From contig CAYIBX010000003.1 of NCBI GenBank assembly GCA_964361785.1, positions 4,769 to 68,768 on the forward strand: DNA of 64,000 nucleotides. The letters are read 5' to 3'. The position numbers were made by a program, and so were the translations under genes. The notes beneath the pieces are model-generated. The model did not search any database, had not been told where the DNA came from, and saw only the letters and a program-made list of their open reading frames with translations. Shown one piece after another: positions 1 through 64,000 of the stretch (positions are counted from its first letter, which is position 1; every line of letters begins with the position of its first letter). This DNA comes from an uncultured Gammaproteobacteria bacterium (GTDB lineage Bacteria > Patescibacteriota > Microgenomatia > UBA10105 > UBA927).

Positions 1-207
1 TTTAGAAATAAATAAAGGAGAGCTGTACTTTATTCCACCCGAAGCCAGACTTACAGTCGTACCAGAAGGATTTACTATCGTGACGGCAGTAGAAAAATTT
101 CCTTTATTATTTACTCCACAGAATAGTAGAGTTGCATTGAAAGATGGCATTCTGTTTATTCCAACCAAAACTACTCAAAAAGGAAAAGCTTGATCTATAG
201 GAGTGAC

Positions 208-2550
208 CTATCGTATTTTTGCTCCCACAGGCATACCTTCTGCAGAAATAAACGACGGTTTTTTTTCACCGTGTTTTCCAAATGGTAATTCTTCCCCATC
301 CACAGCAAGAATCATGCCTTGAGATTCTTCATCCATCATCCGCCTAAAGGCGAGATTTGTAATAAAGAAAAACTGTTTATTCAAAAAATCTTCTGGTGCA
401 TATCCAAATCCACGCACGCCAGTAAAAATAATTCGAGGTTTATCTTCGGAAATATCTACAACGAGTCGAATAAGCTTCTCACTCCCTTCTTTATTTTTTG
501 CTTCCAACACTTTCCCCACCCGAATCTCAACCTTTGCAAAATCATCTATTGTGATTGTTTTTGATAGTTGTTGTTTATCGAGATTATACGTCGTCGTTAA
601 TCCTATCGTTTCTTTCACCTCATTCATCATCTTGCTGGCAATTGCTAGTGCCCTCTCTCTCCCCCGCTCTAATATTTCTTTTACCAGGTTTGGATTTGCT
701 TTCAGTTCTTCATATGCTTTTCGTGCCGGAGCAAAAAATGCCATTAAAGAATCAAATAAATATTGTTTTACTTCTACATCTCCTACTTTTCCTTCAATAT
801 ATGATTTTTTTAGTTCATCAACTTTTTCTTTATGACCAAAGAAATCCAAATAGGTAAACACCATATTGCCCTCAATGTGACCTTTATCCGTCGCGTGTTT
901 TCTGGTGGGATCGGTATACGTTCCATTGACTTGTTTACGTATCACATCTTCCGATTCAAAAATAGAAATAATATTCCCAAGACTTTTGCTCATTTTGCGT
1001 TTTCCATCAGTGCCAAGGATCGCACCGACCTCTTCTGAAATCATAGGATCGGGCAAGGTAAATACTTTTTTCTTGTAGATTTTATTAAACTTATCCGCAA
1101 TATCACGAGTGATCTCGACATGCTGCTTTTGGTCTTTACCAACCGGCACAATGTCAGGGTGATACATAAGAATGTCTGCCGCCATAAGAATGGGATAATT
1201 AAACAATCCAAGGTTAATATCATCTTCTGCAACTTCCTTGGTAAGCTTATCCTTGTACGCATGTGCGCGTTTTAGTAATCCCAATGGGGTAACGTTATTT
1301 AAGATAGATTGCAGCTCACCATGCATTTCTATGTCTGATTGACGATAAAATACCAGTCGATCAAACTCTTCTTTAGTAAGAAATCCTTTAAGAAGCGCGA
1401 GCTCATTTAAAACCAATGCTTCAATGTTTCCGGATAAATGTTTTTTATCTTGTATCGTTGTCAGTCCATGCATATCAGCCACGAACAAGAAGCACTCAAA
1501 TGACTTAACAATTTTTATAAATTGCGCCACTGCTCCTAAATAATTCCCAATGTGAAGCGTCCCATCACCGCTGGGCGTTATCCCAGACACAACTCTTCTC
1601 TTCTCCCGCACGACTCCAATTTCAATCACATCCGCAGCTTTTGCTTTCGTAAAACTTACTAAATCTTTCGGAGAAATTTTTAAATCATATTCCGGACTTC
1701 CTGTACCCAAATATACAAACTCTTTTTCTAAAATAGTTTTATCCATCAACATCAAAAAGTCAGGATTATACAGTGATACATACCCTACCTCGCACCCGGT
1801 CAGTTGCAACACCTCGGTGGGCTTACACATTCGTATTGTGTTAACACCAAGTAGTTGTTTTATTTTTTCTTCTGACAACTGATGATCGTCCCGCCGAAGA
1901 ACGGCAACACTCCCTCTTTCTGTTTGGAAAATAAGTGTCGACACTCCTTGATCTGCATTAATTCCCAAATATGCCAATCCCTCTTCAACAGTTTTAATTG
2001 GCGGGTGTTTAATTATTTCGTGAGGGGTTTTACTCTTTTTTAAGGCATCAAGTGTTTGTGTGTATTTATTTAAATTCACTTTATGAACAGGTTGAATAAA
2101 ATCAACCACTTTTATTCCTGGAATCTTTTTTAGATCTTCTGATTTATACCGAACGGTATAGAGCAAACTTCCCGACCCTGCATTGATATATTCCTTTTCA
2201 AACACCATTGCATCGATATATGTGGGAATATTTGGAATATAAACGCTCGCAGCGCCACTTGGCGCCTTAGTAATTTCCTCAAACTCATCCTCTGTTGCCA
2301 TTCGGAGAGCAGATACACGAAGATACTTTTTTACTTTTGCACTATCAAGCTTGGTGTCCCCTCGACGAATAATCGCAACAAAACGCTCATCTGCTTTCAT
2401 GAGGAGTGTTGCCCCAGCATCATCCATCCCGTACCCTAAATATTTCTGCACATCTTCCACAGAGATAAGCTGTGGGTGCTCAAGCAATTGATGCTCAATC
2501 CCAAACTTTTTTAACTGATCAACATAGTTCTTTACAATTTCATTATTCAT
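208..2550 (-). CDS. trpS: Tryptophanyl-tRNA synthetase (bacterial type) fused to two N-terminal YbaK/ProX-like deacylase domains and a C-terminal Myf/EMAP-type tRNA-binding domain
   Basis: 780-aa ORF. Class I motifs are present, 'ITPSGDGTLHIGNYLGA' (HIGH) and 'KMSKSLGN' (KMSKS), together with 'VPVGKDQKQHVEITRDIA', which is typical of bacterial TrpRS. The N-terminal ~300 aa form two repeats resembling the YbaK/ProX deacylase fold ('...APSGAASVY...INAGSGS', '...TGCEVGYVSL...GTGSPEY'). The C-terminal ~110 aa resemble the OB-fold tRNA-binding domain ('DFAKVEIRVGKVLEAKN...LIRLVVDI'). Confidence 0.8.
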   Translation of the reverse strand: MNNEIVKNYVDQLKKFGIEHQLLEHPQLISVEDVQKYLGYGMDDAGATLLMKADERFVAIIRRGDTKLDSAKVKKYLRVSALRMATEDEFEEITKAPSGAASVYIPNIPTYIDAMVFEKEYINAGSGSLLYTVRYKSEDLKKIPGIKVVDFIQPVHKVNLNKYTQTLDALKKSKTPHEIIKHPPIKTVEEGLAYLGINADQGVSTLIFQTERGSVAVLRRDDHQLSEEKIKQLLGVNTIRMCKPTEVLQLTGCEVGYVSLYNPDFLMLMDKTILEKEFVYLGTGSPEYDLKISPKDLVSFTKAKAADVIEIGVVREKRRVVSGITPSGDGTLHIGNYLGAVAQFIKIVKSFECFLFVADMHGLTTIQDKKHLSGNIEALVLNELALLKGFLTKEEFDRLVFYRQSDIEMHGELQSILNNVTPLGLLKRAHAYKDKLTKEVAEDDINLGLFNYPILMAADILMYHPDIVPVGKDQKQHVEITRDIADKFNKIYKKKVFTLPDPMISEEVGAILGTDGKRKMSKSLGNIISIFESEDVIRKQVNGTYTDPTRKHATDKGHIEGNMVFTYLDFFGHKEKVDELKKSYIEGKVGDVEVKQYLFDSLMAFFAPARKAYEELKANPNLVKEILERGRERALAIASKMMNEVKETIGLTTTYNLDKQQLSKTITIDDFAKVEIRVGKVLEAKNKEGSEKLIRLVVDISEDKPRIIFTGVRGFGYAPEDFLNKQFFFITNLAFRRMMDEESQGMILAVDGEELPFGKHGEKKPSFISAEGMPVGAKIR

Positions 2551-2607
2551 AGATGTTACTTTCTATAATACCGTTTTAATATGCTTTCGGCGAGTATGGA
2601 AAGACAC

Positions 2608-3090
2608 TCACCATAACCATCCATCACCCGATGGACCTTTCGGATTATGATAATACCCATATTCAATTAACTTTTTTGCCATATTGATAATAAATGCAAA
2701 GCTGAAATCTATATTTCTTTCTTCACCTTTGGGTTTTGCAACATACTTAAAGTCAATACCGCTTTTACGATAAATGTCTTGCGTTGCTTCCCAATGATCC
2801 AAGGACCCCCCGATTAATCCCACGCCTCTCGCTCTTTTTGCCACAGGTAACTCATTAAACAGGGCCTGTAAAGGCGGGTCGTGCAACACAAACAACCCTT
2901 TTTGAGTTCTTCCTACCCCAGCCAAACAATTTGATGCATTATCAGTCATGACTACCGCCTTGGGATACCGCTCCGGCCTAAATAGTTGCCTATGACCAGT
3001 CCCTAAGCGGTACGACCGGTCTCCTATTTCCGCAATTTGCTTTTTGTTAAATTCGACTTTATGCAACAAATATTCTCCGAGTTTCATCAT
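2608..3090 (-). CDS. hypothetical protein (possible Rossmann-like fold; function unknown)
   Basis: 160-aa ORF lying between the two TrpRS genes, with a 4-nt overlap with the upstream gene. No motif was recognised with confidence. Confidence 0.45.
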   Translation of the reverse strand: MMKLGEYLLHKVEFNKKQIAEIGDRSYRLGTGHRQLFRPERYPKAVVMTDNASNCLAGVGRTQKGLFVLHDPPLQALFNELPVAKRARGVGLIGGSLDHWEATQDIYRKSGIDFKYVAKPKGEERNIDFSFAFIINMAKKLIEYGYYHNPKGPSGDGWLW

Positions 3091-4178
3091 GCGTTACTCC
3101 TCTTTTTTTGTTGGTCGCCTATCAATGAAACAATAAAATCCGCAGTAATTTTTTTGAGTTCACTTGTGGTCAGGCGACCACTTTCATATTCAGCTCTTAC
3201 TTTTTCGACAAATGCATCATCCGGATGATGGTTCAAAAGAAGCGCAAACACTGAACATATTTCGGGTATCGCCCCATATAATCGGTGGTCTTCAAGCGAA
3301 CTCACTCCTCCCGTATATGCTCTACTAATTTTTTTTCGTATTACTTCTTCCGCATCACTCAAATAAATCGCGGTATTGGGTTTAGATCCGGACATTTTTT
3401 GCTCGGGATCGAGAAGGCTTGGCTGAAACTTTACGACCAATTCACTCGGTGGAATCATGCCCAATTTTTTTGCTACATCCCGCGCCAATAATATATACGG
3501 ATGTTGATCTATGCCGACAGGTATAAGTGTTGGCTTGGAGCCTCCGTATTCTGGCAGTTGTGGTAGAAGAATTTGTGCCAATTGCACCACACCGCGATAA
3601 AATATCTGTCCGACGTTTACAAGCGATTCTTTACCAAACACAGCCATTACCATATCGTAGGTAACCAATCGGCTAATGCTCATCGCGAACCGATAAATGA
3701 TCGGCGTTTCTGTAATGACGTATATGTTTGTCTTTTCCGGCACAAAACCAAATGCGCGAATATCAGGCAGTATTTGTTCGAGTGCGATTTTCTTACTTAC
3801 TTCAATCGTTTCTGCTTTTCCATCTACATATGACTCGTCATTTGTCAGTGGTATCTGCACATCTGCACCAAGCTTTTGGAGATCAACGAGCACGTCAAAG
3901 AGCGCCTTGTGCCCCAAGTGCAACGGTGACGATGGGTTAAGCCCGGACACTACCGTAAACGGCTTGTTCCGCACGATACATTCTATAATCGGCTCGATGT
4001 CCAGATGCGCAAAGACAAACCCCCGGCGCATGGACCGAAAAATATATTTGTCCGGCAAATAGGCTTTCACCCGATCAAGGCTGGATAGTCCGTTTTTCTG
4101 CGCTTCCTTCTTATAATAACGATCAATTTTCTTCGCTGTCTGCAGTTTTTTTTGATATTCTTCAGAATAAATTTTCAT
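3087..4178 (-). CDS. Tryptophanyl-tRNA synthetase, archaeal/eukaryotic type (second TrpRS)
   Basis: The sequence aligns closely with eukaryotic/archaeal TrpRS. 'KPFTVVSGLNPSSPLHLGH' matches '[20 protein letters not shown]', 'LTNDESYV' matches 'MTDDEKYL', 'IPVGIDQHPYILLARDVAKKLG' matches '[22 protein letters not shown]', and 'KMSGSKPNTAIYLSD' matches 'KMSASDPNSSIFLTD'. The start was moved to Met31, which has an AGGAAA ribosome-binding site. Confidence 0.75.
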   Translation of the reverse strand: MKIYSEEYQKKLQTAKKIDRYYKKEAQKNGLSSLDRVKAYLPDKYIFRSMRRGFVFAHLDIEPIIECIVRNKPFTVVSGLNPSSPLHLGHKALFDVLVDLQKLGADVQIPLTNDESYVDGKAETIEVSKKIALEQILPDIRAFGFVPEKTNIYVITETPIIYRFAMSISRLVTYDMVMAVFGKESLVNVGQIFYRGVVQLAQILLPQLPEYGGSKPTLIPVGIDQHPYILLARDVAKKLGMIPPSELVVKFQPSLLDPEQKMSGSKPNTAIYLSDAEEVIRKKISRAYTGGVSSLEDHRLYGAIPEICSVFALLLNHHPDDAFVEKVRAEYESGRLTTSELKKITADFIVSLIGDQQKKRSNA

Positions 4179-5040
4179 ACGTTGTTTCCTTTCTAAAATG
4201 TTTTGCGAGATTAATAATATTCTCAAGATCCCCAACAGGATCGGGAAGCCCCGCCTGTTTCGGGACAAAAGACGTATTAATAAAATCGTTGATACGCTCA
4301 GAAGATGTTTTTTCTAAAAAAATTCTGTGCTCCTGTAATTTATTGCTCCCCGCTTTATACGGCGTAAGACCAAATTCTTCGATTTCTGGGTGTAAAAGAA
4401 AATACATAAAATCCATTCCCAATGGATACGTTGGAGTTAAATAAATACTCTTGTAACACTCTCTTTTTAATTCTTTAGCGACCAACACAGCGGCTTCATC
4501 ATAAAATCGTTCTCGTGGTGGCCCAACTTTAATATCAAACAATAACGACGTGGCTATCGCCTCAGCCCCATATTTATATGCAGTTTTATCTTCCTGATGA
4601 ATCCGATTTTGCAACACTGTTTTTTGAAGCATTGTTTGAATTTTTGGCGACTGTATCACAACATCCTGCATTTGTTTAATCAGCTCTTGCACATGAGGCT
4701 CCTTAAACAACTCACTCATCAACGTCACGTGTATCGGAAGATGATATGTTTGAATAATTTCCTGTATATGACTCAGGCGCTTCTTGCCTTCATCAAAAAT
4801 CGTTTGTGTATCCCCCGAAGACTGATTAATTGCAGACGCGGTATCCGCAATGAGAATAGTTGAATCAGGAAATAACCCCACAAACAAATAATATTTCAAA
4901 GAATCTATCGTGATTCCCAACAGGTCATACGTTTCCCCATACAGAATTTTTACGTTGTCTTTGTTGAACACGTCAAACACCTCCCGTTTTGAAGGGAAGT
5001 AGCCATGAATCATGTTGTTATATTTTTTAAATATCTTCAT
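4162..5040 (-). CDS. TyrRS/TrpRS-like class I aaRS paralog that lacks the HIGH motif (putative pseudo-synthetase)
   Basis: 'GETYDLLGITIDSLKYY...ILIADTASAINQSSG' aligns to archaeal TyrRS 'GFEPSGKIHLGHYLQI...IILLADLHAYLNQKG', but HIGH is replaced by 'TIDS'. A weak KMSKS-like 'KAGSNK' is present. The start was moved to 'MKIFKK' so that the gene does not overlap tRNA-Trp. Confidence 0.45.
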   Translation of the reverse strand: MKIFKKYNNMIHGYFPSKREVFDVFNKDNVKILYGETYDLLGITIDSLKYYLFVGLFPDSTILIADTASAINQSSGDTQTIFDEGKKRLSHIQEIIQTYHLPIHVTLMSELFKEPHVQELIKQMQDVVIQSPKIQTMLQKTVLQNRIHQEDKTAYKYGAEAIATSLLFDIKVGPPRERFYDEAAVLVAKELKRECYKSIYLTPTYPLGMDFMYFLLHPEIEEFGLTPYKAGSNKLQEHRIFLEKTSSERINDFINTSFVPKQAGLPDPVGDLENIINLAKHFRKETTYENLF

Positions 5041-5041
5041 A

Positions 5042-5114
5042 GGTGGGATCATCAGGATTCGAACCTGAACAAAGTGTTCTGGAGACACTTGTGCTACCGT
5101 TACACCATGAACCC
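5042..5114 (-). tRNA. tRNA-Trp (anticodon CCA)
   Basis: On the minus strand the sequence GGGTTCATGGTGTAACGGTAGCACAAGTGTCTCCAGAACACTTTGTTCAGGTTCGAATCCTGATGATCCCACC folds as a cloverleaf. It has a D-arm with GG, an anticodon loop CTCCAGA (CCA) and a T-arm GGTTCGAATCC. There is one T·T mismatch in the acceptor stem. Confidence 0.85.
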
Positions 5115-5144
5115 AAGCTAACTTTCTCGGCTATCGCCGAGTGC

Positions 5145-5423
5145 TTAATGCCAGAGGCCAAATGTTCCTACAGCATCAGCAAATCTTTGCGTTCGATCAG
5201 ATTCTTCAACAGAATGACACTCAAAACATTCAAAAACTTCAATAGTATGATTCATATCGTCTTTTCTTGTCGAGAATACTATGTCTCCAGTTAATGTACA
5301 TTCAGGATTATGTGAATGATTAGCAACTCTTCGTCTGCGTGATCGCTCTTCGTTCGCCTTAGTCCGTTCCGCAAAATAAGATCGAATTTGAGACTCTACT
5401 TTATTTAACTTCATAGGTTTCAC
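5145..5423 (-). CDS. small zinc-ribbon protein, possibly a divergent ribosomal protein L31
   Basis: 92-aa ORF containing '...EVFECFECHSV...', which is similar to the L31 segment 'VEICSECHPF'. The basic N-terminus is not typical of L31, so the assignment is tentative. Confidence 0.3.
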   Translation of the reverse strand: MKPMKLNKVESQIRSYFAERTKANEERSRRRRVANHSHNPECTLTGDIVFSTRKDDMNHTIEVFECFECHSVEESDRTQRFADAVGTFGLWH

Positions 5424-5462
5424 CTCCTTTCAAAAAATATCTTTTTATTCAATCAACAATAT

Positions 5463-5735
5463 CTACCGCTCTTGAAACACCTTCTTTCGCAAACAACCTG
5501 TACATCTAATGTAGGTAGTGTTAGCAAAACCACCATCATGTACTCCCCAAGATCCTCCGCCACCATACACATACACTCTTTCAGCTCCAATCTGTAAATA
5601 ATCCGCTGCCTCAGCAAGAGCCTTACCATTAGCAGGGCATGATTTTGCATGATCAAAAGAAACCATGGCATCTCCTGCCGTAACTTCTTTAGGTTGTAGA
5701 AATTGCATAATAATTGCTACTATTCTTTCTTTCAT
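5463..5735 (-). CDS. hypothetical glycine-rich small protein
   Basis: 90-aa ORF with a GGAG ribosome-binding site upstream of the ATG. An alternative 72-aa frame overlaps it. No homolog was recognised. Confidence 0.35.
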   Translation of the reverse strand: MKERIVAIIMQFLQPKEVTAGDAMVSFDHAKSCPANGKALAEAADYLQIGAERVYVYGGGGSWGVHDGGFANTTYIRCTGCLRKKVFQER

Positions 5736-6185
5736 ATTTTTTACTCCAAAACCACCATCCTCCCCATCTTCCCTCTCGCCTTACCTACTATTCGTAGCGC
5801 GGCTCGAGGAGCGATGTTGGGGGATTGATCGGCAATTAAGCTCATAAATAAGCATTTATTCGCAAAATTGCCATCAAAAAAAGCCCTTGCAAATCCACGA
5901 GATGAAACTCATGAATCTACAAGGGCTCTCAAAAGAGAACGGTACCACCTTGCTTATCGCCTACAATAATCCCGGCAAATGCCGGGAGATGTAAGAAATA
6001 TCTTTACATGCTCCGCTTATGGCGACACATGGTGCTGATATTTTTACAGTTCAGCTTCTGGACTTGATTTAAGAGTCAGCTACCTCAGAACAATTAATAG
6101 GAATTAATTTTCTGAGTAGACCCGGTTCCAACCCTCCGGATCAACGCTTTTATTTACTTCTTGAATACGTAGTATACCACACCTG

Positions 6186-6578
6186 TCAAATTTCATTCTC
6201 AAAATCGTATATTCGTACTCCGAGGATTTTTTCAAAATGCTTTTTATTGAGCGTCACTACCTCTGCTCCAATTTCGTATGCGGTTGCAGCAATAACATAG
6301 TCAGCTAGCGATACACCCTCTCTTGCATCCTGAAACAATATCCCTGCGTGTTGTGCTATTCTTTCGGTTAAATCTACTCTCTGAAAATACTTGAGCATCA
6401 CTCGAATTTTTTTCTCAACATTTTTATTTCTAGTACTTAATCCTGAATACAGCTCAAAAACAACCGCAGTTGGCAAAAACAATTCCATCTCCTTCTCAAC
6501 TTTGGAAAAAAGCATATTCCATCGTTTCCCGCCACGGAGAGCGTCGATAATAATACTCGTGTCTACTACTAATTTCAT
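6186..6578 (-). CDS. vapC: PIN-domain toxin VapC
   Basis: 'MKLVVDTSIIID' is a PIN-domain signature, and the gene is immediately downstream of a Phd/YefM-type antitoxin. Confidence 0.85.
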   Translation of the reverse strand: MKLVVDTSIIIDALRGGKRWNMLFSKVEKEMELFLPTAVVFELYSGLSTRNKNVEKKIRVMLKYFQRVDLTERIAQHAGILFQDAREGVSLADYVIAATAYEIGAEVVTLNKKHFEKILGVRIYDFENEI

Positions 6579-6585
6579 GTTTTTT

Positions 6586-6852
6586 TCATTTTATATCCCA
6601 TGTGCCCCATGATTTTATCATTTTTGGATTTCTAAGCGGGCTTTGTTGAAGATCAAAGTCTTTCGCAATTCCATGAGCCGCCTTCATTGCTTTATAAAGC
6701 CCTTTCCAATCAGTCTTGGTCGTTTTTGGGATTATCTCAGCAACTTCTTTTGTGTCTCTTACTACTGTCACCTTGGCACCCAAGGCCACTTGATTAAGCA
6801 GTTCAAAAAAATTATTCCGTGCGGCAGTTGCCGAGACTCTGATAGTATTCAT
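6586..6852 (-). CDS. Phd/YefM-family antitoxin (VapB-like)
   Basis: 'TAARNNFFELLNQV' is a Phd/YefM N-terminal signature. The 88-aa gene is paired with vapC. Confidence 0.8.
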   Translation of the reverse strand: MNTIRVSATAARNNFFELLNQVALGAKVTVVRDTKEVAEIIPKTTKTDWKGLYKAMKAAHGIAKDFDLQQSPLRNPKMIKSWGTWDIK

Positions 6853-6885
6853 ATAATGGTATTATAGCGTGTAATGTACACCTTG

Positions 6886-7239
6886 TCAATAGACATTCTC
6901 ATAATGAGTTAATCTTAGTACTTCATTATTTTCATCCAACACAATGGCAACGATGTCAATACGGCATGGCAACTCTTTACCTTTCATATACATTATTGCC
7001 ATGTTTCGAATACGAAAAAGCTTGCCTTTCCCAACCATCTCCTCAGGCAATCCAAACTCCTCCCCTGTTTTTGTTTTCACTTCTACAAATACGAGTGTAT
7101 TTTTGTCTTTTGCAATAATATCAATTTCTCCGAACTTATTAGAAAAATTTCTTTCAAGAATTTCATAATTCTTTTTGAAAAGAAAAGTAACAGCGGCATC
7201 TTCACCTAAATCACCTGTTTTACGGTTGTGCTGTTTCAT
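6886..7239 (-). CDS. yraN: YraN-family endonuclease (UPF0102)
   Basis: 'GEIDIIAKDKNTLVFVEVKTK' is the YraN signature. Confidence 0.8.
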   Translation of the reverse strand: MKQHNRKTGDLGEDAAVTFLFKKNYEILERNFSNKFGEIDIIAKDKNTLVFVEVKTKTGEEFGLPEEMVGKGKLFRIRNMAIMYMKGKELPCRIDIVAIVLDENNEVLRLTHYENVY

Positions 7240-7327
7240 GTTTTCGAATGACGAACGTAAATTTTTGCACGCAGCAATCCGGAATTCTTATTCCAGGGAC
7301 GCGAGTACATAAAATTTATGCGAGTCA

Positions 7328-8869
7328 TCATGTAAACTGTTTATACTGCAACGCTTCGGCCATATGCACTGGAAGGATCGTTTCTTCTCCTTCAAGATCT
7401 GCTATTGTTCGAGAAACTTTGATAAGCCTCATATAACTTCTTGCCGAGAAGTCATACTTCTCTGCTGCTACTTTCAAAAAATTCTCAGCTTCCGGCGTGA
7501 GGTGACAATATTTCTTAATGTCGCGATTACGCATTTGAGAGTTGGTATATAATGTCGTTCCCTCAAAACGTTTTGTTTGAACAGATCGAGCTTTCACAAC
7601 CATGTGTTTTGCCTGCCGAGAGGTCAAGCTGTTTGCGTCATGCTCTTGTGTTACAGAAAGCTTCTCTACTTCTACAGGCGCCACCATGACTGTTAAATCA
7701 ATGCGATCAATAATCGGACCTGATAATCGATGTCTATATTTTGCGATCTGTTTTTGCGTGCAGGTACACGCTCTTCGTGGATGCCCCAAGTAGCCGCATG
7801 GGCATGGGTTAATAGCTGCAATCAGTGTAAAACTTGCGGGATATTTTACATGCCCCATCACCCGAACAATTTCTACTACCCCATCTTCCATGGGTTGCCG
7901 TATTCCCTCTAAAACACTTCGCGAAAATTCCGGCATCTCATCCAAAAATAATACGCCAAGATGCGCTAAACTCACTTCCCCAGGCTGTGGACTAGACCCT
8001 CCTCCAATAAGACCGGCAGCCGATACACCATGATGAGGACTGCGAAATGGCCGTTTCGAAATAATTGGGGTGCCTGGAGATAGAAGCCCAGAAACCGAAT
8101 AAATACGCGTCACTTCCAAGGCTTCTTGTGGCTCAAGAGGAGGAAGAATTCCTGGTAAAGCTCGAGCCAACATTGTTTTGCCGGTACCAGGTGGCCCCCA
8201 CATCAATAAATTATGCCCACCGGCCGCTGCAATTATAAGCGCCCGCTTAGCCTGCTCTTGACCTGCAATATCTTTCAAATCACTTTCAGTATTTTCATAT
8301 TCATCAACTGTATGAATTATTTCGTGAACAAGGGGTGTTATAACCCGTGTTCCAAAAATGTGTTCTGCAAGATCAGTGAGTGTCCCAACAGGATAAACAT
8401 CGACACCCTCTACCATCGTCGCTTCACCTGCCGACAATTTAGGTACAAACATCGCGGAATTTTTCAAATTTTTTGCATACAGTGCCAAAAGAAGAATGCC
8501 TCTGGTTGGCCGAAGAGTACCATCAAGAGAAAGTTCACCATAAAAAAATACGTGTGCACCAAAAAACTCTTTTTTCAATTCAAGCTGCCCGCTAGCTGCC
8601 AATACGCCGATTGCAATCGGCAAATCGTACGCTGCCCCATCTTTTGGAAGATCAGCAGGAGCCAAATTTACCGTAATTTTTTTTGGTGGAAAATCAAAAC
8701 CAGAATTAATTATTGCAGTTTTTACCCGCTCACGCGCTTCTTCTACAGCCTTGCTTGCCAAGCCTACAATCGTAAACCCAGGAAATCCTTGGCTTGCTAC
8801 ATCGACCTCTACATCAATCGGAACCGTCTCAAGGCCAATCGTTGCAATAGAACTAATTTTAACCAACAT
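7328..8869 (-). CDS. comM: YifB/ComM-family Mg-chelatase-like AAA+ ATPase
   Basis: The N-terminus 'MLVKISSIATIGLETVPIDVEVDVASQGFPGFTIVGL' is typical of the family, as are the Walker A 'GPPGTGKT' and the C-terminal domain. The start was moved to this Met, which has a GGAGGAAAA ribosome-binding site. Confidence 0.9.
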   Translation of the reverse strand: MLVKISSIATIGLETVPIDVEVDVASQGFPGFTIVGLASKAVEEARERVKTAIINSGFDFPPKKITVNLAPADLPKDGAAYDLPIAIGVLAASGQLELKKEFFGAHVFFYGELSLDGTLRPTRGILLLALYAKNLKNSAMFVPKLSAGEATMVEGVDVYPVGTLTDLAEHIFGTRVITPLVHEIIHTVDEYENTESDLKDIAGQEQAKRALIIAAAGGHNLLMWGPPGTGKTMLARALPGILPPLEPQEALEVTRIYSVSGLLSPGTPIISKRPFRSPHHGVSAAGLIGGGSSPQPGEVSLAHLGVLFLDEMPEFSRSVLEGIRQPMEDGVVEIVRVMGHVKYPASFTLIAAINPCPCGYLGHPRRACTCTQKQIAKYRHRLSGPIIDRIDLTVMVAPVEVEKLSVTQEHDANSLTSRQAKHMVVKARSVQTKRFEGTTLYTNSQMRNRDIKKYCHLTPEAENFLKVAAEKYDFSARSYMRLIKVSRTIADLEGEETILPVHMAEALQYKQFT

Positions 8870-9668
8870 AATATTTTCCTCCCCGTTCTGTAATTTGACC
8901 AGTAATTGACAACAAGGACAACTGAGCACCGATGTCAGACACTGGTTTTCCTAATTTTCTTGACAATTCACTTGCGGTAAAGGCTTCAGTTTGAAGTAAA
9001 GAAATAAGTGGATCATCTGATTTTTGCATCGGCTTTGGATGATCCCCCAACCACATTGTTGCATGCCCATCTTTTATCAACTGATTTGTGCCACTTGATA
9101 AACGATTTGTAATTTCCCCAGGCACCGCCCATACAGTTCGCTTTAATTTACGGCCAAGATTTGCAGTAATGAGCGATCCGCTTTTTTCAGCCGCCTCTAC
9201 CACAATAATATCAGTAGAGAGCGCTGCTACAATACGATTTCTCACAGGAAACGTCCAGAGGGTTGGTTGTTGATGTTCCCACTCGCTTATAATTAATCCT
9301 CCTGAGGAGATGATAGATTCAGCAAGCTTTCTATCTTCATCTTCTAATTCTTTTGAAATCCCCCACCCTAAGATTGCAATTGTTTTCCCTCCGTTTTCAA
9401 TACAAATCTTATGTGCGTATTGATCAGCGCCATACATAAATCCAGAAATGATTGTTTTATTCTCAAAAACAAGCTTTGGAATTATTTTTTCGATCACGCG
9501 CTTTCCGTATTCGGTAATTCGTCGGCTACCAATAACCGCTACACAGTTAGTAAAAAGTCTTGAATGGAGCTCGCCTTGATAAAAGATGTGTTTTGGAGGG
9601 TTAGGAAGATCTAAAAGACCAGAAAACTCTGGCACAGTTTTCCAATCGGACAGACATTGGTACTGCAT
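8859..9668 (-). CDS. dprA: DNA processing protein DprA (Smf)
   Basis: 'IAVIGSRRITEYG...ISGFMYGADQYAH...VVEAAEKSGSLITA' matches the DprA Rossmann domain. Confidence 0.85.
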   Translation of the reverse strand: MQYQCLSDWKTVPEFSGLLDLPNPPKHIFYQGELHSRLFTNCVAVIGSRRITEYGKRVIEKIIPKLVFENKTIISGFMYGADQYAHKICIENGGKTIAILGWGISKELEDEDRKLAESIISSGGLIISEWEHQQPTLWTFPVRNRIVAALSTDIIVVEAAEKSGSLITANLGRKLKRTVWAVPGEITNRLSSGTNQLIKDGHATMWLGDHPKPMQKSDDPLISLLQTEAFTASELSRKLGKPVSDIGAQLSLLSITGQITERGGKYYVG

Positions 9669-9688
9669 GCGCTAAGTGTAGCATATTG

Positions 9689-10357
9689 TTAAGGCTGTAT
9701 GCTTTTGAGCATTTGTTCCGCTTGCACATGAAAGTATCGAACGATATCATCTGATTTAATTGATCCGATAATTTTCGGCCACGTGATAATAGTACTCGCG
9801 TTCGATAAACTATAGGAAAACATAAAAGGTTCAAGTCCCATATCCTTCTTTTTTGCGCGTTCAAAAAGTGCATCAAATGTCCATGAACTATTGTGAAGTA
9901 TGAAGTAAAGATCTATAAAATCCTTAGGTTCGAGTCTTCCAAAAATTGCATTAATTTTATTAGCACCAATATTCTCTAAGTTATCTACGCGTATACCATC
10001 AACAATGGCAATCTCGCCAAAATGAACCGGCTGTTCTCGAACAATATCAATTCGTTGACTCACTCCATCAGGAAAATCCAAGTATATTTCCTTGTATGTT
10101 TGTGTAGAAATTTTTTCAGCGTACGATGCGTCATTATTTAATGCAATTGATTGTATGAATTCTCGTATACGATCCATATCAAAAAATTCTGAAGAAAAAA
10201 AATCAAAATCCTTACTCTGCCTGTGCCCAAAGTAAAACGCTGAAAGGGCAGTCCCTCCCGTTAAAAAAAATGATTGGGTAAGAGGTGAAGAAAAAAACTC
10301 TGCAAGTATCTTTTTTTGAACATCAGTAAGTAGTCGAGCTGTGGAAAGATTATACAT
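9689..10357 (-). CDS. AbiEii/AbiGii-family nucleotidyltransferase toxin (DUF1814)
   Basis: 'FFLTGGTALSAFYF...KDFDFF' is the nucleotidyltransferase motif of AbiEii. The start ('MYNLST') overlaps the stop of the upstream ORF in the arrangement ATGTATAA. Confidence 0.7.
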   Translation of the reverse strand: MYNLSTARLLTDVQKKILAEFFSSPLTQSFFLTGGTALSAFYFGHRQSKDFDFFSSEFFDMDRIREFIQSIALNNDASYAEKISTQTYKEIYLDFPDGVSQRIDIVREQPVHFGEIAIVDGIRVDNLENIGANKINAIFGRLEPKDFIDLYFILHNSSWTFDALFERAKKKDMGLEPFMFSYSLSNASTIITWPKIIGSIKSDDIVRYFHVQAEQMLKSIQP

Positions 10358-10637
10358 AGTACCCCCACGTAGTAAGAGCAAATTTCCATGCCCCAATCAT
10401 TTCTTTTCGCATTCGAAGTTTTGAAAATTCCGATACGATGTCCGCAACCGTAAGATATTTCCATACATCATCATATCTGACATGTGATAATATACGAGCC
10501 ATCATCCATTGCCGTTCGACTGGATTATCCCCCGCCAAAATACGCCGAACATCATCTTCCGTCAGGTCATAATCCCAGAGAAAATACGGACGTTTCAAGG
10601 CTACCTGTGTCATAAATATATTGTACCACGGAAACAT
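10350..10637 (-). CDS. hypothetical small protein, putative cognate partner or antitoxin of the AbiEii toxin
   Basis: 95-aa ORF translationally coupled to the AbiEii gene by an 8-nt overlap. Confidence 0.45.
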   Translation of the reverse strand: MFPWYNIFMTQVALKRPYFLWDYDLTEDDVRRILAGDNPVERQWMMARILSHVRYDDVWKYLTVADIVSEFSKLRMRKEMIGAWKFALTTWGYYV

Positions 10638-11486
10638 TCACTTATTTAAAGACGGAGGCGGAGATTCTTGTCTTTTGCTTTCAATCACGGATACTGCGAT
10701 ATCCTTTACTTGCCGCGTCGCTTCATCAAGCTGCTTTTTAAGCTGTATGATTTCACTCGCCTGCGACTTATTCATCACTTCAAACGATTCTATCTTTAAC
10801 TCCGCTAAACGTATATCATTTTCTGCTTGCTGTTTAACTTGAGAAAGAACTACATCAAAATCTTTTTTTGCTTCTGCAAGCGCCTTACTCACAGCCTCTT
10901 TCACCGCCTTCTCTATGTCTGTCGGTGACGCCGCTACCTTTTTGCGAAGATCAGATAGTTCCGTATGCAGCTTCTCTTGCATTCCCCGCTCATCTTCTTT
11001 AATGTCAGTATCTCGTTTTTTTTGCAATTGTTTCTCATATCGATATTCTTCCTCTTCCCGACTCCTTATGCGCGTAATTTCCTCCGCATGCTCTTTTTCT
11101 TCTTCTGCCCACGTTTTTTCTTTTACTTTCTGCGTTTCAAGTAAACGATACAGCAATCCGGCGGTCACTTTAATCTTCTGAGTTTCTTCAAGTTCCCTTT
11201 TCGCAATAACGATTGCTTTCTGAATAGTTGCAAGTGTTTCTGCTTCCTGTGTGAGTCGATCAGTGAGTTCGTTAGCTGATTGTGTAAATGAGGATTTAAG
11301 TTTAGAAAGTTCAGAAGAAATTTTCTCTACGGTTTGTGAAGACGCAGCGGTTACCACAGCTTTTTCTTCTTGATATTCCAAAGAAGGCGTCACACCAGAA
11401 GATGCCTCCGCCAAAAGATCCTGATACGCTGCAAAAATTTCATTTTTTGTATTCTTTTCACTCACTGATTTCGTACTTCGTGGCAT
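10638..11486 (-). CDS. coiled-coil protein (E/K-rich), function unknown
   Basis: 282-aa ORF rich in E/K/Q heptad-like sequence. Confidence 0.5.
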   Translation of the reverse strand: MPRSTKSVSEKNTKNEIFAAYQDLLAEASSGVTPSLEYQEEKAVVTAASSQTVEKISSELSKLKSSFTQSANELTDRLTQEAETLATIQKAIVIAKRELEETQKIKVTAGLLYRLLETQKVKEKTWAEEEKEHAEEITRIRSREEEEYRYEKQLQKKRDTDIKEDERGMQEKLHTELSDLRKKVAASPTDIEKAVKEAVSKALAEAKKDFDVVLSQVKQQAENDIRLAELKIESFEVMNKSQASEIIQLKKQLDEATRQVKDIAVSVIESKRQESPPPSLNK

Positions 11487-11609
11487 AGTGAGGGTATTGT
11501 AGTGGGATAAATAGAAAAATGCAAATTATCTATGGCTCGTTATTTATGTACTCCAGCTTTCTTTGCGAGTAGATCATACCTCTCTCTCTCTGGAAATCAA
11601 GGACCGGAT

Positions 11610-11645
11610 TGACAAACTCATATTCTCGTTATAATATTGTTATAA
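11610..11645 (+). promoter_or_regulatory. sigma70-like promoter (TTGACA ... TATAAT) for the antitoxin/Doc operon
   Basis: A TTGACA box at 11610 is followed 15-17 nt later by TATAATATT. An AAAGGAG ribosome-binding site lies 7 nt before the ATG. Confidence 0.5.
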
Positions 11646-11660
11646 CAAAAAGGAGTAAAT

Positions 11661-11900
11661 ATGTTACAAACAATTATTAAAGTTGGAAATTCCGCAGCAG
11701 TGTTAATACCAAAATCCGTTTTATTAACAGAAGGCCTTAAAATTGGTTCCACAGTTAACTTCACCGTTGAATCACCAAAAAAAACGGCAAAAACAATCGT
11801 TGATAAAGAAGTCTATGCAGTAGCAACCGACCTTCTCAACCGGTATCTTCCTGCATTCAAGAAGCTCGCTAAACCACATGATCAAATATCTCTCAACTGA
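11661..11900 (+). CDS. AbrB/MazE-fold antitoxin
   Basis: 'IKVGNSAAVLIPKSV' is the SpoVT/AbrB swapped-hairpin signature. The gene overlaps the downstream Doc gene. Confidence 0.75.
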   Translation: MLQTIIKVGNSAAVLIPKSVLLTEGLKIGSTVNFTVESPKKTAKTIVDKEVYAVATDLLNRYLPAFKKLAKPHDQISLN

Positions 11901-12264
11901 AGATGTTCTTCTTCTTCACCATCTCTTGATAGAAAAAAGTGGTGGATCACACGGCCTTCGTGATGCAGGACTTCTGGATGCTGCGATTCACCGACCACAA
12001 GCTACCTTTGCTAGTCAAGATTTATACCCTACGCTTTTTGATAAAGTTGGTGCACTATGTCATTCGCTTATCAAAAATCATGCGTTTGTCGATGGAAACA
12101 AGCGCACATCACTCCTTTCTGCGATGACGATGCTCGAACTCAATGGTTATATATTTAAAAGCGAGCAAAAAGAACTTGTTTTATTTGGACTCAAAATTGA
12201 CAACGATCGTTTATCGGCCGAAACTATCGCTATATGGTTCAAAAACCATTGCACAAAAATATAA
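11878..12264 (+). CDS. doc: Doc/Fic-family toxin
   Basis: Contains the Fic/Doc motif 'HAFVDGNKRTS' (HxFx(D/N)GNKR). Confidence 0.85.
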   Translation: MIKYLSTEDVLLLHHLLIEKSGGSHGLRDAGLLDAAIHRPQATFASQDLYPTLFDKVGALCHSLIKNHAFVDGNKRTSLLSAMTMLELNGYIFKSEQKELVLFGLKIDNDRLSAETIAIWFKNHCTKI

Positions 12265-12288
12265 TCACAATTTCGTTATACTATACAC

Positions 12289-12576
12289 ATGAGCCTCAAC
12301 AAACTTTTCATCTACTCTCGTAAGCTTCACCGCTGGAGTCTTCTCTTTGTCGTGGTATTGGGGCTTATCCAAATGACTACTGGGTTGCCCATGAGATACC
12401 CAATATTCTTTTCGTTCTTAGATCGGGGAAGTGTTCGCCTCCTCCATTTTCAAACTGCTACCTATTTTTCCATTGCCTTTGGCATCCAAATGCTTACTGG
12501 CATCATCATGTACCTTACTCCATGGATGCTAAAGACATTTCATAAACCTCAAAATCCAACAAGCCTTCCAAATTAA
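12289..12576 (+). CDS. hypothetical membrane protein
   Basis: 95-aa ORF with two or three hydrophobic segments. Confidence 0.4.
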   Translation: MSLNKLFIYSRKLHRWSLLFVVVLGLIQMTTGLPMRYPIFFSFLDRGSVRLLHFQTATYFSIAFGIQMLTGIIMYLTPWMLKTFHKPQNPTSLPN

Positions 12577-12627
12577 CTTTGCTTAGCTTCATCAAAACTG
12601 ATATACTACACAAGTACTTTTACGTAT
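12577..12627 (+). promoter_or_regulatory. sigma70-like promoter upstream of the intron-containing tRNA
   Basis: TTGCTT is followed 17 nt later by TATACT, about 8 nt before the predicted tRNA 5' end. Confidence 0.45.
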
Positions 12628-12909
12628 CGCGGGGTAGTGTAAAGTTGCACAGGAGGCTCAAATTGGGCCCACCAAGAAGCAATTCTTTGTGAGAATTTGG
12701 CTATATCGGTGGAATCCCGCTTCGCGGGACAATACCGAGGGAAGGCCGCCAATCATTATTGTGTTTTTAATGAAGGCGTGCCCCCGTAGAGACTACACGC
12801 CGAACTCCTACCAATGTGGCAGGATGATGATATAGTCCGACACTCTCAAGTAATTGGAGATAACAGATTGCATAATCTCCTAGGCTAGGTGCGATTCCTA
12901 GCCCCGCAA
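12628..12909 (+). tRNA. initiator-type tRNA-Met (anticodon CAU) interrupted by a group I intron
   Basis: The exons (12628-12658 and 12871-12909) join to give CGCGGGG-TA-GTGT-AAAGTT-GCAC-A-GGAGG-CT|CATAA-TCTCC-TAGG-CTAGG-TGCGATT-CCTAG-CCCCGCA-A. The anticodon loop is CUCAUAA and the T-arm is present. The acceptor stem carries a C1·A72 mismatch, a hallmark of bacterial initiator tRNA, and closely resembles E. coli tRNA-fMet (CGCGGGG...CCCCGCAACCA). The D-loop lacks GG, which is atypical. Confidence 0.75.
12659..12870 (+). ncRNA. group I intron (212 nt) in the anticodon loop of tRNA-Met(CAU)
   Basis: The R element 'GUAGAGACUACACG' and the S element 'GAUAUAGUCCGAC' match the Tetrahymena consensus ('GAGACUAAAUG' and 'AAGAUAUAGUCGG') and pair as P7 (GACUA/UAGUC). 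The 5' exon ends in U, which pairs with an IGS GGCC at 12666-12669. The intron ends with G. Confidence 0.75.
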
Positions 12910-12915
12910 CAAAAT

Positions 12916-12948
12916 TAAAAAAGATCCTCACATGAGGATCTTTTTTGG
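12916..12948. terminator. bidirectional rho-independent terminator
   Basis: AAAAAA-GATCCTC-ACAT-GAGGATC-TTTTTT is a perfect 7-bp stem flanked by an A-run and a T-run. Confidence 0.7.
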
Positions 12949-12980
12949 TATCGAAACAAATAATGCTACACTAATTTTGT

Positions 12981-13553
12981 ATGGCAGCTCCTCGATCGAA
13001 AATTAAGTCTTCCAAATATGCTATTTGGCTTCTTTCATTTCTTGTAGTAAACATCCTCGCTTTAGACGTAGTTATTCTGGGAAAACTCCTCCAGAATGGT
13101 ACAGTGCTTGGGACGACCACAAATGATACATGTCCCATCGCCTGTATCAATCGGATAAATCAAGCGACGGGAAAAACAGTGACCAATAGCGCCAAAGAGT
13201 ATTATGTACCACTGGGTACTGGCACAAACGTAACTGATGACTGGACTGATGTTTCAGGGGCTAGCGCGTACATTGATACGAGTGCGTACAACAAAATTAA
13301 AGAAGTACGATTTGAAGCAACAGTCGTTACACCTGCAGGGAGTCAACGCATATGGGTGCGTCTGTATAATGCCACAGACAAGCATCCCGTATGGTATTCA
13401 GACGTCACCACCGACGCATCCGGTCCACAACTGCTTACCTCACCGAATATTACTCTTGACAAAGGAAACAAGCTCTACCAAGTACAAATGAAGTCACAAC
13501 TTAAAGTCCTCACCAACCTCAATCAATCTCGCATTCACATAACCACACAGTAA
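12981..13553 (+). CDS. hypothetical membrane-anchored or secreted protein
   Basis: 190-aa ORF with an N-terminal transmembrane or signal segment ('IWLLSFLVVNILALDVVIL'). Confidence 0.5.
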   Translation: MAAPRSKIKSSKYAIWLLSFLVVNILALDVVILGKLLQNGTVLGTTTNDTCPIACINRINQATGKTVTNSAKEYYVPLGTGTNVTDDWTDVSGASAYIDTSAYNKIKEVRFEATVVTPAGSQRIWVRLYNATDKHPVWYSDVTTDASGPQLLTSPNITLDKGNKLYQVQMKSQLKVLTNLNQSRIHITTQ

Positions 13554-13699
13554 ACGCCATTGCCATTAAGGCCCATTTTTCGTAAAATGAAGCCAAAGCC
13601 AGTGTAGCCCTGCCCGCAGTCGCTAAAGCGACAGCTTTTGCAGGCGGGTCAGTGGTAGTCGCCTCGTCGGCGACCCGCCGAAGAGGCGGGAGCAAATTT

Positions 13700-13771
13700 G
13701 TCAGGGTAGCTCAGTGGTAGAGCACCAGTATCATAAACTGGTCGTCGAGAGTTCGATCCTCTCTCCTGACA
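13700..13771 (+). tRNA. tRNA-Met (anticodon CAU), elongator type (or tRNA-Ile2 if modified to lysidine)
   Basis: GTCAGGG-TA-GCTC-AGTGGTA-GAGC-A-CCAGT-ATCATAA-ACTGG-TCGTC-GAGAG-TTCGATC-CTCTC-TCCTGAC-A. Positions 1 and 72 are paired and the D-loop has GG. Confidence 0.85.
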
Positions 13772-13775
13772 CACA

Positions 13776-14114
13776 CTAAAAAAACAACCCCCACCACTGT
13801 TGCCAATGTGTGCGCTCTTCACGTTCTTCTTTTTTACTTCCTCCCTTTGCTTCATCTGGAAGTAAGACTATTGATTCACCGTCCTTCACCATCCCTAGTT
13901 TATCTCTAGCTATTTTTTCCACGTATGCATTGCTCTGTATCGACTCAAGCTGTTTTTGTAGGGTCTCATTTTCCTTTTTCACTTTTTCAACCGCTTCCTT
14001 TCGTTCAGTCACGGTGTATTTACGCGCACGAAGATCGATGATTGTGGCCACCGCCCGCACGCTCAATATAATACTAAGAAGTATGACTATGCCTCCAATC
14101 CAAGGATTTTTCAT
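13776..14114 (-). CDS. ftsB: FtsB/DivIC-like septum formation initiator
   Basis: An N-terminal transmembrane helix is followed by a coiled coil and 'EKIARDKLGMVKDGE', the conserved FtsB/DivIC motif. Confidence 0.65.
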   Translation of the reverse strand: MKNPWIGGIVILLSIILSVRAVATIIDLRARKYTVTERKEAVEKVKKENETLQKQLESIQSNAYVEKIARDKLGMVKDGESIVLLPDEAKGGSKKEEREERTHWQQWWGLFF

Positions 14115-14190
14115 CGTACACCCCTCTCTTGCACAAGAGTCTCAATAATGATATTATAGGCTTCTGGTTCGAGCCCTAAGCTCTTGTCGC

Positions 14191-15084
14191 TTGCTTGTAA
14201 CCTCAAATAGTATGACTAATGATTTCAAAGGAGCACATACACAATTTATCGAACATCTTCAGAGTCGCAGACGCGCTCATGCTACTATCGTAGCATATAG
14301 TAAAGACATCGAGCAGTTGGTGAGCTTTCTTTCTGACACTGGCAAAAAAGATGTAGCCGCAATATCACGTGAAGAACTCGAGGCGTTTTTAAAAAAACTA
14401 GCAGCCGATAATTATACCCCAAAGTCCATCTCACGAAAAATTAACTCCATGAAGACCTTCTACCGATTCTTAAAAACGACAGGGGTCGTCGCTGTCGATC
14501 CCGCAGGAGACATAGAACATCCCAAATACGAAGTGAAGCCTCCACGAATTCTTTCTAAGCTTGAGTATCGCGCACTTCGTGATTCTTGTCGCGGAGATGT
14601 GCGCACCTATGCAATTGTTGAGTTATTTTTGCAAACGGGTATCCGCATCGGAGAGCTAGCAAACCTCATGTTACAAGACGTAAAAGATGTTGACCTTCAT
14701 ATTGCCCCAGAAGAGGGCCATGAAGAGCGCACGGTGCCACTAAACAAAGCAGCCAAAGAAGCGGTCAACAGTTGGCTTCTTGCCAGAGGCAATCCGCCAG
14801 CTGGCGCGAGTAAATCAACCGCTCTTTTTATCACCAAAACAGGTCGTCCACTTCTTATCCGAAATATTCGCACGGCCATTGACCGATTCTTTAAAATTGC
14901 AGGCATTGAAGATGCCAAAGTAAATGACCTTCGCCATACGTTTATTGCTCACCACCTTATGTCAGGAACACCAATCACTACCATTAGTAAGTTGGTCGGA
15001 CACAAACGTCTCTCAACCACAGAAAAGTACCTTGAATTTATTAAAGACAAGCACATCGAACACGTAAAATTAGAAGAACTTTAA
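14191..15084 (+). CDS. xerD: tyrosine recombinase XerD/XerC-like
   Basis: Phage-integrase fold with 'GIRIGELANL', 'LRHTFIAHHL' and 'VGHKRLSTTEKY' (the R..HxxR..Y catalytic pattern). Confidence 0.8.
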   Translation: MLVTSNSMTNDFKGAHTQFIEHLQSRRRAHATIVAYSKDIEQLVSFLSDTGKKDVAAISREELEAFLKKLAADNYTPKSISRKINSMKTFYRFLKTTGVVAVDPAGDIEHPKYEVKPPRILSKLEYRALRDSCRGDVRTYAIVELFLQTGIRIGELANLMLQDVKDVDLHIAPEEGHEERTVPLNKAAKEAVNSWLLARGNPPAGASKSTALFITKTGRPLLIRNIRTAIDRFFKIAGIEDAKVNDLRHTFIAHHLMSGTPITTISKLVGHKRLSTTEKYLEFIKDKHIEHVKLEEL

Positions 15085-15188
15085 GTATGTCTTTGTTTAA
15101 TGATGGTGAACCCATTGCTCACGAAGTGACGGAAAAAAACGGAATTCAATAATTTGCTCAATTTACAATCTTCTCTTACAATAGCTTC

Positions 15189-17444
15189 ATGGACAAAAAT
15201 TATCAGCCCAAAGACGTAGAAGAACCCATATACAACATGTGGGAATCGGGGGGATACTTCAAGCCCACGGGTGATCCGAAGGCCAAACCATTTAGCATCC
15301 TTCTCCCTCCCCCAAACGCAAATGCAGATTTACACGTAGGACACGCGATGTATGTGATTGAAGACATCATGATTCGCTATCACCGCATGCTAGGTGATGC
15401 GTCGTTGTGGTTAGCTGGAGCTGATCATGCAGGATTTGAGACGCAATTTGTGTATGAAAAGCATTTAGCTAAAAAAGGTATGAGTCGTTTTGATTTTGAT
15501 CGCGAAACGCTTTATAAAGATATATGGAGTTTTGTCCATGAAAATCGCGGCAAGATGGAAAACCAATTACGAAGACTTGGCTTTTCTCTTGATTGGTCAA
15601 GAAACATTTTTACCCTAGACCCAAAGATTGTAAAGACAGTCTACAACTCCTTTAAGCGTCTCTTTGATGAAGGGCTAGTATACAGAACCAACAGACTCGT
15701 CAATTACTGCACCAAAGACGGCACGGGATTTTCAGACTTAGAAGTATTGTACGTCGAACGAAACGATCCGATGTATTATTTAACATACGGTCCGTTTACA
15801 ATAGCTACTGCGCGACCGGAAACGAAATTTCGAGACACGGCATTGGCCGTAAACCCCAAAGATAAACGCTATAAAAAATATATTGGTCAAACTCTAGAAA
15901 TCATGGGGTTATTGGGCCCGATAAAAATGACGGTCATCCCCGATCCGGATGTAAATCCTACATTTGGCACGGGCATTATGAAAGTCACTCCAGCTCACGA
16001 TCCACATGACTTTGCGTTAGGACAAAAATTTAATCTTCCGATAACACCAATTATTGATTTTCGCGGAAAGATGGATTTTTCGTGGTTTTTATCGCAAAAA
16101 AATATTGATTCGAAATATAAATCACGAGCCGAAACGTATCATGGAAAAAAAGTTGCCATTGCACGACAACTTATGATTGAGGATTTAAAGACTGATGGGC
16201 TCATGGTAAAAATTGATGAACAATACACACACCGCGTCGGTACGTGCTGGAAGTGTGGAACAGTCATTGAACCATTGCCGCTTGAGCAGTGGTATATAAA
16301 AGTAAAACCATTAGCTGAGAAGGCTATAAAAACAATTAAAGAAAAAAAGGTGGCATTCGTTCCTAAACGATTTGAAAAAACTGCCGTCCTGTGGCTTACT
16401 AATTTTCATGACTGGAATATTAGTCGTCAAAATGTCTGGGGGATACGAATACCAGCGTGGCGGTGCCTTGATTGTGCAACAACAAATTTAACCAATCAAA
16501 CCAATCCGACCCGCTTCGCCGTAACTCCAGCGAGGCGAGCCAATAAGTCCAATCATACTGAGTGGACTGTAACAAAAGGAGAGACTCCAAAAACTTGTAC
16601 AACGTGTGGGGGGGCGAAATTAGAACAAGACACAGACACATTTGATACGTGGTTTTCGTCTGGACAGTGGCCATTTGCGACACTTAAAGCTACGAATAAT
16701 CCAGAAGACTATAAAAGGTTCTATCCCACATCTGTCATGGAGACAGGCTATGATATTTTGCCTTGGTGGGTATGCCGCATGCTTATGCTTGGCACATATT
16801 TAACTGATGATGTACCGTTTAAAACGGTATATCTTCACGGGTTAGTTCGCGACGCCAAAGGTCAAAAAATGAGCAAGTCCAAAGGAAATGTTATCAACCC
16901 TCTGCAAATGGTAGACCTCTACGGAGCAGATGCATTGCGAATGGCATTAGTATTTGGCACAGGAGCTGGTAATGATCAAGCACTTTCTGAAGATAAAATC
17001 AGAAGCATGAGAAACTTTGCCAACAAATTATGGAACATTGCAAGATTTATGATAATGAATATTAATGCGGTAAACGTTCCAATCCCTTTTTATGATGAAG
17101 CCGTGCATAAAAATCTTGACGACAAAAATGATAAACGCATCATTACAGAACTCAATATGCTCACCGCGAAAGTGGCCAAACAAATGGAGACCTATCGTTT
17201 CTCTGATGCTTCCAAATCAATCTACGAATTTGCATGGCACAGATTGGCGGATATTCATCTAGAAAAAAATAAAGAGAGATTTAAAAATGGAGACGTGCAA
17301 GCACTCGCAGTCTTACGGCACGTATTTTCAACTATCTTAAAACTCCTTCATCCATTTATGCCGTTTGTCACAGAACATCTTTGGAATGAATTGCCAAAGA
17401 AAACAAATGTGCCGCTGATTATTTCTCCGTGGCCGAAGATGTAG
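15189..17444 (+). CDS. valS: valyl-tRNA synthetase (short form lacking the C-terminal coiled coil)
   Basis: 'ILLPPPNANADLHVGHAMYVIEDIMIRYHRMLGDASLWLAGADHAGFETQ' matches the ValRS N-terminal region. 'KMSKSKGN' is present. Confidence 0.85.
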   Translation: MDKNYQPKDVEEPIYNMWESGGYFKPTGDPKAKPFSILLPPPNANADLHVGHAMYVIEDIMIRYHRMLGDASLWLAGADHAGFETQFVYEKHLAKKGMSRFDFDRETLYKDIWSFVHENRGKMENQLRRLGFSLDWSRNIFTLDPKIVKTVYNSFKRLFDEGLVYRTNRLVNYCTKDGTGFSDLEVLYVERNDPMYYLTYGPFTIATARPETKFRDTALAVNPKDKRYKKYIGQTLEIMGLLGPIKMTVIPDPDVNPTFGTGIMKVTPAHDPHDFALGQKFNLPITPIIDFRGKMDFSWFLSQKNIDSKYKSRAETYHGKKVAIARQLMIEDLKTDGLMVKIDEQYTHRVGTCWKCGTVIEPLPLEQWYIKVKPLAEKAIKTIKEKKVAFVPKRFEKTAVLWLTNFHDWNISRQNVWGIRIPAWRCLDCATTNLTNQTNPTRFAVTPARRANKSNHTEWTVTKGETPKTCTTCGGAKLEQDTDTFDTWFSSGQWPFATLKATNNPEDYKRFYPTSVMETGYDILPWWVCRMLMLGTYLTDDVPFKTVYLHGLVRDAKGQKMSKSKGNVINPLQMVDLYGADALRMALVFGTGAGNDQALSEDKIRSMRNFANKLWNIARFMIMNINAVNVPIPFYDEAVHKNLDDKNDKRIITELNMLTAKVAKQMETYRFSDASKSIYEFAWHRLADIHLEKNKERFKNGDVQALAVLRHVFSTILKLLHPFMPFVTEHLWNELPKKTNVPLIISPWPKM

Positions 17445-18306
17445 CTGGAATTTTTACTGATTCGATAATTTGATCAAAAATCACATCATCTGCCGCAAAA
17501 TCAGTAAGTATCCCCACTGGTGAAAAATGATTAAATTCTACAGACTCTGTATCAGATACTGAAACCAAAACTCCTCGCATTTTTGTGAATTGATATCCGC
17601 CACCGGTTCTTCCAATAAAATCTCCGACATATTCATAGACATCTTTTCCACCAACGCGCACTTGACGCATGGTAAATTCCTTGCCATTTACGTCAGTAAG
17701 AATTGCTCCACGAAAATCAGGTAAGCGTTCACCCCTGCCTCTGGCTGCTACGGTAAATCGTGTGCCGCCTGAAAAATTGGTGCCAGACGAGGGACATCCG
17801 CTTCCATCACAAGTTGGTAATAAAACCACTTGCGGTAATTGATATGTCACGGATTTAAGTATCGAACCGAGCGCTGATACAGAAACTGTTTGCCACTGGG
17901 ATAAAGAACCTGATCCTGTTGCATTCAATGCGCGTTCATCAGGTGTCGGTGTCGCAAAAAGATTTGGCGATGATACATCTGTACTATTTTCCGAGCTTGT
18001 TTCCGGAGAAACAAAAAATCGAAGTTGTGAACTTAACCAAATACCAAGTCCAAAAAGCAGTGTAATAAAAATACAAGTGCCAAGCCTTTTTCGACGGGGT
18101 TTTTTCACTGGCACATGGGGAACATCAAGCAAATGTTGCGCCACTTCTTGAGGAGTTGATTGAGAAACAGCGGCAGTCTTTGTGTCAGGAACTTGTGACG
18201 GTGTAAGCTCAGGTGCTTCTTCAAAGGTAAGACCTGCTTCTTGCGCTTTTTGTGCTGGTGTTTTTTCTTCGTTTATGGTGTCAACCATGACAATTTTATT
18301 GTACAC
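17419..18306 (-). CDS. hypothetical membrane-anchored protein
   Basis: 295-aa ORF with a single transmembrane helix ('LGTCIFITLLFGLGIWL') and an S/T/G-rich extracytoplasmic part. Confidence 0.5.
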   Translation of the reverse strand: MYNKIVMVDTINEEKTPAQKAQEAGLTFEEAPELTPSQVPDTKTAAVSQSTPQEVAQHLLDVPHVPVKKPRRKRLGTCIFITLLFGLGIWLSSQLRFFVSPETSSENSTDVSSPNLFATPTPDERALNATGSGSLSQWQTVSVSALGSILKSVTYQLPQVVLLPTCDGSGCPSSGTNFSGGTRFTVAARGRGERLPDFRGAILTDVNGKEFTMRQVRVGGKDVYEYVGDFIGRTGGGYQFTKMRGVLVSVSDTESVEFNHFSPVGILTDFAADDVIFDQIIESVKIPATSSATEK

Positions 18307-18869
18307 TATCCGCGTTCAAGATACGTTCCAGTTTCAGGATCTATCCCAATCGTATCGCCTTCTTTGATAAAAAGAGGAACGGTCACAATAGCGCCAGTTT
18401 CTGTCGTTACCATCTTCGTGGCTCCTGACGATGAATTTCCCTTAACCCCCTCAGAACTCTCTAATACCTTTAGCCAAATCTTTTTGGGAAAACGCACACC
18501 TACCGCCTCATCACCCAACACCAACACTTGATACGTATCGTTGGATCGCAAATATTTTACAAAGTCAGAAAGCAATGATTTTTTAATGTTGTATTGTTCA
18601 AAAGAAAAATTATCCATGAAAACAAATGCGTCGCTTTCTTTGTACAAAAACTGCATCTCTCTTGTCACGACATCAAGCTCTGTAGCCGACTCCCCAGACT
18701 TAAAGGTAAATTCTATTACCTTTCCACTTGTGAGCGACTTTAGTTTTGTTCGTACAAAAGCAGAGCCCTTCCCAGGATTTACAAAAGTCATATCGGTCAT
18801 CAGGTTTGGTTCCCCCCGAAACTCAATAAATATGCCTTTTTTGAATTGTGTGGTGGTTATTTTTCCCAT
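18306..18869 (-). CDS. efp: elongation factor P
   Basis: 'NPGKGSAFVRTKLKSLTSGKVIEFTFKSGE' matches the EF-P loop that carries the modifiable Lys. Confidence 0.9.
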   Translation of the reverse strand: MGKITTTQFKKGIFIEFRGEPNLMTDMTFVNPGKGSAFVRTKLKSLTSGKVIEFTFKSGESATELDVVTREMQFLYKESDAFVFMDNFSFEQYNIKKSLLSDFVKYLRSNDTYQVLVLGDEAVGVRFPKKIWLKVLESSEGVKGNSSSGATKMVTTETGAIVTVPLFIKEGDTIGIDPETGTYLERG

Positions 18870-18909
18870 ACAGAGTGTTATTATCCCATGAGTAATGTCT
18901 TTGAGACAA

Positions 18910-19368
18910 CTACACTAAAAGTTTAAATACCTTGCGAGCATGTGTGCCACCACGCTTTTCATAAAATTTGTGGGCACGGGTAAGCGGCAAACTCGACGTT
19001 AATTCGATTGTATGGATATTGTGATCTTTGGCAAACTGTTTAATAAACTCCAGAAGTTTCGTACCAATTCCTTTCCCCCTCAGTGTTTTTTCAACAATAA
19101 AATCGTCAAGATGGGCAAATGGCTTTCCCGTAATAAAATCATGCAGGATGAAAAACGTTGCCGCTGCTATAATCCTGTCATTATCTTCCACGATAAATAC
19201 TTTTCTATCCTCCCGCTTGATTGCCTCCAAATAATTCACACGCCCTTTTTCATGAGCTCTCACATTATCAGGATCAAAGCACACAAGCTCATTTACTATC
19301 TCACCGAGTTGATTTAAAAGGTGAAGCACTTGGTCACAATCAGTTTCTGTAGCAAGTCGTATAGTCAT
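18910..19368 (-). CDS. GNAT-family N-acetyltransferase
   Basis: 'RGKGIGTKLLEFIKQFA' is the acetyl-CoA-binding motif. Confidence 0.8.
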   Translation of the reverse strand: MTIRLATETDCDQVLHLLNQLGEIVNELVCFDPDNVRAHEKGRVNYLEAIKREDRKVFIVEDNDRIIAAATFFILHDFITGKPFAHLDDFIVEKTLRGKGIGTKLLEFIKQFAKDHNIHTIELTSSLPLTRAHKFYEKRGGTHARKVFKLLV

Positions 19369-19373
19369 AAAAT

Positions 19374-20435
19374 TTATGAAAGTAATTCCTCAATAGGAAA
19401 AAATAACGTGTCTTGAATTTTCTCTGTATCAGCAAAGAGCATGATCAGTCTATCAACGCCGACAGCAATTCCGCTGCACTGCGGCATTCCAACTTTAAGC
19501 GCGTCTATAAAATTGTGGTCATATTCATACGTAGTACGGTGTGCGCGTTTAATCGCTCGCAGCTCTTCTTTAAATCGCGAATCTTGTTCTTTCCAATTAG
19601 TAAGCTCTCCATAACAATCGCCAAGCTCCAAACCTTCAATGTAAAATTCAAATCGCTCAGCAAATCGTGGATCAGAATCTTTTTTACGCGCAAGAGCTCC
19701 CATGACAGAGGGAAATTCATACAGGATTGTCGGTTTTCCTCGCCCAAGATTGTGTTCGATTTCATTTAAAAAAATTTGGTTAAATAACGCTTCCCATGTC
19801 GTATGTATTTCTACTGCATACCCTTTCTTACGTGCAATAATTCTGGCTTTTTGTTCATCTAAGAATTCATTAAAATCTATATGTGCCCATTTATTGAATG
19901 CTTCTGTCACCGTTAATCTCTCCCATGATTTTGAAAGATCAACATGAGCATGTTGATACAGCAATTCTTTCGTAGTCCTTCCATTAGAAATCTCAAGAGA
20001 ACGCAATAGGTATGTATTAATAAAAAGAAGTAGGTCTTCACAGTCTTTCATGATCTCTGTATACCCTACCCCCACACGATACCACTCCAAAATCGTAAAC
20101 TCTGGGTTATGGGTGATACTTTGTGTCTCCATGTTTCGAAAGCTTTTCGTCACACTAAAGCAGTTGCCGATGCCGGCCACCAATAATTTTTTGAGCGGCA
20201 CCTCAGGAGACGTTGAAAGATATGCGCGTGTTTTATTTCTATTTCTATCCAATAAGCTTGTTTCAAAAACTTCCAAATAACTTTCAGCAGGTGGGTGGCC
20301 AATGAGGATCGGTGTTTCTACTTCATGAAACCCTTGTCCCTCAAAAAACAATCGTATCGCTCGAAGCACGCGCTCTCGCACAAAATACTGTTGCCACAGC
20401 AAGGGGTTTTCTTTTAATTTTTGCCACGTTTTCAT
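19374..20435 (-). CDS. epmA: EF-P lysyl(beta-lysyl) ligase EpmA (GenX/PoxA), a truncated class II LysRS-like protein
   Basis: Class II aaRS catalytic core ('FRNMETQSITHNPEFTILEWY', 'GIAVGVDRLIMLF') without an anticodon-binding domain, 353 aa, adjacent to efp. Confidence 0.75.
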   Translation of the reverse strand: MKTWQKLKENPLLWQQYFVRERVLRAIRLFFEGQGFHEVETPILIGHPPAESYLEVFETSLLDRNRNKTRAYLSTSPEVPLKKLLVAGIGNCFSVTKSFRNMETQSITHNPEFTILEWYRVGVGYTEIMKDCEDLLLFINTYLLRSLEISNGRTTKELLYQHAHVDLSKSWERLTVTEAFNKWAHIDFNEFLDEQKARIIARKKGYAVEIHTTWEALFNQIFLNEIEHNLGRGKPTILYEFPSVMGALARKKDSDPRFAERFEFYIEGLELGDCYGELTNWKEQDSRFKEELRAIKRAHRTTYEYDHNFIDALKVGMPQCSGIAVGVDRLIMLFADTEKIQDTLFFPIEELLS

Positions 20436-20444
20436 TTCGTAGGG

Positions 20445-21098
20445 TTATAAGAAGCGAAGTACTTTTGCTTTTTGACGAAGCTCTGCAAACCATCCCTGCA
20501 ATTTTTCTGCAACTCCGCTAGTTATAATTGCTTGCTTTGCTTCTGTGCGAAGAGCTCCCTGATCCGTTGCCACGAGTGTCGCGCTATTTGTAGAAATATA
20601 GGCGTCGATATCTTTTTCAGAAACAACCATGTCTTTTGACAAAAGTTTTTCAACAGTCAATTGGAGCAAAACTTGCTTTTCAAAATCGCTTTTTGAAAGT
20701 CCCTGAAATTTTAACAGCTCATCAAGAGACACATCTGCTCCTAAACTTGCGACGATTTCTTTTTCTTTTGCTTCAAGGTCTTCTTTTGATATTATGATCC
20801 CTGCCTTTTTTGCCTCATCTTTGATAAGCATTTCGCCAATCATTCCCTCTAATGTTTGTTGACCAAACCTTGCACGCAATACACTGTGAAGCTGCCATGT
20901 AAAAATTGGTTTACCATTAACCAAAGAGGCTACCACCATGCCCTTATTCATACCAAGCAATACCAAAAGTAAAACAGCAAGAGCTACAGAAACTATTTGC
21001 ACACGTCTTTTATTGGAAACTGGTTGCGTTCTGTAATTAGATACTATCTCGAGAGAATCAACCTTCGTTGTTTGTGGAATGACTTTTTTCTTTTTCAT
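20445..21098 (-). CDS. SurA N-terminal-domain-like periplasmic chaperone (PrsA/SurA-like, no PPIase domain)
   Basis: N-terminal transmembrane helix followed by a helical chaperone-like domain. Assigned by weak similarity. Confidence 0.4.
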   Translation of the reverse strand: MKKKKVIPQTTKVDSLEIVSNYRTQPVSNKRRVQIVSVALAVLLLVLLGMNKGMVVASLVNGKPIFTWQLHSVLRARFGQQTLEGMIGEMLIKDEAKKAGIIISKEDLEAKEKEIVASLGADVSLDELLKFQGLSKSDFEKQVLLQLTVEKLLSKDMVVSEKDIDAYISTNSATLVATDQGALRTEAKQAIITSGVAEKLQGWFAELRQKAKVLRFL

Positions 21099-21138
21099 AT
21101 AGAGTTAAGGATATCACATCGCAACAATAAAGAACAAG

Positions 21139-21678
21139 TTGTATTTTACTCTTCACTTTTTCTCTCCAATCTTCTATAGTCATACTATTATTTATTCTAC
21201 TCGTTGGCTCCTTCATATGGCTATGAAAAAAATTTTTACACACAGTGCTTCTTGGCGCACAAACAGTATTCACGTGGCCGCAATTGTTGGATCAATCACC
21301 GTAATTGCGATCATAAGTTTTTTTTCCTTCATCTATATACAATGTACTTTTCCAATTATGAAGCTCTCTTGGGCTACTGAGGTGTCAAAAAATACGTGCT
21401 CACTCTATGCTAACAATTTTATAGAAAATAATGTTCTTGGTGCTCAAAATCAAAACACTTCAGGTGACATATCTACTCTTGAAAAATCACGGGACTATTG
21501 GCTACAAACCATAACTACTCATCCAGACTATGAAGATGCGTATGTGCAGCTTATTATTCTTTCGTATCAATTAAAAAACAACGAGGGCGTACGTCGCTAC
21601 ATTAATGCTCTCACAATACAAAACCCAATTCATAGTCAGCTGAATTTACTTATAAAACTTCTCGACAATGATAAGTGA
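21139..21678 (+). CDS. hypothetical membrane protein with a TPR-like C-terminus
   Basis: 179-aa ORF. The start may instead be the internal 'MAMKKIF'. Confidence 0.4.
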   Translation: MYFTLHFFSPIFYSHTIIYSTRWLLHMAMKKIFTHSASWRTNSIHVAAIVGSITVIAIISFFSFIYIQCTFPIMKLSWATEVSKNTCSLYANNFIENNVLGAQNQNTSGDISTLEKSRDYWLQTITTHPDYEDAYVQLIILSYQLKNNEGVRRYINALTIQNPIHSQLNLLIKLLDNDK

Positions 21679-21688
21679 AGCGCTCGAA

Positions 21689-22396
21689 TCATTTTTTCTC
21701 TTCTGAGGGAGTCGTCGTAGGTGCTTTTTCTTTTTCACCATCCTTTGCTTCACCTGTGCCCTCAGTTGGGGTAACTCCCTCAGAAGCCGCGGCTGCTGCA
21801 GCTGCTTTTTCTGCCTCAAGCGCTTCTTCTTGAGCTTCTTTGCTGACGATTGCGGTAGCCTTTACTATACCCACCGATATGTCTGTGAGTATGCTAACTC
21901 CCACAGGGATAACAAGGTCTGAGACTAGCACCTCTTGATTTAAGTCAGTGAGCACTGAAACATCTACTTCAATTTTCTCAGGGAGCTCTGCCGGCAACGC
22001 CTCAACTTCCACCTCAGACAATAGTGTTAATAATACGGCCGTCTTAGAAACGACAGTGGGTGCCTCACCAACAAAAATGAGCGGCACGTTTGTTTTTACT
22101 TTCTGTTTAAGATCTACTTGATAAAATTCTACATGAAGTATGTCTGCTGACACAGGGTCCCTCTGAATATTGTGAATAAGCACTGGTTTTACTGTCGAAT
22201 CGACCGTCAACTCTATAACCCCTGTTTCTCCTGCGTGGGCAAAGATTGCTTTAAATGCTAGAGCGTCGACCTCTAAAGAAAGACTTTCAAGTCCCTTTCC
22301 ATAAACGTTTGCTGGGAGCGTTCCTTTCAGTCGTAAATTTTTGACTTTCCGGCCGGTATCCGCTCGTATCTTTCCAATAAGAGTATATTTTTTCAT
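21689..22396 (-). CDS. rplY: 50S ribosomal protein L25 / general stress protein Ctc
   Basis: 'KGTLPANVYGKG...LHVEFYQVDLKQKVKTNVPL' is the L25/Ctc signature, with an acidic C-terminal tail. Confidence 0.85.
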   Translation of the reverse strand: MKKYTLIGKIRADTGRKVKNLRLKGTLPANVYGKGLESLSLEVDALAFKAIFAHAGETGVIELTVDSTVKPVLIHNIQRDPVSADILHVEFYQVDLKQKVKTNVPLIFVGEAPTVVSKTAVLLTLLSEVEVEALPAELPEKIEVDVSVLTDLNQEVLVSDLVIPVGVSILTDISVGIVKATAIVSKEAQEEALEAEKAAAAAAASEGVTPTEGTGEAKDGEKEKAPTTTPSEEKK

Positions 22397-24861
22397 AGCG
22401 GCTTCTCAAACTCTATAGACATCTTTGCGTTTTTCCCAAGAGTTGTATTGTACTCAAGCCACCCTTGTTTTGCAAGGGCGCCATCTGATACAGCACGCCA
22501 GATAGCTGGGTACTGGATTGATATTTTCCAAGGAATTTTCTCTATCCCCGCTTGCTTTCCTATGACTATTGATAACGATGCACCTCGCGTAAACGACAAT
22601 GCCGAAAGTCGTGTCGTTTTCACAGAAAGTCGTTTTGACCGCAATGGATCGACAACGAGGTATACGCCAACAACCATGTTGTCACCCTCATTCCCCACCT
22701 CATAATAAGGGGCTTGTTGTACGCCCTTCGTATTATCCTTTTTTAGTGTAATCGGCGATCCATCAACTTCTATTGACTCTACGTTGGTATACTGAGGATA
22801 ATATGCTCGGATATACGAATGGTATTCCCCTCCCCCCTCAAGAATTTGTGCCGTTGATTTATTTATGATGTCGTACGTAAGCGCGTGGGTAATAGTCCCC
22901 GTGTCAGAAATCGTTATCGTGGATTCTGCCTCCCGTGATATAAAATAATTTACCTTATTCACCCCAAGGTTTGCCTCAATTACTTCCACATGCTCTGTTG
23001 TGCATGGGGCGTCTTTTGCATGCTGTACGCACGCCGCGCTCCCTATCCCTCCTGACCAGCCCCACTGTTGCAGTATTGAGGATAACTCTGTGTTTTGCAT
23101 GTAAAACTGTATGTCTTTGGCGTCAAGCGCGTCGCTTATGGCAGAAAATAACGCACCCACTGACAACGAAGAATTCGTCGTAATATGAGAAAGTAACGCA
23201 TTGGAAAGACTTCCCAAAAAATCTTTTTTTTGCGTAGATCCAGGGAAAAAATCGGTCTGTGTGTACAAAAGAGACTTTGCAAAAAAATTAGTTGAGGATA
23301 TTCGATCGTTATAATCTATCAAATCCAAAGGTCCGGTCATTTCCAATAATTTAGTAATAAATGGCACGCTTATGCCGATGACTCCATCTACCAAAACTCC
23401 CATCTCTTTTTCGTAAAAACGCGCAGCTTGTGCTCCCGAATGCGTAAAATTTGGATCCCAATTACTATCTCGCAAATACCAATGCTCTTGCCCTAATATT
23501 TCTCTTATTGGTATTGGTGGATCAATATGACCTTTAAGTTGTCCATCAGCAGTGTATACATCTTGTACGTCTATATCAATAATTTTTCCATCCAGAAATG
23601 TCACCAACGCTATACTACCAATGAATCCTCCTGTTGGTCGCAGCTCCATACTGTTTTGCAATAACACCATGTATGTTTGCTTCTTACGATACCCAGCTAA
23701 TTGGGGATACAGGGTAAATAATCTATCAAAATACGAAAGCTTATTGCGAATATTCTCTACCTTGTGTAATTGCGTTAAAGCAAAAGATTGAATCACTGGA
23801 ATCGTAAAAGGCAGTCGCTGACTCTCCATGAGGGTTTGAAGCTGCGTTTGTACAAGCGCCAAATGTTGATCAAGCTGGACCACCTCGGATCGCAACGCAA
23901 TGATGTCTGAGAGTCCTGTACCTGATTGACTATCGTCCTTTATACTAAACAGTCCTGTCACGACAGATTTTCCTGAAACGATAATTGAAAAGGCACTTTT
24001 TTCAGCGATTAACAGATTTGTCAATGTCAACACTACTCGTTCTTGATCGTTTATCACATGTTCGCCTACAAAAATCTTTCCTATTGGTGCCGCAATCCGA
24101 ACAAACATATCTGCAGTCTGAATTCCCCGATCAGCAAGAACGAGGGCTCGACGAGCAAATCGTAAGTTTGCTGACGTTATAAATTTACCCCCTGCATACA
24201 ATCCTGCGCCCGCCATGATAAGAGACATTAAGTATGACAAAACAAAAACTCCAATCCCCAACGCGACAACCGCTCCTACGATGAGAAATTTGTAAGCCGC
24301 GTGTTTCGTTTTATCTATTTGATGCAAAGAAGTTGGTTGAAATATTTGTTGCATTATTTCAGTTACGCGCATCTCATCGTTATTGTTTTTTTCGACAGAA
24401 GGAATCGGCTCACGTCTCGCTAGTGACGACATTACACTTTGAGATTGACATAAAGTCTGCTTTGTTCGGATTATCAACGATCTTGATGTTCCAGTAAATA
24501 ATAATAAAAGAAACGTATGTAACATCTCATCATCTATGGGTTTTGCGTTTGTAAGTACTATGTTAAATTTTCGACCAAGATACCCGCTTACTTCGTTCTC
24601 GCCGCCCTCATAGAGTATCAGGAGTGTTTTCTCTGCGTTTTGTGTATAACGCGCAATGATTTCTTTCACATACTCGTTATCACCCGCTACTATATGGTAT
24701 GTAATCCGTTCTTCAGTTTGACCATTCACAATCGTTAAGCACCCGTGCTTTGTAAGATATTCCCGCAACGGTTCTACGAATGCGACGTCTTGCGTGTGTA
24801 TCAGTGCGACGGGCATATGCATATTGCCGTTGTCAGATGGGTGGGCGGCTTTAAGTATCAT
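22393..24861 (-). CDS. large membrane protein with a cytoplasmic N-domain, one transmembrane helix and a ~570-aa extracytoplasmic domain (DUF4012-like)
   Basis: 822-aa ORF with a transmembrane segment 'FLIVGAVVALGIGVFVLSYL'. No catalytic motif was recognised. Confidence 0.5.
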   Translation of the reverse strand: MILKAAHPSDNGNMHMPVALIHTQDVAFVEPLREYLTKHGCLTIVNGQTEERITYHIVAGDNEYVKEIIARYTQNAEKTLLILYEGGENEVSGYLGRKFNIVLTNAKPIDDEMLHTFLLLLFTGTSRSLIIRTKQTLCQSQSVMSSLARREPIPSVEKNNNDEMRVTEIMQQIFQPTSLHQIDKTKHAAYKFLIVGAVVALGIGVFVLSYLMSLIMAGAGLYAGGKFITSANLRFARRALVLADRGIQTADMFVRIAAPIGKIFVGEHVINDQERVVLTLTNLLIAEKSAFSIIVSGKSVVTGLFSIKDDSQSGTGLSDIIALRSEVVQLDQHLALVQTQLQTLMESQRLPFTIPVIQSFALTQLHKVENIRNKLSYFDRLFTLYPQLAGYRKKQTYMVLLQNSMELRPTGGFIGSIALVTFLDGKIIDIDVQDVYTADGQLKGHIDPPIPIREILGQEHWYLRDSNWDPNFTHSGAQAARFYEKEMGVLVDGVIGISVPFITKLLEMTGPLDLIDYNDRISSTNFFAKSLLYTQTDFFPGSTQKKDFLGSLSNALLSHITTNSSLSVGALFSAISDALDAKDIQFYMQNTELSSILQQWGWSGGIGSAACVQHAKDAPCTTEHVEVIEANLGVNKVNYFISREAESTITISDTGTITHALTYDIINKSTAQILEGGGEYHSYIRAYYPQYTNVESIEVDGSPITLKKDNTKGVQQAPYYEVGNEGDNMVVGVYLVVDPLRSKRLSVKTTRLSALSFTRGASLSIVIGKQAGIEKIPWKISIQYPAIWRAVSDGALAKQGWLEYNTTLGKNAKMSIEFEKPL

Positions 24862-24974
24862 AGTAAAGAAGCACGTCTATAATTATTATGCCTGAGCTTA
24901 TGCCCGAAAACAACATGAATCATCATGCTGATCCTTGCGATTGACGATAATGTGACATGAGCATGACAAGCGCA

Positions 24975-25418
24975 CTATCTTGATGTTCTCTCATCCAAGG
25001 CGGCGTTTACTTGACGATCCGCTACTGTATTAAACTCCCTGCGAACCGCAATATAGCGTACTACCCCACCAAGCTCTTTTTCAAGCGCGCGAATGGAAAG
25101 AGCGTGCTTCATAAGCGTTGAATCTTTTATTTTAAACTTACCGTTTAACTGAGAAACCACAAGAAGTGAGTCAAGATAAAACTCATATGTGTTTGCGTCG
25201 CTATCAGATGATGATTGCATAGAAATCAATTGTTTGAGCGCGATAGAAACAGCGCTATATTCCGCAACATTATTGGTGGCAATTCCTATATACTTTCCGT
25301 AACCGTTAATTCTTTTCAATTTGCCATCTGGTTCTATTTGATCAATGATAACTCCCACCGCGGCATGTCCCGGATTACCTCTTGACCCTCCATCTGTATG
25401 AAGTATGTAGTGTTTCAT
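24975..25418 (-). CDS. rnhA: ribonuclease HI
   Basis: 'TDGGSRGNPGHAAVG' and 'NNVAEY' are the RNase H catalytic motifs. Confidence 0.85.
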   Translation of the reverse strand: MKHYILHTDGGSRGNPGHAAVGVIIDQIEPDGKLKRINGYGKYIGIATNNVAEYSAVSIALKQLISMQSSSDSDANTYEFYLDSLLVVSQLNGKFKIKDSTLMKHALSIRALEKELGGVVRYIAVRREFNTVADRQVNAALDERTSR

Positions 25419-26689
25419 TGTTTTTTGTATTCACTCCATGCGCGTAATAATACTGAATGCGTGGCAACCAATACAAGTGCTTCTGAACAGAGGGTAATCC
25501 ACGCAGAAGCGTGCGCCCCATACGTCGGAACAAACAATACATTTGCGCCAATGTTTATCACCATTGCAATCAAATATATGACCGAAAGTTCCCATCGCTT
25601 ATTGAAAACAAAAAGCATCCACATTACAAGTGACGACAAAAAAAATAATGGCAACGATAAAGCTAAAATTCGTAAATACTCGGCGCTAGTAGAAAAATCC
25701 GGCCGTATAACCGAAAGAAATGGCGCCAAAATCCACACACTTACTCCAAACACAACGGAAAGAAGTGTTAATGCAAAACCAAGTTTTCTATACCGCGTCA
25801 CAAGGGAAATAAATGACTGTTGTTTGGATGTAAGCAGTATGGGGTATGAAGCGTTCATAATAAACGTAGGGATAACCAAAATCGTTTCAAAAAATCGGTA
25901 AGCAAATCCATAGGTACCAACTTCTATGGTGGTACGGGTGAGTGTCAATATAACGCTATCCGCGTGAGCATAAATGAGGTTTGCCATAAGCGTTAGCCCC
26001 ACAGGAAACGATGCCACAAACAATTTTTTCATATACTCGCCGTTATAGTGTGTCGTCAACCTTTCGAGCCGACTCATACAGATAAATGCAAAAACAGCGG
26101 ATGCGATGCTTGCGCTAAGGTACACGCCTGCACCAATAAGGGGTGGGGAGAAGGGGATTGTAGAAAAAAAATACAAGGCAAAAAGTCCTACAAAGCTTCC
26201 AAAACTCACGCTATAGAACGAATAGTCATACCGCAAATGTTTCTGAAACACTGCATTTGACGTTGTGATAATCGATTGAAACAGAATGGAGGGCGCATAC
26301 AACAAAATTCCCGTTCTCACTACCAACGTGTATCCGTCATTGATACCTACAGGGACAACACCAAGAAGAACGTACGCTATACCGAGTAAAACAAAAGACC
26401 ATAGGAGACGCAAAAAAAACAATGAGGGGAATGTGTATTGGGTTTGGGCGTCTGACAAATACACCGCATTAAACCCAAAATCCGCGATGATAAAAAATGC
26501 GCTTACATACATCACAACTTTCACGATGTCACCATAACCGAGAGGACCCAATAAGCGAGCAAGATACAGCGTGACAAAAAATGTCGTTCCCGCACCCACA
26601 ATTTTTCCTGCGAGTTGGTAAAAAATGTTCGTAGAAATTTGTATTGCTGCAGATGAAGATTTTGGTGACAAAAACATCTTGGTTTCCAT
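25415..26689 (-). CDS. polysaccharide/O-antigen flippase (Wzx-like MOP superfamily)
   Basis: Multi-pass membrane protein. The start was moved to 'METKMF' to avoid overlap with the upstream gene. Confidence 0.55.
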   Translation of the reverse strand: METKMFLSPKSSSAAIQISTNIFYQLAGKIVGAGTTFFVTLYLARLLGPLGYGDIVKVVMYVSAFFIIADFGFNAVYLSDAQTQYTFPSLFFLRLLWSFVLLGIAYVLLGVVPVGINDGYTLVVRTGILLYAPSILFQSIITTSNAVFQKHLRYDYSFYSVSFGSFVGLFALYFFSTIPFSPPLIGAGVYLSASIASAVFAFICMSRLERLTTHYNGEYMKKLFVASFPVGLTLMANLIYAHADSVILTLTRTTIEVGTYGFAYRFFETILVIPTFIMNASYPILLTSKQQSFISLVTRYRKLGFALTLLSVVFGVSVWILAPFLSVIRPDFSTSAEYLRILALSLPLFFLSSLVMWMLFVFNKRWELSVIYLIAMVINIGANVLFVPTYGAHASAWITLCSEALVLVATHSVLLRAWSEYKKQ

Positions 26690-26709
26690 TGTATCACCAA
26701 GATTTAGTA

Positions 26710-28035
26710 TTACGATCGATGGAAGCGCGAAGAAAGGTATAGGCCGATAAGCCACGCGGTGAGTAATTGTCCCTGCTGCAAGGACCACAGATAGTGATCA
26801 AACAATCCCAGGAAACCAAGAGCAATAAGAGCAGCTCCATATGCCGGAGTGTCAATGCCCACAGGGGTCAAATATTTTTTCATATGCCAGTAATAATAGG
26901 CGAGTATCATAAAGAAACCGCCAACCCCAACAATCCCTATCTCTGATAGCGCCAATAAATAGACGTTGTGCGTGGGCTGAATACCAACAATAAATATTAC
27001 GTTTCGATCTCCTGTAAAAGATAAAACAAAATTACCAAGTCCCACACCTGTTGCCCAATGGTTTCCTATAACGGAAAGTGCAAAAATGTTTAATTTCTGC
27101 CTCACCAAGACGCTTTCATCAGAAACACTCAGAGGCAACACAAAAAGCAAGCCCGTGATTAGTGTGCCAATGACGATCACCGAGCCAAATTGCAATAAAC
27201 GATTGCTCTTGTTTTGCGATCGAAAAACATATCGCCAAACCAAAAGCATTGCTCCTGTCACAATTACCACTCTACTCATGGAAAGAAAAAGCGCAGCGAC
27301 AATAATCGTCGGAACTAAATAATGTACAACGTTCGTATAGACTTTATTAGTCTTTTTGATAATATAATCCTTTAGTGAAACGAGTAGAAATAGCGCGATT
27401 GAGAGATACCCGCCTAATACGTTGGGGTGCGCAAATGTCGCATAGGGACGCAATAATAACTGGCACGACTCAAGAAAGGGAGTGCACACATGGCCTCGCG
27501 CTATCAGAGGAGTATCAATGGTAAAGAGACGTTCTCCTAAAAACCTAAAAACACCGCCCACAGAATGCTGCAGTATAAACTGTACGATCGCTACTATCGA
27601 TGAAAACAAGGCGCTTATTATCAACGCACGAAGGTACCATTTTTTTTCTTTACCATGAGAAGCGACATAAAAAACAATAAAACCAAACAATCCCGCCTTC
27701 GCCCATCGATAAAGAGCAATCTGCCAAGAAAAAGCGTTGAATATATTAAGCAGGGCAATGCTGATAACGGCCGCTGATAGCACTATATAAACGCGGTGTT
27801 TTTTAGACCAAACACGACTACTGCTTGGCGTAAGAAAAAGAAACGATAATGCCCAAAAAATCATAGCAGCAAGAGCTAAACAATCGGTGAAATAGACGGT
27901 TGGAGAGAGATAATCAATGCGTCTTCCTAAAAAAATCGTCCAGATTGGCCAAAAATGAAGCCCCAACTGAACAGGAATACAAAAACCGAGAATGCGCATC
28001 AAATACAAAGAGAATTTTTCTGCCCACATACTCAC
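26710..28035 (-). CDS. O-antigen ligase-like (Wzy_C) membrane protein
   Basis: Multi-pass membrane protein with a periplasmic loop. 'LALSEIGIVGVGGFFMILAYYYW' resembles the O-antigen ligase family. Confidence 0.5.
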   Translation of the reverse strand: MSMWAEKFSLYLMRILGFCIPVQLGLHFWPIWTIFLGRRIDYLSPTVYFTDCLALAAMIFWALSFLFLTPSSSRVWSKKHRVYIVLSAAVISIALLNIFNAFSWQIALYRWAKAGLFGFIVFYVASHGKEKKWYLRALIISALFSSIVAIVQFILQHSVGGVFRFLGERLFTIDTPLIARGHVCTPFLESCQLLLRPYATFAHPNVLGGYLSIALFLLVSLKDYIIKKTNKVYTNVVHYLVPTIIVAALFLSMSRVVIVTGAMLLVWRYVFRSQNKSNRLLQFGSVIVIGTLITGLLFVLPLSVSDESVLVRQKLNIFALSVIGNHWATGVGLGNFVLSFTGDRNVIFIVGIQPTHNVYLLALSEIGIVGVGGFFMILAYYYWHMKKYLTPVGIDTPAYGAALIALGFLGLFDHYLWSLQQGQLLTAWLIGLYLSSRFHRS

Positions 28036-28038
28036 ATC

Positions 28039-28497
28039 TTACGACTTTGGTCTCACAAGAAGCGTTCTGTTTTCGCCTTCGCCAGTTGATTCTGTTTGGA
28101 CACGATCATCTCCTGAGAGTGTTAAATGAACGATGCGCCTTTCAGACGGTGAAAGGCGAGGCAAATCAACTTCGCGACCCATAGAAACTGCGCGATCTGC
28201 AGCTCTAAGCGCCATATGCATGAGCGCTTCTTCTCGCTTCTCTCTATAGTCGCCAACGTTTACATAAATCTTTACCCATCTACCAAGCTCCTTAGAAACA
28301 ATAATGCCCAAAATTACCTGCATACTCTCAAGCGTTTTTCCATGATATCCTATAAGAAGCCCTGTTTCTTCTGTTTCAATCGCCACGCGAAAAGCATCTG
28401 TTTCATCCGTAGACACCGAAACAGCACCTGTTAATTCAAGTTTTGACAGAACCTTCTCTGTAAGCTGTTGAATATGAGTGGTGTCGTCCATAACCAT
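28039..28497 (-). CDS. khpB: RNA-binding protein Jag/KhpB (KH + R3H)
   Basis: R3H motif 'RLSPSERRIVHLTL'. The gene sits downstream of yidC as in the conserved operon. Confidence 0.8.
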   Translation of the reverse strand: MVMDDTTHIQQLTEKVLSKLELTGAVSVSTDETDAFRVAIETEETGLLIGYHGKTLESMQVILGIIVSKELGRWVKIYVNVGDYREKREEALMHMALRAADRAVSMGREVDLPRLSPSERRIVHLTLSGDDRVQTESTGEGENRTLLVRPKS

Positions 28498-29354
28498 TAC
28501 TCCTTATTTACGCGCAGTTGCTGCATGATACCAAAAAGTCCAAACACGTTCCAGTAGAGAGATAATCCGAGCGGGAACTGGAAAGCAAACATACCAAACA
28601 TAATCGGGGTAATAAGCATCATCTGTTTTTGCATCTCTGCTGCTGTGTCAACCTTCGGCTCTTCTTTTTTGCCATCGGTATTCTTCTTAATTTCTTTCTT
28701 GTTAACTGTTGATTGTGAATTGTTCATAGTCGCCGAAGGTTGCGGCATCATTAACTTACTTTGCCAAAACTGTAATGCTGCAGTGATCACAGGGATTGTA
28801 AGCAGCCACCAACCATGCGTCTGCCAGCTTGAGGGCTTCAACCCAAGACTTACCCCAAAAAAATTTAGGTCAAACGATTGAATCTGAAGCACGGTACTAT
28901 AAACCACCTTGTTTAAATCTACTACGAGCTTTTCCATGTTTCCGTTTTGTAATACTTGATAAAACACATTGTAGAGAGCAATAAGAACGGGCATTTGAAC
29001 AAGCAGAGGCAAACACCCCGCGGCAGGATTAACCCCGTGCTGTTTGTACAAATCCATTTGTGCTTTTTGAAGTGCTGGTTTATCGTCTTTATGCCTACTC
29101 GTAAGCTCATCAAGGTGTGGTTTTAACCCCGCCATTTGTTTGGCAGAACGAAGTTGTGCGCGGGTAAGAGGGTAGAGAAGCAAACGAATAGCAACAGTCA
29201 ATAAAATGACTGCAAACCCTAAAGGACCGGGCACGTGAAGCGCTTCAAACGCCTTATAAAATACCATCAATAAATTGATGATTGGCCAAACAAAAAATTG
29301 ATTCCAGAATGTCATTTCTACCATATATAATAATTCACAATCTCCAATGCTCAA
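28497..29354 (-). CDS. yidC: membrane protein insertase YidC (short form)
   Basis: 'AVILLTVAIRLLLYPLT...LKPHLDEL...KQHGVNPAAGCLPLLVQMPVLIALY' is the YidC core. Confidence 0.9.
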   Translation of the reverse strand: MSIGDCELLYMVEMTFWNQFFVWPIINLLMVFYKAFEALHVPGPLGFAVILLTVAIRLLLYPLTRAQLRSAKQMAGLKPHLDELTSRHKDDKPALQKAQMDLYKQHGVNPAAGCLPLLVQMPVLIALYNVFYQVLQNGNMEKLVVDLNKVVYSTVLQIQSFDLNFFGVSLGLKPSSWQTHGWWLLTIPVITAALQFWQSKLMMPQPSATMNNSQSTVNKKEIKKNTDGKKEEPKVDTAAEMQKQMMLITPIMFGMFAFQFPLGLSLYWNVFGLFGIMQQLRVNKE

Positions 29355-29388
29355 TATCCGACATGAAAAAAATCATTTTATATAATCT

Positions 29389-29685
29389 TTAATCCTTGTT
29401 GTGTATTGTGACTTGGTCATTGAGATTTCTTTTCGGTACTGGATCAAAACCCGAACCGCCAAATGGATTACATCGTATAATTCGTCGTACACCTAAATAC
29501 AATCCGTATAGTATACCATAGGTGCTCACCGCCTCGTATGTGTAATCGCTACATCGTGGTGCAAACCGACAAAACGTTCCTGTCGTTGTCCCTGCAAAGC
29601 GATGAAGTGTCACGGCTAGTGGGCCCGTGTCGAAAGACAAAAATCGCTGATAGAAACGGATACTTGCTAATACTATTTTTTTCAT
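29389..29685 (-). CDS. yidD: membrane protein insertion efficiency factor YidD
   Basis: '[15 protein letters not shown]' is the YidD signature. Confidence 0.85.
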
Positions 29686-29689
29686 GGCG

Positions 29690-30025
29690 CTATTTTTTTA
29701 GTGCTGCAAACAATTCTTTAAATAAAGCCTCTGCAAATTGAGATGTAGTTGGGTGTAGTTTTTGCTCGACCACTACTACATATCCAAAAGAGGGTGTAAA
29801 CACATCAATCGTCGACAGGGCTGCGTGGCGCAGGCACCGCTTTATTCTTTTACGAACAACTGCTGTTTTTTCCACCTTCGATGAAACTATAAATCCCACA
29901 TGGGGCGTACCAGTCTCTAATAATTTAGCCCAAACAAGCTTGAGGCCGTTGTAACGAAAAAACTTTCCGCGTCGCAACACGAGGCGCATTTCTTTGGAAG
30001 TGGCTCTATACTGTTTTGGCAGCAT
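29690..30025 (-). CDS. rnpA: RNase P protein component
   Basis: RnpA-like basic protein located between rpmH and yidD. Confidence 0.85.
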
Positions 30026-30049
30026 ACAAAATTTGAGGAGTTGTCAAAG

Positions 30050-30187
30050 CTAAACGGTAAGACGCTTGCGACCCGTAAGTCTTCTGCGCTTCAACACTTT
30101 TCGACTTATGGCCGACTTCATACGACTTCGAAATCCATGTACACGTTTACGTTTAAGTTTTTTTGGCTGATATACTCGCTTTGGCAT
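30050..30187 (-). CDS. rpmH: 50S ribosomal protein L34
   Basis: A 45-codon ORF not in the supplied track because it is under 60 aa. It translates to [45 protein letters not shown], which matches the L34 consensus. Confidence 0.9.
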
Positions 30188-30211
30188 ATACACACAGTAT
30201 ACCAGAATATT

Positions 30212-31534
30212 TCACTTGATCGCAAGTCGCTTCACCCAAAACGCAAATTGTTCGCCACGATCTTTATAATCTTTAAACTGATCAAAGCTCGTTGCGGCGG
30301 GGGAGAGAACACAAATTTTTCCGCTGGCAGTATGGGTATATGCAGCCTCCACCGCGTCTTTCATTGTAAGTACTTCTATGCTGGTAATTGCGTGATTATG
30401 AGTTTGAAGCGCATCAGAAACTCTTCTTCCCGTAGCACCCATAAGGATAAGAGTTTTTATTGATGATCTCGAAAGAGACTTACCAAGATCTTCATACGAA
30501 ATGCCCCGATCAAACCCTCCAGCTATAAGCGTTTCTGTAGCCGGCCCCAACGCTTGGATTGCGTGAATGGTTGCCTCTGGGATAGTAGCAAGAGAGTCGT
30601 TATAAAAACGTATCCCTTTGTGTTCCCCTATAAACTCTAGCCTATGAGGAAGCGGGATAAATGTGCGAAGACCATTTTGTATGTATTCTCTTGGGAGGCC
30701 AAACAACAAACAGGTAGAAACAGCAGCTGCTATATTTTCTTTGTTCCCCAACAGCGCGGTACTAAAATTTAAACTTGTGTCAGATGGAGTATATACTATT
30801 TTTCTTCCCTTAGACCTCACGGCTATTGCCGTTGCGGTTTCGCTTTCACTACTGTACACGACACTGTCTTTTTCTTTTTGAAACATTACCATGCGAGACT
30901 TGGCCGCAAAATATGCATCGAATGAACCATAATAATCCAAATGCTCTGAAACAACAGGCAAAACGACGGCAATGTTTGGACTGTATCGCACATCAGACAA
31001 TTGATGACTAGATAATTCAAAAACGTAAATTGTACCATGTGTCTCGTTTGCGCAGAAATCAAGCGCGGGTTTACCAATATTTCCGACCACTCGAACGTCT
31101 GAAAACTTTTGTGACAAAAGGTGGCCAATCAAACTTGAGGTTGTGCTTTTTCCTTTTGTGCCCGTTACTCCTATAACCATCGCAGGGTTTCGTGAAAAAA
31201 ATATATTTGTAGCACTCGTAAGCCAACCGCCCCCCTTACAATATGAAACCAGCTCTGGGGTGTCTTTGGAAACGCCGGGAGAGCGCACTATTGTGTCAAA
31301 GTGGTGTAAATCAGCAAGCCAACGCTCTCCTGTTTGTGTGGTTATGACGGGAAATTTCGGAGCAATTATTTTTTTGTCGGCTATTGAAATGCGTATATTA
31401 GGACAAGATAGGGCAAGATATCTGTGCACACTCGCGCCTTCACGTCCGTATCCCACGATAAGCACGTTTTTACCACGGATTTCGTTTGTGTGTTTGTTTT
31501 TTTGTTTCATGGTTCTTTTTGCGATTTTTCCCAC
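30212..31534 (-). CDS. murD: UDP-N-acetylmuramoylalanine--D-glutamate ligase
   Basis: MurD-type N-terminal Rossmann segment ('NVLIVGYGREGASV') and Mur ligase P-loop 'GVTGTKGKSTTSSLIGHLL'. Confidence 0.8.
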   Translation of the reverse strand: MGKIAKRTMKQKNKHTNEIRGKNVLIVGYGREGASVHRYLALSCPNIRISIADKKIIAPKFPVITTQTGERWLADLHHFDTIVRSPGVSKDTPELVSYCKGGGWLTSATNIFFSRNPAMVIGVTGTKGKSTTSSLIGHLLSQKFSDVRVVGNIGKPALDFCANETHGTIYVFELSSHQLSDVRYSPNIAVVLPVVSEHLDYYGSFDAYFAAKSRMVMFQKEKDSVVYSSESETATAIAVRSKGRKIVYTPSDTSLNFSTALLGNKENIAAAVSTCLLFGLPREYIQNGLRTFIPLPHRLEFIGEHKGIRFYNDSLATIPEATIHAIQALGPATETLIAGGFDRGISYEDLGKSLSRSSIKTLILMGATGRRVSDALQTHNHAITSIEVLTMKDAVEAAYTHTASGKICVLSPAATSFDQFKDYKDRGEQFAFWVKRLAIK

Positions 31535-32883
31535 GCGCTCAATAGAAGCGTCGCGTGCTCATCAGGAACATTATGATTTCCGTCTATATGATTAAACGCA
31601 CGTGTAGATAGCTCATTTACATCTTGATCTTTTATTCCCGCTTCTACTTTAATCAACAAAAGCCCCTCTGGAATTTTTCGCTTGATGCTTTTATACAACC
31701 GTAATGAAAAAAGAAGGGCCAGTTTTGCCTCATCCCTTGTTCCAACGCACTCAAACGGCTTCACCGCATCAATGCCGACAAGCTCACGAAGAAACGTAAG
31801 TATCGTGGCTTTTAAAAAGTAATCTTCTCCAAATATCTTCATCATCGTTTCATACGATACAAAAGGGAAAAGTGTCAAATACGTAAACGCACACTTGGCG
31901 CAGTTGCCACACCACCCGTTACTAATGCGCGCCTTATTACAGCTTCTAAAAAGGGGCAGTATTTGCAATTCTTGCGAAAACATTTTACTTATCTGAAGAT
32001 CGTTAAATGGTCGCATCGCACTAAAATATGCTATAGACGGGGTCAATTCATTTTCAATATGTGCACGAAACAAATTCTCGTAACGCAATGACTTTGAATA
32101 CTGATGGTTTATTTCTGTCCCTTTGTACAGGACGTTTCCCTCGTTGGCACCCTGCTCGTTTGCTACAATTACATTTTCGTACCCATAAAGCGCTGCAACC
32201 GTCGAGCCAATAAAAGACAACAGCGCTGAAAAGGGTGTGTGTCCATTTAAATACCCATTTTTATTTAATTCTTGCAGTTTAGGATCAAGGACTCGAGTAA
32301 CCACGATTGGATCTTTAAGGCTCAAGGCGCGTATTGTGTCTAATGCCGCTCCTGAGGGGTTAACAACCATTGGCGCAATTTTTCTGTTGCTTTTTTTTGC
32401 TAATAAAGAAAGAAGAAGCGATGAATCTTTTCCGCCGCCAACCAATACAAGGTCGGTAGGTTTCGTATCTATGGCAATTGGTTCTTTTCTTCCCTCGCCC
32501 CCCGATCGAATAGTAAAAAAATCGTTGACTGTAAAATCTATCTTATTTATATAATAAAATTCCCCAAGCCCATGAAAAAATAGGTCTTCAAAAAATCGTG
32601 TGCTGGTGGACGAAAGCTGGCCGGCCTCAACAAACAATTCTTTGGGACAAGCCGCTTTCCAATAGCTTATTGCCTCAACAACTCCCAACTGAAAAAGAAA
32701 CCTATCAATCGTTGTTATGTCAACTCCTTGTGGACGCGGAAAATAAAACGTTGATTTAAGCTCAATGTCCGGTTCTAGTGTGTAGGAGTAAACAACCACA
32801 AGGCCGGCTTCTGTTTTTTTTACGCTGTAAGCCTTGTACACAAGGTTTGGGTGCAGGTCTCGTAATTTCTCGATAGTCATCAT
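31507..32883 (-). CDS. PP-loop superfamily ATP pyrophosphatase with a C-terminal Cys cluster (ThiI/QueC-like; specific function unassigned)
   Basis: 'LVLVGGGKDSSLL' is a PP-loop SGGxDS-type motif. The C-terminus has 'CNKARISNGWCGNCAKCAF'. The ~140-aa N-terminal domain is unrecognised. Confidence 0.45.
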   Translation of the reverse strand: MMTIEKLRDLHPNLVYKAYSVKKTEAGLVVVYSYTLEPDIELKSTFYFPRPQGVDITTIDRFLFQLGVVEAISYWKAACPKELFVEAGQLSSTSTRFFEDLFFHGLGEFYYINKIDFTVNDFFTIRSGGEGRKEPIAIDTKPTDLVLVGGGKDSSLLLSLLAKKSNRKIAPMVVNPSGAALDTIRALSLKDPIVVTRVLDPKLQELNKNGYLNGHTPFSALLSFIGSTVAALYGYENVIVANEQGANEGNVLYKGTEINHQYSKSLRYENLFRAHIENELTPSIAYFSAMRPFNDLQISKMFSQELQILPLFRSCNKARISNGWCGNCAKCAFTYLTLFPFVSYETMMKIFGEDYFLKATILTFLRELVGIDAVKPFECVGTRDEAKLALLFSLRLYKSIKRKIPEGLLLIKVEAGIKDQDVNELSTRAFNHIDGNHNVPDEHATLLLSAWEKSQKEP

Positions 32884-32910
32884 TCACATTGTATCAAACA
32901 TGCTTTACCC

Positions 32911-32957
32911 TTGACAAAGCTGCTCCTGTTTTGTAGGATGTGGATAACTTTTCCACA
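32911..32957 (+). promoter_or_regulatory. dnaA promoter with autoregulatory DnaA boxes
   Basis: TTGACA (32911) is followed 17 nt later by TAGGAT. A perfect DnaA box TGTGGATAA lies at 32939-32947 and TTTTCCACA at 32949-32957. Confidence 0.6.
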
Positions 32958-32979
32958 CTGTCTCCTTGCCCCACTTTTT

Positions 32980-34341
32980 ATGGATCTTACACGTATTTGG
33001 AAGTCTGTTTTGTCTGAGATAGAACTTTCTGTATCAAAAGCTACGTATCAAACACACTTTGCCCACTCACTGCTGCTTTCTATTGATAATGACGTTGTGT
33101 CGCTGGGGTTTCCTAGCCCAATAATGCGAACGCTTGCTGAGACTCGCTATTATAGTTTAATTAAAAGCATTTTAGACAACAAGACGGGTCGAAACACAAG
33201 TCTCGTATTTTCTGTGATTGCCAAAAAAGAATCATCAACAGCCTCCATGGGCCCGCTATTTTCACAAACAGCAGAGCCTCAAGCGCCAACCGCCGCGTCC
33301 GTCGCGCGCCGATATCACATCAGCCCAGACCTAACTTTTGACAACTTTGCTGTTTCGACAAGCAATCAGTTAGCGTACGCTGCAGCGACTGCGGTAGCTA
33401 AATCCCCAAGCTCTGCATACAACCCTCTCTTTCTCTATGGTGGGGTGGGGGTAGGAAAAACACATCTTATGCATGCTATCGCAAACAGCATGCTCAAAAA
33501 AGGAAGCCTGCGAGTAGTGTACTGTATGGGCGAAGAATTTTTAAATGAAATCATAGAGGCCATACAAACCAAAACCGCTCGTCAGTTTAAACAAAAGTAT
33601 CGAAGCGCACAGCTTTTAATCGTCGACGACGTACAATTTATCGCAGGGAAACAAACCGCGCAAGAGGAGTTCTTCCACACCTTTAACGCCGTACTTCGTG
33701 AGGGGGGTCAAATTTTGCTTTCATCAGACAGGCCGCCACACGAAATATCAAAATTAGAAGACAGACTGCGAAGCCGATTCGAGGGTGGATTAATAGTAGA
33801 CATTTCTCAGCCAGACTTTGAACTTCGCGCGGCCATTATAAACATCAAAGCTATTATGTTGGGTCTGTCCATGCCAAACGACTGTGCACAGCTTATTGCG
33901 GCAAACATCATGGACGCAAGAGCAATTGAGGGGTTCCTTAGAAGACTTACGACCGTGAGCGCGTCAAAAAGTGAACCCATAACGCCCGAGCTTATTTCTG
34001 GGATACTAAACACCAAGCCCCTTTCTGCTGGTCAAGCAAACAAACTAACCAAACGCGTCAATCCACAAGAGGTGTTGGAGGCGGTGGCATCCTACTATGA
34101 CATTAAATCTACACAACTAAAGGGTCCAAAACGCGACAGGCCCATCGCAAGACCAAGACAGGTATTTATGTACATAGCAAAAAATGAGCTTGGCCTTACG
34201 TACCAAGACATTGGTGGGCTTTTGGGCGGGCGAGACCACACCACAATAATGCACGGGGTCGAGACTGTTACACACGAGTTGTCCACAAACGAGCACCTTC
34301 GAAACGCGCTTGTGGGGATAAAACAAAAATTATGGGTTTAG
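32980..34341 (+). CDS. dnaA: chromosomal replication initiator DnaA
   Basis: AAA+ Walker A 'GGVGVGKTHLMHAIAN', Walker B 'LLIVDDVQFIAGK' and the C-terminal DNA-binding signature 'DIGGLLGGRDHTTIMHGV'. The start was moved to 'MDLTRIW'. Confidence 0.9.
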   Translation: MDLTRIWKSVLSEIELSVSKATYQTHFAHSLLLSIDNDVVSLGFPSPIMRTLAETRYYSLIKSILDNKTGRNTSLVFSVIAKKESSTASMGPLFSQTAEPQAPTAASVARRYHISPDLTFDNFAVSTSNQLAYAAATAVAKSPSSAYNPLFLYGGVGVGKTHLMHAIANSMLKKGSLRVVYCMGEEFLNEIIEAIQTKTARQFKQKYRSAQLLIVDDVQFIAGKQTAQEEFFHTFNAVLREGGQILLSSDRPPHEISKLEDRLRSRFEGGLIVDISQPDFELRAAIINIKAIMLGLSMPNDCAQLIAANIMDARAIEGFLRRLTTVSASKSEPITPELISGILNTKPLSAGQANKLTKRVNPQEVLEAVASYYDIKSTQLKGPKRDRPIARPRQVFMYIAKNELGLTYQDIGGLLGGRDHTTIMHGVETVTHELSTNEHLRNALVGIKQKLWV

Positions 34342-34345
34342 TAAG

Positions 34346-34545
34346 GATTGGGTTTTCCACTTCTCCACATTTTCCCTCTTTTTATCCACAAACTTATCCA
34401 CTTTTCTTTCTTCTTGTTTTTTCGTTTTTCCACTTTTTTCTTTTACTTGTTTTTCCCGCCATTGACAGACAAACACAAAAACCATACACTTTTCCACACC
34501 CATTTCTAATTACTACTACTAATTAGATTACTTATTAAACAACAC
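34346..34545. promoter_or_regulatory. oriC: DnaA-box cluster plus an AT-rich unwinding element between dnaA and dnaN
   Basis: At least six same-orientation DnaA boxes: TTTTCCACT (34354), TCTCCACAT (34364), TTATCCACA (34382, perfect), TTATCCACT (34395), TTTTCCACT (34428) and TTTTCCACA (34489). They are followed by the AT-rich 'TTCTAATTACTACTACTAATTAGATTACTTATTAAAC'. Confidence 0.75.
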
Positions 34546-35652
34546 ATGAACACACAAATACTCCAAGAAAATTTTATGCGGGCGCTTTCCCGCGTAGGAA
34601 GAATAATTCCCCCAAGACCACAAATCCCAATATTACAAAATATTAAACTGAAAGCCACAAAAGAAGGAATAGAGATGATTACCACAAACATGGAGACTAC
34701 AATTGCATTGTGGGCCGGCGGAAAAACACAAAAGGCAGGAGAGGCGTGCGTCCCAGCAAGACTTCTGACAGAGTTCGTTTCTACACTTCCTCAATCCACA
34801 GTTACCCTGTCTTTTGAAGACGGAAGCCTTGTCGTTTCGTGTGGAACGTACAAGGCAAGCATCCCAACAGCCCCAGTTGCGGAGTTTCCTGAAACCCCAG
34901 TGTTTGAAGAGAAAAAAAGTGCAAAAACAGACAAGGCTCTTTTTATGGACGCCGTGTCCTCTGTGTTGTTTGCAGCAGCATCAGACGAGGGAAGACCAGT
35001 GCTCACGGGAATAAAGGTAAAAAAAGATGAGGAAGGAATAGTGTTAGCCGCCACCGACGGGTATAGATTATCTGTACGACACGTCAGGGCAAACCTGTCA
35101 CTAGAAGAAGGAATCATCATTCCGGCAAAGGCGTTGTTTGAAGTTGTTAAAATGTGTCAGGAAGAGAAAGAAGATCAAGAGCTTGTTGTAAGCAACTTAC
35201 AGGACAAGCAAATAGGGTTTAAAATAGGAGAAACCTCTCTTTATACGCGTCTTCTTTCGGGAGAATATCCGTCTTTTGAAAGAATTATCCCAAAAAACTT
35301 TACGACGAGAACGCTGGTCGATAAAGAATTGCTTTTACATGCGGCCAAGTCTGCAGCCGTTTTTGCTCGGGACAACGCAAACATAATAAAATTAAGCTTT
35401 GCCAAGCAAAAAATTATCGTCTCTGCAAACGCTCCCCAAACAGGAGGAAATACTGTAGATGTGGATGCGAAAATAGACGGCGACGGGGGAGAAATCGCAT
35501 TTAATTCAAGGTTTCTTATCGAATATCTTTCAAATACCACGGAAGAAGAAGTGCTGTTTGAAATGACGGGAGCATTAAATCCGGGAGTTTTTAAGTCTCC
35601 TAAAGACGAAGGGCAACTTCATATTATAATGCCTGTACGGATTAGCGGGTAA
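34546..35652 (+). CDS. dnaN: DNA polymerase III beta subunit (sliding clamp)
   Basis: Three-domain clamp layout with an N-terminus 'MNTQILQENFMRALSRVGRII...ILQNIKLKA' typical of DnaN. Confidence 0.85.
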   Translation: MNTQILQENFMRALSRVGRIIPPRPQIPILQNIKLKATKEGIEMITTNMETTIALWAGGKTQKAGEACVPARLLTEFVSTLPQSTVTLSFEDGSLVVSCGTYKASIPTAPVAEFPETPVFEEKKSAKTDKALFMDAVSSVLFAAASDEGRPVLTGIKVKKDEEGIVLAATDGYRLSVRHVRANLSLEEGIIIPAKALFEVVKMCQEEKEDQELVVSNLQDKQIGFKIGETSLYTRLLSGEYPSFERIIPKNFTTRTLVDKELLLHAAKSAAVFARDNANIIKLSFAKQKIIVSANAPQTGGNTVDVDAKIDGDGGEIAFNSRFLIEYLSNTTEEEVLFEMTGALNPGVFKSPKDEGQLHIIMPVRISG

Positions 35653-35663
35653 AAGCATGACCC

Positions 35664-36221
35664 CTATTCTTGTTCTGTGGGTGGTGGTATCAATGAATAT
35701 CCTGTTGAGTAGGCGGAAAGAAAGTAATCCTTAGTTGTAATTGGAAAATACCAACGCTCATAAATAATTTGTGAGGCGGGGTTTGCAAGAACCGCCACTC
35801 CCCGTGTAAGATTTACAAAGAGATTAAACCCAAGGGGCGAATAAGGACCATAAAGCACCAAGTCCGGTTTTTGAAAATTTTCATACACTTCCGAAAAAGG
35901 CGCGTTTGGCAATACGGGCTCAATAATTAAAGAAACAACCCCATCTTTATTCAAATATACGGAAACGCTTCTTTCTTTATCTAATGACGGATACTCATAT
36001 ATTAATGAACCACCAATTGTCGTCTCCTTAATTGGTTTTTCAAAAAAATCTTCAACAATAGATTTTAGCGTTTTCCCCGGAACAAGTGAGCGATAAGAAG
36101 ATTGTTGAATTGATAAGGGGGGTTGTTGGGTTTTTGGTGTTGTGCTGCGGGAAACGAAAAACCAAACCCCCAAAAGAATTGCAATTATTACAACAATAAC
36201 TATTTTTAGTTTTATTGGCAT
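35664..36221 (-). CDS. hypothetical membrane-anchored protein (last gene of the T4SS-like operon)
   Basis: 185-aa ORF with an N-terminal transmembrane helix 'IVIVVIIAILLGVWFFV'. It overlaps the upstream gene by 10 nt. Confidence 0.5.
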   Translation of the reverse strand: MPIKLKIVIVVIIAILLGVWFFVSRSTTPKTQQPPLSIQQSSYRSLVPGKTLKSIVEDFFEKPIKETTIGGSLIYEYPSLDKERSVSVYLNKDGVVSLIIEPVLPNAPFSEVYENFQKPDLVLYGPYSPLGFNLFVNLTRGVAVLANPASQIIYERWYFPITTKDYFLSAYSTGYSLIPPPTEQE

Positions 36222-38404
36222 GTTGAAAACATATTTTGCATAAAAGAATATCCCTTTTCACATTTTTGTTTAAGAAGTGGGTCGCCAATCATATACATGC
36301 CCGCCGCCTCAGCAAAAGTTTCTGATGGCCACTCGATCCATCCATAAGTTCCAAGAGGACCACAATAGCCTTTAGCAAGATAAGAATTATAAATATTTAT
36401 CTTACTATATTGTATTTGATGTGCTAATTCATGCGCAATAAGACGGGCCAGAGATCGGGTAGAGGATGCAGAAAAGGCGCCATCATAGAAAAAAATATAC
36501 CCAGGCTTAGCACTGGGCGCCCACGCCCAATACCCGCTTGAGCTCGTTGTATTAAAAGCCGTGAAGTTAACGGCGTTGGCAGGACACTCAAGAATGCACG
36601 AATAAAGCCCAATTTGGGGGTACGCTTTAAGTGCTGTGTTCATTTTGTCTTGTTGCGAAGAGTTAAATTGATATGATTTTTTGTTGTCTGGGGCGCTGGT
36701 TCCAGCGCCATATTGTATACACGCATTCGGGCTTTGTTTGATGGGACCAAAATCAGGAACAGGAAAATTTCTATTATCTTCATGAAAATCTTCGCCCTTA
36801 GATTGTAGAGACGCTAACAACGCGCTCATTTTTTGCATGATTGAGAGATGAGGGATATTTAAAAATGTCGGAAAGACAAAAAGAATAACAATAGTTGCAA
36901 TGACCACAAGCGAAAGAAGGAGTGGTAAATCTTCTGAAAGAGGGGTAGGGACAGCGGCAGCACGACGGGATGCGTGAAGTTGTCTTGAAATTGACGGGCC
37001 GGCAAACGCAAATCCGACGAACCGATCAAAAGCGCTCGCGAGAGCATCCCCTCCTAACGATCCGAGCTTATACAGCCCTACAGAAGGAAGCCACCCTCGT
37101 TGGATCGTGCTTTTTTTGAAAGACATCGCGTATTGGGAACGCATCGACTCAATGTGCCACGGCATGATATTTGGTCCTAAAAAAGAAAATCCTTTTGGGG
37201 CATTGCTACTGGCTCTCGCTAGTTCAAAATAATCAAATAATTTTTCTTTTGTTCCTTGGTTTGTCGCTATATTGAGTGGGCCGCGAAACACTGCGCCAAA
37301 CACGTCACCAAAAATGGCGGTTGACTGCGACATTGTGGGTTTTTCGTTGGCCCCCTTGAGGATATTCTGGGTGACGAATCCAAAGACAGAAGAGTGAATA
37401 AATTTTTCACCCAACCTATCTGATAACTGATTAACCCCCGTTATGACCGAACGAAGCGTGCCATTAATTTTTTCCTTAAGAAGCATTTCTCGCAGTGGTT
37501 CCCCAACGAGAGAGAGGATGCTGTCGGCCGCTTGTTGCGCCCCCTTTATCGCGCCCCTTGTGTTCGAGTTTGAAAAAAACGGCCCCCTTGTCGTGAGCGG
37601 TTTTGTTCCAAGCGAGGCAACAGCCTCTGCGGTTTGTGCTAGTTTTACGGCGCGTACAGAGACGTCAGAGAGTAAAGCGTTTTCACCTGCATGCAAAAAT
37701 ACGTCTGCCACCACGTCAGGGCGGGAAAGGTCGGCGTGGGTGAAAAGGGTGGCAAGCGCCTCGCGCTCCATGTTTGTTTCTCTCCACGACCCCAAAACGG
37801 TACTGGTGGCATCTTTAGATATGGTTGACCCGATTATTTTTTCAAACGCTGGGTCAGAAATTCCAAGTCCTGCTGTGAGGCCTTTGACGAATTTTTGTTG
37901 TGCCTCTTGGGAAGATGGTTCTCTCGATGAGAGAGACAACGCGGCATCAACAGCGGTGTCCATTTTTGTTTCAGGAATTATGCTGCTTGTGCGAATGCTG
38001 TATTGAGAAACAAGTGCGTGTATGAACTCTCTCCGTGTTTGTTTTTGGTGTATAGCCCTTGTCTTTGTTTCTTTGCGTATGGTTTCAAATGCAAAATGTT
38101 CAAGTTCTGCCGCATTGCGCGTTTGTTTCTCGTCGCGTAAAACGTCTGGGGCTTGTGAAGAAAATGCGGGTAACTCCAGCAGGCGACTTTTGGTTTGGCT
38201 AAAAATTGAAAGAAGAGTGGCTTTTAATGATTCGTCGCTTTCAGCTGTCGCGCTGGATAAGTCTTGCGCGTGTTGGGAAAGAAGCGCGCGCATGTATTCG
38301 TATTGAGACGACGCGACTATCGCTTCTTCTGTCGTTATTGCTCCAGACTGTAAGTCGTCAAGGATGTTGTCTATAAATTCGCCTAATTGTTGTTTGTTTG
38401 CCAT
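36212..38404 (-). CDS. large T4SS-associated protein with an internal transmembrane helix and a C-terminal HExxH zincin-like domain
   Basis: 730-aa ORF with the transmembrane segment 'LLLSLVVIATIVILFVFPTFL' and the C-terminal motif 'SLARLIAHELAHQIQY' (HExxH). It lies 8 nt downstream of virB4. Confidence 0.5.
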   Translation of the reverse strand: MANKQQLGEFIDNILDDLQSGAITTEEAIVASSQYEYMRALLSQHAQDLSSATAESDESLKATLLSIFSQTKSRLLELPAFSSQAPDVLRDEKQTRNAAELEHFAFETIRKETKTRAIHQKQTRREFIHALVSQYSIRTSSIIPETKMDTAVDAALSLSSREPSSQEAQQKFVKGLTAGLGISDPAFEKIIGSTISKDATSTVLGSWRETNMEREALATLFTHADLSRPDVVADVFLHAGENALLSDVSVRAVKLAQTAEAVASLGTKPLTTRGPFFSNSNTRGAIKGAQQAADSILSLVGEPLREMLLKEKINGTLRSVITGVNQLSDRLGEKFIHSSVFGFVTQNILKGANEKPTMSQSTAIFGDVFGAVFRGPLNIATNQGTKEKLFDYFELARASSNAPKGFSFLGPNIMPWHIESMRSQYAMSFKKSTIQRGWLPSVGLYKLGSLGGDALASAFDRFVGFAFAGPSISRQLHASRRAAAVPTPLSEDLPLLLSLVVIATIVILFVFPTFLNIPHLSIMQKMSALLASLQSKGEDFHEDNRNFPVPDFGPIKQSPNACIQYGAGTSAPDNKKSYQFNSSQQDKMNTALKAYPQIGLYSCILECPANAVNFTAFNTTSSSGYWAWAPSAKPGYIFFYDGAFSASSTRSLARLIAHELAHQIQYSKINIYNSYLAKGYCGPLGTYGWIEWPSETFAEAAGMYMIGDPLLKQKCEKGYSFMQNMFSTCQ

Positions 38405-38411
38405 ACATTAG

Positions 38412-40283
38412 TTATGTGACGGTTTCGACGGTAAACACTGGGCGATTGGTTGATGGGGGCGCGGGCACAGCAGGCGCTTGTGGTTCTAGTTTTTTCACTG
38501 CGTCTTGTGGTTTGGTGGTGGCCAGCGCGTGTTCTTCTGGGCTTGCCACCACTCTCATGGCAGCATGTGCGGGACCAGCAAAAAACAATCCTTGTCCAAC
38601 GTCTGACGAGAGGAGAAGATGTTTTTCTCCTTCGGACAAGAAAAACACGTCTGCTATTTTTTCTATCGCCGCGGTTGATTGCTTTAGGAGTATCTGCATG
38701 CTGCTGTTTTGGATGATCGCGGTGCCCATGTCTGTGCCCAAGAAATCTTCGACATCTTGTGTAATTGTGGTCATCCCAAGAAAGTATTTGCGCGCGCGCT
38801 TAGCGATGCTATAGAGAAACGTAGCCGAGTCTTGATACTTCATAAGATACCACGCCTCGTCTACGATAAGAAGCCGACGTCTCTTATCGTGTCTAATTTT
38901 GTTCCAGATAAAGTCCAAGATGAGAAACATGGCAATGGGCCGTAATTCGTCTTCAAGATCGCGTATAGAGAAGACAGTAAGCTGATTGCGTATAGCGACA
39001 TTTGTTTGCTGATCAAAGATGCCCACTAAACTTCCTCGGACAAATTTTTCTATGCGGTCAGCTAACCCCTTGGCGAGGGCTTCTTCCATGCCAACGAGCG
39101 TTTTATATAGGTCTTCCATCAGCGGCGGCTCCTTACTGTGGGTTTCAGGATCAGGAGTAATGCCTTTTTGTTTATAGGTTAAAATGAGCGCGCGATCCAA
39201 AAGCGCATCTTCAGAGGGCGTTAATTTTCCCATAACGACACGGAAGAATCCGTGAAGTGATAGTATTTTTTGGCTCAGTTCCCCAGCGTTTGCGTCTTGC
39301 CCCGCAAGAAGCGCTAAATCAAACGGATTTATTTTTGTTTCCGATCCGAAACGGAAGCGCACATACTCGCCGCCCATCGCAAAGGTAAGCGCTTCGTATT
39401 CATTTTCAGGATCAAGAATTATAACTTCCGTGTCAAACATCATTGATCGCATGATTTCAAGCTTAATCATAAAACTTTTACCGCTACCAGACTTACCAAA
39501 AACAACCGCGTTTGCATTCTCTAAAGTGAAGCGATCAAAGATAATTAACGAATCATTGTGCTCGTTTAGCCCATATAATATTCCTTCGTTGGCGGTAAGT
39601 TCTGAAGTGGTAAACGGAAAAGTTGTAGCGAGTGACGTTGTGTCCATGTTTCGTGTGACCATGAGCCTATCTTTACCCATAGGGAGGGTTGTTTTAAATC
39701 CCTCTTCCATCTGAAGTACCGCCTTTTTAGTGACGATAAGAAGTGATCCCAAAGTTGCCTCTACTTGGTTGGTGGTTTTATCAAGGTCTTCTTTAGATTT
39801 TGCCGGTATCGTGACGTAGAGTGCAAATTGGAAAAATCGTTCTGACCCCTTTGCTAATTCTTGTTGAAGCCCCAAGGCATCTTCAAGCGCCACCTGAATG
39901 GAAGGCTCTATCACGCGACCGCGTTTAAGATCTGATTGTATGGTGGCTTCCATTTCTCCCACCTTGCGTTTTAAACTTTCAAGCACTTCTTCTGATCGAG
40001 TGGGGTAGATGTACATAGAAATGTTTAGCGTATGGTTAAATGATATAAGAGGCTCTAACCAATTAGCAGAAACAAATCGAGGATAGCCAGCAGTAAACAG
40101 TGTTCTGTAGTGCCAATCGCCTATCGTTACATCGTTGAAATCTACCTCAATTGCCGGAGGAGATATGACGTCCAAGATGGAGATTGATTCCTCAGTAGTA
40201 GCAGTGGTGACTGAAATTTTATTGCCAGCTTGGGTTTTTGTAAATGTACCAAGAAGTGATGATAAAAGCGTGTTATTTGACAT
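38412..40283 (-). CDS. virB4: type IV secretion/conjugation ATPase VirB4 (TrbE/PrgJ family)
   Basis: Walker A 'GKSGSGKS', Walker B 'LLIVDEAWYLM' and an N-terminus '...TAGYPRFV' typical of VirB4. The start was moved to 'MSNNTLL'. Confidence 0.85.
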   Translation of the reverse strand: MSNNTLLSSLLGTFTKTQAGNKISVTTATTEESISILDVISPPAIEVDFNDVTIGDWHYRTLFTAGYPRFVSANWLEPLISFNHTLNISMYIYPTRSEEVLESLKRKVGEMEATIQSDLKRGRVIEPSIQVALEDALGLQQELAKGSERFFQFALYVTIPAKSKEDLDKTTNQVEATLGSLLIVTKKAVLQMEEGFKTTLPMGKDRLMVTRNMDTTSLATTFPFTTSELTANEGILYGLNEHNDSLIIFDRFTLENANAVVFGKSGSGKSFMIKLEIMRSMMFDTEVIILDPENEYEALTFAMGGEYVRFRFGSETKINPFDLALLAGQDANAGELSQKILSLHGFFRVVMGKLTPSEDALLDRALILTYKQKGITPDPETHSKEPPLMEDLYKTLVGMEEALAKGLADRIEKFVRGSLVGIFDQQTNVAIRNQLTVFSIRDLEDELRPIAMFLILDFIWNKIRHDKRRRLLIVDEAWYLMKYQDSATFLYSIAKRARKYFLGMTTITQDVEDFLGTDMGTAIIQNSSMQILLKQSTAAIEKIADVFFLSEGEKHLLLSSDVGQGLFFAGPAHAAMRVVASPEEHALATTKPQDAVKKLEPQAPAVPAPPSTNRPVFTVETVT

Positions 40284-40938
40284 GTGTCTCCTTTTTGATA
40301 ATAAGACGTGATATGTCAGGCGGGGGAGACCCAGCGTTGTATGCAGAAAAGTAGAGCTTGATAAGTTGTTCGGTAGAAAGCTGTGAGGCGCGAAGCCCCA
40401 CACGCGTTAAAAGTCGCACCAAATGATCCTTTTTGGGAATAAGTACTATTTCTGCGCGATCTAAGATGTATTTTTTTTCAAACGGAAGACCTGATTTTTT
40501 TGTATTAAAAAGCGCTGACGCAGAAATTCCAAGTTCCACAGCAGTAAACGGGAGGACGATATAAAATTTTTTATCTAGCACCACCTTTTCTTTGACCATT
40601 GAAGCCACGAATGAACGATAACTATGAATGCTTTTTTGAAGCTTTGGATTTTTTTGAGTTTTTTCTTTTTCTTCAAGAAGCCCTAAGTATGCAGATATGT
40701 CTTTGTGTATGGTTTGGATAATAAGCTGTATGGGAAACGAAAGCGAATTTAAGAGTCCAGCGTAAGAATAGATGATTGCATCTTGCTCCTTTTCTGATAA
40801 TAACCCAAAATTTACGGCAGTTGTTGCTATGACTAGCGCCACTGATCCGTCAGAAAAAAGGATGAGGTCGCGATCCACGTCAGCAATCTCGGTGAAAAGT
40901 TGTGTGGAGGAACGGATGGGTGAGATTGGGTTTGTCAT
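40273..40938 (-). CDS. hypothetical T4SS-associated protein
   Basis: 221-aa ORF with an 11-nt overlap with virB4 and a 4-nt gap from the upstream PrgI-like gene. No transmembrane segment or motif was recognised. Confidence 0.45.
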   Translation of the reverse strand: MTNPISPIRSSTQLFTEIADVDRDLILFSDGSVALVIATTAVNFGLLSEKEQDAIIYSYAGLLNSLSFPIQLIIQTIHKDISAYLGLLEEKEKTQKNPKLQKSIHSYRSFVASMVKEKVVLDKKFYIVLPFTAVELGISASALFNTKKSGLPFEKKYILDRAEIVLIPKKDHLVRLLTRVGLRASQLSTEQLIKLYFSAYNAGSPPPDISRLIIKKETHVK

Positions 40939-40941
40939 ACG

Positions 40942-42189
40942 TTACATTGGTGGTTTACCAAAAATGTCTTGCGCGATTTTATCGCGCGTTACCTGTTTTT
41001 GACTTTTGGCAATTATTTCTAATGCTGGTACTACAGACCCGTTTAGCGTTACCTGCGCGCGATCAAAGGTAAAGCGCCCTCGTGGATCTTCAATTTCTAT
41101 GACATAGACGCCATTTGGTAGTGGTGTGGATGCCGCAAGTTGTCCTAATTTGTTGGTTTTTAACGCTCGCATAGGGATGCCGTCGGCGTTTGTAACCGTA
41201 ATAAGAATGGCAGGAAGAAATCCTCCCGCACCGTCTTTTACGATACCCGTAATGACGTTTGGAACACTGGTAAATCGCGGGATGCCAGCTCGCACCCCCG
41301 CATCTATGGAACTGAAAGGGCGCACAGTAGGCGCGCTGTTTGTGATTGATGCGACAAGGTCTTTTTCTTCTGCATTGGTGGCTTTTTTTGTGGAGGACGT
41401 GTTTTCAATTTGTCTTTTGAGACGGATAAGCTCGTCGTCTGTGTGCGTTTTTTCTTTGAGCACATTGGTCAACTGCGCTTGTAATTCAAGCACACGATCA
41501 TCCGTGACGTTTTTTGTGGAAAGCTGGTTGCGAAGTGCGGCGACTGCCGCTTCTAATTCTTGTATGTGATGGGTGTCTACAGGAGCCTGTGCGGGCCCAG
41601 CCAGGGGCTGGTCAGCCTTTGGCTGAGGTTCAGGTGGTTTTACCCCTGTGACAGACCTCGTCGTTGGCGTTACCCCTTGTGACGGATGAGAAGGGGTCGT
41701 AAAAAATCCCAATACCTGATCGATAAAGGATGTTGGTTTATGTGAGGAGATGATTTTTGGCGTTGCCGTGAGCGATGGTGGCGCATAAATATGTGAGACT
41801 GATGGTTGTGTGGGCGACACGAGAACTGTAACCCCTTGTGTTCCTTGTGGAGGCGTTGTAGGCGGCATTTTTGATATTTTTGGAGCTGCGATAATCGGTG
41901 CGTGACCCTTTTGCCAAATATATTGCGTCGGACTATAAATACTTTTGAAAAAAGAAAATACCCAGACATCCATAGGTCGTTCTTCTATAGGAACAAACGC
42001 AAATCCTACACCGAGTAAGGCAAATCCGGCAGCAAGAGGCCATGTGAAGAAAAAAGGCAAGGGCAACTTGTATGAAATAATTGCCAAGACGCCCCCAGCA
42101 CACAAGTACCCAAATTGCTTTAAGGTCATGTCGCCGACTAAGCGAAATTGAAATGTGGTAACGTTTTGAGGAACTGGATGTTGCTCCAT
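40942..42189 (-). CDS. PrgI/VirB3-like two-TM protein fused to a Pro/Thr-rich linker, a coiled coil and a C-terminal beta-rich domain
   Basis: 'FQFRLVGDMTLKQFGYLCAGGVLAIISYKL' matches the PrgI-family motif (FGLTxRQLxYLxxG). It is followed by two transmembrane helices, a 'PPTTPPQGTQG...' linker and a C-terminal 'VYVIEIEDPRGRFTF'. Confidence 0.55.
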   Translation of the reverse strand: MEQHPVPQNVTTFQFRLVGDMTLKQFGYLCAGGVLAIISYKLPLPFFFTWPLAAGFALLGVGFAFVPIEERPMDVWVFSFFKSIYSPTQYIWQKGHAPIIAAPKISKMPPTTPPQGTQGVTVLVSPTQPSVSHIYAPPSLTATPKIISSHKPTSFIDQVLGFFTTPSHPSQGVTPTTRSVTGVKPPEPQPKADQPLAGPAQAPVDTHHIQELEAAVAALRNQLSTKNVTDDRVLELQAQLTNVLKEKTHTDDELIRLKRQIENTSSTKKATNAEEKDLVASITNSAPTVRPFSSIDAGVRAGIPRFTSVPNVITGIVKDGAGGFLPAILITVTNADGIPMRALKTNKLGQLAASTPLPNGVYVIEIEDPRGRFTFDRAQVTLNGSVVPALEIIAKSQKQVTRDKIAQDIFGKPPM

Positions 42190-42313
42190 ATAACCATTGT
42201 AGGAATGGATGTGACATGTGACAAGGGGCACAAAGCGCATCAGGACCGTGAAAACTCGTATTTTAATGTTTCACGAACACGGAGAATTTTTTCACGTATG
42301 ATAAGATAGATGC

Positions 42314-44488
42314 ATGGAAAAGGGTAATGTTTTGTTGGAAGTTACAAATAGTCGTGACAGCGAAGAAAAACCCCTTGCGATGGAACAGGTGTTTGCAGCA
42401 CTAGGCGGAAAATCCCACATTGGTTTTATAGAATGGCTGATGGGGAAACGTGAACACCATGAATTTATTAGTTTTGAAATCGTTGCAGTAAACAGCCAAG
42501 TTCATTTTTTTGTGGGCGTATCTTTAGAGAAACGCTCGTATATTGAGAGTCAACTTACTGCTCAATATCCAAGAGTAATGTTGACGCCTGTTTCAGATTA
42601 TGCCCAAGCATTTTTTTCGTTGCCCCACGCGACAGGAACTATTGTTTTGTCCAACAGTTTCTACTACCCACTAAAAACGTACAAAGATTTAAAAGACGTG
42701 GATATATTAGCAAGTGTTTTAGGGCAAATCGCAAAATTACCAAAACAGCAAGCAGTTGCTTTGCAGTTATGCATTACGCCCGCTGGAAACAGCTGGCAAC
42801 GGAAGGGAGCAAGCGTGATTGCGGCGGGTGTTCCCGATGCATCATCAACCACGGGACGAACAAAAACTCATCCGCACAGTCGCATTATCGAACAAAAACT
42901 TTCCCAAGTCGGGTTTCTTTCCGCGTTTCGTGTTGTAAGCGTTGGACAAACAGAGACTCAAGCAGACGGGCTGCTTTCAAGTATCGCGGGGACGCTCGGT
43001 GTATATACGCTGGGCGAAGGAAATGCGCTTGTCATTACCAAGCATGCGTTTTGGCAAAAGAAGGCATTTATGAACGGGTTCATTAAGAGAAATGGTCAGG
43101 GTGCTCTAAAGGGTCAAATATTGGGCAACGCAGAATTAGCTTCCGTTTGGCATCCGCCAGGATTAGGACTCTCGATGATAAAAAATATACAATGGGGTGT
43201 GCGCCTTTTGGGTGAACCCCCCGCAAATCTTCCGATTGCTACTGATGATGAGGAGCAACGAAAACATATTAATTTTTTTGCGCGCACAGAATTCAAAAAT
43301 ACGATAACCACGTTTGGTGTTGAGCGGACGGATAGAAGAAAGCATCTCTATATAATCGGAAAAACAGGGACAGGGAAGTCAACCCTCATTGCAAATATGG
43401 CGATTAACGACATGAAAAATGGTGAAGGGGTGGCAGTCATTGATCCGCATGGAGATCTTACAGATATTTTGTTAACATACGTGCCATCACACCGCATTAA
43501 TGATGTCGCATATTTAGACCCTGCTGATATTGAGCACCCGTTTCACTTAAATCCTTTGGAGGTAAAAAATCCAGCATATAGAGATTTGGTGGCATCAGGC
43601 ATAGTCTCGATATTTTATAAGCTGTATCACATGAGTTGGGGGCCCCGCCTTGAATATATTTTACGTAATACTATCTTGACGCTCACACACGTTCCCGACT
43701 CTACATTTTTAGATATTCCGGAACTTCTCACGAATGAAAAATTTCGTATGAAGGTCATAGAAAATCTTGATGACAAAGTGCTCAAGAGTTTTTGGGTAAA
43801 TGAGTTTAATAAATTATCACCTCAACTTCGCAGCGAATCCATCTCACCAATTTTAAATAAAGTGGGGCAATTTTTGTCGTCGCAAACTATACGAAATATT
43901 GTCGGCAAACCGCATTCAACAATTGATCTTGAGAACATGATGAATGAAGGGAAAATTATTCTCGTCAATTTGTCTCAAGGAAAGCTCGGAGAAGATACCA
44001 GCGCCCTTTTGGGAGCCATGCTTATCACTAAAATTCAGTTAGCCGCGATGAATAGAGTGTACATTGAAGAAGAAAGGCGGAGAGATTTTTATTTGTATGT
44101 CGATGAATTTCAAAATTTTGCGACGCAATCATTTATCAAAATTTTATCAGAAGCCAGAAAGTATCGCCTAGATTTAACACTTGCCAATCAGTATGTGGGA
44201 CAAATAGATGAGGAGGTGCAAAAAGCAATTTTTGGCAATGCAGGCTCACTCATTTCATTTTCTGTGGGAGCGGCAGATAGTAGGTTATTATCTCGCGAAT
44301 TTGGAGAACGGTATAAAGAGGATGAATTAGTGTCTCTTGGCAATTATCAGATTGTATTAAAGCTCTCCATTGACAATCAAACATCACCGCCGTTTTCAGC
44401 GACGACCCTGCCGCTTCCGCGATCTGTCAACCAAAACAGAGAGAAAGTAGTGAGGGGCTCTCGCGAGAGGTATACAAAAATGCTTTAG
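42314..44488 (+). CDS. VirD4/TraG/TraD-like type IV coupling-protein ATPase (FtsK/HerA superfamily)
   Basis: Walker A 'IIGKTGTGKSTLIANMA', Walker B 'FYLYVDEFQNFAT' and 'VIDPHGDL'. It is divergent from the virB4 operon. No N-terminal transmembrane segment is evident. Confidence 0.6.
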   Translation: MEKGNVLLEVTNSRDSEEKPLAMEQVFAALGGKSHIGFIEWLMGKREHHEFISFEIVAVNSQVHFFVGVSLEKRSYIESQLTAQYPRVMLTPVSDYAQAFFSLPHATGTIVLSNSFYYPLKTYKDLKDVDILASVLGQIAKLPKQQAVALQLCITPAGNSWQRKGASVIAAGVPDASSTTGRTKTHPHSRIIEQKLSQVGFLSAFRVVSVGQTETQADGLLSSIAGTLGVYTLGEGNALVITKHAFWQKKAFMNGFIKRNGQGALKGQILGNAELASVWHPPGLGLSMIKNIQWGVRLLGEPPANLPIATDDEEQRKHINFFARTEFKNTITTFGVERTDRRKHLYIIGKTGTGKSTLIANMAINDMKNGEGVAVIDPHGDLTDILLTYVPSHRINDVAYLDPADIEHPFHLNPLEVKNPAYRDLVASGIVSIFYKLYHMSWGPRLEYILRNTILTLTHVPDSTFLDIPELLTNEKFRMKVIENLDDKVLKSFWVNEFNKLSPQLRSESISPILNKVGQFLSSQTIRNIVGKPHSTIDLENMMNEGKIILVNLSQGKLGEDTSALLGAMLITKIQLAAMNRVYIEEERRRDFYLYVDEFQNFATQSFIKILSEARKYRLDLTLANQYVGQIDEEVQKAIFGNAGSLISFSVGAADSRLLSREFGERYKEDELVSLGNYQIVLKLSIDNQTSPPFSATTLPLPRSVNQNREKVVRGSRERYTKML

Positions 44489-44751
44489 TACACCTGATTA
44501 TGCGTTCCGATGTCATAGAATATGACAATATCAGAGCGGTCGCGCTCAAAAATGATGCGTATATCTCCTGTAACAGAGAATGATCACAAATCCCCCTTTG
44601 TTCCTTTAAGGTGATGAACACGAAGCAACGGGTGGCTGGCGTTGTTGAGGAAGAGCTGGATACGACGGTTGACGCGCTTAGAAAGTTGTGAGTCGTGCTG
44701 GATTCTTTGGCGATAGGCCTTGCGGTACCGCGGGTGCAGATGAATAATCAT
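44485..44751 (-). pseudogene. RelE/ParE-family toxin interrupted by an in-frame TGA
   Basis: Not in the ORF track. The minus-strand translation is MIIHLHPRYRKAYRQRIQHDSQLSKRVNRRIQLFLNNASHPLLRVHHLKGTKGDL-[TGA]-SFSVTGDIRIIFERDRSDIVIFYDIGTHNQVY, giving 88 aa in total with a RelE/ParE-like C-terminus. The ATG overlaps the antitoxin stop (ATGA). Confidence 0.6.
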
Positions 44752-45032
44752 GTATTAAGATAGCGCATCATGTCTTTTACGTTGGTAAATTCCTTCGTTT
44801 TTACTTTTTTGGACTTAATTTCATCAATCATTTTGTTATAGCGATGGATCGCGCGTGTAGAAAGTTGAATTTTTGGAGGCTCAAACGTCACGCGGTGTAT
44901 TCCCGTTGCCATGCCAGAGAGAAACACCCTCACCGCTTCTTGTAAAGAAGAAAAACCTTGAGAGCGAACTGCGATAGTCGCGTCGTCACGCAATTTTCTA
45001 TTCATAGGAACCTGAAGGATTGTGTTGTTCAT
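44748..45032 (-). CDS. RelB/DinJ-like ribbon-helix-helix antitoxin
   Basis: 'LRDDATIAVRSQGFSSLQEAVRVFLSGMA' resembles RelB/DinJ, and the gene is coupled to the downstream RelE-like ORF. Confidence 0.6.
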   Translation of the reverse strand: MNNTILQVPMNRKLRDDATIAVRSQGFSSLQEAVRVFLSGMATGIHRVTFEPPKIQLSTRAIHRYNKMIDEIKSKKVKTKEFTNVKDMMRYLNT

Positions 45033-45097
45033 ATAATATAATTATAACAGTTTGGTAGTGGATGTCAACGCAGTGGAATTGGTATAATACGTTTTGT

Positions 45098-45661
45098 ATG
45101 AACATCGTATTGTTTGGGGGCGCGTTTAACCCGCCGCATTTAGGGCATCTTCAGATAGCACAACAAGTGTTGGATTTTACTCCCACTGACCAGGTGTGGC
45201 TTCTTTCCAATTACGGACAAATACCACCCAAAACGGATATGGCATCAGCCAGTGATCGTCTCGCTATGACAAAAATGCTTGAGACGAAACGGATAAAAAT
45301 ATGTGATCTTGAGATTGTGCACAAACTCTCTGGAGACACGATTGAGCTTCTTACGTTTTTACCACCAGAGCATGTGTATCACTTTTTAATTGGGAGCGAT
45401 TGGATTTCACGAATGGATGAGTGGGGCGACTGGAGGGCGCTTCTTAATAAATTGCCTTTCTATGTTTTCCCAAGACAAGGATATTCGTATGCGCCATTGC
45501 CAAGTGGAATGACGGTGGTTTCTGATCCGCTTCTTACCGTAACAGATATTTCATCAACCAAAATTAGAGAACGTGTAAAACGAGGATTGCCCATCGATAC
45601 ATTTGTCCCTTTGGGAATAGAGGAGTACATGAAAAAGCATAGATTATATTTACCTCGCTGA
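45098..45661 (+). CDS. nadD: nicotinate-nucleotide adenylyltransferase
   Basis: 'LFGGAFNPPHLGHL' is the (H/T)xGH nucleotidyltransferase motif. The start was chosen downstream of a TATAAT box. Confidence 0.8.
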   Translation: MNIVLFGGAFNPPHLGHLQIAQQVLDFTPTDQVWLLSNYGQIPPKTDMASASDRLAMTKMLETKRIKICDLEIVHKLSGDTIELLTFLPPEHVYHFLIGSDWISRMDEWGDWRALLNKLPFYVFPRQGYSYAPLPSGMTVVSDPLLTVTDISSTKIRERVKRGLPIDTFVPLGIEEYMKKHRLYLPR

Positions 45662-45705
45662 CACCTCGTCTTGTATGCACTTTCTTTAAAGGATAGAATA
45701 AATAC

Positions 45706-48700
45706 ATGGCAGGAGAAGAATTATCCAGAAGAATTGCTGAGGCTGCGAAAAAAGCAGCAGAGCAAGCTACGCAACAAAAGGCTGAGCAGCCACAACCTGT
45801 CGAAAACGCTCCCACAGAAAATGCAGCACCAAACGATGTGCATGAAGTACCTGCCGAGCGCATGGTTGAATTTACCAATAAAGTGACACAAGGTGTGCCA
45901 GAAGCTGCGCAAAAAATAATTGGAGCAGGTGAGTATCCCAAAGATGAGCGCGTGTTTTCTATCGTCGAGTCGCTTCTTGTGGCAGACGAGGCGATGCTTT
46001 CAGACAGCGCATACATGCGTACGATTGGAGAGAAACTAGCGACCGTTGTAAACGAGACAGGATACTTTAGCGACACAGGGGTTGAAGCACGTAAATATCT
46101 TAATCGTATTATTGCAGAAAATCCAAGTTTGGAGGATCTGCGTTTACGAGCCATGCCGGAGGTTTCTGGAGTATCTGGGTTACAAGATCAACCCGAAGAA
46201 TTATCAGGGGTCACTGACCCAGAGTATAAAGAAGTAGTTAAACAGCTTTACGACGAGCCAAACGAATCAATTCTTAAGGACACTTCTATTGGGAAAGAAC
46301 TGCAGAATTTGCAGTTTAGGTTAGAAGTTGATCCTAATTCCTTGTTTCGCGATCAGCACATGATTGACGGTGTGGTGACGCGGATGGTGATAGCGGGGCA
46401 GAAAGATGGCCTTGACGCGAAAATTGTACGTGAAGGGGTGAATAGAGCACGGGCGCTTGAAGCATGGGTGGGTGAGAGGTTGGAGGCGGAAGATACGCGA
46501 GGCATTATCAGATGGTCAGAAGTGAAAAATGATGCACCTAAAGGGGTTGAGCATGTTGATAATCAAGCATTTATGTTTCGAGACATTACTAAAGATGAAA
46601 TAGATAAGTATTTCAAACGAGGCGCCGAGGGAGAAGCAGACTGGTACTTTAACTTTATAGATCAAATTTATTCATTGGGGAGAGAAGAGTCGCGACCCGG
46701 CTTAACGCACGAGCAGCGTTTTCAAGAGTTTAAAGATTATCTAGTGTGGAAGTATGGCGACGAGTATCATTTGGCAGTCCAGCTGTATCAAAAACATTGG
46801 GACAGCCGTGGTCAGTTTGAGTACGCGGTAAAAGGCTTGATGTATAACCCTGGTGACGTAAAAGATCGTTTGAAAGCCATGTCGCTTTTGACTGGCGCAG
46901 ACCTAGACCATTTATACAAAAATTTTAATAACTCAAACGTTGCTTATAGTTTGTACGAAGGCGTCATGTTTGAGACGATGGCAGAAAAGCGTAGAAAGTA
47001 TGGAGAAGCAATTAAATATTTAGGCGAAGAGGTGACGTGGGACAAAAAACATATTAAAAGAGAGGATTTGCTTAAAGAATTAAAGAGTAAACACCGAGAA
47101 GAGGGGTTTGATCCCGAGACGGGCAAAAGGACGCAGAGCTCATTGTCTGTCGAAGACCAAAAGCTCATGTTTGAAATTCAACATCAAAACGATTTGGCGG
47201 CAGAGGGCGTAATGCTTTGGGACGATGACGTGCAAAGTTACACAGAAATGCACATAACGCTTTCCAAGCTACAGACTGAACGTGAGGGTCTTATGAAGAA
47301 AAAAAATTCAGGTGAGCCGCTTTCGGAAAAAGAAATGGATCAACTGCATGAAGTAGATAGGAAATATCAAATATATGCACATCGCGAACACATGCTCAAC
47401 GAAAATTTTACTCAAGAGTTGTTACAGACAAGAGGCTTGTCTCCCGTTGATATAGAAGTTCGCAAACGTCTCACTGAGTACTACAAAAGCACGCATAGTG
47501 GACAAGAACCGCCAGAGTATGAAGTGCGTATGGCGTTGTGGGCCGCTCGTACCGCCATGATTGGGTCAGGACGCATGGCAATGATTGGGTCCATGATGTC
47601 TATAGGGCCTCGTGAGTCTGGATACACATCTTCATCAGGCAAGGACGTTATGCGCGCACCGGCATTTGAAGATTTGCAGCGCATTTTTAATCCGGAAGTG
47701 TTTGCCTCTCGTTTTAGTATTGGTGGCGATTTTGGGAAAGTAGCACGGCAAGTGTTCAGAAAGAATTTGTTAAACACCAAGGGTATAGATGAGAAAAAGC
47801 AGGGATGGCTTAAAAAAACATGGAATGGATTGTTTAGTGGTGGAGAAGAGTCGCACGGGAAATTGAGTTATACGAAAGAATGGGGACATGCTAAAGAGCA
47901 TGAGCACGATGCCGCAAGGCGAGCCGCCATGGAAACAGCAGAATTTGCAGAAGACGCAAGCGGGATATCGTTTAGTGAATTGCTCGGCCCTGGGTTTATG
48001 AACTCGGGAGGATTTTACGATGGTACGGGATGGCGGTTAGAAAAAGGAGTGTTTGATGAATTGCGAAATAAAGTGATGGACATGAGAAAGCTGCCTGAAG
48101 GAGCGACACTTCTGGATAACCAAGCGCTCTCCATTCAGTTGTTGACGGCTAGTAACGCCGAAGAGCGTAGACCAATACTTGATCGGATGCTTAGAAGAAA
48201 CCCATCAAAATTCTTGGAGCTTTTGCAAGAAGATTCAGAAAAAATATTACAAAAGCATAATGTGACGCATGAAGAGTGGGGACAGTTTAAAGAAGCATTA
48301 TCTTTGGCTGAATTAAAGATAGCACATGAAAAAGAATGGCAGTTCGTCAGAATTGATATGGCAGACAAGAAAGATTACGATGCTCTTATTGCTCCATTTT
48401 TAAAAACCTTGGGACTTGAAGATATAGGACGCCAAGAAAATTTACGTCAAGTGTTGGTCGACATGCAGTCGGTACTGTATGAAAAACGAACAGTTGAGAC
48501 TGGAGGCGGGAAGGTGTTTCACACAAAAATGGATGCAGTCGCTGAATTAAAGCTCCCATTGACTATGTCCATGACAGATTTTGATTGGAAGGAAAGTAAC
48601 TTTTATCAATTAGGAACAGTCGCAATGCATCGTAGAATTCGTGATGTAGGATCTCAAATGCGCGCGCGCGACGCAATTTTGGGCATTATATCCAATCAAG

Positions 48701-49311
48701 AAATGGTGCTTTCACCCGTTGACTACTCAAAGACACTTGAAAAGTTTCGGGAAGTGAGGGAGGCGATTATAGACTATTCCGGCGCAGACGCGGCTGAGGC
48801 GACGGTGAAAGAGTTAGCCCGCGTCTTTTTGGAGATGAACAGACACAAGCACATAAATCTCGAGTGGATACCATTTGATTTGGGAACGAAAGCTTTTAAA
48901 GAAATGGCTGAGTGGGATTTGCGATGGTTGAAAAATGCATGGATTTTAACACCATTTAAGCTTGCCGCTGGGAAAGAGCGGTGGAATAAATTAATGGATG
49001 ATAAGGTGATGCACTGGCCACATTCATTCGGTGAATACATATCATATGCAGTGCGTTACACAGGCAGCCATGCCAATGCCTATGATGAGGCGAAAATGGA
49101 AGAGATTATTTCCGGCATGGAACAAATGGGTTTATTTATCAATCACCATGAGTATGGACATGATTTGCGAAACGAGTTTAAGACGCGTTTAGGGTTTCGG
49201 TTGTGGAGCCAAGTACGTAAATATTGGTTTGTGCTTTTTGCAATCACCGTTGCTACTGCTGCCACGCAGGCAGTGACAGAAGAAGGTAAAAAGGATGGAG
49301 GAGGACATTAA
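45706..49311 (+). CDS. very large (1201 aa) hypothetical protein with a C-terminal transmembrane anchor, inside the T4SS-like locus
   Basis: Single uninterrupted ORF. It has an acidic/Lys-rich helical N-terminus, the motif 'HHEYGH' near the C-terminus and a final hydrophobic segment 'YWFVLFAITVATAATQA'. No known domain was recognised. Confidence 0.55.
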   Translation: MAGEELSRRIAEAAKKAAEQATQQKAEQPQPVENAPTENAAPNDVHEVPAERMVEFTNKVTQGVPEAAQKIIGAGEYPKDERVFSIVESLLVADEAMLSDSAYMRTIGEKLATVVNETGYFSDTGVEARKYLNRIIAENPSLEDLRLRAMPEVSGVSGLQDQPEELSGVTDPEYKEVVKQLYDEPNESILKDTSIGKELQNLQFRLEVDPNSLFRDQHMIDGVVTRMVIAGQKDGLDAKIVREGVNRARALEAWVGERLEAEDTRGIIRWSEVKNDAPKGVEHVDNQAFMFRDITKDEIDKYFKRGAEGEADWYFNFIDQIYSLGREESRPGLTHEQRFQEFKDYLVWKYGDEYHLAVQLYQKHWDSRGQFEYAVKGLMYNPGDVKDRLKAMSLLTGADLDHLYKNFNNSNVAYSLYEGVMFETMAEKRRKYGEAIKYLGEEVTWDKKHIKREDLLKELKSKHREEGFDPETGKRTQSSLSVEDQKLMFEIQHQNDLAAEGVMLWDDDVQSYTEMHITLSKLQTEREGLMKKKNSGEPLSEKEMDQLHEVDRKYQIYAHREHMLNENFTQELLQTRGLSPVDIEVRKRLTEYYKSTHSGQEPPEYEVRMALWAARTAMIGSGRMAMIGSMMSIGPRESGYTSSSGKDVMRAPAFEDLQRIFNPEVFASRFSIGGDFGKVARQVFRKNLLNTKGIDEKKQGWLKKTWNGLFSGGEESHGKLSYTKEWGHAKEHEHDAARRAAMETAEFAEDASGISFSELLGPGFMNSGGFYDGTGWRLEKGVFDELRNKVMDMRKLPEGATLLDNQALSIQLLTASNAEERRPILDRMLRRNPSKFLELLQEDSEKILQKHNVTHEEWGQFKEALSLAELKIAHEKEWQFVRIDMADKKDYDALIAPFLKTLGLEDIGRQENLRQVLVDMQSVLYEKRTVETGGGKVFHTKMDAVAELKLPLTMSMTDFDWKESNFYQLGTVAMHRRIRDVGSQMRARDAILGIISNQEMVLSPVDYSKTLEKFREVREAIIDYSGADAAEATVKELARVFLEMNRHKHINLEWIPFDLGTKAFKEMAEWDLRWLKNAWILTPFKLAAGKERWNKLMDDKVMHWPHSFGEYISYAVRYTGSHANAYDEAKMEEIISGMEQMGLFINHHEYGHDLRNEFKTRLGFRLWSQVRKYWFVLFAITVATAATQAVTEEGKKDGGGH

Positions 49312-49317
49312 TTTTTA

Positions 49318-50925
49318 TTAGTGCTCTTCACCCTGTCCTTCGCCGGTGAGCGCCCCAAATCCTTGTTGTGAGCCTTTTCTGACGACTTGTGAAGGGGATG
49401 CCCCGTGCCCCTTGCTTCCAAACATGCTTTTGATCATACTTCCTTGATACCAGATATTCATAAGAGATCCTGCGCCTTGACCAAGAGGCCCAAACATGGC
49501 GCCAAGGCCTCCTGGGATTGCTGGTTCTGCCTTCATAGATTTTTGAATACCAGCAACAAACGTTGGAATGATAAGAATCATGCCAAGTCCTATAATTCCC
49601 GCCATCCCGTAACTACCCCCCCCTGATGATAATAGCGGAGGCGCCCAAATAGTGGCTGCGTTATCAGTGTATGTGAGAATAGCAGACACCAAAAGAAGAA
49701 TAATCGTGATCGGAAACACGATGAGCTTTGATACTAAATGTCGAAGCCATGAGTTAAATGATGTAGATCCTGGAATTGCTTCTAGAACGAGCTGAAATGG
49801 TGCGGTCAGAAGGGCAATAATGATGTTTATATACGCATCAATGAGCATGAAGAGGATGCGAATAAATCCAAACAGGAGCACGAGTAAAATAATGAGAATT
49901 AAAAGCACAGGACCGCTAAAAAGAGAAAGTCCTAGAAGAGCGCCCTTGGTTCCTCCAATAAAGGCACCAAGAAGACCAGGGATGATAAAAGAGAGCTTTT
50001 GTACAACTGGATTTGTACCCCCAAACACGTCTCCAATATCATTCCATGCACCTAAGCCACTGCCAAAGAAAAATCGTGTAAATCCCCAGAATCCACCACT
50101 GAATAAATAATCGGTTGCTTCTTTGGTCGTCCATGTCAAGTTAACAGGCTGTCCTGAAAGATAGTTTGGTATTGCAGCAGCTTTGCACACACTACTAGAG
50201 ACGCTGAGCGCTTTCCCAATGCTATCACCGATAGAGCTGTTGGCAATCATGGAGATGGCTAGGGCAATAAGAAGATACATACCGTCTATAAGAAGCCCGA
50301 CAATTGCGTAGGAAAATGTGACCAGAAGCAGGGCTACAACTATACGGGGGATTGAGTTTTGTACCGTGACGACAGTTTTGGGGTCAATTTTTTTGCGAAA
50401 CATAACCATGAGTCCAACCATGATGAGAATGACTGCCAGTATTCCATACGAGATGTCTCGAAATACTTTCCAGAGAGGAAGCAGTGTGGCAAGGCCCGAA
50501 AATCCTATGCCCTGTGCGTTGACACGAGGTGTTACAAATCCTAATGACCGACCAATGTCCATGGCATATTCAGCGGTAGACGCAGGGGGGTTGGTATAGA
50601 TTGCTGTAATAGACCCACCAATGCCGCTGAGCGCACCTTTTTGGAAATTAAGAGCTGTTGGACACTGTGCGTCTGTCGTGTCCCATGCGCCACCAATCAT
50701 GATGGATAACGCGTTGATGCTATTATTGGTGGTCGCAAAATTTGATCCTTCTAAATTCAGGGTCCCCTCATTTGATTTTTTGAGTACTTGGGTAAAACAC
50801 GACATTGATTGACCAATCCACGAGCATTCTTCGTTTTCTAGTGCTAAAACAGAAAAGATAGGATAACTTACGGCAAGAAATGTTAAAAAGAGCGCCGTAA
50901 TAAGATATTGTATTGTTTTTTTCAT
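49318..50925 (-). CDS. VirB6/TrbL-like polytopic inner-membrane T4SS protein
   Basis: 535-aa ORF with a signal or transmembrane segment, a ~130-aa extracytoplasmic loop, at least six transmembrane helices and a Gly-rich C-terminus. It lies immediately downstream of the pilin array. Confidence 0.55.
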   Translation of the reverse strand: MKKTIQYLITALFLTFLAVSYPIFSVLALENEECSWIGQSMSCFTQVLKKSNEGTLNLEGSNFATTNNSINALSIMIGGAWDTTDAQCPTALNFQKGALSGIGGSITAIYTNPPASTAEYAMDIGRSLGFVTPRVNAQGIGFSGLATLLPLWKVFRDISYGILAVILIMVGLMVMFRKKIDPKTVVTVQNSIPRIVVALLLVTFSYAIVGLLIDGMYLLIALAISMIANSSIGDSIGKALSVSSSVCKAAAIPNYLSGQPVNLTWTTKEATDYLFSGGFWGFTRFFFGSGLGAWNDIGDVFGGTNPVVQKLSFIIPGLLGAFIGGTKGALLGLSLFSGPVLLILIILLVLLFGFIRILFMLIDAYINIIIALLTAPFQLVLEAIPGSTSFNSWLRHLVSKLIVFPITIILLLVSAILTYTDNAATIWAPPLLSSGGGSYGMAGIIGLGMILIIPTFVAGIQKSMKAEPAIPGGLGAMFGPLGQGAGSLMNIWYQGSMIKSMFGSKGHGASPSQVVRKGSQQGFGALTGEGQGEEH

Positions 50926-50977
50926 GCTAAAATTATTATCTCAAAACCATTTGCATGGCGCAATGACCGTAACGTTT

Positions 50978-51310
50978 TTATTGAAATTCAGGGACGGTAA
51001 ATGTGGTGATGCTCTCAATTCCTGTAAATCTGCCGATAAGATTTATAATAAGATACGCCGCAGACATGATGATAAGTCCCATAATGGCTTGGCTTATAGT
51101 GCCTCGTGCCTGTTCGAGCTTTTTAGGGTCCCCTGATGAGAAGAGAAAGTTAAATCCACCGACCAAGAGCATAAGAAAGAGCGCAATGCCCCCAAACGCA
51201 ACTACCGCCCTCACGATGTTTTCAAAGAGCGGGCCAAGACAAGAAAGTGTCGCTACGTCCTCAGAGTTTGGTACGCCTTTAGCAAAACAAGCAGTATCCC
51301 ATGCAGCCAT
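50978..51310 (-). CDS. VirB2/TrbC-like pilin paralog 1
   Basis: Two-helix hydrophobic protein containing 'LLVGGFNFLFSSGDPKKLEQARGTISQAIMGLIIM', which shares the family motif GGF..TSGGD.KL..A...I..A..GL. Confidence 0.6.
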   Translation of the reverse strand: MAAWDTACFAKGVPNSEDVATLSCLGPLFENIVRAVVAFGGIALFLMLLVGGFNFLFSSGDPKKLEQARGTISQAIMGLIIMSAAYLIINLIGRFTGIESITTFTVPEFQ

Positions 51311-51329
51311 AAAGAGAGTATATCAAAAA

Positions 51330-51662
51330 TTAGTACGGCTTGGGGAAGTTTAAGCTTCCGCCGATGATCTGCACGCCCAAGAAGTTTTGGACGAGATTCA
51401 TGATGGCCCATGCAGCTCCTACGATGATAAGACCAACAATTGCATGGGTAATTTTATTTCTGGCTTCTTCCATGCCTGCCTTGTCGCCGCCAGAGGTAAT
51501 CCACTTTATGCCACCCAGCAGTAAATATAAGAAAGCCAAAAGTGAAGCGATGATAAGCGTCGTGCCGACAAGCGCTGAAATAAGCTGACCAATGTCAGTA
51601 ATTTTGACGACATCTGTAGGCTGTTTGATTTCGAGTTTCGCTTGCGCAAATATTTTTTCCAT
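51330..51662 (-). CDS. VirB2/TrbC-like pilin paralog 2
   Basis: 'LLLGGIKWITSGGDKAGMEEARNKITHAIVGLIIV'. Confidence 0.6.
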   Translation of the reverse strand: MEKIFAQAKLEIKQPTDVVKITDIGQLISALVGTTLIIASLLAFLYLLLGGIKWITSGGDKAGMEEARNKITHAIVGLIIVGAAWAIMNLVQNFLGVQIIGGSLNFPKPY

Positions 51663-51739
51663 AGATGTAATTATATCCTACTTACCATTCTTGCGCAAGA
51701 AATTGATCCTTGTCAAGGACCATCGTTAGTATAGGCACA

Positions 51740-52087
51740 TTAGCTTCCAACGGTGGGAATAGGAATGTTTGGAAAATCAATGCCAATAAATTGGCTGACC
51801 AATGTAGTGATAGCCCAGACCGTGCCGACGATGATAAGGCCTACTAACGCGTTGGTAATTTTGTCTCTAGCCGATGTAAGTTTTGTTTTATCCCCTCCTG
51901 ATGTAATCCAATCAAATCCGCCCAGAAGTAAATAGAGAAAAGCGATGATAAAACAAAGTATCATGATAGCCCCTATTACACCGCCCAATACTGCTCCGAG
52001 AGCAGAAGCGCCAGCTTCTGTGCCGCCGCTTCCAAGACTGCCAGGGAGAACGGGGTTTGTAATTTGTGTGAGCAAACGATTGGTCAT
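51740..52087 (-). CDS. VirB2/TrbC-like pilin paralog 3
   Basis: 'LLLGGFDWITSGGDKTKLTSARDKITNALVGLIIV'. Confidence 0.6.
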   Translation of the reverse strand: MTNRLLTQITNPVLPGSLGSGGTEAGASALGAVLGGVIGAIMILCFIIAFLYLLLGGFDWITSGGDKTKLTSARDKITNALVGLIIVGTVWAITTLVSQFIGIDFPNIPIPTVGS

Positions 52088-52092
52088 AGTGT

Positions 52093-52464
52093 TTATTGTG
52101 AGAGAGAATCCATAATGCCACCAGGATTTGATAGTGTGAAATCGACACCAAAGAATTGACCAGCAAGAGAAAGTATTGCCCAGCCTACAACCACGACAAG
52201 AAGACCAATAAGTGAGTTTGTTATCCGGTCGCGAGCTGATTGCAGCTTGGCTTTATCGCCTCCTGATGTGATCCAGTTAAATCCGCCGATAAGAAATTGA
52301 AAAATAAACCATATAAATCCTGAGATGGTCATGAAGCCTATTATGGAAGAAACGAGTCGCGATATGTTTATAAGGCCTTCGGTGCCGTCGGAGACATTGG
52401 CAAATGGACCGAGCCCACCGCCTTCACCGATTCGCCCTAATTCTTGTGCAAATATTGTTTTCAT
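52093..52464 (-). CDS. VirB2/TrbC-like pilin paralog 4
   Basis: 'FLIGGFNWITSGGDKAKLQSARDRITNSLIGLLVV'. Confidence 0.6.
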   Translation of the reverse strand: MKTIFAQELGRIGEGGGLGPFANVSDGTEGLINISRLVSSIIGFMTISGFIWFIFQFLIGGFNWITSGGDKAKLQSARDRITNSLIGLLVVVVGWAILSLAGQFFGVDFTLSNPGGIMDSLSQ

Positions 52465-52466
52465 TA

Positions 52467-52823
52467 TTATGGACTGACTATTTTCGGATTGAGTATAAAC
52501 GTTGCGTCATTAAAGAGAAGTTTTCCCACCACAGCCGCGAGAGCAAAAGACCCCACGATCACGACAAGTCCTAATAGCGAATTCCAAATTTTATCCCACG
52601 CAGAGTTTAGTGCCTTTGTGTCTCCGCCAGCGTTCATATATTGAAAGCCTGCGATAATAAAATTAAAGAGCGCTAAAATACCGCCCCCTACAAATACAAG
52701 GCGTAATATATTTGTGATAAGCAGTCCAAATCCACCGAAAACATTTGCGTAACCGCCGATTAAAGGGCTGGTGACCGATCCTACTATGTCATCTTCTGCA
52801 AAGATGCGTTCTATAAGCGTCAT
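52467..52823 (-). CDS. VirB2/TrbC-like pilin paralog 5 (divergent)
   Basis: 'FIIAGFQYMNAGGDTKALNSAWDKIWNSLLGLVVI'. Confidence 0.55.
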   Translation of the reverse strand: MTLIERIFAEDDIVGSVTSPLIGGYANVFGGFGLLITNILRLVFVGGGILALFNFIIAGFQYMNAGGDTKALNSAWDKIWNSLLGLVVIVGSFALAAVVGKLLFNDATFILNPKIVSP

Positions 52824-52827
52824 ATCG

Positions 52828-53133
52828 TTATGGTATCACAGGGTTTAATATCTGGATACCAGTGAGCGTTTCTATAAGTTGTATTATCCAAAATGATGCA
52901 AAAATAAGAAGGAGCCCAACAACGGCTCCTGTGAGCGCCGCTTTTCCTTTTTCTGCGTGTTTAGGGTTGCCAGCGGAAGTGATGATTTGAAATCCGCCAA
53001 AGACGATCATAAACAATGTTACTACCCCAGCGATTACAAATACGTTTGACACAATGACTTTTACAAATCCGCCAAACGTTGTTATGGTGGAGGGGGAAAG
53101 CTCTGAGAGTTCGACTGCGTGTACAATGTTCAT
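52828..53133 (-). CDS. VirB2/TrbC-like pilin paralog 6 (divergent)
   Basis: 'VFGGFQIITSAGNPKHAEKGKAALTGAVVGLLLI'. Confidence 0.55.
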   Translation of the reverse strand: MNIVHAVELSELSPSTITTFGGFVKVIVSNVFVIAGVVTLFMIVFGGFQIITSAGNPKHAEKGKAALTGAVVGLLLIFASFWIIQLIETLTGIQILNPVIP

Positions 53134-53187
53134 ATTTTAAGTGTACGAAAACTCGCACAGAATCTCAAGATCTTGTATACTCACCGC

Positions 53188-53727
53188 ATGGACGACGTCA
53201 CCCTCGTTTCTCAGCTTCTTAAAAAGGATCGTCGCAGCGCTGGCATCTTTTACCAGACGTACGCGCCGAAGATTAAAAGGTACGTGCATGCAAAGGTAGG
53301 AGTATACGAAGACGCAGAAGATTTGGTGCAAGATATTCTTTTTTCGTTTCTTGAGGCTGCTCGTGATTTTCGTGGGAATAGCAGTATACAGACATACCTT
53401 TACTCTATAGCACATCACAAAGTGATTGATTATTATCGTAAGAAAAAAATTAAACAACTCGTGTTTTCTCAAATGCCACAATTGGAATCGTTGATTTCTC
53501 CGCTTCTTGATCCACAAGCGCAGCTTGATGCGACACTGGTGAGTGAAAAGATACAGCACGCGTTGGGAACATTGCTCCCCATTCATCGCACTGTGTTGCT
53601 TCTCAAATACCTTGACGATGTTTCAGTATCGGGTATAGCAAAGCAGTTGTCCATAACGCTCAAAAGCGCTGAGTCACGATTGTTTCGTGCACGACGAGCC
53701 TTTGTAGCATCATTTCTTTCGTTATAA
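53188..53727 (+). CDS. ECF-type RNA polymerase sigma-70 factor
   Basis: Region 2 'EDLVQDILFSFLEAARDFRG...TYLYSIAHHKVIDYYRKK' and region 4 'IHRTVLLLKYLDDVSVSGIAKQLSITLKSAESRLFRAR'. Confidence 0.8.
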   Translation: MDDVTLVSQLLKKDRRSAGIFYQTYAPKIKRYVHAKVGVYEDAEDLVQDILFSFLEAARDFRGNSSIQTYLYSIAHHKVIDYYRKKKIKQLVFSQMPQLESLISPLLDPQAQLDATLVSEKIQHALGTLLPIHRTVLLLKYLDDVSVSGIAKQLSITLKSAESRLFRARRAFVASFLSL

Positions 53728-53728
53728 T

Positions 53729-53959
53729 ATGGCAGATCTTTTGTTTACAAATTTTATGAAACGTTGGGAAGAGGTGACTGAATTACCACCCCAACAGTTT
53801 GGCAGGCTTACCAATGTATATAAGATGGTGACTGGACGCATAAAAACTATGCCATGGCTTGCTTTTTTTGGCGTGAGTTCGCTTGTGGTTGGTTCTGTGT
53901 ACTTCTTTTTAGGTTCAACGATTGTGTGGATAGTCTCACTTTTGCAAAAAGGATTTTAA
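53729..53959 (+). CDS. small membrane protein, putative anti-sigma factor partner
   Basis: 76-aa ORF starting 2 nt after the sigma-factor stop, with a single transmembrane helix 'LAFFGVSSLVVGSVYFFL'. Confidence 0.4.
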   Translation: MADLLFTNFMKRWEEVTELPPQQFGRLTNVYKMVTGRIKTMPWLAFFGVSSLVVGSVYFFLGSTIVWIVSLLQKGF

Positions 53960-54001
53960 CTTCTCTCCGCGGGTTTTAGCCCGCATTTACGACTAGTATA
54001 T

Positions 54002-54619
54002 ATGCTCGTTGCGCTCCTTCAATCAGGTTTTGCGTTTTTTCGTCACTTTGTGGGAATTATCATTTCGCCCTACGAGACCTATAGGGATATCGAAAAACGT
54101 GGTCGTATAGGAGAGATGGTGTATATCGGTCTTTTAGTTGGGCTGTATTTTTCTCTTTCAAGTGTGGTAAAAATAGCTTCATTTCACCCATTACTTCTTT
54201 CTCGGTACGCATTCGTATTATTCGCTTCAGCACTGAGTGGATTTGGGCTCATCGTTTCAGTGCTGGTTTTGACTGGGCGATTATTAGGGCGACAGACAAG
54301 TATCGGACGCATAAGTCTTTTGTGGGCGTATACGCTTGTGCCGACGGTTGTATGGTTTTTATGTACGTCACTTTTATATATATTTATTCCTCCACCTAGA
54401 ACCACCAATATCTCTGGAGTAGCCTTAAGCATCGTGTACCTTGTTGTTTCAGCAATGATTTTTTGGTGGAAATTGACGCTTTCGTATCTTGCGTTGCGGT
54501 TTGGTTTGAAGCTTGATTTTAGCAAAATTTTGATTTTCGTTTTGGTTTCAGTACCCATACTTATTCTATGGTCATACATGATGTATGCCATTGGCATATA
54601 TAAGGTACCATTTTTATGA
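54002..54619 (+). CDS. Yip1-like polytopic membrane protein
   Basis: 205-aa ORF with five transmembrane segments and an N-terminal 'SPYETYRDI' resembling Yip1/DUF1282. Confidence 0.4.
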   Translation: MLVALLQSGFAFFRHFVGIIISPYETYRDIEKRGRIGEMVYIGLLVGLYFSLSSVVKIASFHPLLLSRYAFVLFASALSGFGLIVSVLVLTGRLLGRQTSIGRISLLWAYTLVPTVVWFLCTSLLYIFIPPPRTTNISGVALSIVYLVVSAMIFWWKLTLSYLALRFGLKLDFSKILIFVLVSVPILILWSYMMYAIGIYKVPFL

Positions 54620-55755
54620 AATTGCGATCAGCACTATCAGTAAAATCTCGTCGCGAAGAAGTAGAGAAAGAGACTCGTGTATTGTTAACCAACATTGGGA
54701 CGTTTAGCGTCGATGAGAATGTGGCGAGCAAAAGAAATTGTGAAAACATGATTGGCGTCGCTCAAGTGCCGTTGGGTATTGCAGGACCCCTCGCACTGTT
54801 AACTGTTAAAGGTGAATTGTTAAATGTTTATCTTCCTCTCGCAACGACTGAAGGAGCGTTGGTGGCGTCGGTTAGTCGCGGCTGCAAGGCGATAACGGAG
54901 TCTGGAGGAGCAGGTGTAGATAGTTACCGTGTTGGGGCCACCCGCGGTCCGGTTTTTAAGGTCAAGAATTTGCATGAAAGCGATGTATTTAATAAATTTT
55001 TGGAAGAACACTTCGAGAGTTTGCAAAAAATTACAAAGACAACCTCAAACCACTTAACACTTACAAAATATATGGATCGCGGAGTCGGTCGGTATAGATA
55101 TGTACGATTTGTGTTTGACACAGAAGACGCCATGGGCATGAACATGGTAACAATTGCGACACAAAAACTAGTTGAATATATTGAGCTCCATACGTCTTCA
55201 CGATGTATTTCCTTGGCGGGAAATTACGACGTCGACAAAAAACCTTCGTGGCTCAATGTTATTGAAGGACGAGGTATAAAAGCGTGGGCGGAGGTGACGC
55301 TTCCGTCAAAAATACTCAAAGACGTTTTAAAAACGACTGCTCAAAAATTTTATGACGTGTGGCTTTCAAAGTGCATGATTGGCAGTGCCATGGCAGGATC
55401 GATGGCATTTAATGCCCAGTTTGCAAATATAATTGCTGCCGTATTTTTAGCGACGGGACAGGATCTTGGGCATGTGGGCGAGGCAAGCTTGGGTGTGACA
55501 ACCGCTGAGGTAGTGAATGGAAAAGACTTATATGTAAGTATATATCTTCCTGATCTTATGGTAGGTATCGTGGGTGGAGGCACAGGCCTTGCAACACAGA
55601 AAGAGGCGTTATCGATTGTGAGAGCCGCAAATAGTAAACAATTTGCTGAAATAATTGCAGGTGCGGTGCTAGCAGGAGAAATTTCATTATTAGCGTCGCT
55701 TAGTGAGGGGACGTTAGCAAAAGCACATCAAGAACTAGCAAGAGGAAAGAGATAA
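54616..55755 (+). CDS. hmgA: HMG-CoA reductase, class I (archaeal-type)
   Basis: 'ENMIGVAQVPLGIAGPL', 'EGALVASVSRGCKAI' and 'DAMGMNMV' are conserved HMGR motifs. Confidence 0.85.
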   Translation: MKLRSALSVKSRREEVEKETRVLLTNIGTFSVDENVASKRNCENMIGVAQVPLGIAGPLALLTVKGELLNVYLPLATTEGALVASVSRGCKAITESGGAGVDSYRVGATRGPVFKVKNLHESDVFNKFLEEHFESLQKITKTTSNHLTLTKYMDRGVGRYRYVRFVFDTEDAMGMNMVTIATQKLVEYIELHTSSRCISLAGNYDVDKKPSWLNVIEGRGIKAWAEVTLPSKILKDVLKTTAQKFYDVWLSKCMIGSAMAGSMAFNAQFANIIAAVFLATGQDLGHVGEASLGVTTAEVVNGKDLYVSIYLPDLMVGIVGGGTGLATQKEALSIVRAANSKQFAEIIAGAVLAGEISLLASLSEGTLAKAHQELARGKR

Positions 55756-55756
55756 T

Positions 55757-56800
55757 ATGATCGGCATCATTTCATACGGCACATATATTCCTTTGTATCG
55801 TTTAGCAGTAGCAGAGATTGCAAAAGCGTGGCACAAAGAAGCGAAAGAAATAGAACAAGCGCTTGGGGTTATAGAAAAGGCCGTGCCATCCTATGATGAA
55901 GACGCGGTGACCATTGCAACTGAAGCTGCGCTTTCAGCGTATAGGAATACTATTGTTAAGCCAGAAGACACAGATGTTTTATTAGTTGGTAGCGAAAGTC
56001 ATCCGTATGCCGTGAATCCAACGGCCACAATTGTAGGGGAATTTGTAGGGTTTAGCCATCAGTATTTAGCATCAGACATGCAATTTGCATGTAAAGCAGG
56101 AACTGCTGCTGTGCAATCGATTGCAGGCTTGGTTTCTGCAGGACATGCGCGAACTGGTCTAGCTATTGGAGCAGATACTGCACAGAGTAAACCTCACGAT
56201 GTACTTGAGTACGCTTCTGCCGCTGGTGGAGCGGCGTTCCTTATTGGTAAAGAAAATCTTGTAGTAGAGATGTTGGCGGACACATCGTTTTCATCTGACA
56301 CTCCAGATTTTTGGCGACGTGATGGCATACGTTATCCGTCGCACGCTGGGCGATTTACCGGAGAACCTGCATATTTTACGCATGTGATGGGAGCCGCAAG
56401 ACAATTATTGAATATGTCGAAATTGAACCCCAAAGATTTTAAGTATTGCGTGTTTCACATGCCAAACGGAAAATTTCCTCGGGATGTTGCCAAGCGTTTA
56501 GGATTTACCGACAGTCAACTTGTTCCCTCGCTTATTGTTGAGTCTATCGGCAACTCGTATAGCGCTACAGCACTTTTAGGATTAGCAGCGGTTTTGGATA
56601 TCGCAAAGCCAAATGAGAAGATATTTATGGTGTCGTATGGATCAGGGGCTGGAAGTGACGGATTTATTTTTCGCGCGACAAAAGCACTTCCAGCTTTGCA
56701 AAAAAAACGGCTGGTCTCACACGATCGGGTGATTGATCATATCAATCGTCGTATGCCGATTGACTATCTGACGTATTTACAAAAGACTCATAAAATATGA
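55757..56800 (+). CDS. HMG-CoA synthase (archaeal-type, DUF35-partnered)
   Basis: Thiolase-fold condensing enzyme whose N-terminus 'IGIISYGTYIPLYRL' is typical of archaeal HMGCS. It lies between hmgA and a thiolase gene. Confidence 0.75.
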   Translation: MIGIISYGTYIPLYRLAVAEIAKAWHKEAKEIEQALGVIEKAVPSYDEDAVTIATEAALSAYRNTIVKPEDTDVLLVGSESHPYAVNPTATIVGEFVGFSHQYLASDMQFACKAGTAAVQSIAGLVSAGHARTGLAIGADTAQSKPHDVLEYASAAGGAAFLIGKENLVVEMLADTSFSSDTPDFWRRDGIRYPSHAGRFTGEPAYFTHVMGAARQLLNMSKLNPKDFKYCVFHMPNGKFPRDVAKRLGFTDSQLVPSLIVESIGNSYSATALLGLAAVLDIAKPNEKIFMVSYGSGAGSDGFIFRATKALPALQKKRLVSHDRVIDHINRRMPIDYLTYLQKTHKI

Positions 56801-57945
56801 AACCAGTTATATCAGTTATTGGTGTTGCTACGACACAATTTGGAGAATTGTGGGGCGTGTCACCGCGTCGATTGGCACAAGACGCAGTTACGAGAGCGCT
56901 TCACGACGCGAATATACAACATTCTGCTGTGCAAGCGCTGTTTGTGGGAAACATGCTTTCAGGGATGCTTGGCGGTCAAGAACACTTAGGCGCTTTTTTT
57001 GCGGATGAACTTCATATGTTAGTTCCTGCGTTTAAAATTGAAGGCGCGTGTGCATCAGGGGGACTTTCAGTGCATGCAGCGGTCAACGCATTAATGTCTG
57101 GCCAGTATGAGACAGTATTAGTATTGGGAGTAGAGAAGATGACGGATCATAAACCAGAAGACGTGGCGACTGCCCTTATGGGAGCTGGATCAGACGAAGA
57201 GCGCACGGCGGGAATGACATTTCCAGGATTATATGCGTTGCTTTCGAGCATGCATATGGAAGAATACGGTACGACGTTAGAGCAGTTAGCATCTGTAGCG
57301 GTGAAAAATCATTATCACGCAACTCTCAATCCTAATGCACAGTTTCATAATACGATTACCGTCGAACAGGTGTTAAAAAGCACGTGTATAGCAGATCCGT
57401 TGCGACTTTTGGATTGTTCACCAATTTCTGATGGGGCTTCGGCTGTGATTCTTACGACAGTTCCTAATAACGCCGTTAGAATACTTGCGTCAACCGTTGG
57501 CACAGATTCATTAGGTCTTGCGCGGAGGAAGAGCCTTACCAGCTTGCAGGCGACAAAAGATGCCGCTAATCGCGCGTACACGCTTGCAAAAGTCAAACCG
57601 TCTGACGTCGATGTAGCAGAAGTGCATGATTGCTTTACGATTGCAGAAATATTAGCGATGGAAGATTTGGGATTTTTTGCCAAAGGAAAGGCGGCCGCGG
57701 CAATTGAAAGAGGAGAGACGAGACTTGGGACATCAAAACATTTAGTGGTCAATCCGTCAGGAGGGCTCAAAGGTTGTGGTCATCCGGTGGGGGCAACGGG
57801 TGTCAAACAGATTGTAGAGCTGGTTGAGCAGTTGCGCGGTGTAGCTGGCGCGCGTCAAGTGAAAAATGCAAAAATTGGATTAGCACAAAATGTAGGAGGA
57901 AGCGGTGCAACGGCTGTTGTACACATATTATGCAATCACCAGTGA
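56797..57945 (+). CDS. acetyl-CoA acetyltransferase (thiolase, archaeal-type)
   Basis: Active-site cysteine motif 'GACASGGLSVHAAVNALMSG' and a C-terminal 'GHPVGATG'. Confidence 0.8.
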   Translation: MKPVISVIGVATTQFGELWGVSPRRLAQDAVTRALHDANIQHSAVQALFVGNMLSGMLGGQEHLGAFFADELHMLVPAFKIEGACASGGLSVHAAVNALMSGQYETVLVLGVEKMTDHKPEDVATALMGAGSDEERTAGMTFPGLYALLSSMHMEEYGTTLEQLASVAVKNHYHATLNPNAQFHNTITVEQVLKSTCIADPLRLLDCSPISDGASAVILTTVPNNAVRILASTVGTDSLGLARRKSLTSLQATKDAANRAYTLAKVKPSDVDVAEVHDCFTIAEILAMEDLGFFAKGKAAAAIERGETRLGTSKHLVVNPSGGLKGCGHPVGATGVKQIVELVEQLRGVAGARQVKNAKIGLAQNVGGSGATAVVHILCNHQ

Positions 57946-58238
57946 AATTATGGAGAAATCAAAAGTCGACCACGAACTTGGTGGGGCTTTTGGGCACAGT
58001 GGAAACATGGACCATTGTTCGCGTACCACCTGCAGGATTTTCTGATCAAGCACCGTATGCAGTTGTTTTGGTTCGGTTAAAGTCCGGCCAATCTATAGAA
58101 GCGCAGTTGGTGGATTCGTATAAAGACGGTCAAATTGATGTGTATAAAGACATGAACGTACGAACTGTTATTCGCCGCATCACACATCCAGATAGTGATG
58201 GTGTGATATCATATGGAATTAAGGTGAAACCCATATGA
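57930..58238 (+). CDS. DUF35 OB-fold scaffold protein of the thiolase/HMGCS complex
   Basis: 102-aa OB-fold-like ORF that overlaps the thiolase stop, in the conserved archaeal gene order. Confidence 0.6.
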   Translation: MQSPVKLWRNQKSTTNLVGLLGTVETWTIVRVPPAGFSDQAPYAVVLVRLKSGQSIEAQLVDSYKDGQIDVYKDMNVRTVIRRITHPDSDGVISYGIKVKPI

Positions 58239-59194
58239 AAAAAGTTGTTGTAACAGTTCCAGGAAAAGTACACCTTATGGGAGAGCATGCGGTTGTGTAT
58301 GGTAAGCCTGCGCTTCTTGCGGCAATAAATCTTCGACTGTCGGTAACCATTGAAGAACAACTCAAAAAATCTTCAACACCAGAAAAAATAATCATTATGT
58401 CTACCGAACCCACAGAACACGCGCGCTACGCAGTAGATTTTTTACTCGATCAGTTTAAGGTGAAAGATCCTACAGCATTTAAAATCATCATTGATTCGCA
58501 GATTCCTGCTGGGTTTCATCTAGGCTCATCTGCTGCGGTAGCCGTAGGATTATCGGGCGCGATGATGTATTTTTTCAAAAAATTATGGAATCCTATACGG
58601 ATAAACGAACTCGCGTATGAAATCGAAAAAAAACAACATGGAAATCCATCAGGTGGAGATAACACAACCGTTACTGTTGGAGGATTTGTATGGTTTAGAA
58701 AAGAATTGGAATTTTTAAAAAGTATTTGGCAGCTTCCATTTAAGCCACATGAATCTCTCAATCATTTTTTTCTTATTAACACCGGTCGACCCAAAGAAAC
58801 CACAGGCGAAATGGTTGCAATGGTCAAAGAACACATACAAAAAGAACCAGAGCAAATGCAAAAATTATTGAATCTCAATGAGATTCAGGTGAAGCGTGTC
58901 ACTGTCGCACTGAAAGAAGGCAACGAGGCAGAGTTATTGGATGCGATGAAAGTTGGCGAGCGGACGCTTGAGGGGATGGGAGTGGTTAGTCAAAAAGCTA
59001 TTCCTCTCATTCGAAAAATAGAAGAAGCAGGGGGTGCAGCGAAAATTCTTGGAGGAGGGGGAAAAGAAGAAGGAGTAGGGTTTTTGCTCTGTTATCATCG
59101 CAATCCCACTCAAGTAGAGGAAATTTGTAAATCGTATGGATTTACTATACAGGAGATTGGACTCGGGGAAGAAGGAGTGAGACTAGAAAAATAG
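58235..59194 (+). CDS. mvk: mevalonate kinase (GHMP family)
   Basis: 'VPGKVHLMGEHAVVYG' and 'PAGFHLGSSAAVAV' are GHMP motifs 1 and 2. Confidence 0.8.
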   Translation: MKKVVVTVPGKVHLMGEHAVVYGKPALLAAINLRLSVTIEEQLKKSSTPEKIIIMSTEPTEHARYAVDFLLDQFKVKDPTAFKIIIDSQIPAGFHLGSSAAVAVGLSGAMMYFFKKLWNPIRINELAYEIEKKQHGNPSGGDNTTVTVGGFVWFRKELEFLKSIWQLPFKPHESLNHFFLINTGRPKETTGEMVAMVKEHIQKEPEQMQKLLNLNEIQVKRVTVALKEGNEAELLDAMKVGERTLEGMGVVSQKAIPLIRKIEEAGGAAKILGGGGKEEGVGFLLCYHRNPTQVEEICKSYGFTIQEIGLGEEGVRLEK

Positions 59195-59197
59195 TTA

Positions 59198-59500
59198 TTG
59201 AAAGGAGATATACCAAATATGTCTAATATGGTAGATAGACCTACAGAAGAAGTACTTGCAGATTTGCAAAAATATGCCCAGGAGAATGAATGGTTTGCTA
59301 GTGGATTGAAGAAACATGGAAATGAATTGACCCAGGAATGGCTAACTCGTCGAGCTGAACAATACGCATTTAAGGGGCATCGCGTATTGAGAAAGCTTGT
59401 TCCGTCTGTAGCCAATCACTGGAGAACAGCGCACGAGCGGACAATTTTAAATGCACTCTGTGTTGTAACAGGCGTTTCAGACAAATCAGCAAAGTCATAA
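59198..59500 (+). CDS. hypothetical small protein embedded in the mevalonate operon
   Basis: 100-aa ORF with a GGAG ribosome-binding site. No homolog was recognised. Confidence 0.4.
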   Translation: MKGDIPNMSNMVDRPTEEVLADLQKYAQENEWFASGLKKHGNELTQEWLTRRAEQYAFKGHRVLRKLVPSVANHWRTAHERTILNALCVVTGVSDKSAKS

Positions 59501-59509
59501 GTTTCCTCC

Positions 59510-60481
59510 ATGAAAAAAATAACTGTGTCTGCTCCCGGCAAGCTCATGTTGTTTGGCGAGCATGCGGTAGTCTATAACCGGTCGTGTTTGGTAACTGCTG
59601 TTGATCAGCGGATGAAGGCAACGGTAGAAATTACCGATGACAACATGTTCTGCCTTGATGCTCCGGAAGTAGACATTGCGGGATACCAAAAGCCGATGGA
59701 CTGTTTGGGAACAGGCGAGATTCCTAGTGGTGCAAAATTCGTTGAATTTGCAGTTAAAAATTTTATTGAGAAATACCCATTGACGTACGGGGTCAAGGTG
59801 ACCACAGCATCAGATTTTTCATCGCAGTTTGGATTCGGATCGTCTTCTGCTTCTACTGTTTGTGTGTTGAAGGCATTATCGGAATTATCAGGAAAAAAAT
59901 TGGATAATAAAAAACTATTTGATCTTTCGTATAAAACAGTTTTAGATATTCAAGGTAAAGGATCGGGGTTTGATGTGGCAGCAGCTATTTATGGTGGGAC
60001 TCTGTATTTTGTGACAGGCGGAAAAGTTATAGAGCCATTAACAATAAACGAAATATCCTTGGTCATTGGGTATACGGGCATAAAAGCGGATACGGTAACG
60101 ATAATGGCCTCAGTTTTTGAAAAGATGAAGGCACAACCAGAACGAGTGGAGAGAATCTATGACGCGATAGAAAAACTTACTGAAGATGCAAAGATAAAAA
60201 TGCTCGAAGGAGACTGGGAACGTGTTGGAAAGTTTATGGATTTTAATCAGGAATATTTGCGCGATCTTGGAGTAAGTAGTGAAAAGTTAGAGGCGCTTAT
60301 TGTCGCAGCCAAACAAGCGGGTGCATTGGGCGCAAAACTTTCGGGCGCTGGGGGAGGCGACTGTATGATTGCGCTTGTAACCAATGACACAAAAAAAGCT
60401 GTTGAAGATGCGATAGAAAAGGTAGGTGGGCAAGTGCTGCCTCTTTCTATTAATGCTGCTGGTGTAAGGAGTGAGGTATGA
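59510..60481 (+). CDS. second GHMP kinase, putative phosphomevalonate kinase (or MVK-like paralog)
   Basis: 'APGKLMLFGEHAVVY', 'GFGSSSASTVCV' and 'SGAGGGDCMIAL'. Confidence 0.65.
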   Translation: MKKITVSAPGKLMLFGEHAVVYNRSCLVTAVDQRMKATVEITDDNMFCLDAPEVDIAGYQKPMDCLGTGEIPSGAKFVEFAVKNFIEKYPLTYGVKVTTASDFSSQFGFGSSSASTVCVLKALSELSGKKLDNKKLFDLSYKTVLDIQGKGSGFDVAAAIYGGTLYFVTGGKVIEPLTINEISLVIGYTGIKADTVTIMASVFEKMKAQPERVERIYDAIEKLTEDAKIKMLEGDWERVGKFMDFNQEYLRDLGVSSEKLEALIVAAKQAGALGAKLSGAGGGDCMIALVTNDTKKAVEDAIEKVGGQVLPLSINAAGVRSEV

Positions 60482-61422
60482 AAGCGACGGCAGTAGCACC
60501 GGCAAACATTGCATTTATCAAATACTGGGGGAAAAAGGATGCGAGCCGTCAAATTCCACGCAATTCATCTATTTCTATGAATCTGTCGGCGTGTACAACG
60601 ACAACAACTGTAGAATTCTCAAAAGATTTTTCTACAGACACGATTTCAGAAGGATTTGATGCACAACGGATTATTAAACATATTGATCGATTACGGAGTC
60701 TTGTTGGGATAAATGAACGAGTTTGTGTCGCAACATCAAATAATTTTCCAGCTTCTTCTGGGATTGCCTCATCTGCTTCAGGGTTTGCGGCTTTAACAAT
60801 TGCTGCTACTGCGGCACTTCATTTAAATCTCTCAGAGAAAGAATTATCAGCGCTAGCCCGATTAGGAAGCGGATCGGCATGCAGGAGTATTCCTGATGGA
60901 TTTGTGAAATGGGACGGAGAATTTGCACATTCGCTGTATCCAGCTGATTATTGGGATCTTTGTGATATTGTGGCAATCGTTGAGAAAGCGAAGAAAAAAG
61001 TTTCGTCATCAAAAGGCCACGAAGCAGTAGAAACGAGCCCATTTTTCAAACAACGTCTGGATGCAATACCAAAAAGAATTCACAAGATCGAGTTGGCATT
61101 TCAAAAGAAAAATTTTCAATCGTTAGGCGAGATTATAGAAGAAGATTGCTTGGATATGCATCACGTGATGCAAACACAAACGCCTCCACTTATGTATTGG
61201 AACGATGCGACGAAACGTATTATGGAAGCAGTGAGAGATTGGAGAAAAAATGGCTTGTCGGTTTATTTTACGATTGACGCCGGACCAAATGTTCATTTGA
61301 TTTGTGAAGGAAAAGATGAGGCACGCGTTATTGAATCTTTAAAAAATATCAGTGGGGTAGAAGAAATTATTCTCAATAAACCGAGTAAGGGAGCACAGAT
61401 AGTTTCTACGCACCTATTTTAG
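60478..61422 (+). CDS. mvaD: diphospho-/phospho-mevalonate decarboxylase family enzyme
   Basis: 'PANIAFIKYWGKKD' is the MVD signature. The 314-aa length is short for the family. Confidence 0.75.
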   Translation: MKATAVAPANIAFIKYWGKKDASRQIPRNSSISMNLSACTTTTTVEFSKDFSTDTISEGFDAQRIIKHIDRLRSLVGINERVCVATSNNFPASSGIASSASGFAALTIAATAALHLNLSEKELSALARLGSGSACRSIPDGFVKWDGEFAHSLYPADYWDLCDIVAIVEKAKKKVSSSKGHEAVETSPFFKQRLDAIPKRIHKIELAFQKKNFQSLGEIIEEDCLDMHHVMQTQTPPLMYWNDATKRIMEAVRDWRKNGLSVYFTIDAGPNVHLICEGKDEARVIESLKNISGVEEIILNKPSKGAQIVSTHLF

Positions 61423-61432
61423 ATTATATGAA

Positions 61433-61470
61433 TATATTAGCATGCTAACATGTTAGCATGCTAATATTCT
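61433..61470. repeat. ~36-bp perfect palindrome containing two copies of the self-complementary 12-mer TTAGCATGCTAA
   Basis: 'ATATTAGCATGCTAACATGTTAGCATGCTAATAT' is centred at 61450/61451. It is flanked by a direct repeat TATATGAATA and lies between mvaD and uppS. Confidence 0.8.
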
Positions 61471-61476
61471 CTATTC

Positions 61477-62169
61477 TTGTATATGAATACAAAAAAAATA
61501 ATACCAAAACATATAGCAATCATTATGGATGGCAACCGTCGGTGGGCAAAGGAGCGCGGCCTCCCTGTTTTGGCTGGGCACAAAAAAGTGGCTGATGATA
61601 TCCTCATTCCTCTTGTGGAACACGCAGCGGACAGGGGTATTTCCTACATGACCTTTTGGGCATTTTCTACTGAGAATTGGCAAAGAGACATAGAAGAAGT
61701 GAGTGGCATCATGGAGATATTTCGCCATGTCATAAAAAAGCGTTGGCAAAGGCTCCATGAAAAGGGTGTGCGGATAAAGGTTATTGGCGACCTCTCCAAA
61801 TTTTCTGATGATATTAGAGAGTCGATGATTGCCGTGCAAGAACAGACAAAAAATAATAAAAAAATTACTGCTATGTTTGCTCTCAATTATGGAGGACGAG
61901 ATGAGATACTTCGTGCAGTAAATAAAGCTATCAGACAAAAAAAGAAAGAAGCTGATGACTTTTCGCAGTTTTTAGATACAAAAGGAATCCCGGATCCTGA
62001 CATTATTGTCCGTACGGGCGGAGAGCAGCGGCTAAGTGGGTTTTTGCCGTGGCAAGGAGTGTATAGCGAGCTTTATTTTCCGTTGTGGTACATGCCAGAA
62101 TTTACGAGTGAGAAATTAGATGATGTGATCAAAGAGTATGCAAATAGGCAGCGACGGTTTGGAAAATAA
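61477..62169 (+). CDS. uppS: undecaprenyl diphosphate synthase (isoprenyl transferase)
   Basis: 'IAIIMDGNRRWA' and 'RTGGEQRLSGFLPWQ'. Confidence 0.85.
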   Translation: MYMNTKKIIPKHIAIIMDGNRRWAKERGLPVLAGHKKVADDILIPLVEHAADRGISYMTFWAFSTENWQRDIEEVSGIMEIFRHVIKKRWQRLHEKGVRIKVIGDLSKFSDDIRESMIAVQEQTKNNKKITAMFALNYGGRDEILRAVNKAIRQKKKEADDFSQFLDTKGIPDPDIIVRTGGEQRLSGFLPWQGVYSELYFPLWYMPEFTSEKLDDVIKEYANRQRRFGK

Positions 62170-62170
62170 A

Positions 62171-62503
62171 TTAGAGAAATGATTGTTCAATAGAATTCCA
62201 ACCAAAAATTATTCCCAAAAGCTGTACCATCCAATAGGCGGCAAAAATGAGGAAAAATCCAATTAAGGCATTCATTAAACGACCCTTTCCTGCCTCAAGT
62301 TGTTTTGGGTTACCAGCGGAGGTGAGCATAGTAAATCCGGAAGAGACAATCATCAAGAGTAATCCAAATCCCGCAAACGCGAATATATACGGAATTGCTG
62401 CTTGGACTATCTGACCAATTTTAGCATCAGCAAATGCAAATCCTGCGGGTCCTTCTACGGTATAGGATCCTATGTTTACTGATTGTGCAACTACCTTTTC
62501 CAT
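62171..62503 (-). CDS. VirB2/TrbC-like pilin paralog 7
   Basis: 'VSSGFTMLTSAGNPKQLEAGKGRLMNALIGFFLI'. Confidence 0.55.
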   Translation of the reverse strand: MEKVVAQSVNIGSYTVEGPAGFAFADAKIGQIVQAAIPYIFAFAGFGLLLMIVSSGFTMLTSAGNPKQLEAGKGRLMNALIGFFLIFAAYWMVQLLGIIFGWNSIEQSFL

Positions 62504-62508
62504 ACGCG

Positions 62509-62997
62509 TTATCCAAATTCGGGTATTCCCAGTATATCTACACCAATAATTTTTAGGATAAAAATAGAAAATATGATAAGAAGAAGGCCCGAGATGGCGC
62601 CACCCAACAATTCTTTGGCTGCGTGAAGCTTTTCAGGATTGCCAGTCGACGTCATCGTCTGAAAGCCCGAGACGAGAATAATGAGAAACGCAAGGCCTCC
62701 ACCGATACTAATGCCAAGCTTTAAAAAATTGGAGATAAAGTCGCTCGGATTGCCCCCTTTTCCAACGCACCCAAACGCTGTCCATGCGCCTCCACCGTCA
62801 AAACACGTCTTGCATAGGCTTTGATTTCCATCTTTCAGAAAGCTGCAAGCTCCTGTGCCTGTTGAGGGGATTGTACCGCTTCCTGCTTTTGCGCCTGAAA
62901 GCCCTTGGGCGTACAGAGGTCGTGTAAACGTGCCTATAAGTGGCAATATGGCCACAAAGAGGAATATAGCAAGTCCCAACGGCATAAATCGTTTCAT
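62509..62997 (-). CDS. VirB2/TrbC-like pilin paralog 8 with an N-terminal Cys/Gly-rich extension
   Basis: A signal peptide is followed by 'GTGACSFLKDGNQSLCKTCFDGGGAWTAFGC' and the pilin core 'LVSGFQTMTSTGNPEKLHAAKELLGGAISGLLLI'. Confidence 0.5.
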   Translation of the reverse strand: MKRFMPLGLAIFLFVAILPLIGTFTRPLYAQGLSGAKAGSGTIPSTGTGACSFLKDGNQSLCKTCFDGGGAWTAFGCVGKGGNPSDFISNFLKLGISIGGGLAFLIILVSGFQTMTSTGNPEKLHAAKELLGGAISGLLLIIFSIFILKIIGVDILGIPEFG

Positions 62998-63060
62998 CTT
63001 TATAAGTGTAGCAAAAAAAGTGGGTGAAAGGAAGATTTGTTTGTTACAATAGAGCTACTA

Positions 63061-64000
63061 TGGCGTCATTTTTCCGATGTGTTGTTGTTTTCGTTCTATT
63101 CGTTTGTAGCTTACTCTTTCTCCCGCAGGTGTTTGCTGAGGAGTGTGACACTTCCCGTTTGTCTTCGATGAATGAGGGTGACGTCGTTTCCATGATGCAG
63201 AAGTGTCAGTCGGCTTGGAATCAAATGGAGGCTGCCAAAAAGCCACATGTGGATGCCCTCAAAAAAATGGAAGCAGACATAAAGCTTTTCCAATTGAAAA
63301 TAAAGAGTATAGAAGCTGATGTGATAAAAAAGACTGCAGCAATCGTAGATGGTGAAAAAGAGCTTTCGGGATTTATGACGCTTGCCGTCAGGCGTATCGC
63401 CACCTTATATCGGAGGACGGTATCGTACAATCCTCTGCTACCGTTTCTTACAGGCGCCAACGTTGGGTCTGTACTTCGGGCATTTACCTATCAACACAAA
63501 GTGATCAACGAGGATAAAAAGGCTATCGCCCAAACGGCAGTTTCCATACAAGGTCTTCAGACTAAAAAGATCCAACTTGAAAGTCAAAAAACGAGCCTTG
63601 CATTTTTAAAAGAAGAAACAGATAAACGTGCGATTTCTGTTCGTAAATTGGTGGGTGATGCGGAAGCGTATCAGAGCAAATTAACCTCTGCCATTGGTGC
63701 ACTCTCAGCCAGACAACAGTCCTTTTTGGCGCAAAAACTTTCGGGTCTTAACCTTCCTACGAGTTTGGGAGCAGGACCACTTTTTTGTACAGATGATAGA
63801 AAGCTTGATCCTAGATTTAGTCCAGCTTTCGCATTTTTTACCTTTGGCATACCGCATCGTGTGGGTATGAATCAGTATGGGGCGCTGGGGCGAGCACAAA
63901 AAGGAGATTCTGCGGAACAAATTCTTTCTGCATATTTTCAAAACTTTGTGTTTCAAAATGGCAAAGAGAATGAAAACGTCGTGGTAAACGGAACGAATGA
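63061..64000 (+). CDS. secreted SpoIID/LytB-domain protein (3'-truncated by the window edge)
   Basis: Open frame from the ATG at 63061 to the window end. It has a signal peptide and a coiled coil, and the C-terminal 'PHRVGMNQYGALGRAQKGDSAEQILSAYF' matches the SpoIID/LytB motif. Confidence 0.6.

What the first reader, a model, noticed from the sequence alone, without database searches (positions are those of the whole stretch)
50978..53133. Tandem array of six divergent VirB2/TrbC-like pilin paralogs, plus two more at 62.2-63.0 kb
Six consecutive minus-strand genes of 101-123 aa share a two-helix architecture and the motif GGF(N/D)W(I)TSGGDK.KL..AR..IT.AL.GLIIV. They have diverged strongly outside the motif; paralogs 5 and 6 retain only ~40% of the motif positions, and paralog 1 has a changed variant (FLFSSGDP). 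Intergenic gaps are 2-77 nt. Conjugative T4SSs normally carry a single VirB2 gene. A multi-paralog array of this kind suggests antigenic or phase variation, host-range adaptation, or a heteropolymeric pilus, in what is likely an episymbiotic organism. Paralog 8 adds a secreted Cys-rich module.
Basis: seen in the sequence. Interest (0 to 1): 0.8.

Follow-up and report, generated by a model that had tools for sequence, protein, structure and literature searches.

The report
Conserved pilin-like gene array, Gottesmanbacteria T4SS
Eight small membrane-protein genes beside a type IV secretion system in a groundwater ultra-small bacterium are real, but they are a published kind of "pilin array", and here they look like a fixed set of specialised subunits, not a variation system.

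Summary
Six minus-strand genes (50978-53133) and two more (62171-62997) all match Pfam PF18895 T4SS_pilin. They sit in a monoderm-type T4SS cluster next to oriC, in a Candidatus Gottesmanbacteria genome from Hainich groundwater.

It is not new as a kind. Quiñonero-Coronel et al. 2025 (PMC12102498) catalogued 441 such arrays of 2-11 genes in Patescibacteria. A six-pilin array is essential in Southlakia (PMC10633639, PMC12857230).

The antigenic or phase-variation reading is not supported:
- The same six genes occur in the same order, with the same flanks, in about 25 other Gottesmanbacteria genomes. Orthology is 1:1 by position.
- dN/dS against the closest relative is 0.015-0.13.
- The array has no repeats or switch elements.

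P2 (51330-51662) is the most conserved gene of the locus and has its own conserved promoter. My best model is one major plus seven minor VirB2-like subunits of a heteromeric pilus or stalk, encoded directly upstream of a VirB6-like gene on the same strand.

Homology to canonical VirB2/TrbC was not detectable by sequence. The fold search was non-specific.

Two side observations are unexplained. Seven paralogs have a conserved short N-terminal leader (hydrophobic-hydrophobic-Ala, then usually Gln) with no hydrophobic core. Public data also contain polyproteins with tandem pilin domains.

The parts
52828..53133 (-). P6, first gene of the array (101 aa). PF18895 pilin-like. Short leader MNIVHAV.
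   Evidence: ORF. PF18895 at 30.6 bits. Positional orthologues are 41-54% identical in three full-length loci and are present in about 22 further genomes.
53140..53168 (-). Promoter-like site upstream of P6 (TTGAGA-17-TACACT). The -10 hexamer ends 6 nt before the ATG, so the transcript would be leaderless or nearly so.
   Evidence: Consensus scan. TTGAC-N17-TACACT is conserved 6-12 nt upstream of the P6 ATG in nearly all of about 20 genomes. Function is inferred, not shown.
52467..52823 (-). P5 (118 aa), a divergent pilin-like paralog (AGFQYMNAGGD core).
   Evidence: PF18895 at 22.4 bits, below the cut-off. Orthologues are 61-64% identical.
52093..52464 (-). P4 (123 aa), pilin-like paralog. 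Leader MKTIFAQ.
   Evidence: PF18895 at 23.2 bits. Orthologues are 45-66% identical.
51740..52087 (-). P3 (115 aa), pilin-like paralog. The N-terminus M..LAQI(V/T)NPVLP is conserved among orthologues.
   Evidence: (30.2 bits).
51670..51716 (-). Conserved composite promoter in the 77-nt P3-P2 gap: TTGACA-N13-TTGCGCAA[G/A]AATG-N10/11-TATAAT.
   Evidence: One search found TTGACA-18-AAGAAT. The whole element is present in 20 of 21 genomes, even though synonymous sites in the neighbouring genes are saturated. Function is inferred.
51330..51662 (-). P2 (110 aa), candidate major subunit. It is the most conserved gene of the locus.
   Evidence: PF18895 at 40 bits, the best of the eight. It has 763 homologues, and the top 120 are 71-95% identical. 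Orthologues are 76-85% identical in three full-length loci and 98% in the closest relative, against 41-66% for the other paralogs. dN/dS is 0.015. The loop is 98% conserved. The AF2 model is a hairpin with helices at 21-56 and 61-95.
50978..51310 (-). P1 (110 aa), last gene of the array. Variant core FLFSSGDP. Two conserved Cys in the N-terminal tail.
   Evidence: (35.6 bits).
49318..50925 (-). 535-aa polytopic membrane protein 52 nt downstream of P1. VirB6-like, a candidate assembly platform.
   Evidence: No Pfam or NCBIfam hit. In the Foldseek search of the AF2 model (pLDDT 70), the top 8 PDB hits are all TrwI/VirB6 of R388, with E 0.016-0.27 and probability up to 0.99. It is syntenic in all related genomes. 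The support is suggestive, not significant.
62171..62503 (-). P7 (110 aa), pilin-like. Second gene of the separate two-gene locus.
   Evidence: PF18895 at 37.3 bits. The P8-P7 pair lies next to uppS in two other genomes as well.
62509..62997 (-). P8 (162 aa): signal peptide (MKR...LYAQ), a four-Cys module, then the pilin core.
   Evidence: PF18895 at 27.3 bits. It has 117 homologues. The four Cys are invariant and the signal peptide is conserved.
38412..40403 (-). Context: VirB4-like ATPase.
   Evidence: TraG P-loop at 91 bits and AAA_10.
40273..40938 (-). Context: TrsD-like protein (221 aa).
   Evidence: NCBIfam TrsD at E 8.6e-6, below the cut-off. Pfam TraC-like (weak) in the orthologous locus.
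40942..42240 (-). Context: PrgI (VirB3-like) fusion protein.
   Evidence: PF12666 PrgI at 27.5 bits.
42314..44488 (+). Context: type IV coupling protein (VirD4-like).
   Evidence: TrwB_AAD_bind, TraG-D_C and DUF87.
53188..53727 (+). Context: ECF sigma factor, divergent from P6. A 76-aa putative membrane anti-sigma gene follows at 53729-53959. This synteny is conserved.
   Evidence: Sigma70_r2 and r4_2. The start at 53188 is taken from the called gene in L001. Same arrangement.

Best explanation
The eight genes encode PF18895-type, VirB2-like two-helix membrane proteins. They belong to the monoderm-type (MPF-FATA-like) type IV secretion system of a Candidatus Gottesmanbacteria (Microgenomatia, Patescibacteria) genome. 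The set is ancient and fixed, and its members are not interchangeable.

Proposed roles. P2 is the highly conserved major subunit and has its own promoter. P1 and P3-P8 are minor or accessory subunits. Together with the VirB6-like protein encoded directly downstream on the same strand, they would build a heteromeric pilus-like or stalk-like conduit at the contact with the host cell.

Proposed topology. The basic inter-helix loop (GGDK..AR.KI) faces the cytoplasm in the membrane pool and the lumen in the assembled structure. The variable N- and C-terminal tails face outward. In P1 and P8 the N-terminal tail carries disulfide-capable Cys.

What is shown: family membership, T4SS context, fixed synteny and orthology, purifying selection, and conserved promoter-like elements.

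What is inferred: filament formation, the major/minor roles, the topology, and what the system transports.
For: Family and context:
- All eight have PF18895 as best hit.
- P2 also weakly matches NCBIfam 'Mbov_0395 family pilin-like conjugal transfer protein'.
- Its only plasmid-database relative is a gene of that family, 4 kb from a VirB4 gene in a Pontibacillus plasmid.
- The cluster holds VirB4-, TrsD-, PrgI/VirB3- and T4CP-like genes and a VirB6-like gene. It starts next to dnaA/dnaN at the GC-skew minimum.

Fixed set:
- The order P6-P5-P4-P3-P2-P1 is identical in L006-L031.
- In the three full-length loci compared, each paralog is closest to its positional orthologue: 41-85% against 23-53% for other pairs.
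- The P8-P7 pair is also syntenic.

Selection:
- dN/dS against the closest relative is 0.015-0.126, similar to the housekeeping neighbours at 0.05-0.23.

P2 as the major subunit:
- It is the most conserved gene of the locus.
- A composite promoter upstream of it is conserved in 20 of 21 genomes.
- A second conserved promoter lies upstream of P6.

Topology:
- There are two hydrophobic helices. The loop carries more Lys/Arg than Asp/Glu in six of eight paralogs (equal in P5 and P8), and the tails are acidic or neutral.
- Cys pairs occur only in the N-terminal tails.

Literature:
- The equivalent pilin series is essential in Southlakia (PMC10633639; PMC12857230).
Against: - No filament has been seen for any Patescibacterial T4SS. 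The papers read here call it a possibility.
- Relatives occur in Firmicute and Mycoplasma conjugation modules. Gram-positive conjugative T4SSs are generally described as lacking pili (PMC10633639).
- Homology to structurally characterised VirB2/TraA pilins is not demonstrable. There is no PF04956 hit, no PDB sequence hit, and the hhalign probability is 0.7%.
- The major/minor assignment rests on conservation and promoters, not on expression data.
- dS is near saturation (0.9-1.9), so the dN/dS values are approximate, and site-specific positive selection in the tails was not tested.
Confidence: 0.55

Rival explanations
1. Alternative-use pilins. The paralogs are interchangeable major subunits, deployed one at a time or in varying mixtures, to evade host or phage recognition or to fit different host strains. 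This is the antigenic variation, phase variation or host-range reading proposed by the first reader and floated in PMC12102498.
For: The paralogs differ most in the presumably exposed N- and C-terminal tails. The non-P2 paralogs evolve faster between species: 41-66% identity against 76-85% for P2. Two separate promoter-like elements would allow differential expression. Precedents in Bartonella and Anaplasma are cited in PMC12102498.
Against: Copy number, order and 1:1 orthology are fixed in about 25 genomes. All copies are intact, and there are no silent cassettes. Gene-wide dN/dS is 0.015-0.13. The array has no inverted repeats, tandem repeats or homopolymer tracts. The array is identical in four independent metagenome assemblies. 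There is no sign of gene conversion, since paralogs stay at 45% identity or less.
Confidence: 0.12
2. Not a pilus. The proteins are integral membrane parts of the translocation channel, or chaperone-like or lipid-organising partners of VirB6 and VirB3. They never polymerise into an extracellular filament, as may be true of their relatives in Firmicute and Mycoplasma conjugation systems.
For: The closest annotated relatives lie in monoderm conjugation modules, and pili are not described there (PMC10633639). Seven of the eight lack a signal peptide. The fold evidence for pilin identity is non-specific.
Against: Eight paralogs, with one extremely conserved and separately promoted, suit a polymer with accessory subunits better than a channel. 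Extracytoplasmic Cys modules suggest surface exposure. Reviewers of the field favour a pilus-like structure, though only as speculation.
Confidence: 0.25
3. An unrelated small-membrane-protein family, such as holin-like or stress peptides, that happens to lie near a T4SS.
For: There is no detectable homology to PF04956 or to solved pilins. Weak spurious hits to several unrelated membrane families appear.
Against: PF18895 is the top hit for all eight. Linkage to T4SS genes is conserved across Gottesmanbacteria. It is seen in a Bacillota plasmid and is reported for 1,135 assemblies in PMC12102498. The pilin series is essential within the T4SS cluster of Southlakia.
Confidence: 0.05

Closest known systems
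VirB2-like pilin arrays of Patescibacteria (Quiñonero-Coronel et al. 2025, Microb Genom, PMC12102498; Wang et al. 2023, Cell, PMC10633639: essential pilin series in the T4SS cluster SEML1_0006-0019 of Southlakia epibionticum)
   Same: PF18895 family. Tandem arrays of 2-11 strongly diverged genes (published mean identity 25%, maximum 54%; here 22-45%). Located within a monoderm-type T4SS cluster with VirB4, VirB3/PrgI and VirB6. The cluster lies next to the replication origin. No relaxase was found among the window proteins scanned. Arrays are reported as especially common in Microgenomatia, the class of this genome.
   Different: This locus has a recognisable coupling protein, which Southlakia lacks. 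The eight genes are split into a six-gene and a two-gene locus that flank an ECF sigma factor and a mevalonate operon. I did not find the following described in the papers read: strict 1:1 orthology across a whole order-level lineage, a dedicated conserved promoter for one paralog, and signal-peptide-less short leaders.
Canonical VirB2/TrbC/TraA conjugative pilins of diderm T4SSs (Pfam PF04956; A. tumefaciens T-pilus, F pilus)
   Same: About 100 aa. A two-helix hydrophobic hairpin with a short basic loop. Encoded within a T4SS cluster near a VirB6-like gene. The predicted topology is N-out/C-out.
   Different: There is no detectable sequence homology. Canonical systems have one gene per system. 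They use a long cleaved signal peptide, whereas seven of the eight here have only a 4-9 residue leader. The host is a monoderm.
Mbov_0395 family pilin-like conjugal transfer proteins (NCBIfam NF045849) of Mycoplasma ICEs and Bacillota conjugation modules
   Same: P2 matches the model at E 6e-6. A Pontibacillus plasmid carries two tandem members, each with a signal peptide, a Cys pair and the core SGFKYITSQGDPKK..EAK. They match the profile of the eight paralogs at 55-57 bits and lie upstream of a CD1110-type VirB4. This is the same design as P8 and P1.
   Different: The score is below the NCBIfam cut-off (25.9 against 40 bits). Only two copies were seen there, against eight here. That context is a mobile element, whereas this locus is chromosomal, next to the origin, and vertically conserved.
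Multi-paralog VirB2 loci of Bartonella and Anaplasma/Rickettsiales
   Same: Several diverged VirB2 copies within one T4SS.
   Different: Those are canonical PF04956 pilins in diderm intracellular pathogens, and they are discussed as variation systems (PMC12102498). Here the copies are fixed, orthologous and under purifying selection.
Major/minor pilin sets of type IV pili and type II secretion pseudopili
   Same: The proposed logic is the same: one abundant conserved subunit plus several low-abundance, diverged paralogs encoded alongside, all required.
   Different: The protein fold, the assembly ATPases and the processing (prepilin peptidase) are unrelated. This is an analogy only.

Membership tests
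Pfam PF18895 T4SS_pilin | Profile HMM score at or above the gathering threshold (26.6 bits) | tested here: met
   P1 35.6, P2 40.0, P3 30.2, P6 30.6, P7 37.3 and P8 27.3 bits pass. P4 (23.2) and P5 (22.4) are just below the threshold, but PF18895 is still their best hit, and they match the paralog profile and their orthologues.
Pfam PF18895 T4SS_pilin | Two hydrophobic helices joined by a short polar, basic loop | tested here: met
   AF2 model of P2: helices 21-56 and 61-95, core pLDDT above 90. Hydropathy and charge analysis of all eight.
Patescibacterial VirB2-like array (PMC12102498) | Two or more pilin genes in tandem, or separated by one non-pilin gene, with low mutual identity, near virB4 | tested here: met
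   Six genes with gaps of 2-77 nt, plus two genes with a 5-nt gap. Identity is 22-45%. The virB4-like gene at 38412-40403 is 10.6 kb away in the same cluster.
Canonical VirB2/TrbC (Pfam PF04956) | Match to the TrbC/VirB2 profile, or detectable homology to a characterised VirB2 | tested here: not met
   No PF04956 hit at E<=1 for any of the eight. No pilin among the PDB sequence hits.
Canonical VirB2/TrbC (Pfam PF04956) | Pilin fold specifically similar to solved conjugative pilins | tested here: inconclusive
Canonical VirB2/TrbC (Pfam PF04956) | Long N-terminal signal peptide removed by signal peptidase | tested here: not met
   Only P8 has a hydrophobic signal peptide. P1-P7 begin 20-36 residues before helix 1, and gaps of 2-5 nt to the upstream gene leave no room for a longer N-terminus.
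Canonical VirB2/TrbC (Pfam PF04956) | Polymerises into an extracellular pilus with bound phospholipid | not testable with these tools
   This needs microscopy or biochemistry.
Antigenic or phase-variable pilin systems | Copy number, order or sequence varies between close strains; silent or partial cassettes; gene conversion | tested here: not met
   The array is identical in four assemblies. Six intact genes occur in the same order in about 25 species-level genomes, and positional 1:1 orthology was measured in three full-length loci. Paralogs never exceed 45% identity.
Antigenic or phase-variable pilin systems | Switch elements: invertible promoter, simple-sequence repeats, homopolymer tracts | tested here: not met
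   There are no meaningful inverted repeats, no tandem repeats in the arrays, and no A9 or G8 tract in the pilin genes.
Antigenic or phase-variable pilin systems | Diversifying selection | tested here: not met
   Gene-wide dN/dS is 0.015-0.126 against L009. Site-level tests were not done, and dS is near saturation.
VirB6/TrbL (the 535-aa neighbouring gene) | Profile match, or a fold match to solved VirB6 | tested here: inconclusive
   No Pfam or NCBIfam hit. The top 8 Foldseek PDB hits are all R388 TrwI/VirB6, but E is 0.016-0.27 and TM-scores are 0.2-0.4.

The most novel reading that the evidence does not exclude
The conserved N-terminal tripeptide (V/I/L)-(F/L/Y)-A, usually followed by Q, may be a maturation site that works without a hydrophobic signal-peptide core. 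It occurs in three settings: at the extreme N-terminus of seven paralogs and their orthologues, at the end of true signal peptides in P8 and in more distant relatives, and at some unit junctions of tandem pilin polyproteins. Pilin units would be trimmed, or released from polyproteins, to a defined Gln N-terminus. They would then assemble in fixed stoichiometry into a heteropolymeric T4SS filament in a monoderm. That would be a pilin-processing route and a filament type with no described counterpart.
Probability: 0.2. Interest if true: 0.65.

Novelty: new member of a known kind. Interest (0 to 1): 0.3.

Why it matters
The Patescibacterial T4SS is essential for epibiotic growth, and its function is unknown (PMC10633639, PMC11665869).

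This locus adds no new kind of system. The comparison does narrow the options. In Gottesmanbacteria the pilin paralogs are a fixed set with 1:1 orthology, under purifying selection, and one paralog is outstandingly conserved and has its own promoter. That argues for a multi-subunit structure and against a variation device. It also names P2 as the first target for antibodies, cryo-ET labelling or heterologous polymerisation.

Relatives occur in Bacillota and Mycoplasma conjugation modules. The pilin-like gene may therefore be native to monoderm T4SSs and need not have been borrowed from diderm systems.

Tried and rejected
1. PF04956, PDB sequence and hhalign searches for homology to canonical VirB2 found nothing.
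3. I did not attempt dN/dS between paralogs. At 22-45% amino-acid identity, synonymous sites are saturated. I used orthologue pairs instead. Even there, only the closest genome (L009), and part of L011, gave finite dS.
4. I first read the repeat CTTGCGCAA in the P3-P2 gap (family D4) as a decayed pilin N-terminus. I rejected this, because it is part of a promoter-like element conserved in 20 of 21 genomes.
5. I tested whether the 'FAQ' motif is a DNA-level element, since TTGCGCAA is a palindrome that also occurs in the promoter. I rejected this, because codons for the motif vary synonymously among orthologues.
6. The search for a signal-peptidase or TraF-like (S26) gene, or a relaxase, among the window proteins scanned found none.
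7. The terminator scan inside the array was not above the shuffle expectation.
8. L005, a 90%-identical relative, has fragmented genes typical of long-read indel errors. I did not use it for evolutionary rates.
Full report
**1.
The six minus-strand ORFs at 50978-53133 code for 110, 110, 115, 123, 118 and 101 aa. I call them P1 to P6, numbered from the 3' end of the array. The two at 62171-62997 (P7, 110 aa; P8, 162 aa) also exist as described. The gaps inside the array, computed from those coordinates, are 4, 2, 5, 77 and 19 nt. An alignment shows the shared core GGF.W.TSGGDK.K...AR..IT.A..GL, with P1, P5 and P6 degenerate. Pairwise identity is 22-45%. All eight have Pfam PF18895 (T4SS_pilin) as their best hit. 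Six are above the gathering cut-off, and P4 and P5 are just below it. A profile built from the eight finds no further member in the window. P8 has a genuine signal peptide followed by a module with four Cys that are invariant in 17 orthologues.

**2. Where it sits.**
The same sequence is on a 75.7-kb ENA contig whose record name begins Hain_H43_01um, which I take to be Hainich groundwater, and in three Logan assemblies. Relatives found by a scan of one genome per GTDB species are mostly labelled Candidatus Gottesmanbacteria or 'Patescibacteria group'. The 'uncultured Gammaproteobacteria' titles on several co-assembled MAGs look like placeholder labels.

The window holds dnaA (32911-34341) and dnaN (34546-35652) at the GC-skew minimum. 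A T4SS cluster follows directly:
- a 730-aa protein with a weak metallopeptidase signature
- a VirB4-like ATPase (38412-40403)
- a TrsD-like protein
- a PrgI/VirB3-like fusion
- a VirD4-type coupling protein (42314-44488)
- a 1201-aa protein with no family match
- a 535-aa polytopic membrane protein (49318-50925)
- the six-gene array

The AF2 model of the 535-aa protein (pLDDT 70) has the TrwI/VirB6 chains of the R388 T4SS as its top eight PDB matches. None reaches E<=0.001. I call it VirB6-like with moderate confidence.

Divergent from P6 lie an ECF sigma factor, a 76-aa putative anti-sigma protein, a Yip1 protein and a complete mevalonate operon ending in uppS. P7 and P8 lie beyond uppS. No relaxase or S26 peptidase was found among the window proteins scanned.

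**3. The array is fixed, not variable.**
P2 has 763 database homologues, and the top 120 are 71-95% identical and 100-147 aa long, mostly 108-113 aa. I fetched the genomic context of four of them, and then 27 genome loci. The same six genes appear in the same order, with the same flanks on both sides. This holds in every Gottesmanbacteria locus long enough to show it, about 25 species-level genomes.

In the three full-length loci compared in detail, each window paralog is closest to the gene at the same position: 41-85% identity, against 23-53% for any other pairing. The P8-P7 pair next to uppS is also conserved. More distant Microgenomatia (MAGs labelled Woesebacteria and Roizmanbacteria) have similar five- or six-gene arrays.

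Against the closest relative (L009), Nei-Gojobori dN/dS values are:

| Gene | dN/dS |
|---|---|
| P1 | 0.126 |
| P2 | 0.015 |
| P3 | 0.097 |
| P4 | 0.043 |
| P5 | 0.063 |
| P6 | 0.109 |
| Neighbouring genes | 0.05-0.23 |

dS is 0.9-1.9, so these values are approximate. The array has no tandem repeats, no long homopolymer tracts and no convincing inverted repeats. None of this fits antigenic variation, phase variation or copy-number switching.

**4. One paralog stands out.**
P2 is more conserved than any neighbour, including the coupling protein and the thiolase. Its inter-helix loop is 98% identical across about 25 orthologues.

The P3-P2 gap is the largest gap in the loci examined. In 20 of 21 of these genomes it contains TTGACA-N13-TTGCGCAA[G/A]AATG-N10/11-TATAAT (window 51716-51670, minus strand). 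This can be read as two overlapping sigma-70-type promoters. A second conserved promoter-like site, TTGAC-N17-TACACT, lies 6-12 nt upstream of the P6 start codon (window 53168-53140).

I infer two transcription units, P6-P5-P4-P3 and P2-P1-(VirB6-like). This was not measured.

**5. Structure and topology.**
The AF2 model of P2 is a two-helix hairpin (helices 21-56 and 61-95, core pLDDT above 90). All eight have two hydrophobic helices. The loop carries more Lys/Arg than Asp/Glu in six of the eight (equal in P5 and P8), and the tails are acidic or neutral. By the positive-inside rule this predicts N-out/C-out, the topology of membrane-pool VirB2/TraA pilins (textbook knowledge, not tested here). 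Conserved Cys pairs occur only in the N-terminal tails of P1 and P8, which fits an extracytoplasmic tail.

**6. Is it VirB2?**

The nearest annotated relatives are monoderm 'Mbov_0395 family pilin-like conjugal transfer proteins'. A Pontibacillus plasmid carries two tandem members upstream of a CD1110-type VirB4, each with a signal peptide and a Cys pair. This suggests the gene is native to monoderm T4SS modules.

**7. What is already known.**
- Wang et al. 2023 (PMC10633639) reported an essential series of predicted pilins inside the Southlakia T4SS cluster.
- Quiñonero-Coronel et al. 2025 (PMC12102498) searched 3,035 Patescibacteria genomes with PF18895 and other profiles. They found 441 arrays of 2-11 genes in 383 assemblies, with mean identity 25% and maximum 54%. 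Arrays were most abundant in Microgenomatia and Saccharimonadia, and T4SS clusters often lay near dnaA. They suggested host-strain versatility by analogy with Bartonella and Anaplasma.
- A 2025 review (PMC12857230) describes six divergent VirB2-like pilins and speculates about a pilus conduit.

The present locus is therefore a new member of a described kind. What I did not find in those texts is the strict positional orthology across a whole lineage, the purifying selection, and the separately promoted, ultra-conserved paralog. Together these favour a fixed heteromeric set over a variation device.

**8. Unexplained side observations.**
P2-P7 and their orthologues begin with a 4-9 residue leader, M-x(1-5)-(V/I/L)-(F/L/Y)-A, followed mostly by Q (sometimes E, D, A or V). 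The same tripeptide ends the true signal peptide of P8 (..LYAQ) and of array members in more distant Microgenomatia (..AYAQ..AFAQ..VYAS). Codons vary synonymously, so the constraint is on the protein. It looks like a signal-peptidase -3/-1 site that has lost its hydrophobic core.

A profile search of 1.84 billion cluster representatives finds 86,403 family members at E<=0.001. The top scorers are single polypeptides with 2 to 17 tandem pilin units. Some carry ..AYAQ or ..VYAQ at unit junctions: 28 of 341 internal units, against 0.6% in shuffled sequences. Whether this marks a processing site is open.

**9. Verdict.**
The 'unusual' premise and the variation hypotheses are not supported. My best model is one major plus seven minor VirB2-like subunits of an essential, origin-proximal, monoderm-type T4SS (confidence about 0.55). 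The main rival is a non-filament membrane role (about 0.25). Interest is modest, because the phenomenon is published. The residual novelty lies in the leader motif and the fixed-set architecture.

Noticed in passing
window 51641-51662, 52443-52464, 52803-52823, 53113-53133, 62483-62503 (N-termini of P2, P4, P5, P6, P7); loci L006-L034: The pilin paralogs that lack a signal peptide start with a conserved short leader, M-x(1-5)-(V/I/L)-(F/L/Y)-A-(Q/E/D/A/V). The same tripeptide ends the real signal peptides of P8 and of more distant relatives. The constraint is at protein level, because synonymous codons vary. It may be a cleavage or maturation site that lacks a hydrophobic core.
   Followed up: partly
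database proteins P0358-P0506, e.g. P0358, P0361, P0368, P0383: The highest-scoring family members in 1.84 billion representatives are single ORFs with 2 to 17 tandem pilin units. Some have ..AYAQ or ..VYAQ at unit junctions (28 of 341 internal units, against 0.6% in shuffles). I did not check their genomic context or whether any are gene-calling artefacts.
   Followed up: partly
L037 8692-9604 (Pontibacillus sp. ALD_SL1 plasmid NZ_CP062975.1): Two tandem pilin-like genes (151 and 145 aa; signal peptide, Cys pair and PF18895-like core) lie about 4 kb upstream of a CD1110-family VirB4. Only one of them is annotated as pilin-like. Monoderm conjugation modules therefore do carry this family, contrary to the usual statement that they lack VirB2-like genes.
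   Followed up: partly
window 12649-12860 (+): Rfam group I catalytic intron (RF00028, 63 bits, full-length model match). It lies between a Fic/DOC gene and an unannotated 190-aa ORF. No rRNA or tRNA host gene was detected around it.
   Followed up: no
window 54616-62169 (+): A complete mevalonate pathway operon: HMG-CoA reductase, HMG-CoA synthase, thiolase with an OB-fold partner, three GHMP-type kinase/decarboxylase genes, and then uppS. It lies between the two pilin loci, and this synteny is conserved across Gottesmanbacteria.
   Followed up: partly
window 53188-53959 (+): An ECF sigma factor and a 76-aa putative membrane anti-sigma gene are divergent from P6, with only a 54-nt spacer. This is conserved in all related genomes. 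A regulatory link to the array is possible but untested.
   Followed up: no
window 45706-49311 (+) and 36212-38404 (-): Two large proteins inside the T4SS cluster have no curated family. One is 1201 aa, syntenic and 63-82% identical in relatives. The other is 730 aa with a weak HEIGH-type metallopeptidase signature at its C-terminus. They are candidate surface or effector components.
   Followed up: no
window 49616-49623 (-): A G8 tract lies inside the VirB6-like gene, coding ..SSGGGS... It is the only such tract in the window, and 28 of 100 shuffles give at least one. It is probably meaningless, but it is the only slippage-prone run near the array.
   Followed up: no
window 6186-6578, 9689-10396, 11878-12264, 14191-15084: PIN-domain, AbiEii-toxin and Fic/DOC genes, plus a tyrosine recombinase, cluster 20-28 kb from the origin side of the window. 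This may be a small accessory or defence island.
   Followed up: no
L009, L010, L013, L017, L020, L022, L024, L026, L028, L031, L035: Many co-assembled MAG records that carry this clearly Patescibacterial locus are titled 'uncultured Gammaproteobacteria bacterium'. This looks like a placeholder or mislabel in the public records.
   Followed up: no

Follow-up and report, generated by a model that had tools for sequence, protein, structure and literature searches.

An ECF sigma factor with a small membrane partner, and a candidate promoter ahead of mevalonate genes, in a CPR bacterium

Several described systems pair an ECF sigma factor with a membrane-bound partner. In the CnrH-CnrY type, the partners are short “class II” anti-sigma factors (CnrH is PDB entry 4cxf). 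Two further ECF sigma systems, CarQ-CarR of Myxococcus and LitS of Streptomyces, switch on carotenoid genes. The sigM-yhdL-yhdK system of B. subtilis senses how much undecaprenyl-phosphate is present and controls ispD and ispF (PMC11081497). A literature search for ECF sigma factors that are found in Patescibacteria/CPR, or that are tied to mevalonate, returned nothing relevant beyond the carotenoid systems.

The locus described here lies in a 64,000-nucleotide stretch of Gottesmanbacteria DNA that was analyzed as a whole (hereafter “the window”). It consists of an ECF sigma factor gene, a gene for a 76-aa membrane protein and a gene for a Yip1-like membrane protein (yip1), followed by the mevalonate-pathway genes. 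As in SigM-YhdL-YhdK, three genes would provide an ECF sigma factor, a single-pass membrane anti-sigma factor and a small polytopic membrane protein, and there is a link to lipid carriers and isoprenoids (PMC11081497). The locus differs from that system in that the 76-aa partner has no YhdL-like domain, the third gene is Yip1-like rather than YhdK, recycling and PG genes give way to the whole mevalonate operon as the apparent target, and the -35 element is GGG or TGA rather than AAC. With the CnrH-CnrY type it shares a very short membrane-anchored partner that has small N-terminal helices and no canonical four-helix anti-sigma domain. It differs from that type in lacking sequence similarity to it, and no periplasmic CnrX equivalent was seen; sigma binding is here putative. 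CarQ-CarR and LitS also place an ECF sigma factor and a membrane anti-sigma factor over genes of isoprenoid metabolism. Those are pigment end-product genes expressed in response to light, whereas the present sigma factor would govern the core precursor pathway of a minimal-genome bacterium.

The sigma factor and its membrane partner

The sigma factor gene (53188..53727, plus strand; ATG at 53188, stop at 53727) encodes 179 aa. A longer reading frame beginning at GTG-53119 was rejected because the sigma homologs are 179 aa in length and align from M1. Assignment to the ECF factors (group 4) is based on Pfam, TIGR02937, alignment with homologs (n = 132 at E ≤ 1e-10) and PDB relatives. Pfam detects Sigma70_r2 (PF04542, 2.1e-16) and Sigma70_r4_2 (PF08281, 7.5e-12), and the score with TIGR02937 (sigma70-ECF) is 82 bits relative to a cutoff of 42.9. 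The sigma2 and sigma4 domains are the only ones present, as in ECF group 4 proteins (~170-200 aa). Housekeeping-type region 1 or 3 is absent, and the nearest solved structures in a PDB search are SigW, CnrH and RpoE. An earlier note on this DNA had called the protein an ECF sigma factor, and these results uphold that identification. The best-matching NCBIfam model is the SigM subfamily (TIGR02950), but SigM-family membership was rejected, since the score of 87.5 bits falls short of the cutoff, 147.95.

The gene for the 76-aa protein (53729..53959, plus strand) begins after a single spacer base following the sigma stop. The earlier note had placed it directly behind sigma, which is correct, although the gap is 1 nt and the gene does not start “2 nt later”. 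In an AlphaFold (AF2) monomer model with a mean pLDDT of 80.8, helices are formed by residues 2-17 and 25-40, followed by a long hydrophobic helix at residues 42-73. The model agrees with the earlier description of a single-pass membrane protein and fits a cytoplasmic part of ~41 aa.

A homolog of the 76-aa gene is located directly 3' of sigma in 79/80 related loci. The gap between the two genes is -4 nt (a 4-nt overlap) in 22 loci and ≤8 nt in most. The pair is kept in ~80 Gottesmanbacteria loci and also in Microgenomates that are farther removed; in other lineages, the Levybacteria type among them, sigma is followed by a helix-plus-TM protein of the same size. Conserved motifs of the family are WEEV..LPPQ..G..T..YK....K.mP and a C-terminal LLQRGF. 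The protein has no Pfam, NCBIfam or PDB family match, and profiles detected no anti-sigma domain (ASD, zf-HC2 or RskA) in the window protein or in 39 family members. Membership in the class I anti-sigma factors was rejected because no ~80-aa N-terminal domain was found and the cytoplasmic part is so short.

The lack of a detectable anti-sigma domain and the small size of the cytoplasmic part would also be expected if the 76-aa protein were an unrelated co-transcribed membrane protein (a SecE-like helper or a Yip1-like subunit) and sigma were controlled otherwise. Its best PDB profile match, a SecE-like stretch (KVxWP plus TM, E=0.5), points the same way. This match is local and weak, however, and SecE identity was rejected; no Pfam SecE match was obtained among the 39 members. 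The gene is invariably found behind sigma, frequently with the 4-nt overlap, and the pairing persists across lineages with sigmas down to ~35% identical. In addition, the two short N-terminal helices and the TM helix of the model resemble short CnrY-type anti-sigma factors. We therefore consider an unrelated protein unlikely. The conserved, translationally coupled pairing supports the sigma/anti-sigma unit proposed in the earlier note, while a match to a known anti-sigma family was not found. Judging from gene position and the structural model, the 76-aa protein is a probable mini anti-sigma factor of a new family, which most likely sequesters sigma at the membrane.

The pilin array and the divergent promoters

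Six T4SS_pilin genes, pil6 to pil1, occupy 50978..53133 on the minus strand (PF18895 matches). Four of the six score above the PF18895 gathering score of 26.6 bits (30.6, 30.2, 40.0 and 35.6) and two score just below it (22.4 and 23.2). The first pilin gene, pil1, spans 52828-53133, and the next gene after the array is a VirB6-like polytopic gene (535 aa; 49318-50925, minus strand). This order is kept in ~75/80 related loci. The earlier note was right that pil1 and the sigma gene are divergent neighbors, but the spacer between them is 54 bp (53134-53187), not 55.

Two core promoters overlap back-to-back inside this spacer. The pilin promoter (53140..53168, minus strand) is of the sigma70 type, with a -35 element TTGAGA (53168-53163), a 17-nt spacer and a -10 element TACACT (53145-53140). 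The pil1 mRNA should be leaderless, since only 6 nt lie between the -10 element and the ATG (53133). The pattern TTGnnn-N17/18-TAnAnT is found in 59/78 loci (TTGACA in 33, TACACT in 47), and the distance from -10 to ATG is 6-7 nt in 40 loci. The sigma gene has its own -10 element, TATACT (53176..53181, plus strand), located 6 nt ahead of the ATG at 53188, which again predicts a leaderless transcript. Relatives carry an extended -10 of the form TGnTATAGT; a good -10 is present in 68/81 loci and the TG in 59. Because an ordinary sigma70-type promoter drives the sigma gene, sigma does not appear to be autoregulated in this organism, and the sigma70-type (extended) -10 is also found in most relatives. 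Since SD-like motifs are rare throughout the genome, nothing can be read from their absence at a given gene. Note also that tRNA upstream regions were uninformative as references for housekeeping promoters.

The earlier note had suggested that the pilin/T4SS array is under the control of sigma. Sigma, freed by envelope stress or host contact, would then directly activate the divergent pilin genes and the T4SS genes. Gene order is compatible with this: the divergent adjacency of pilin and sigma genes is kept in ~65/80 Gottesmanbacteria loci and recurs in two lineages farther away (the P0088 contig and L164), and the isoprenoid cluster has a second pair of pilin genes at its flank. The promoters do not support it. 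The sigma70-type hexamers ahead of the pilins (in general form TTGACA-N17/18-TACACT) are also found 5' of dnaN (34462-34490), and other pilin genes have TATAAT or TATACT. When promoter conservation was examined for the second pilin pair, the start codons proved ambiguous. The earlier note had proposed looking for an AAC-N16-CGT-like motif in the intergenic region 53134-53187 and upstream of the pilin genes. AAC-N15-18-CGT occurs 5' of pil1 in 3/78 loci and 5' of sigma in 3/81, at no fixed position, and is absent from the window. Likewise, when 80 loci were scanned with the position weight matrix (PWM) for the motif described below, no match of at least 14 bits lay 5' of a pilin gene, the VirB6-like gene or the 1201-aa gene. 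The sole conserved ECF-like motif lies 5' of yip1 and the mevalonate genes.

One further candidate was a 21-bit PWM match at 42347-42377 (minus strand), ~110 nt 5' of a prgI-like/VirB4 operon. This match is the antisense of conserved virD4 codons (NSRDSEEKPL). We collected 80 virD4-centred metagenome loci and scored the 51 that were orthologous. In none of these 51 loci did the site exceed 5.4 bits (median -12), although they include relatives whose VirD4-like proteins are 90% and 87% identical, and no ECF-like motif was present in their virD4/prgI regions. The candidate was rejected as a chance match.

The adjacency itself can also be broken. A polyprenyl synthetase gene is inserted just 5' of sigma in 13 loci, with neither promoter lost, and in Levybacteria-type relatives (L161, L162 and L166) no pilins are nearby, yet sigma still adjoins mevalonate genes. 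Direct activation of the pilin array by sigma is thus very unlikely. From their upstream sequences, the pilins appear instead to have a strong, conserved, leaderless promoter of the housekeeping type. The pilin-side position of the module most likely reflects inherited gene order. Because the adjacency recurs in two further lineages, however, some functional tie between sigma and the pilins may exist.

The motif ahead of yip1 and the mevalonate genes

The gene yip1 (54002..54619, plus strand) encodes a polytopic membrane protein with a Yip1 domain (PF04893 at 1.9e-08). It completes the conserved triad and is kept in 78/80 loci; in distant lineages, shorter Yip1-like genes with an N-terminal HPY..R motif occupy the equivalent position. 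It is also the first gene behind the candidate ECF promoter. The mevalonate-pathway operon follows (54616..61422, plus strand; Pfam), with gaps and overlaps of -16 to +9 nt. Its genes encode HMG-CoA reductase (HMGR), HMG-CoA synthase, thiolase, an OB-fold partner, mevalonate kinase, a 100-aa ORF, phosphomevalonate kinase and diphosphomevalonate decarboxylase. The gene for undecaprenyl-diphosphate synthase (UppS; 61477..62169, plus strand; PF01255 at 1.5e-72) starts 54 nt past the operon.

The ECF-like promoter, GCGGGTTTT-N12-CGACTA (53969..53995, plus strand), was identified by PWM and by its conservation ahead of yip1. It comprises GCGGGTTTT (53969-53977), which corresponds to a -35 element plus T-tract, a 12-nt spacer and the -10 element CGACTA (53990-53995), which in the window is 6 nt from the yip1 ATG (54002). 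With a PWM built without the window sequence, the window site scores 36.7 bits and is the best match in 64 kb. The 27-bit bipartite motif is present ahead of yip1 in 63-64/80 loci with fixed spacing: GGG and CGAC lie 16 nt apart, and in 44/63 loci the ATG follows CGACTA at a distance of 6-10 nt. In many relatives, the -35 half lies within the last codons of the 76-aa gene (Q-R-G-F-stop). When ~2.6 Mb of related loci were scanned on both strands, only two sites of at least 14 bits were found beyond the recognized yip1-upstream copies. The first belongs to a yip1 gene whose start had been misassigned, and the second directly precedes HMGR (L069). The polyprenyl synthetase and uppS genes have no motif copy. 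Note that these scans covered DNA around sigma or virD4; distant regulon members, T4SS genes included, may therefore exist.

In B. subtilis, features typical of ECF promoters are a CGAC -10 element, which the autoregulatory promoter of sigX carries, a T-tract adjoining the -35 element (about -30 to -26) and a spacer of 14-17 bp (PMC5758882). The motif resembles sigmaX/sigmaV promoters in its CGAC -10, its T-tract by the -35 element and its short spacer (PMC5758882), and differs from them in that the transcript would be leaderless and the -35 triplet reads GGG or TGA instead of the usual AAC. When sigma4.2 helices from GGG lineages were set against those from TGA lineages, no clear co-variation was seen.

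The motif co-migrates with isoprenoid genes. In L161, L162, L166 and L167 it is found 5' of a divergent HMGR gene (GAATGATTTtTTGAnTTTTTACGACTA). It precedes X-IPK-UppS genes in L164, and L168 has two copies, one ahead of a Nudix-like gene and one ahead of Nudix(IDI-like)-IPK genes. In 8/12 deep-branching Gottesmanbacteria loci, the gene for the 76-aa protein and yip1 abut, and CGACT(A/T/C)A with a (G/C)ATGA(A/T)TT -35 element is located ahead of sigma itself, the arrangement classically seen with autoregulation. Further isoprenoid genes cluster with sigma as well: the polyprenyl synthetase gene mentioned above directly precedes it in 13 loci, and the P0088 contig has the order UppS-sigma-small-209aa-IspH-YjbQ-Dxr, with genes of the MEP rather than the mevalonate pathway.

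The same sequence could be something else, either a terminator or hairpin, the site of another regulator or the promoter of another alternative sigma factor, with the ECF regulon elsewhere. In the window, the first half of the motif can pair as a 6-bp hairpin (GCGGGU/GCCCGC), and at several loci a GC-rich hairpin precedes a T-run. However, a stem of at least 5 bp is possible in only 8/63 loci, shuffled sequence has the same mean MFE and the window z-score is -1.2. The hairpin or terminator reading of GCGGGTTTT was rejected because the stem is not conserved. A terminator would also be out of place 5' of the divergent HMGR gene, where no upstream gene needs terminating, and an Rfam scan gave no match in the region. 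That the -35 triplet is not AAC, and that the scan covered only the collected loci, would suit these readings, and another sigma factor encoded by the genome could read the motif. Against this, the spacing between the halves is fixed, the distance of 6-10 nt to the ATG is the geometry of the other leaderless promoters of the genome, no sigma70-type hexamers are conserved at the site and the motif is 5' of sigma itself in deep lineages. We assign these alternatives, taken together, a low probability.

A possible circuit and its meaning

The reading that we favor, and consider probable although not assured, is that the ECF sigma factor, the mini anti-sigma factor and the Yip1-like protein form a module that regulates isoprenoid (lipid-carrier) supply, with the motif at 53969-53995 as the cognate promoter. 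In such a circuit, the sigma gene would be transcribed, leaderless, from its sigma70-type promoter, and the 76-aa membrane partner would sequester the product. A membrane or envelope signal would release sigma. Freed sigma would then act at the motif to direct leaderless transcription of yip1 and the complete mevalonate pathway, possibly together with uppS, and the outcome would be a greater supply of precursors for isoprenoids, that is, for the polyprenyl-phosphate lipid carrier. A bolder version, which we regard as possible but doubtful, is that the triad is an unrecognized Microgenomates circuit for polyprenyl-phosphate homeostasis, similar in function to SigM-YhdLK although its membrane components are unrelated. 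It would set the entire flux through the mevalonate or, in some lineages, the MEP pathway from a non-AAC promoter, and its position between pilin arrays would couple appendage biogenesis to the carrier lipid in these episymbiont-like bacteria.

CPR bacteria have tiny genomes with very few regulators, and their transcription control is almost uncharacterized. Here, an ECF sigma factor with a new minimal membrane partner is apparently wired to the whole isoprenoid precursor pathway. The analysis corrects the inference that sigma exerts stress control over the T4SS-like pilins, which are thought to be important for an episymbiotic lifestyle, and the promoter motifs defined here are concrete sequences that can be tested. 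If the proposed wiring is true, it would be among the first inferred regulons in CPR bacteria, and would extend the recent proposal that bacteria use ECF signaling to keep track of their limited supply of undecaprenyl-phosphate.

The sigma factor and its probable membrane partner

The gene at 53188-53727 (+) encodes a 179-aa protein with sigma2 and sigma4 domains only, which scores 82 bits against the TIGR02937 ECF model (cutoff 42.9). The start was assigned to ATG 53188 because homologs are 179 aa and align from Met1. When the family profile was compared with solved structures, it matched ECF sigmas exclusively (SigW at 5.8e-16, CnrH, RpoE, SigH and SigL), so the ECF assignment of an earlier note stands over its alternative of a housekeeping-like sigma. 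Gottesmanbacteria or Patescibacteria MAGs are the source of all related loci and of sigma's nearest homologs (up to 91% identical), and the source genome is Candidatus Gottesmanbacteria-like (Patescibacteria/CPR).

A 76-aa ORF follows at 53729-53959 (+). The observation of an ECF sigma with a small membrane partner, divergent from the pilin array, is thus confirmed with two small corrections: one spacer base separates the two genes, rather than the “2 nt” reported, and 54 bp rather than 55 bp separate sigma from the first pilin gene, pil1. The pairing was examined in 80 fetched genome loci whose sigma homologs are 43-91% identical. In 79 of them a homolog of the 76-aa protein lies directly 3' of sigma; in the 80th the contig stops before that point. 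The two genes overlap by 4 nt (ATGA) in 22 loci, and in most the gap is at most ∼8 nt. Where sigmas are 33-41% identical, in distant lineages, sigma is likewise followed by a protein of 60-77 aa that has one TM and a charged helix at its N-terminus, and after it comes a Yip1-like membrane protein with the common N-terminal HPY..R motif.

An AlphaFold model built with 17 homologs (mean pLDDT 80.8) places helices at residues 2-17, 25-40 and 42-73, the first two short and predicted to be cytoplasmic, the third long and hydrophobic. Family members carry the motif WEEV..LPPQ..G..T..YK....K.mP ahead of the TM helix and LLQRGF at the C-terminus. Searches of Pfam, NCBIfam and PDB matched no family. 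The family profile gave a weak local match to SecE (TxxYKxVxxxLKxxxWP plus TM, E=0.5), probably a convergent amphipathic-helix/TM architecture. Conserved translational coupling and the architecture make the protein a probable minimal anti-sigma, which would represent a new family. The sigma/anti-sigma reading is accordingly plausible for its conserved pairing and coupling, although the partner resembles no known family.

An ECF-like element and the isoprenoid genes

The spacer between the small gene and yip1 (Yip1-domain membrane protein, PF04893; ATG 54002, +) holds a conserved bipartite element, gcg.GGgTTTTagcc...tttT.CGACTAat (∼27 bits), found by strict pattern upstream of yip1 in 64 of 80 loci. 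Its spacing is fixed, with 12 nt from T-run to CGAC and 16 nt from GGG triplet to CGAC. CGACTA lies 6-10 nt before the yip1 ATG in 44 of 63 loci, a geometry like that of other leaderless promoters in this genome. A matrix (PWM) built from relatives' copies without the window gives the window element 36.7 bits, by far the highest score in the 64 kb. In many relatives (L002, L015, L020, L024, L031, L040 and others) the −35 half coincides with the small gene's final codons, CAG CGC GGG TTT TAG (Q-R-G-F-stop). In the window (53945-53977) the gene ends in other codons, CAA AAA GGA TTT TAA, and the −35 half is a separate copy 10 nt downstream (53969-53977), which looks like a short duplication.

Features described for ECF promoters of B. 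subtilis include a CGAC −10, present in the promoter by which sigX is autoregulated, a homopolymeric T-tract close to the −35 (about −30 to −26) and a short spacer (PMC5758882). The element is alike in all three and differs only in its −35 triplet, which is not the usual AAC. A conserved hairpin was also considered and rejected: just 8 of 63 loci could form a stem of at least 5 bp, and shuffled sequence gives an equal MFE (window z-score −1.2). Rfam returned zero matching families for the element.

Behind the element lie yip1, HMG-CoA reductase (HMGR, overlapping yip1), HMG-CoA synthase, thiolase and its OB-fold partner, mevalonate kinase, a 100-aa ORF, phosphomevalonate kinase and diphosphomevalonate decarboxylase, tightly packed to 61422. 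The uppS gene starts 54 nt beyond (TTG 61477). Just upstream of uppS, the 12-bp palindrome TTAGCATGCTAA occurs as two tandem copies 4 nt apart (61437-61448 and 61453-61464), where 0.19 matches are expected by chance; judged from sequence, the pair looks like an operator for a dimeric regulator.

Since the whole region is collinear within Gottesmanbacteria, synteny alone does not decide there whether the motif tracks pilins or isoprenoid genes. Over 80 loci (∼2.6 Mb, both strands), only two sites reach 14 bits apart from the recognised copies before yip1. The first belongs to a yip1 gene whose start was mis-assigned, and the second (in L069) is directly upstream of HMGR; none lies upstream of pilin, VirB6-like or 1201-aa genes. 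The small gene abuts yip1 (1-11 nt) in 8 of 12 deep-branching loci; there, CGACT(A/T/C)A with a (G/C)ATGA(A/T)TT −35 precedes sigma itself, so that sigma, the small gene, yip1 and HMGR onward would form one unit of classical autoregulated layout.

Evidence from outside Gottesmanbacteria was decisive in showing that the motif tracks isoprenoid genes. Four Levybacteria-type loci (L161, L162, L166 and L167) have a mevalonate operon divergent from sigma, no pilins nearby, and GAATGATTTtTTGAnTTTTTACGACTA upstream of HMGR on its strand. L164 carries the motif (17.7 bits) in front of a 295-aa gene, after which come an AA_kinase (IPK-like) gene and UppS. L168 has two copies, before a Nudix-like gene and before Nudix(IDI-like)-IPK genes, with UppS downstream. 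The P0088 contig, compared at the level of gene order, reads UppS-sigma-small-209aa-IspH-YjbQ-Dxr, the MEP rather than the mevalonate pathway. Sigma module and motif thus stay with isoprenoid genes through changes of order, orientation and pathway.

Promoters of the pilin and T4SS genes

The T4SS-like cluster adjoins the replication origin, which lies inside the window (GC skew switches sign near 35 kb; dnaA 32911-34341, dnaN 34546-35652). It comprises a VirB4/TraG-type ATPase (38412-40403, −), a PrgI-like gene (40942-42240, −), a VirD4-like coupling protein (42314-44488, +), a 1201-aa protein (45706-49311, +), a 535-aa polytopic VirB6-like protein (49318-50925, −) and six PF18895 pilin genes (50978-53133, −). 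The VirD4-like protein is unusually conserved, its best 120 database matches being 68-90% identical over full length, far above sigma or the pilins. The divergent virD4/prgI spacer (42241-42313) has an imperfect inverted repeat, CGTGAAAa ... GTTTCACG, which might be an operator; a strict 8-bp pattern search gave zero exact matches. Elsewhere in the window, a group I catalytic intron (12649-12860, +; Rfam RF00028, 63.2 bits, gathering score 50) is flanked by a 95-aa ORF and the 190-aa gene at 12981.

Regions upstream of pil1 and sigma were aligned across related loci. On the pilin strand, TTGnnn-N17/18-TAnAnT is conserved in 59 of 78 loci (−35 TTGACA in 33, −10 TACACT in 47). In 40 of the loci, 6-7 nt separate the −10 from the ATG, so the pil1 mRNA would be leaderless. 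In the window this promoter reads TTGAGA (53168-53163, −), a 17-nt spacer, TACACT (53145-53140) and 6 nt to the ATG. On the sigma strand, a good −10 lies within 32 nt of the ATG in 68 of 81 loci, and in 59 of these it is extended by TG (TGnTATAGT). The window's own −10 is TATACT (53176-53181, +), with 6 nt between it and the ATG. The two predicted promoters are of sigma70 type. Their core elements overlap back-to-back (53140-53181), and we speculate that they could compete for RNA polymerase. Both are kept in 13 loci (L019, L020, L022, L030, L033, L034, L035, L040, L048, L057, L071, L072 and L076) where a gene for a polyprenyl synthetase (PF00348, E values as low as 1e-53), with its own sigma70-type promoter, is inserted between pil1 and sigma, directly upstream of the latter.

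Identical hexamers (TTGACA-N17-TACACT) precede dnaN, and −10-like hexamers lie 6-9 nt before the ATG of an aminoacyl-tRNA synthetase gene, virD4, the 1201-aa gene, pil5 (TATAAT) and pil6 (TATACT). Because non-pilin genes carry similar hexamers at similar distances, the pilin genes have no special common motif. Transcription of their array appears to be constitutive, from a strong sigma70-type promoter. Note that many genes (for example 15189, 42314, 45706, 51310, 51662, 53133, 53188 and 54002) have −10-like hexamers 6-9 nt before the start codon and that Shine-Dalgarno-like motifs are rare in this genome; leaderless mRNAs therefore seem the rule for promoter-proximal genes.

The earlier note had suggested that the pilin/T4SS array is under this sigma and proposed looking for a shared AAC-N16-CGT-like motif. 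Searched as AAC-N15-18-CGT, the motif is absent from the window and occurs upstream of pil1 in only 3 of 78 loci and upstream of sigma in 3 of 81, without a fixed position. The one hint of T4SS control was a 21-bit PWM match at 42347-42377 (−), ∼110 nt upstream of the prgI-like/VirB4 operon, for which 80 virD4-centred metagenome loci were fetched. The site is antisense to virD4 codons 12-21 (NSRDSEEKPL). Across 51 orthologous loci, including relatives with 90% and 87% identical VirD4-like proteins, its score never exceeds 5.4 bits (median −12), and there were no other matches near the virD4/prgI spacer. It was rejected as a chance product of coding sequence. With a sigma70-type pilin promoter and no conserved copy of the motif upstream of pilin and T4SS genes, the proposed control is not supported. 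The regulon scan covered DNA around sigma and virD4; members beyond it are possible, and another alternative sigma could be present in these genomes.

A possible isoprenoid-regulating module

The better-supported target of sigma, from these comparisons, would be the isoprenoid precursor operon. Sigma would be made from a housekeeping promoter and kept at the membrane by its 76-aa neighbour, possibly with the Yip1-like protein, much as YhdL-YhdK retain SigM; once released, it would direct leaderless transcription of yip1 and the mevalonate pathway. Here we infer the signal, the contact between sigma and partner, and the assignment of sigma to promoter. The best-studied parallel is B. subtilis SigM-YhdLK, which reacts to undecaprenyl-phosphate levels and has ispD/ispF under its control; the authors of that work anticipated analogous pathways in other bacteria and noted that YhdLK-SigM itself is limited to Bacillus relatives (PMC11081497). 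Because the parts here are unrelated and sigma falls below the SigM subfamily cutoff, the likeness is one of function, not family membership. The literature searched yielded no account of an ECF module of this kind in CPR bacteria.

Pilin-sigma adjacency persists in two distant lineages (P0088 contig and L164). A second T4SS_pilin pair (110 and 162 aa; 62171-62997, −) immediately follows uppS, its upstream gene having TACACT 7 nt before the ATG, so that pilin genes stand on both sides of the isoprenoid cluster, like the pilin-isoprenoid-pilin sandwich of L164. Due to this distant adjacency and flanking arrangement, a looser functional tie between pilus/T4SS biogenesis and carrier-lipid supply is possible.

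Follow-up and report, generated by a model that had tools for sequence, protein, structure and literature searches.

A lineage-typical Gottesmanbacteria mevalonate operon, probably supplying IPP for the undecaprenyl carrier

A co-oriented block of genes in the 64-kb window examined here (the window being the whole stretch of DNA analysed) is the already known CPR mevalonate cluster, intact, ordinary for its lineage, and inherited within the CPR rather than recently imported from an archaeon. Judged from its sequence, this lineage-typical Gottesmanbacteria operon is likely to make IPP for the undecaprenyl carrier, with kinase 1 serving as mevalonate kinase (MVK), kinase 2 as phosphomevalonate kinase (PMK) and the last gene encoding a diphosphomevalonate decarboxylase (MDD).

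Organisation of the locus

The cluster comprises eight co-oriented, overlapping genes on the + strand, followed by uppS. Overlaps of 4 nt join HMG-CoA synthase (HMGS) to thiolase, DUF35 to kinase 1, and kinase 2 to the decarboxylase, and the thiolase and DUF35 genes overlap by 16 nt. Coordinates, strand and overlaps agree with a first-pass annotation of this DNA, as does the motif PGK(V/L)xLxGEHAVVY, which is present in both kinases. The co-oriented block begins upstream of the HMG-CoA reductase (HMGR) gene with an ECF-type sigma-70 factor directly upstream of the operon (53188..53727, +; 179 aa; PF04542 and PF08281), a 76-aa membrane protein (53729..53959, +) and a Yip1-domain membrane protein (54002..54619, +; PF04893) whose 3' end shares 4 nt with the start of HMGR. 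The sigma factor was found upstream in 55 of 59 related loci, and the Yip1 gene likewise in 55/59. The 76-aa protein has a hydrophobic stretch near its C-terminus and no match in Pfam or PHROG; relatives carry an ORF of 75–77 aa at the same position, and from position only it is possibly an anti-sigma partner. A scan for terminator-like structures returned a 15-bp perfect hairpin (61434..61467, +) in the gap after the decarboxylase stop, ahead of the uppS start. The uppS gene (61525..62169, +, start as in the gene call; alternative start 61477) encodes a cis-prenyltransferase, undecaprenyl diphosphate synthase (UppS; PF01255, 244 bits), which passes TIGR00055 with 227.5 bits against a cutoff of 109.6. 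The contig originates from Hainich groundwater and carries T4SS pilin arrays, which are typical of the Microgenomates group; no rRNA gene is present within the window.

The two kinase genes are separated by an ORFan (59219..59500, +). Its existence had been noted previously with a length of 100 aa, but 90–93 aa is likelier because conservation starts at MVDRPTEE. Just six homologs were found, all 82–100% identical, and the gene is present in two of 67 species loci. It shows an excess of third-codon-position changes and has no match in Pfam, NCBIfam or PHROG; its AF2 model is helical with a pLDDT of 55. The ORFan is a recent clade-specific insertion.

Upper pathway

HMM scores support the previous description of the upper half of the pathway as archaeal-type, comprising class I HMGR, archaeal HMGS, and archaeal thiolase with DUF35. 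The HMGR (54616..55755, +; PF00368, 377 bits) is a soluble class I (NADPH-type) enzyme, scoring 382 bits against the class I model TIGR00533 (below its cutoff of 442) versus 53 bits against the class II model TIGR00532. The HMG-CoA synthase (55757..56800, +) exceeds the cutoffs of both NF003274 (459 bits) and TIGR00748 (413 bits), compared with just 119 bits for the bacterial model TIGR01835. The acetoacetyl-CoA thiolase (56797..57945, +) is above cutoff for the archaeal-type model NF004720 (468 bits) and, at 437 bits, below the cutoff of 600 for the Methanothermococcus thiolase model NF053570. The DUF35 scaffold homolog (57930..58238, +; PF01796) retains the OB fold, which aligns with residues 51–128 of 6ESQ_E (36.8 bits). 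A marginal match to the N-terminal helix (residues 3–18; 2.0 bits) was flagged as not significant, and residues 19–50 (~32 aa), which we take to be the zinc ribbon, have no counterpart. The protein is ~100 aa long with zero Cys, and none of 68 DUF35 homologs contains two CxxC pairs. By sequence comparison, the thiolase and HMG-CoA synthase are probably held together by this zinc-ribbon-less DUF35 protein.

Lineage distribution and origin

The gene order ECF sigma–76 aa–Yip1–HMGR–HMGS–thiolase–DUF35–kinase 1–kinase 2–decarboxylase–uppS recurs in ~60 Gottesmanbacteria species and in other Microgenomates; 53 of the 57 species loci from Gottesmanbacteria keep the order of the cluster. The nearest homologs bear Candidatus Gottesmanbacteria names; records of homologs at 60–88% identity are titled Candidatus Gottesmanbacteria, Patescibacteria or Microgenomates, and kinase 1 homologs at 60–82% identity are named Gottesmanbacteria or Patescibacteria. 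The mevalonate cluster has been described as a CPR-wide trait (Hoshino & Gaucher 2018, Mol Biol Evol 35:2185; PMC6107057), consisting of archaeal-type AACT, HMGS and HMGR-I followed by MVK, PMVK and DPMD homologs, with cis-IPPS in synteny.

The first-pass annotation had interpreted the block as horizontally acquired from archaea. In favour of a recent acquisition from an archaeon, the HMGS, thiolase and DUF35 proteins are archaeal-type by HMM and by the match to 6ESQ, and an ancient archaea-to-bacteria transfer of mevalonate genes has been argued by some authors (PMC11052028). However, the operon is compositionally indistinguishable from the rest of the window (GC 0.434 versus 0.425 ± 0.013 for same-size windows; tetranucleotide distance ranking 75 of 115), and dozens of species at 40–90% identity share the same synteny and the same flanking genes (T4SS pilin arrays, sigma factor, Yip1, SpoIID and SmpB). 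In addition, the late enzymes differ from the type found in most archaea, and the block has no neighbouring integrase or mobile-element gene, the closest integrase (14191–15084) lying 40 kb away. A recent archaeal import is thus extremely improbable; because synteny is conserved and composition matches the window, the operon is an inherited CPR cluster.

Assignment of the two kinases

Both kinases are MVK-like, as had been noted before, and neither passes a PMK model. Kinase 1 (58235..59194, +) and kinase 2 (59510..60481, +) score 182 and 202 bits, respectively, against the MVK model TIGR00549 (cutoff 163), and both fall below the PMK cutoffs: kinase 2 in TIGR01220 (100.5 bits, cutoff 165.7), TIGR01219 (35, cutoff 377) and NF040957 (97.6, cutoff 500), and kinase 1 in TIGR01220 (47.7) and NF040957 (36.3), with no match to TIGR01219. 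In public records, kinase 1 homologs are named ‘mevalonate kinase’.

Motifs and trees separate the two proteins. Kinase 1 has MVK-type motifs (GEHAVVY, a P-x-G-x-GLGSS-like motif and HGNPSGGDN), with the MVK active-site residues K11, H18, S139 and D142 located in PGK..GEH and GNPSGGDN. Kinase 2 combines the PMK-type SGAGGGDC and a QGxGSGFDVAAA loop with the MVK-type GEHAVVY; it has the motif III Asp (GGGDC) and the Ser of SGAGG, yet a motif I His where PMKs have Tyr. Across eight PMK/MVK-diagnostic columns, kinase 2 is in the PMK state at three, the MVK state at three and neither at two, whereas kinase 1 has the MVK state at five and never the PMK state. Phylogenetically, kinase 2 joined the PMK clade with 70–90% bootstrap in six analyses and grouped with archaeal MVKs in ≤9.5%, and kinase 1, whose family is monophyletic, grouped with PMKs in ≤5%; these are values of moderate strength from NJ trees only, of ~300 columns and 15 references. 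The PMK references were S. pneumoniae 3GON, E. faecalis, S. aureus, L. fermentum, Streptomyces and yeast ERG8, the last a sequence validated by HMM only. The kinases are therefore not equivalent, kinase 1 most likely being the MVK and kinase 2 a PMK that is MVK-like and basal to known PMKs, as far as sequence can indicate.

The roles could also be swapped, with kinase 2 an archaeal-like MVK, the divergent kinase 1 a PMK and the decarboxylase still an MDD. MVK models and structures indeed fit kinase 2 better than kinase 1 (PRK03926, 223 bits; M. mazei MVK, 138 bits, 2.6e-39), and kinase 2 scores higher against MVK models and archaeal MVK structures than against any PMK. Kinase 1 has diverged further, with motif III altered to GGGGKEEGVGF; CPR MVKs are moreover close to archaeal MVKs according to Hoshino & Gaucher (PMC6107057). 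This arrangement is nevertheless unlikely, given that kinase 2 falls with the PMKs in the trees and contains GGGDC, and that kinase 1 never groups with them and lacks any PMK-state diagnostic residue. Gene content points the same way. Kinase 2 and the decarboxylase co-occur in all 57 scorable loci (53 with both, four with neither), and kinase 1 is always kept, remaining as the sole kinase beside HMGR, HMGS and thiolase in the four relatives that have lost the other two. These four argue against kinase 1 as PMK, since a PMK that has no MVK beside it does not amount to a pathway.

Taking kinase 1 as MVK and kinase 2 as PMK, the combination of GEH with a PMK motif III raises the speculative and rather doubtful idea that kinase 2 is a surviving MVK-to-PMK intermediate, which might phosphorylate both mevalonate and mevalonate-5-phosphate. 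If so, the Gottesmanbacteria would represent a natural series of lower-pathway variants. The mixed character of kinase 2 makes the proposed MVK-to-PMK duplication testable. Like that mixed character, the sequence-based assignment of CPR kinases to MVK versus PMK and the joint gain or loss of kinase 2 and the decarboxylase are modestly useful.

Decarboxylase and branch of the pathway

The decarboxylase (60478..61422, +) is assigned as an MDD. It passes TIGR01240 (268.5 bits, cutoff 171) and carries the S. epidermidis MDD signature (Tyr18/Lys21/Ser139/Ser141/Ser192) as Y16 and K19 in YWGK, GSGS and VSSS, keeping the beta-phosphate-binding lysine. Lys or Arg follows YWG in all 57 CPR homologs with a readable motif (58 examined). 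The Met of MDDs is His in this protein, a position that varies freely between His and Met within the clade. Previously described as short, the enzyme is of usual length at 314 aa, relatives and Firmicute MDDs being 300–335 aa.

The two MVK-like kinases had earlier suggested an alternative branch, which could be of the haloarchaeal/Chloroflexi type: one or both kinases would make MVAP, the decarboxylase would be a PMD, and isopentenyl phosphate would be the substrate of one of the GHMP kinases or of an IPK encoded elsewhere. The nearest solved structure to the decarboxylase is the Anaerolinea PMD 6N0X (46% identity, 1e-81), with which it shares the His; no protein passes a PMK model, and IPK homologs have been reported from some Microgenomates. 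PMDs, however, lack the beta-phosphate-binding Lys/Arg that is universal among the readable CPR homologs, and the PMD signature (no basic residue at the position of Lys21, and Arg at that of Ile27) is absent, the window’s protein having Lys and, where Chloroflexi PMDs have Arg, Gln. The protein also fails the PMD model NF040704 (156.6 bits, cutoff 475), the shared His is also seen in enzymes from Legionella and Bacteroidota that carry an MDD annotation, and neither the contig nor any of six annotated related loci encodes an AAK-family kinase. With kinase 2 grouping among bona fide PMKs, an outcome that the first-pass annotation had itself named as refuting its reading, and having a PMK-type motif III, and with an MDD-type decarboxylase signature, the PMD branch is very unlikely. 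No AcnX, UbiD-type decarboxylase or IPK indicative of the anhydromevalonate pathway was found among Pfam matches of the 64-kb window and the remaining 8 kb of the contig.

Predicted route and significance

In the proposed route, the archaeal-type thiolase and HMG-CoA synthase would convert acetyl-CoA to HMG-CoA, which class I HMGR would reduce to mevalonate. Kinase 1 (58235–59194) would then act as mevalonate kinase and kinase 2 (59510–60481), an MVK-like protein that split off early in the PMK clade and has a short branch, as phosphomevalonate kinase, before the decarboxylase converts mevalonate-5-diphosphate to IPP. UppS would finally elongate FPP with IPP, using IDI and FPP synthase encoded elsewhere. 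The predicted end product is thus IPP for the undecaprenyl lipid carrier of cell-wall synthesis.

The pathway had been called complete, but IDI, IPK and a trans-prenyltransferase are all absent from the 75.7-kb contig. The window lacks Nudix/IDI by Pfam and by tblastn with six related IDI-like proteins, and the suggested search for idi and IPK genes, extended to the contig, recovered neither. Among 57 relatives, 23 have an IDI-like Nudix gene or domain in the cluster, in 20 cases as part of a kinase 2 fusion. The earlier suggestion that the block feeds uppS directly therefore holds as to the downstream position of uppS but not as to the direct supply; the UppS step needs IDI and an FPP synthase, and neither is on the contig.

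To our knowledge, the MEP pathway is mostly absent from CPR bacteria, so the operon is probably the sole route to the cell-wall lipid carrier. The cluster also figures in the debate on the LUCA age of the mevalonate pathway. On these points the window adds nothing new, because this type of cluster was published in 2018.

Comparison with known systems

The closest known system is the CPR cluster of Hoshino & Gaucher (PMC6107057), with which the window has in common the gene set, the synteny with a cis-prenyltransferase and a Microgenomates host. It differs in lacking an IDI-I (Nudix) gene or domain and in carrying the clade-specific 90–93 aa ORF between the kinases. For the upper pathway, the archaeal thiolase/HMGCS/DUF35 channeling complex (Methanothermococcus thermolithotrophicus, PDB 6ESQ/6ET9) shares with the window its three gene types, which adjoin and overlap, but the CPR DUF35 protein is without the ~32-aa presumed zinc ribbon in all 68 homologs.

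For the lower pathway, the Chloroflexi/haloarchaeal PMD route offers the closest solved decarboxylase (Anaerolinea thermophila 6N0X) and its common His, whereas the window has the MDD-type Lys after YWG, no PMD Arg, a second kinase and no IPK on the contig. A Roseiflexus MPD and IPK, together with the PMD residue signature, were reportedly described by Dellas in 2013. The Firmicutes/Streptomyces mvaK1–mvaD–mvaK2(–fni) operon encodes the same three GHMP-family steps (MVK, PMK and MDD), and its decarboxylase has the same Tyr/Lys/Ser/Ser/Ser phosphate-binding signature. In contrast to that operon, the order in the window is kinase 1–kinase 2–MDD, kinase 2 has the His of MVKs instead of Tyr in motif I and scores below the PMK cutoffs, identity to the Firmicute enzymes is merely 23–39%, and the IDI of relatives, where present, belongs to type 1 (Nudix) and not to type 2.

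Gene content of the mevalonate operon

All genes listed for the operon in the first-pass annotation were recovered at the same coordinates by ORF listing and profile searches. Encoded on the forward strand are a class I HMGR (54616-55755; TIGR00533 382 bits versus 53 bits for class II), an archaeal-type HMGS (55757-56800; NF003274 459 bits and TIGR00748 413 bits, both above cutoff, versus 119 bits for the bacterial model), a thiolase (56797-57945; NF004720 468 bits, above cutoff), a DUF35/OB protein (57930-58238), two GHMP kinases, K1 (58235-59194) and K2 (59510-60481), a decarboxylase of the diphosphomevalonate decarboxylase (MDD) family (60478-61422; TIGR01240 268 bits, above cutoff), and uppS (61477/61525-62169). 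The gene overlaps and the PGK(V/L)xLxGEHAVVY motif common to K1 and K2 are as previously described. Both kinases pass the mevalonate kinase (MVK) model (K1 182 bits, K2 202 bits; cutoff 163) and neither reached the cutoff of the phosphomevalonate kinase (PMK) models in the profile search. As far as profile models go, the earlier finding of two MVK-like kinases without an obvious PMK is thus accurate.

Three genes on the same strand lie directly upstream of HMGR (53188-54619). They encode an ECF sigma factor, a 76-aa product with a hydrophobic stretch at its C terminus, and a protein with a Yip1 domain, and the stop codon of the last overlaps the start of HMGR. The sigma factor and Yip1 genes are found directly upstream in 55 of the 59 related loci with a visible HMGR end, usually with an ORF of ~76 aa between them, and this recurrence suggests that the operon is under an envelope-stress type of control. 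A perfect 15-bp hairpin (ATATTAGCATGCTAA CATG TTAGCATGCTAATAT; 61434-61467, forward strand) lies in the short space separating the decarboxylase from uppS, and could be a terminator, attenuator or operator. A consensus promoter scan gave 19 sites versus 20.7 in shuffled sequences, and as this is no excess we claim no promoter.

Assignment of the two kinases

Based on phylogeny, diagnostic residues and gene co-occurrence, we assign K1 as the putative MVK and K2 as the putative PMK. Reference kinases were taken from annotated mva operons in plasmid-collection records (L. fermentum, E. faecalis, S. aureus, Streptomyces, Legionella, Bernardetia and Natrinema), together with M. mazei and rat MVKs from PDB alignments, an S. 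pneumoniae PMK matching PDB 3GON at 100% over 335 residues, and a yeast ERG8 sequence validated by its score of 752 bits on TIGR01219. In neighbour-joining trees (Kimura-corrected p-distances, ~300 columns, 200 bootstraps) the K1 family was monophyletic at 89-100% and placed among the MVKs. K2 grouped with the PMKs at 83.5% bootstrap, and at 70-90% over five variants (other alignment method, stricter columns, and removal of ERG8, of the S. pneumoniae PMK, or of long branches), counter to an alternative branch of the pathway, one of the two earlier suggestions. The competing groupings received little support, at most 9.5% for K2 with archaeal MVKs and at most 5% for K1 with PMKs.

The PMK and MVK references can be told apart at eight alignment columns. 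At five of these K1 agrees with the MVKs and at none with the PMKs, and it contains the loop HGNPSGGDN of bacterial and eukaryotic MVKs. K2 is mixed, with the PMK state at three columns, including the motif III Asp (SGAGGGDC versus TGAGGGGC in MVKs), and the MVK state at three, including the His of GEH, where PMKs have Tyr; its catalytic loop, QGKGSGFDVAAA, is ERG8-like. With this mixture K2 may be a plain PMK or may retain MVK activity. In raw similarity K2 is nearest to archaeal MVKs. We rejected this as proof of function, since its branch is short and tree, residues and co-occurrence all indicate PMK; a short-branched PMK would explain why the best scores are still against archaeal MVKs.

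Gene co-occurrence supports these roles independently of trees and residues. Fifty-three loci have K2 together with the decarboxylase and four have neither; in these four, clean K1-uppS or K1-Nudix-uppS junctions are seen. K1 is kept in every locus, these four included. Because PMK and MDD are only of use jointly, the pairing supports PMK plus MDD, and because any route starting at mevalonate needs MVK, the constancy of K1 supports MVK. The four loci (L058, L060, L066 and L068, each from a different species) retain HMGR-HMGS-thiolase-DUF35-K1(-Nudix)-uppS. A distant K1-like metagenome protein (P0244, 630 aa, JGI), about twice kinase length and named 'diphosphomevalonate decarboxylase' at its source, may be a kinase-decarboxylase fusion, its kinase-like match being confined to residues 4-287.

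Specificity of the decarboxylase

The decarboxylase more likely acts as an MDD than as a phosphomevalonate decarboxylase (PMD), judging from its signature residues and profile scores. On the six-residue MDD/PMD signature of Dellas et al. 2013 (Table 4; PMC3857490) it reads Tyr-Lys-Gln-Ser-Ser-Ser, the MDD pattern, and at 157 bits it did not reach the cutoff of the PMD model NF040704 (475). Dual or PMD activity is possible and less likely. In its favour, among solved structures the enzyme matches the Anaerolinea thermophila PMD 6N0X best (E 1e-81; 46% identity in our alignment, against 36-39% for Firmicute and Streptomyces MDDs), and the His of its SKGH motif is as in PMD. Two changes distinguish 6N0X from the engineered 6N0Z, YWGN to YWGK and GH to GM, at positions corresponding to the conserved Lys of MDD and the conserved His of PMD (PMC11052028). 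The window enzyme combines the Lys (YWGK) with the His, and so shares the latter with 6N0X but differs from it at the former. Lys or Arg follows YWG in all 57 CPR homologs with a readable motif (58 examined), whereas the His/Met position is Met, His or Gln without pattern and is also His in the Legionella and Bernardetia enzymes that carry an MDD annotation. Assignment as an MDD agrees with the presence of the PMK-like K2. At 314 aa the protein is of normal size for the family, not 'short' as first described.

Completeness of the pathway

UppS is not primed by IPP alone, and requires DMAPP (via IPP isomerase, IDI) and FPP synthase. Neither IDI nor FPP synthase was found on the 75.7-kb contig, and the pathway can thus not be called 'complete'; searches for idi, isopentenyl phosphate kinase, MEP-pathway and trans-prenyltransferase genes gave none in the window or the other 8 kb of the contig. 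Related operons carry candidates for the isomerase step. In 20 of 57 Gottesmanbacteria species K2 ends in an IDI-like Nudix domain of ~165 aa, a putative fusion of kinase and isomerase (e.g., L006:10954-12420; also L011, L016, L018 and L022), and four relatives have a separate Nudix gene, while 34 loci, the window included, have no Nudix in the operon. On the IDI model NF002995 the stand-alone Nudix proteins of related operons (L079, L060) score 84-120 bits, just under the cutoff of 127. A trans-prenyltransferase is encoded just upstream in one Microgenomates relative.

The small ORF between the kinases

The ORF annotated between K1 and K2 as a '100-aa gene' exists, but conservation begins at MVDRPTEE, so that the small protein is more likely 90-93 aa. 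Only six homologs were found in 5.8 billion sequences (82-100% identical), and the ORF is present at two of 67 species loci; at the others the two kinase genes either overlap or are separated by an IDI-like Nudix gene. Differences between orthologs fall mostly at third codon positions (9/6/15 and 11/9/20 at positions 1/2/3), an excess suggesting that the ORF is translated and mildly constrained. It had no match in the Pfam, NCBIfam or PHROGs families, and its AlphaFold2 model is all-helical with low confidence (pLDDT 55). Derivation from a decayed IDI/Nudix gene, such as L079 has at this position, was rejected, as six Nudix proteins used as BLASTP and tblastn queries matched nothing in the window, the interval 59.2-59.5 kb included. 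We treat the ORF as a recent clade-specific insertion. In the closest species carrying it (L005/L021; GCA_964429085.1) K2 is split into ORFs of 133 and 145-159 aa; it is either a pseudogene with a frameshift or misassembled.

Host and genomic surroundings

A 75.7-kb contig from a 0.2-µm Hainich groundwater metagenome contains the decarboxylase sequence, and the names attached to K1 homologs of 60-82% identity are Candidatus Gottesmanbacteria or Patescibacteria. Many GTDB representative MAGs with this Gottesmanbacteria operon (loci L010-L076) are TPA assemblies titled 'uncultured Gammaproteobacteria bacterium', evidently a placeholder or mislabel.

The remainder of the window is a normal chromosome region of a small genome, with dnaA-dnaN and genes for aminoacyl-tRNA synthetases, EF-P, L25, YidC, MurD-like and DprA proteins, plus a set of type IV secretion genes and numerous T4SS pilins. 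GC skew changes sign near 34-35 kb, coinciding with dnaA/dnaN (32911-35652, forward strand), where a replication origin is likely, ~20 kb from the operon. The stretch 38412-44488 has VirB4-, PrgI- and VirD4-like genes, and arrays of small T4SS-pilin-like genes (PF18895) on the reverse strand bracket the operon, six at 50978-53133 and two at 62171-62997; flanking pilin arrays were also seen at those relatives' operons that were inspected. A toxin/defence-type cluster (PIN, AbiEii nucleotidyltransferase, Fic/DOC) occupies 6186-12264, and an integrase (14191-15084) adjoins tRNA genes. One tRNA gene (12628-12910, forward strand) is interrupted in its anticodon loop by a group I intron (12659-12870; Rfam RF00028, 63 bits) with U at the 5' exon end and G at the intron end. 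The intron-free product is a 71-nt tRNA-Met(CAT) with an initiator-like C1xA72 mismatch; another tRNA-Met(CAT), intact, is at 13700-13772.

Origin and comparison with known systems

The operon had first been described as looking horizontally acquired from archaea. As a recent event this does not hold, its composition being ordinary and its gene order conserved. Operon GC is 0.434 versus 0.425 ± 0.013 in same-size windows, and by tetranucleotide distance from the average of the window the operon ranks 75th of 115. A K1-alignment scan with one genome per species yielded 67 CPR loci, and the order HMGR-HMGS-thiolase-DUF35-K1-K2-decarboxylase-uppS occurs in 53 of the 57 with both K1 and uppS visible; two more Microgenomates contigs have the same core, with K1 ~40% identical. 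The mevalonate operon is not a recent import; for its deep origin, vertical descent versus ancient transfer from archaea is under debate (PMC11052028). What stands of the first-pass annotation is the archaeal-type upper half and the MVK-like kinases, but not recent transfer, an alternative branch or completeness.

The window DUF35 protein was compared with chain E of 6ESQ, the DUF35 scaffold of the Methanothermococcus thermolithotrophicus thiolase/HMGS complex. The match is solid over the OB fold (residues 51-128; 36.8 bits) and marginal over the N-terminal helix (residues 3-18; 2.0 bits), and the ~32-residue stretch between these, which we take to be the zinc ribbon, has no counterpart in CPR DUF35. 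Two CxxC pairs occur in none of 68 Gottesmanbacteria homologs, and 37 of these lack cysteine altogether. A CPR cluster of this type was reported by Hoshino & Gaucher (PMC6107057), and the present operon is one more member of that already published cluster type.
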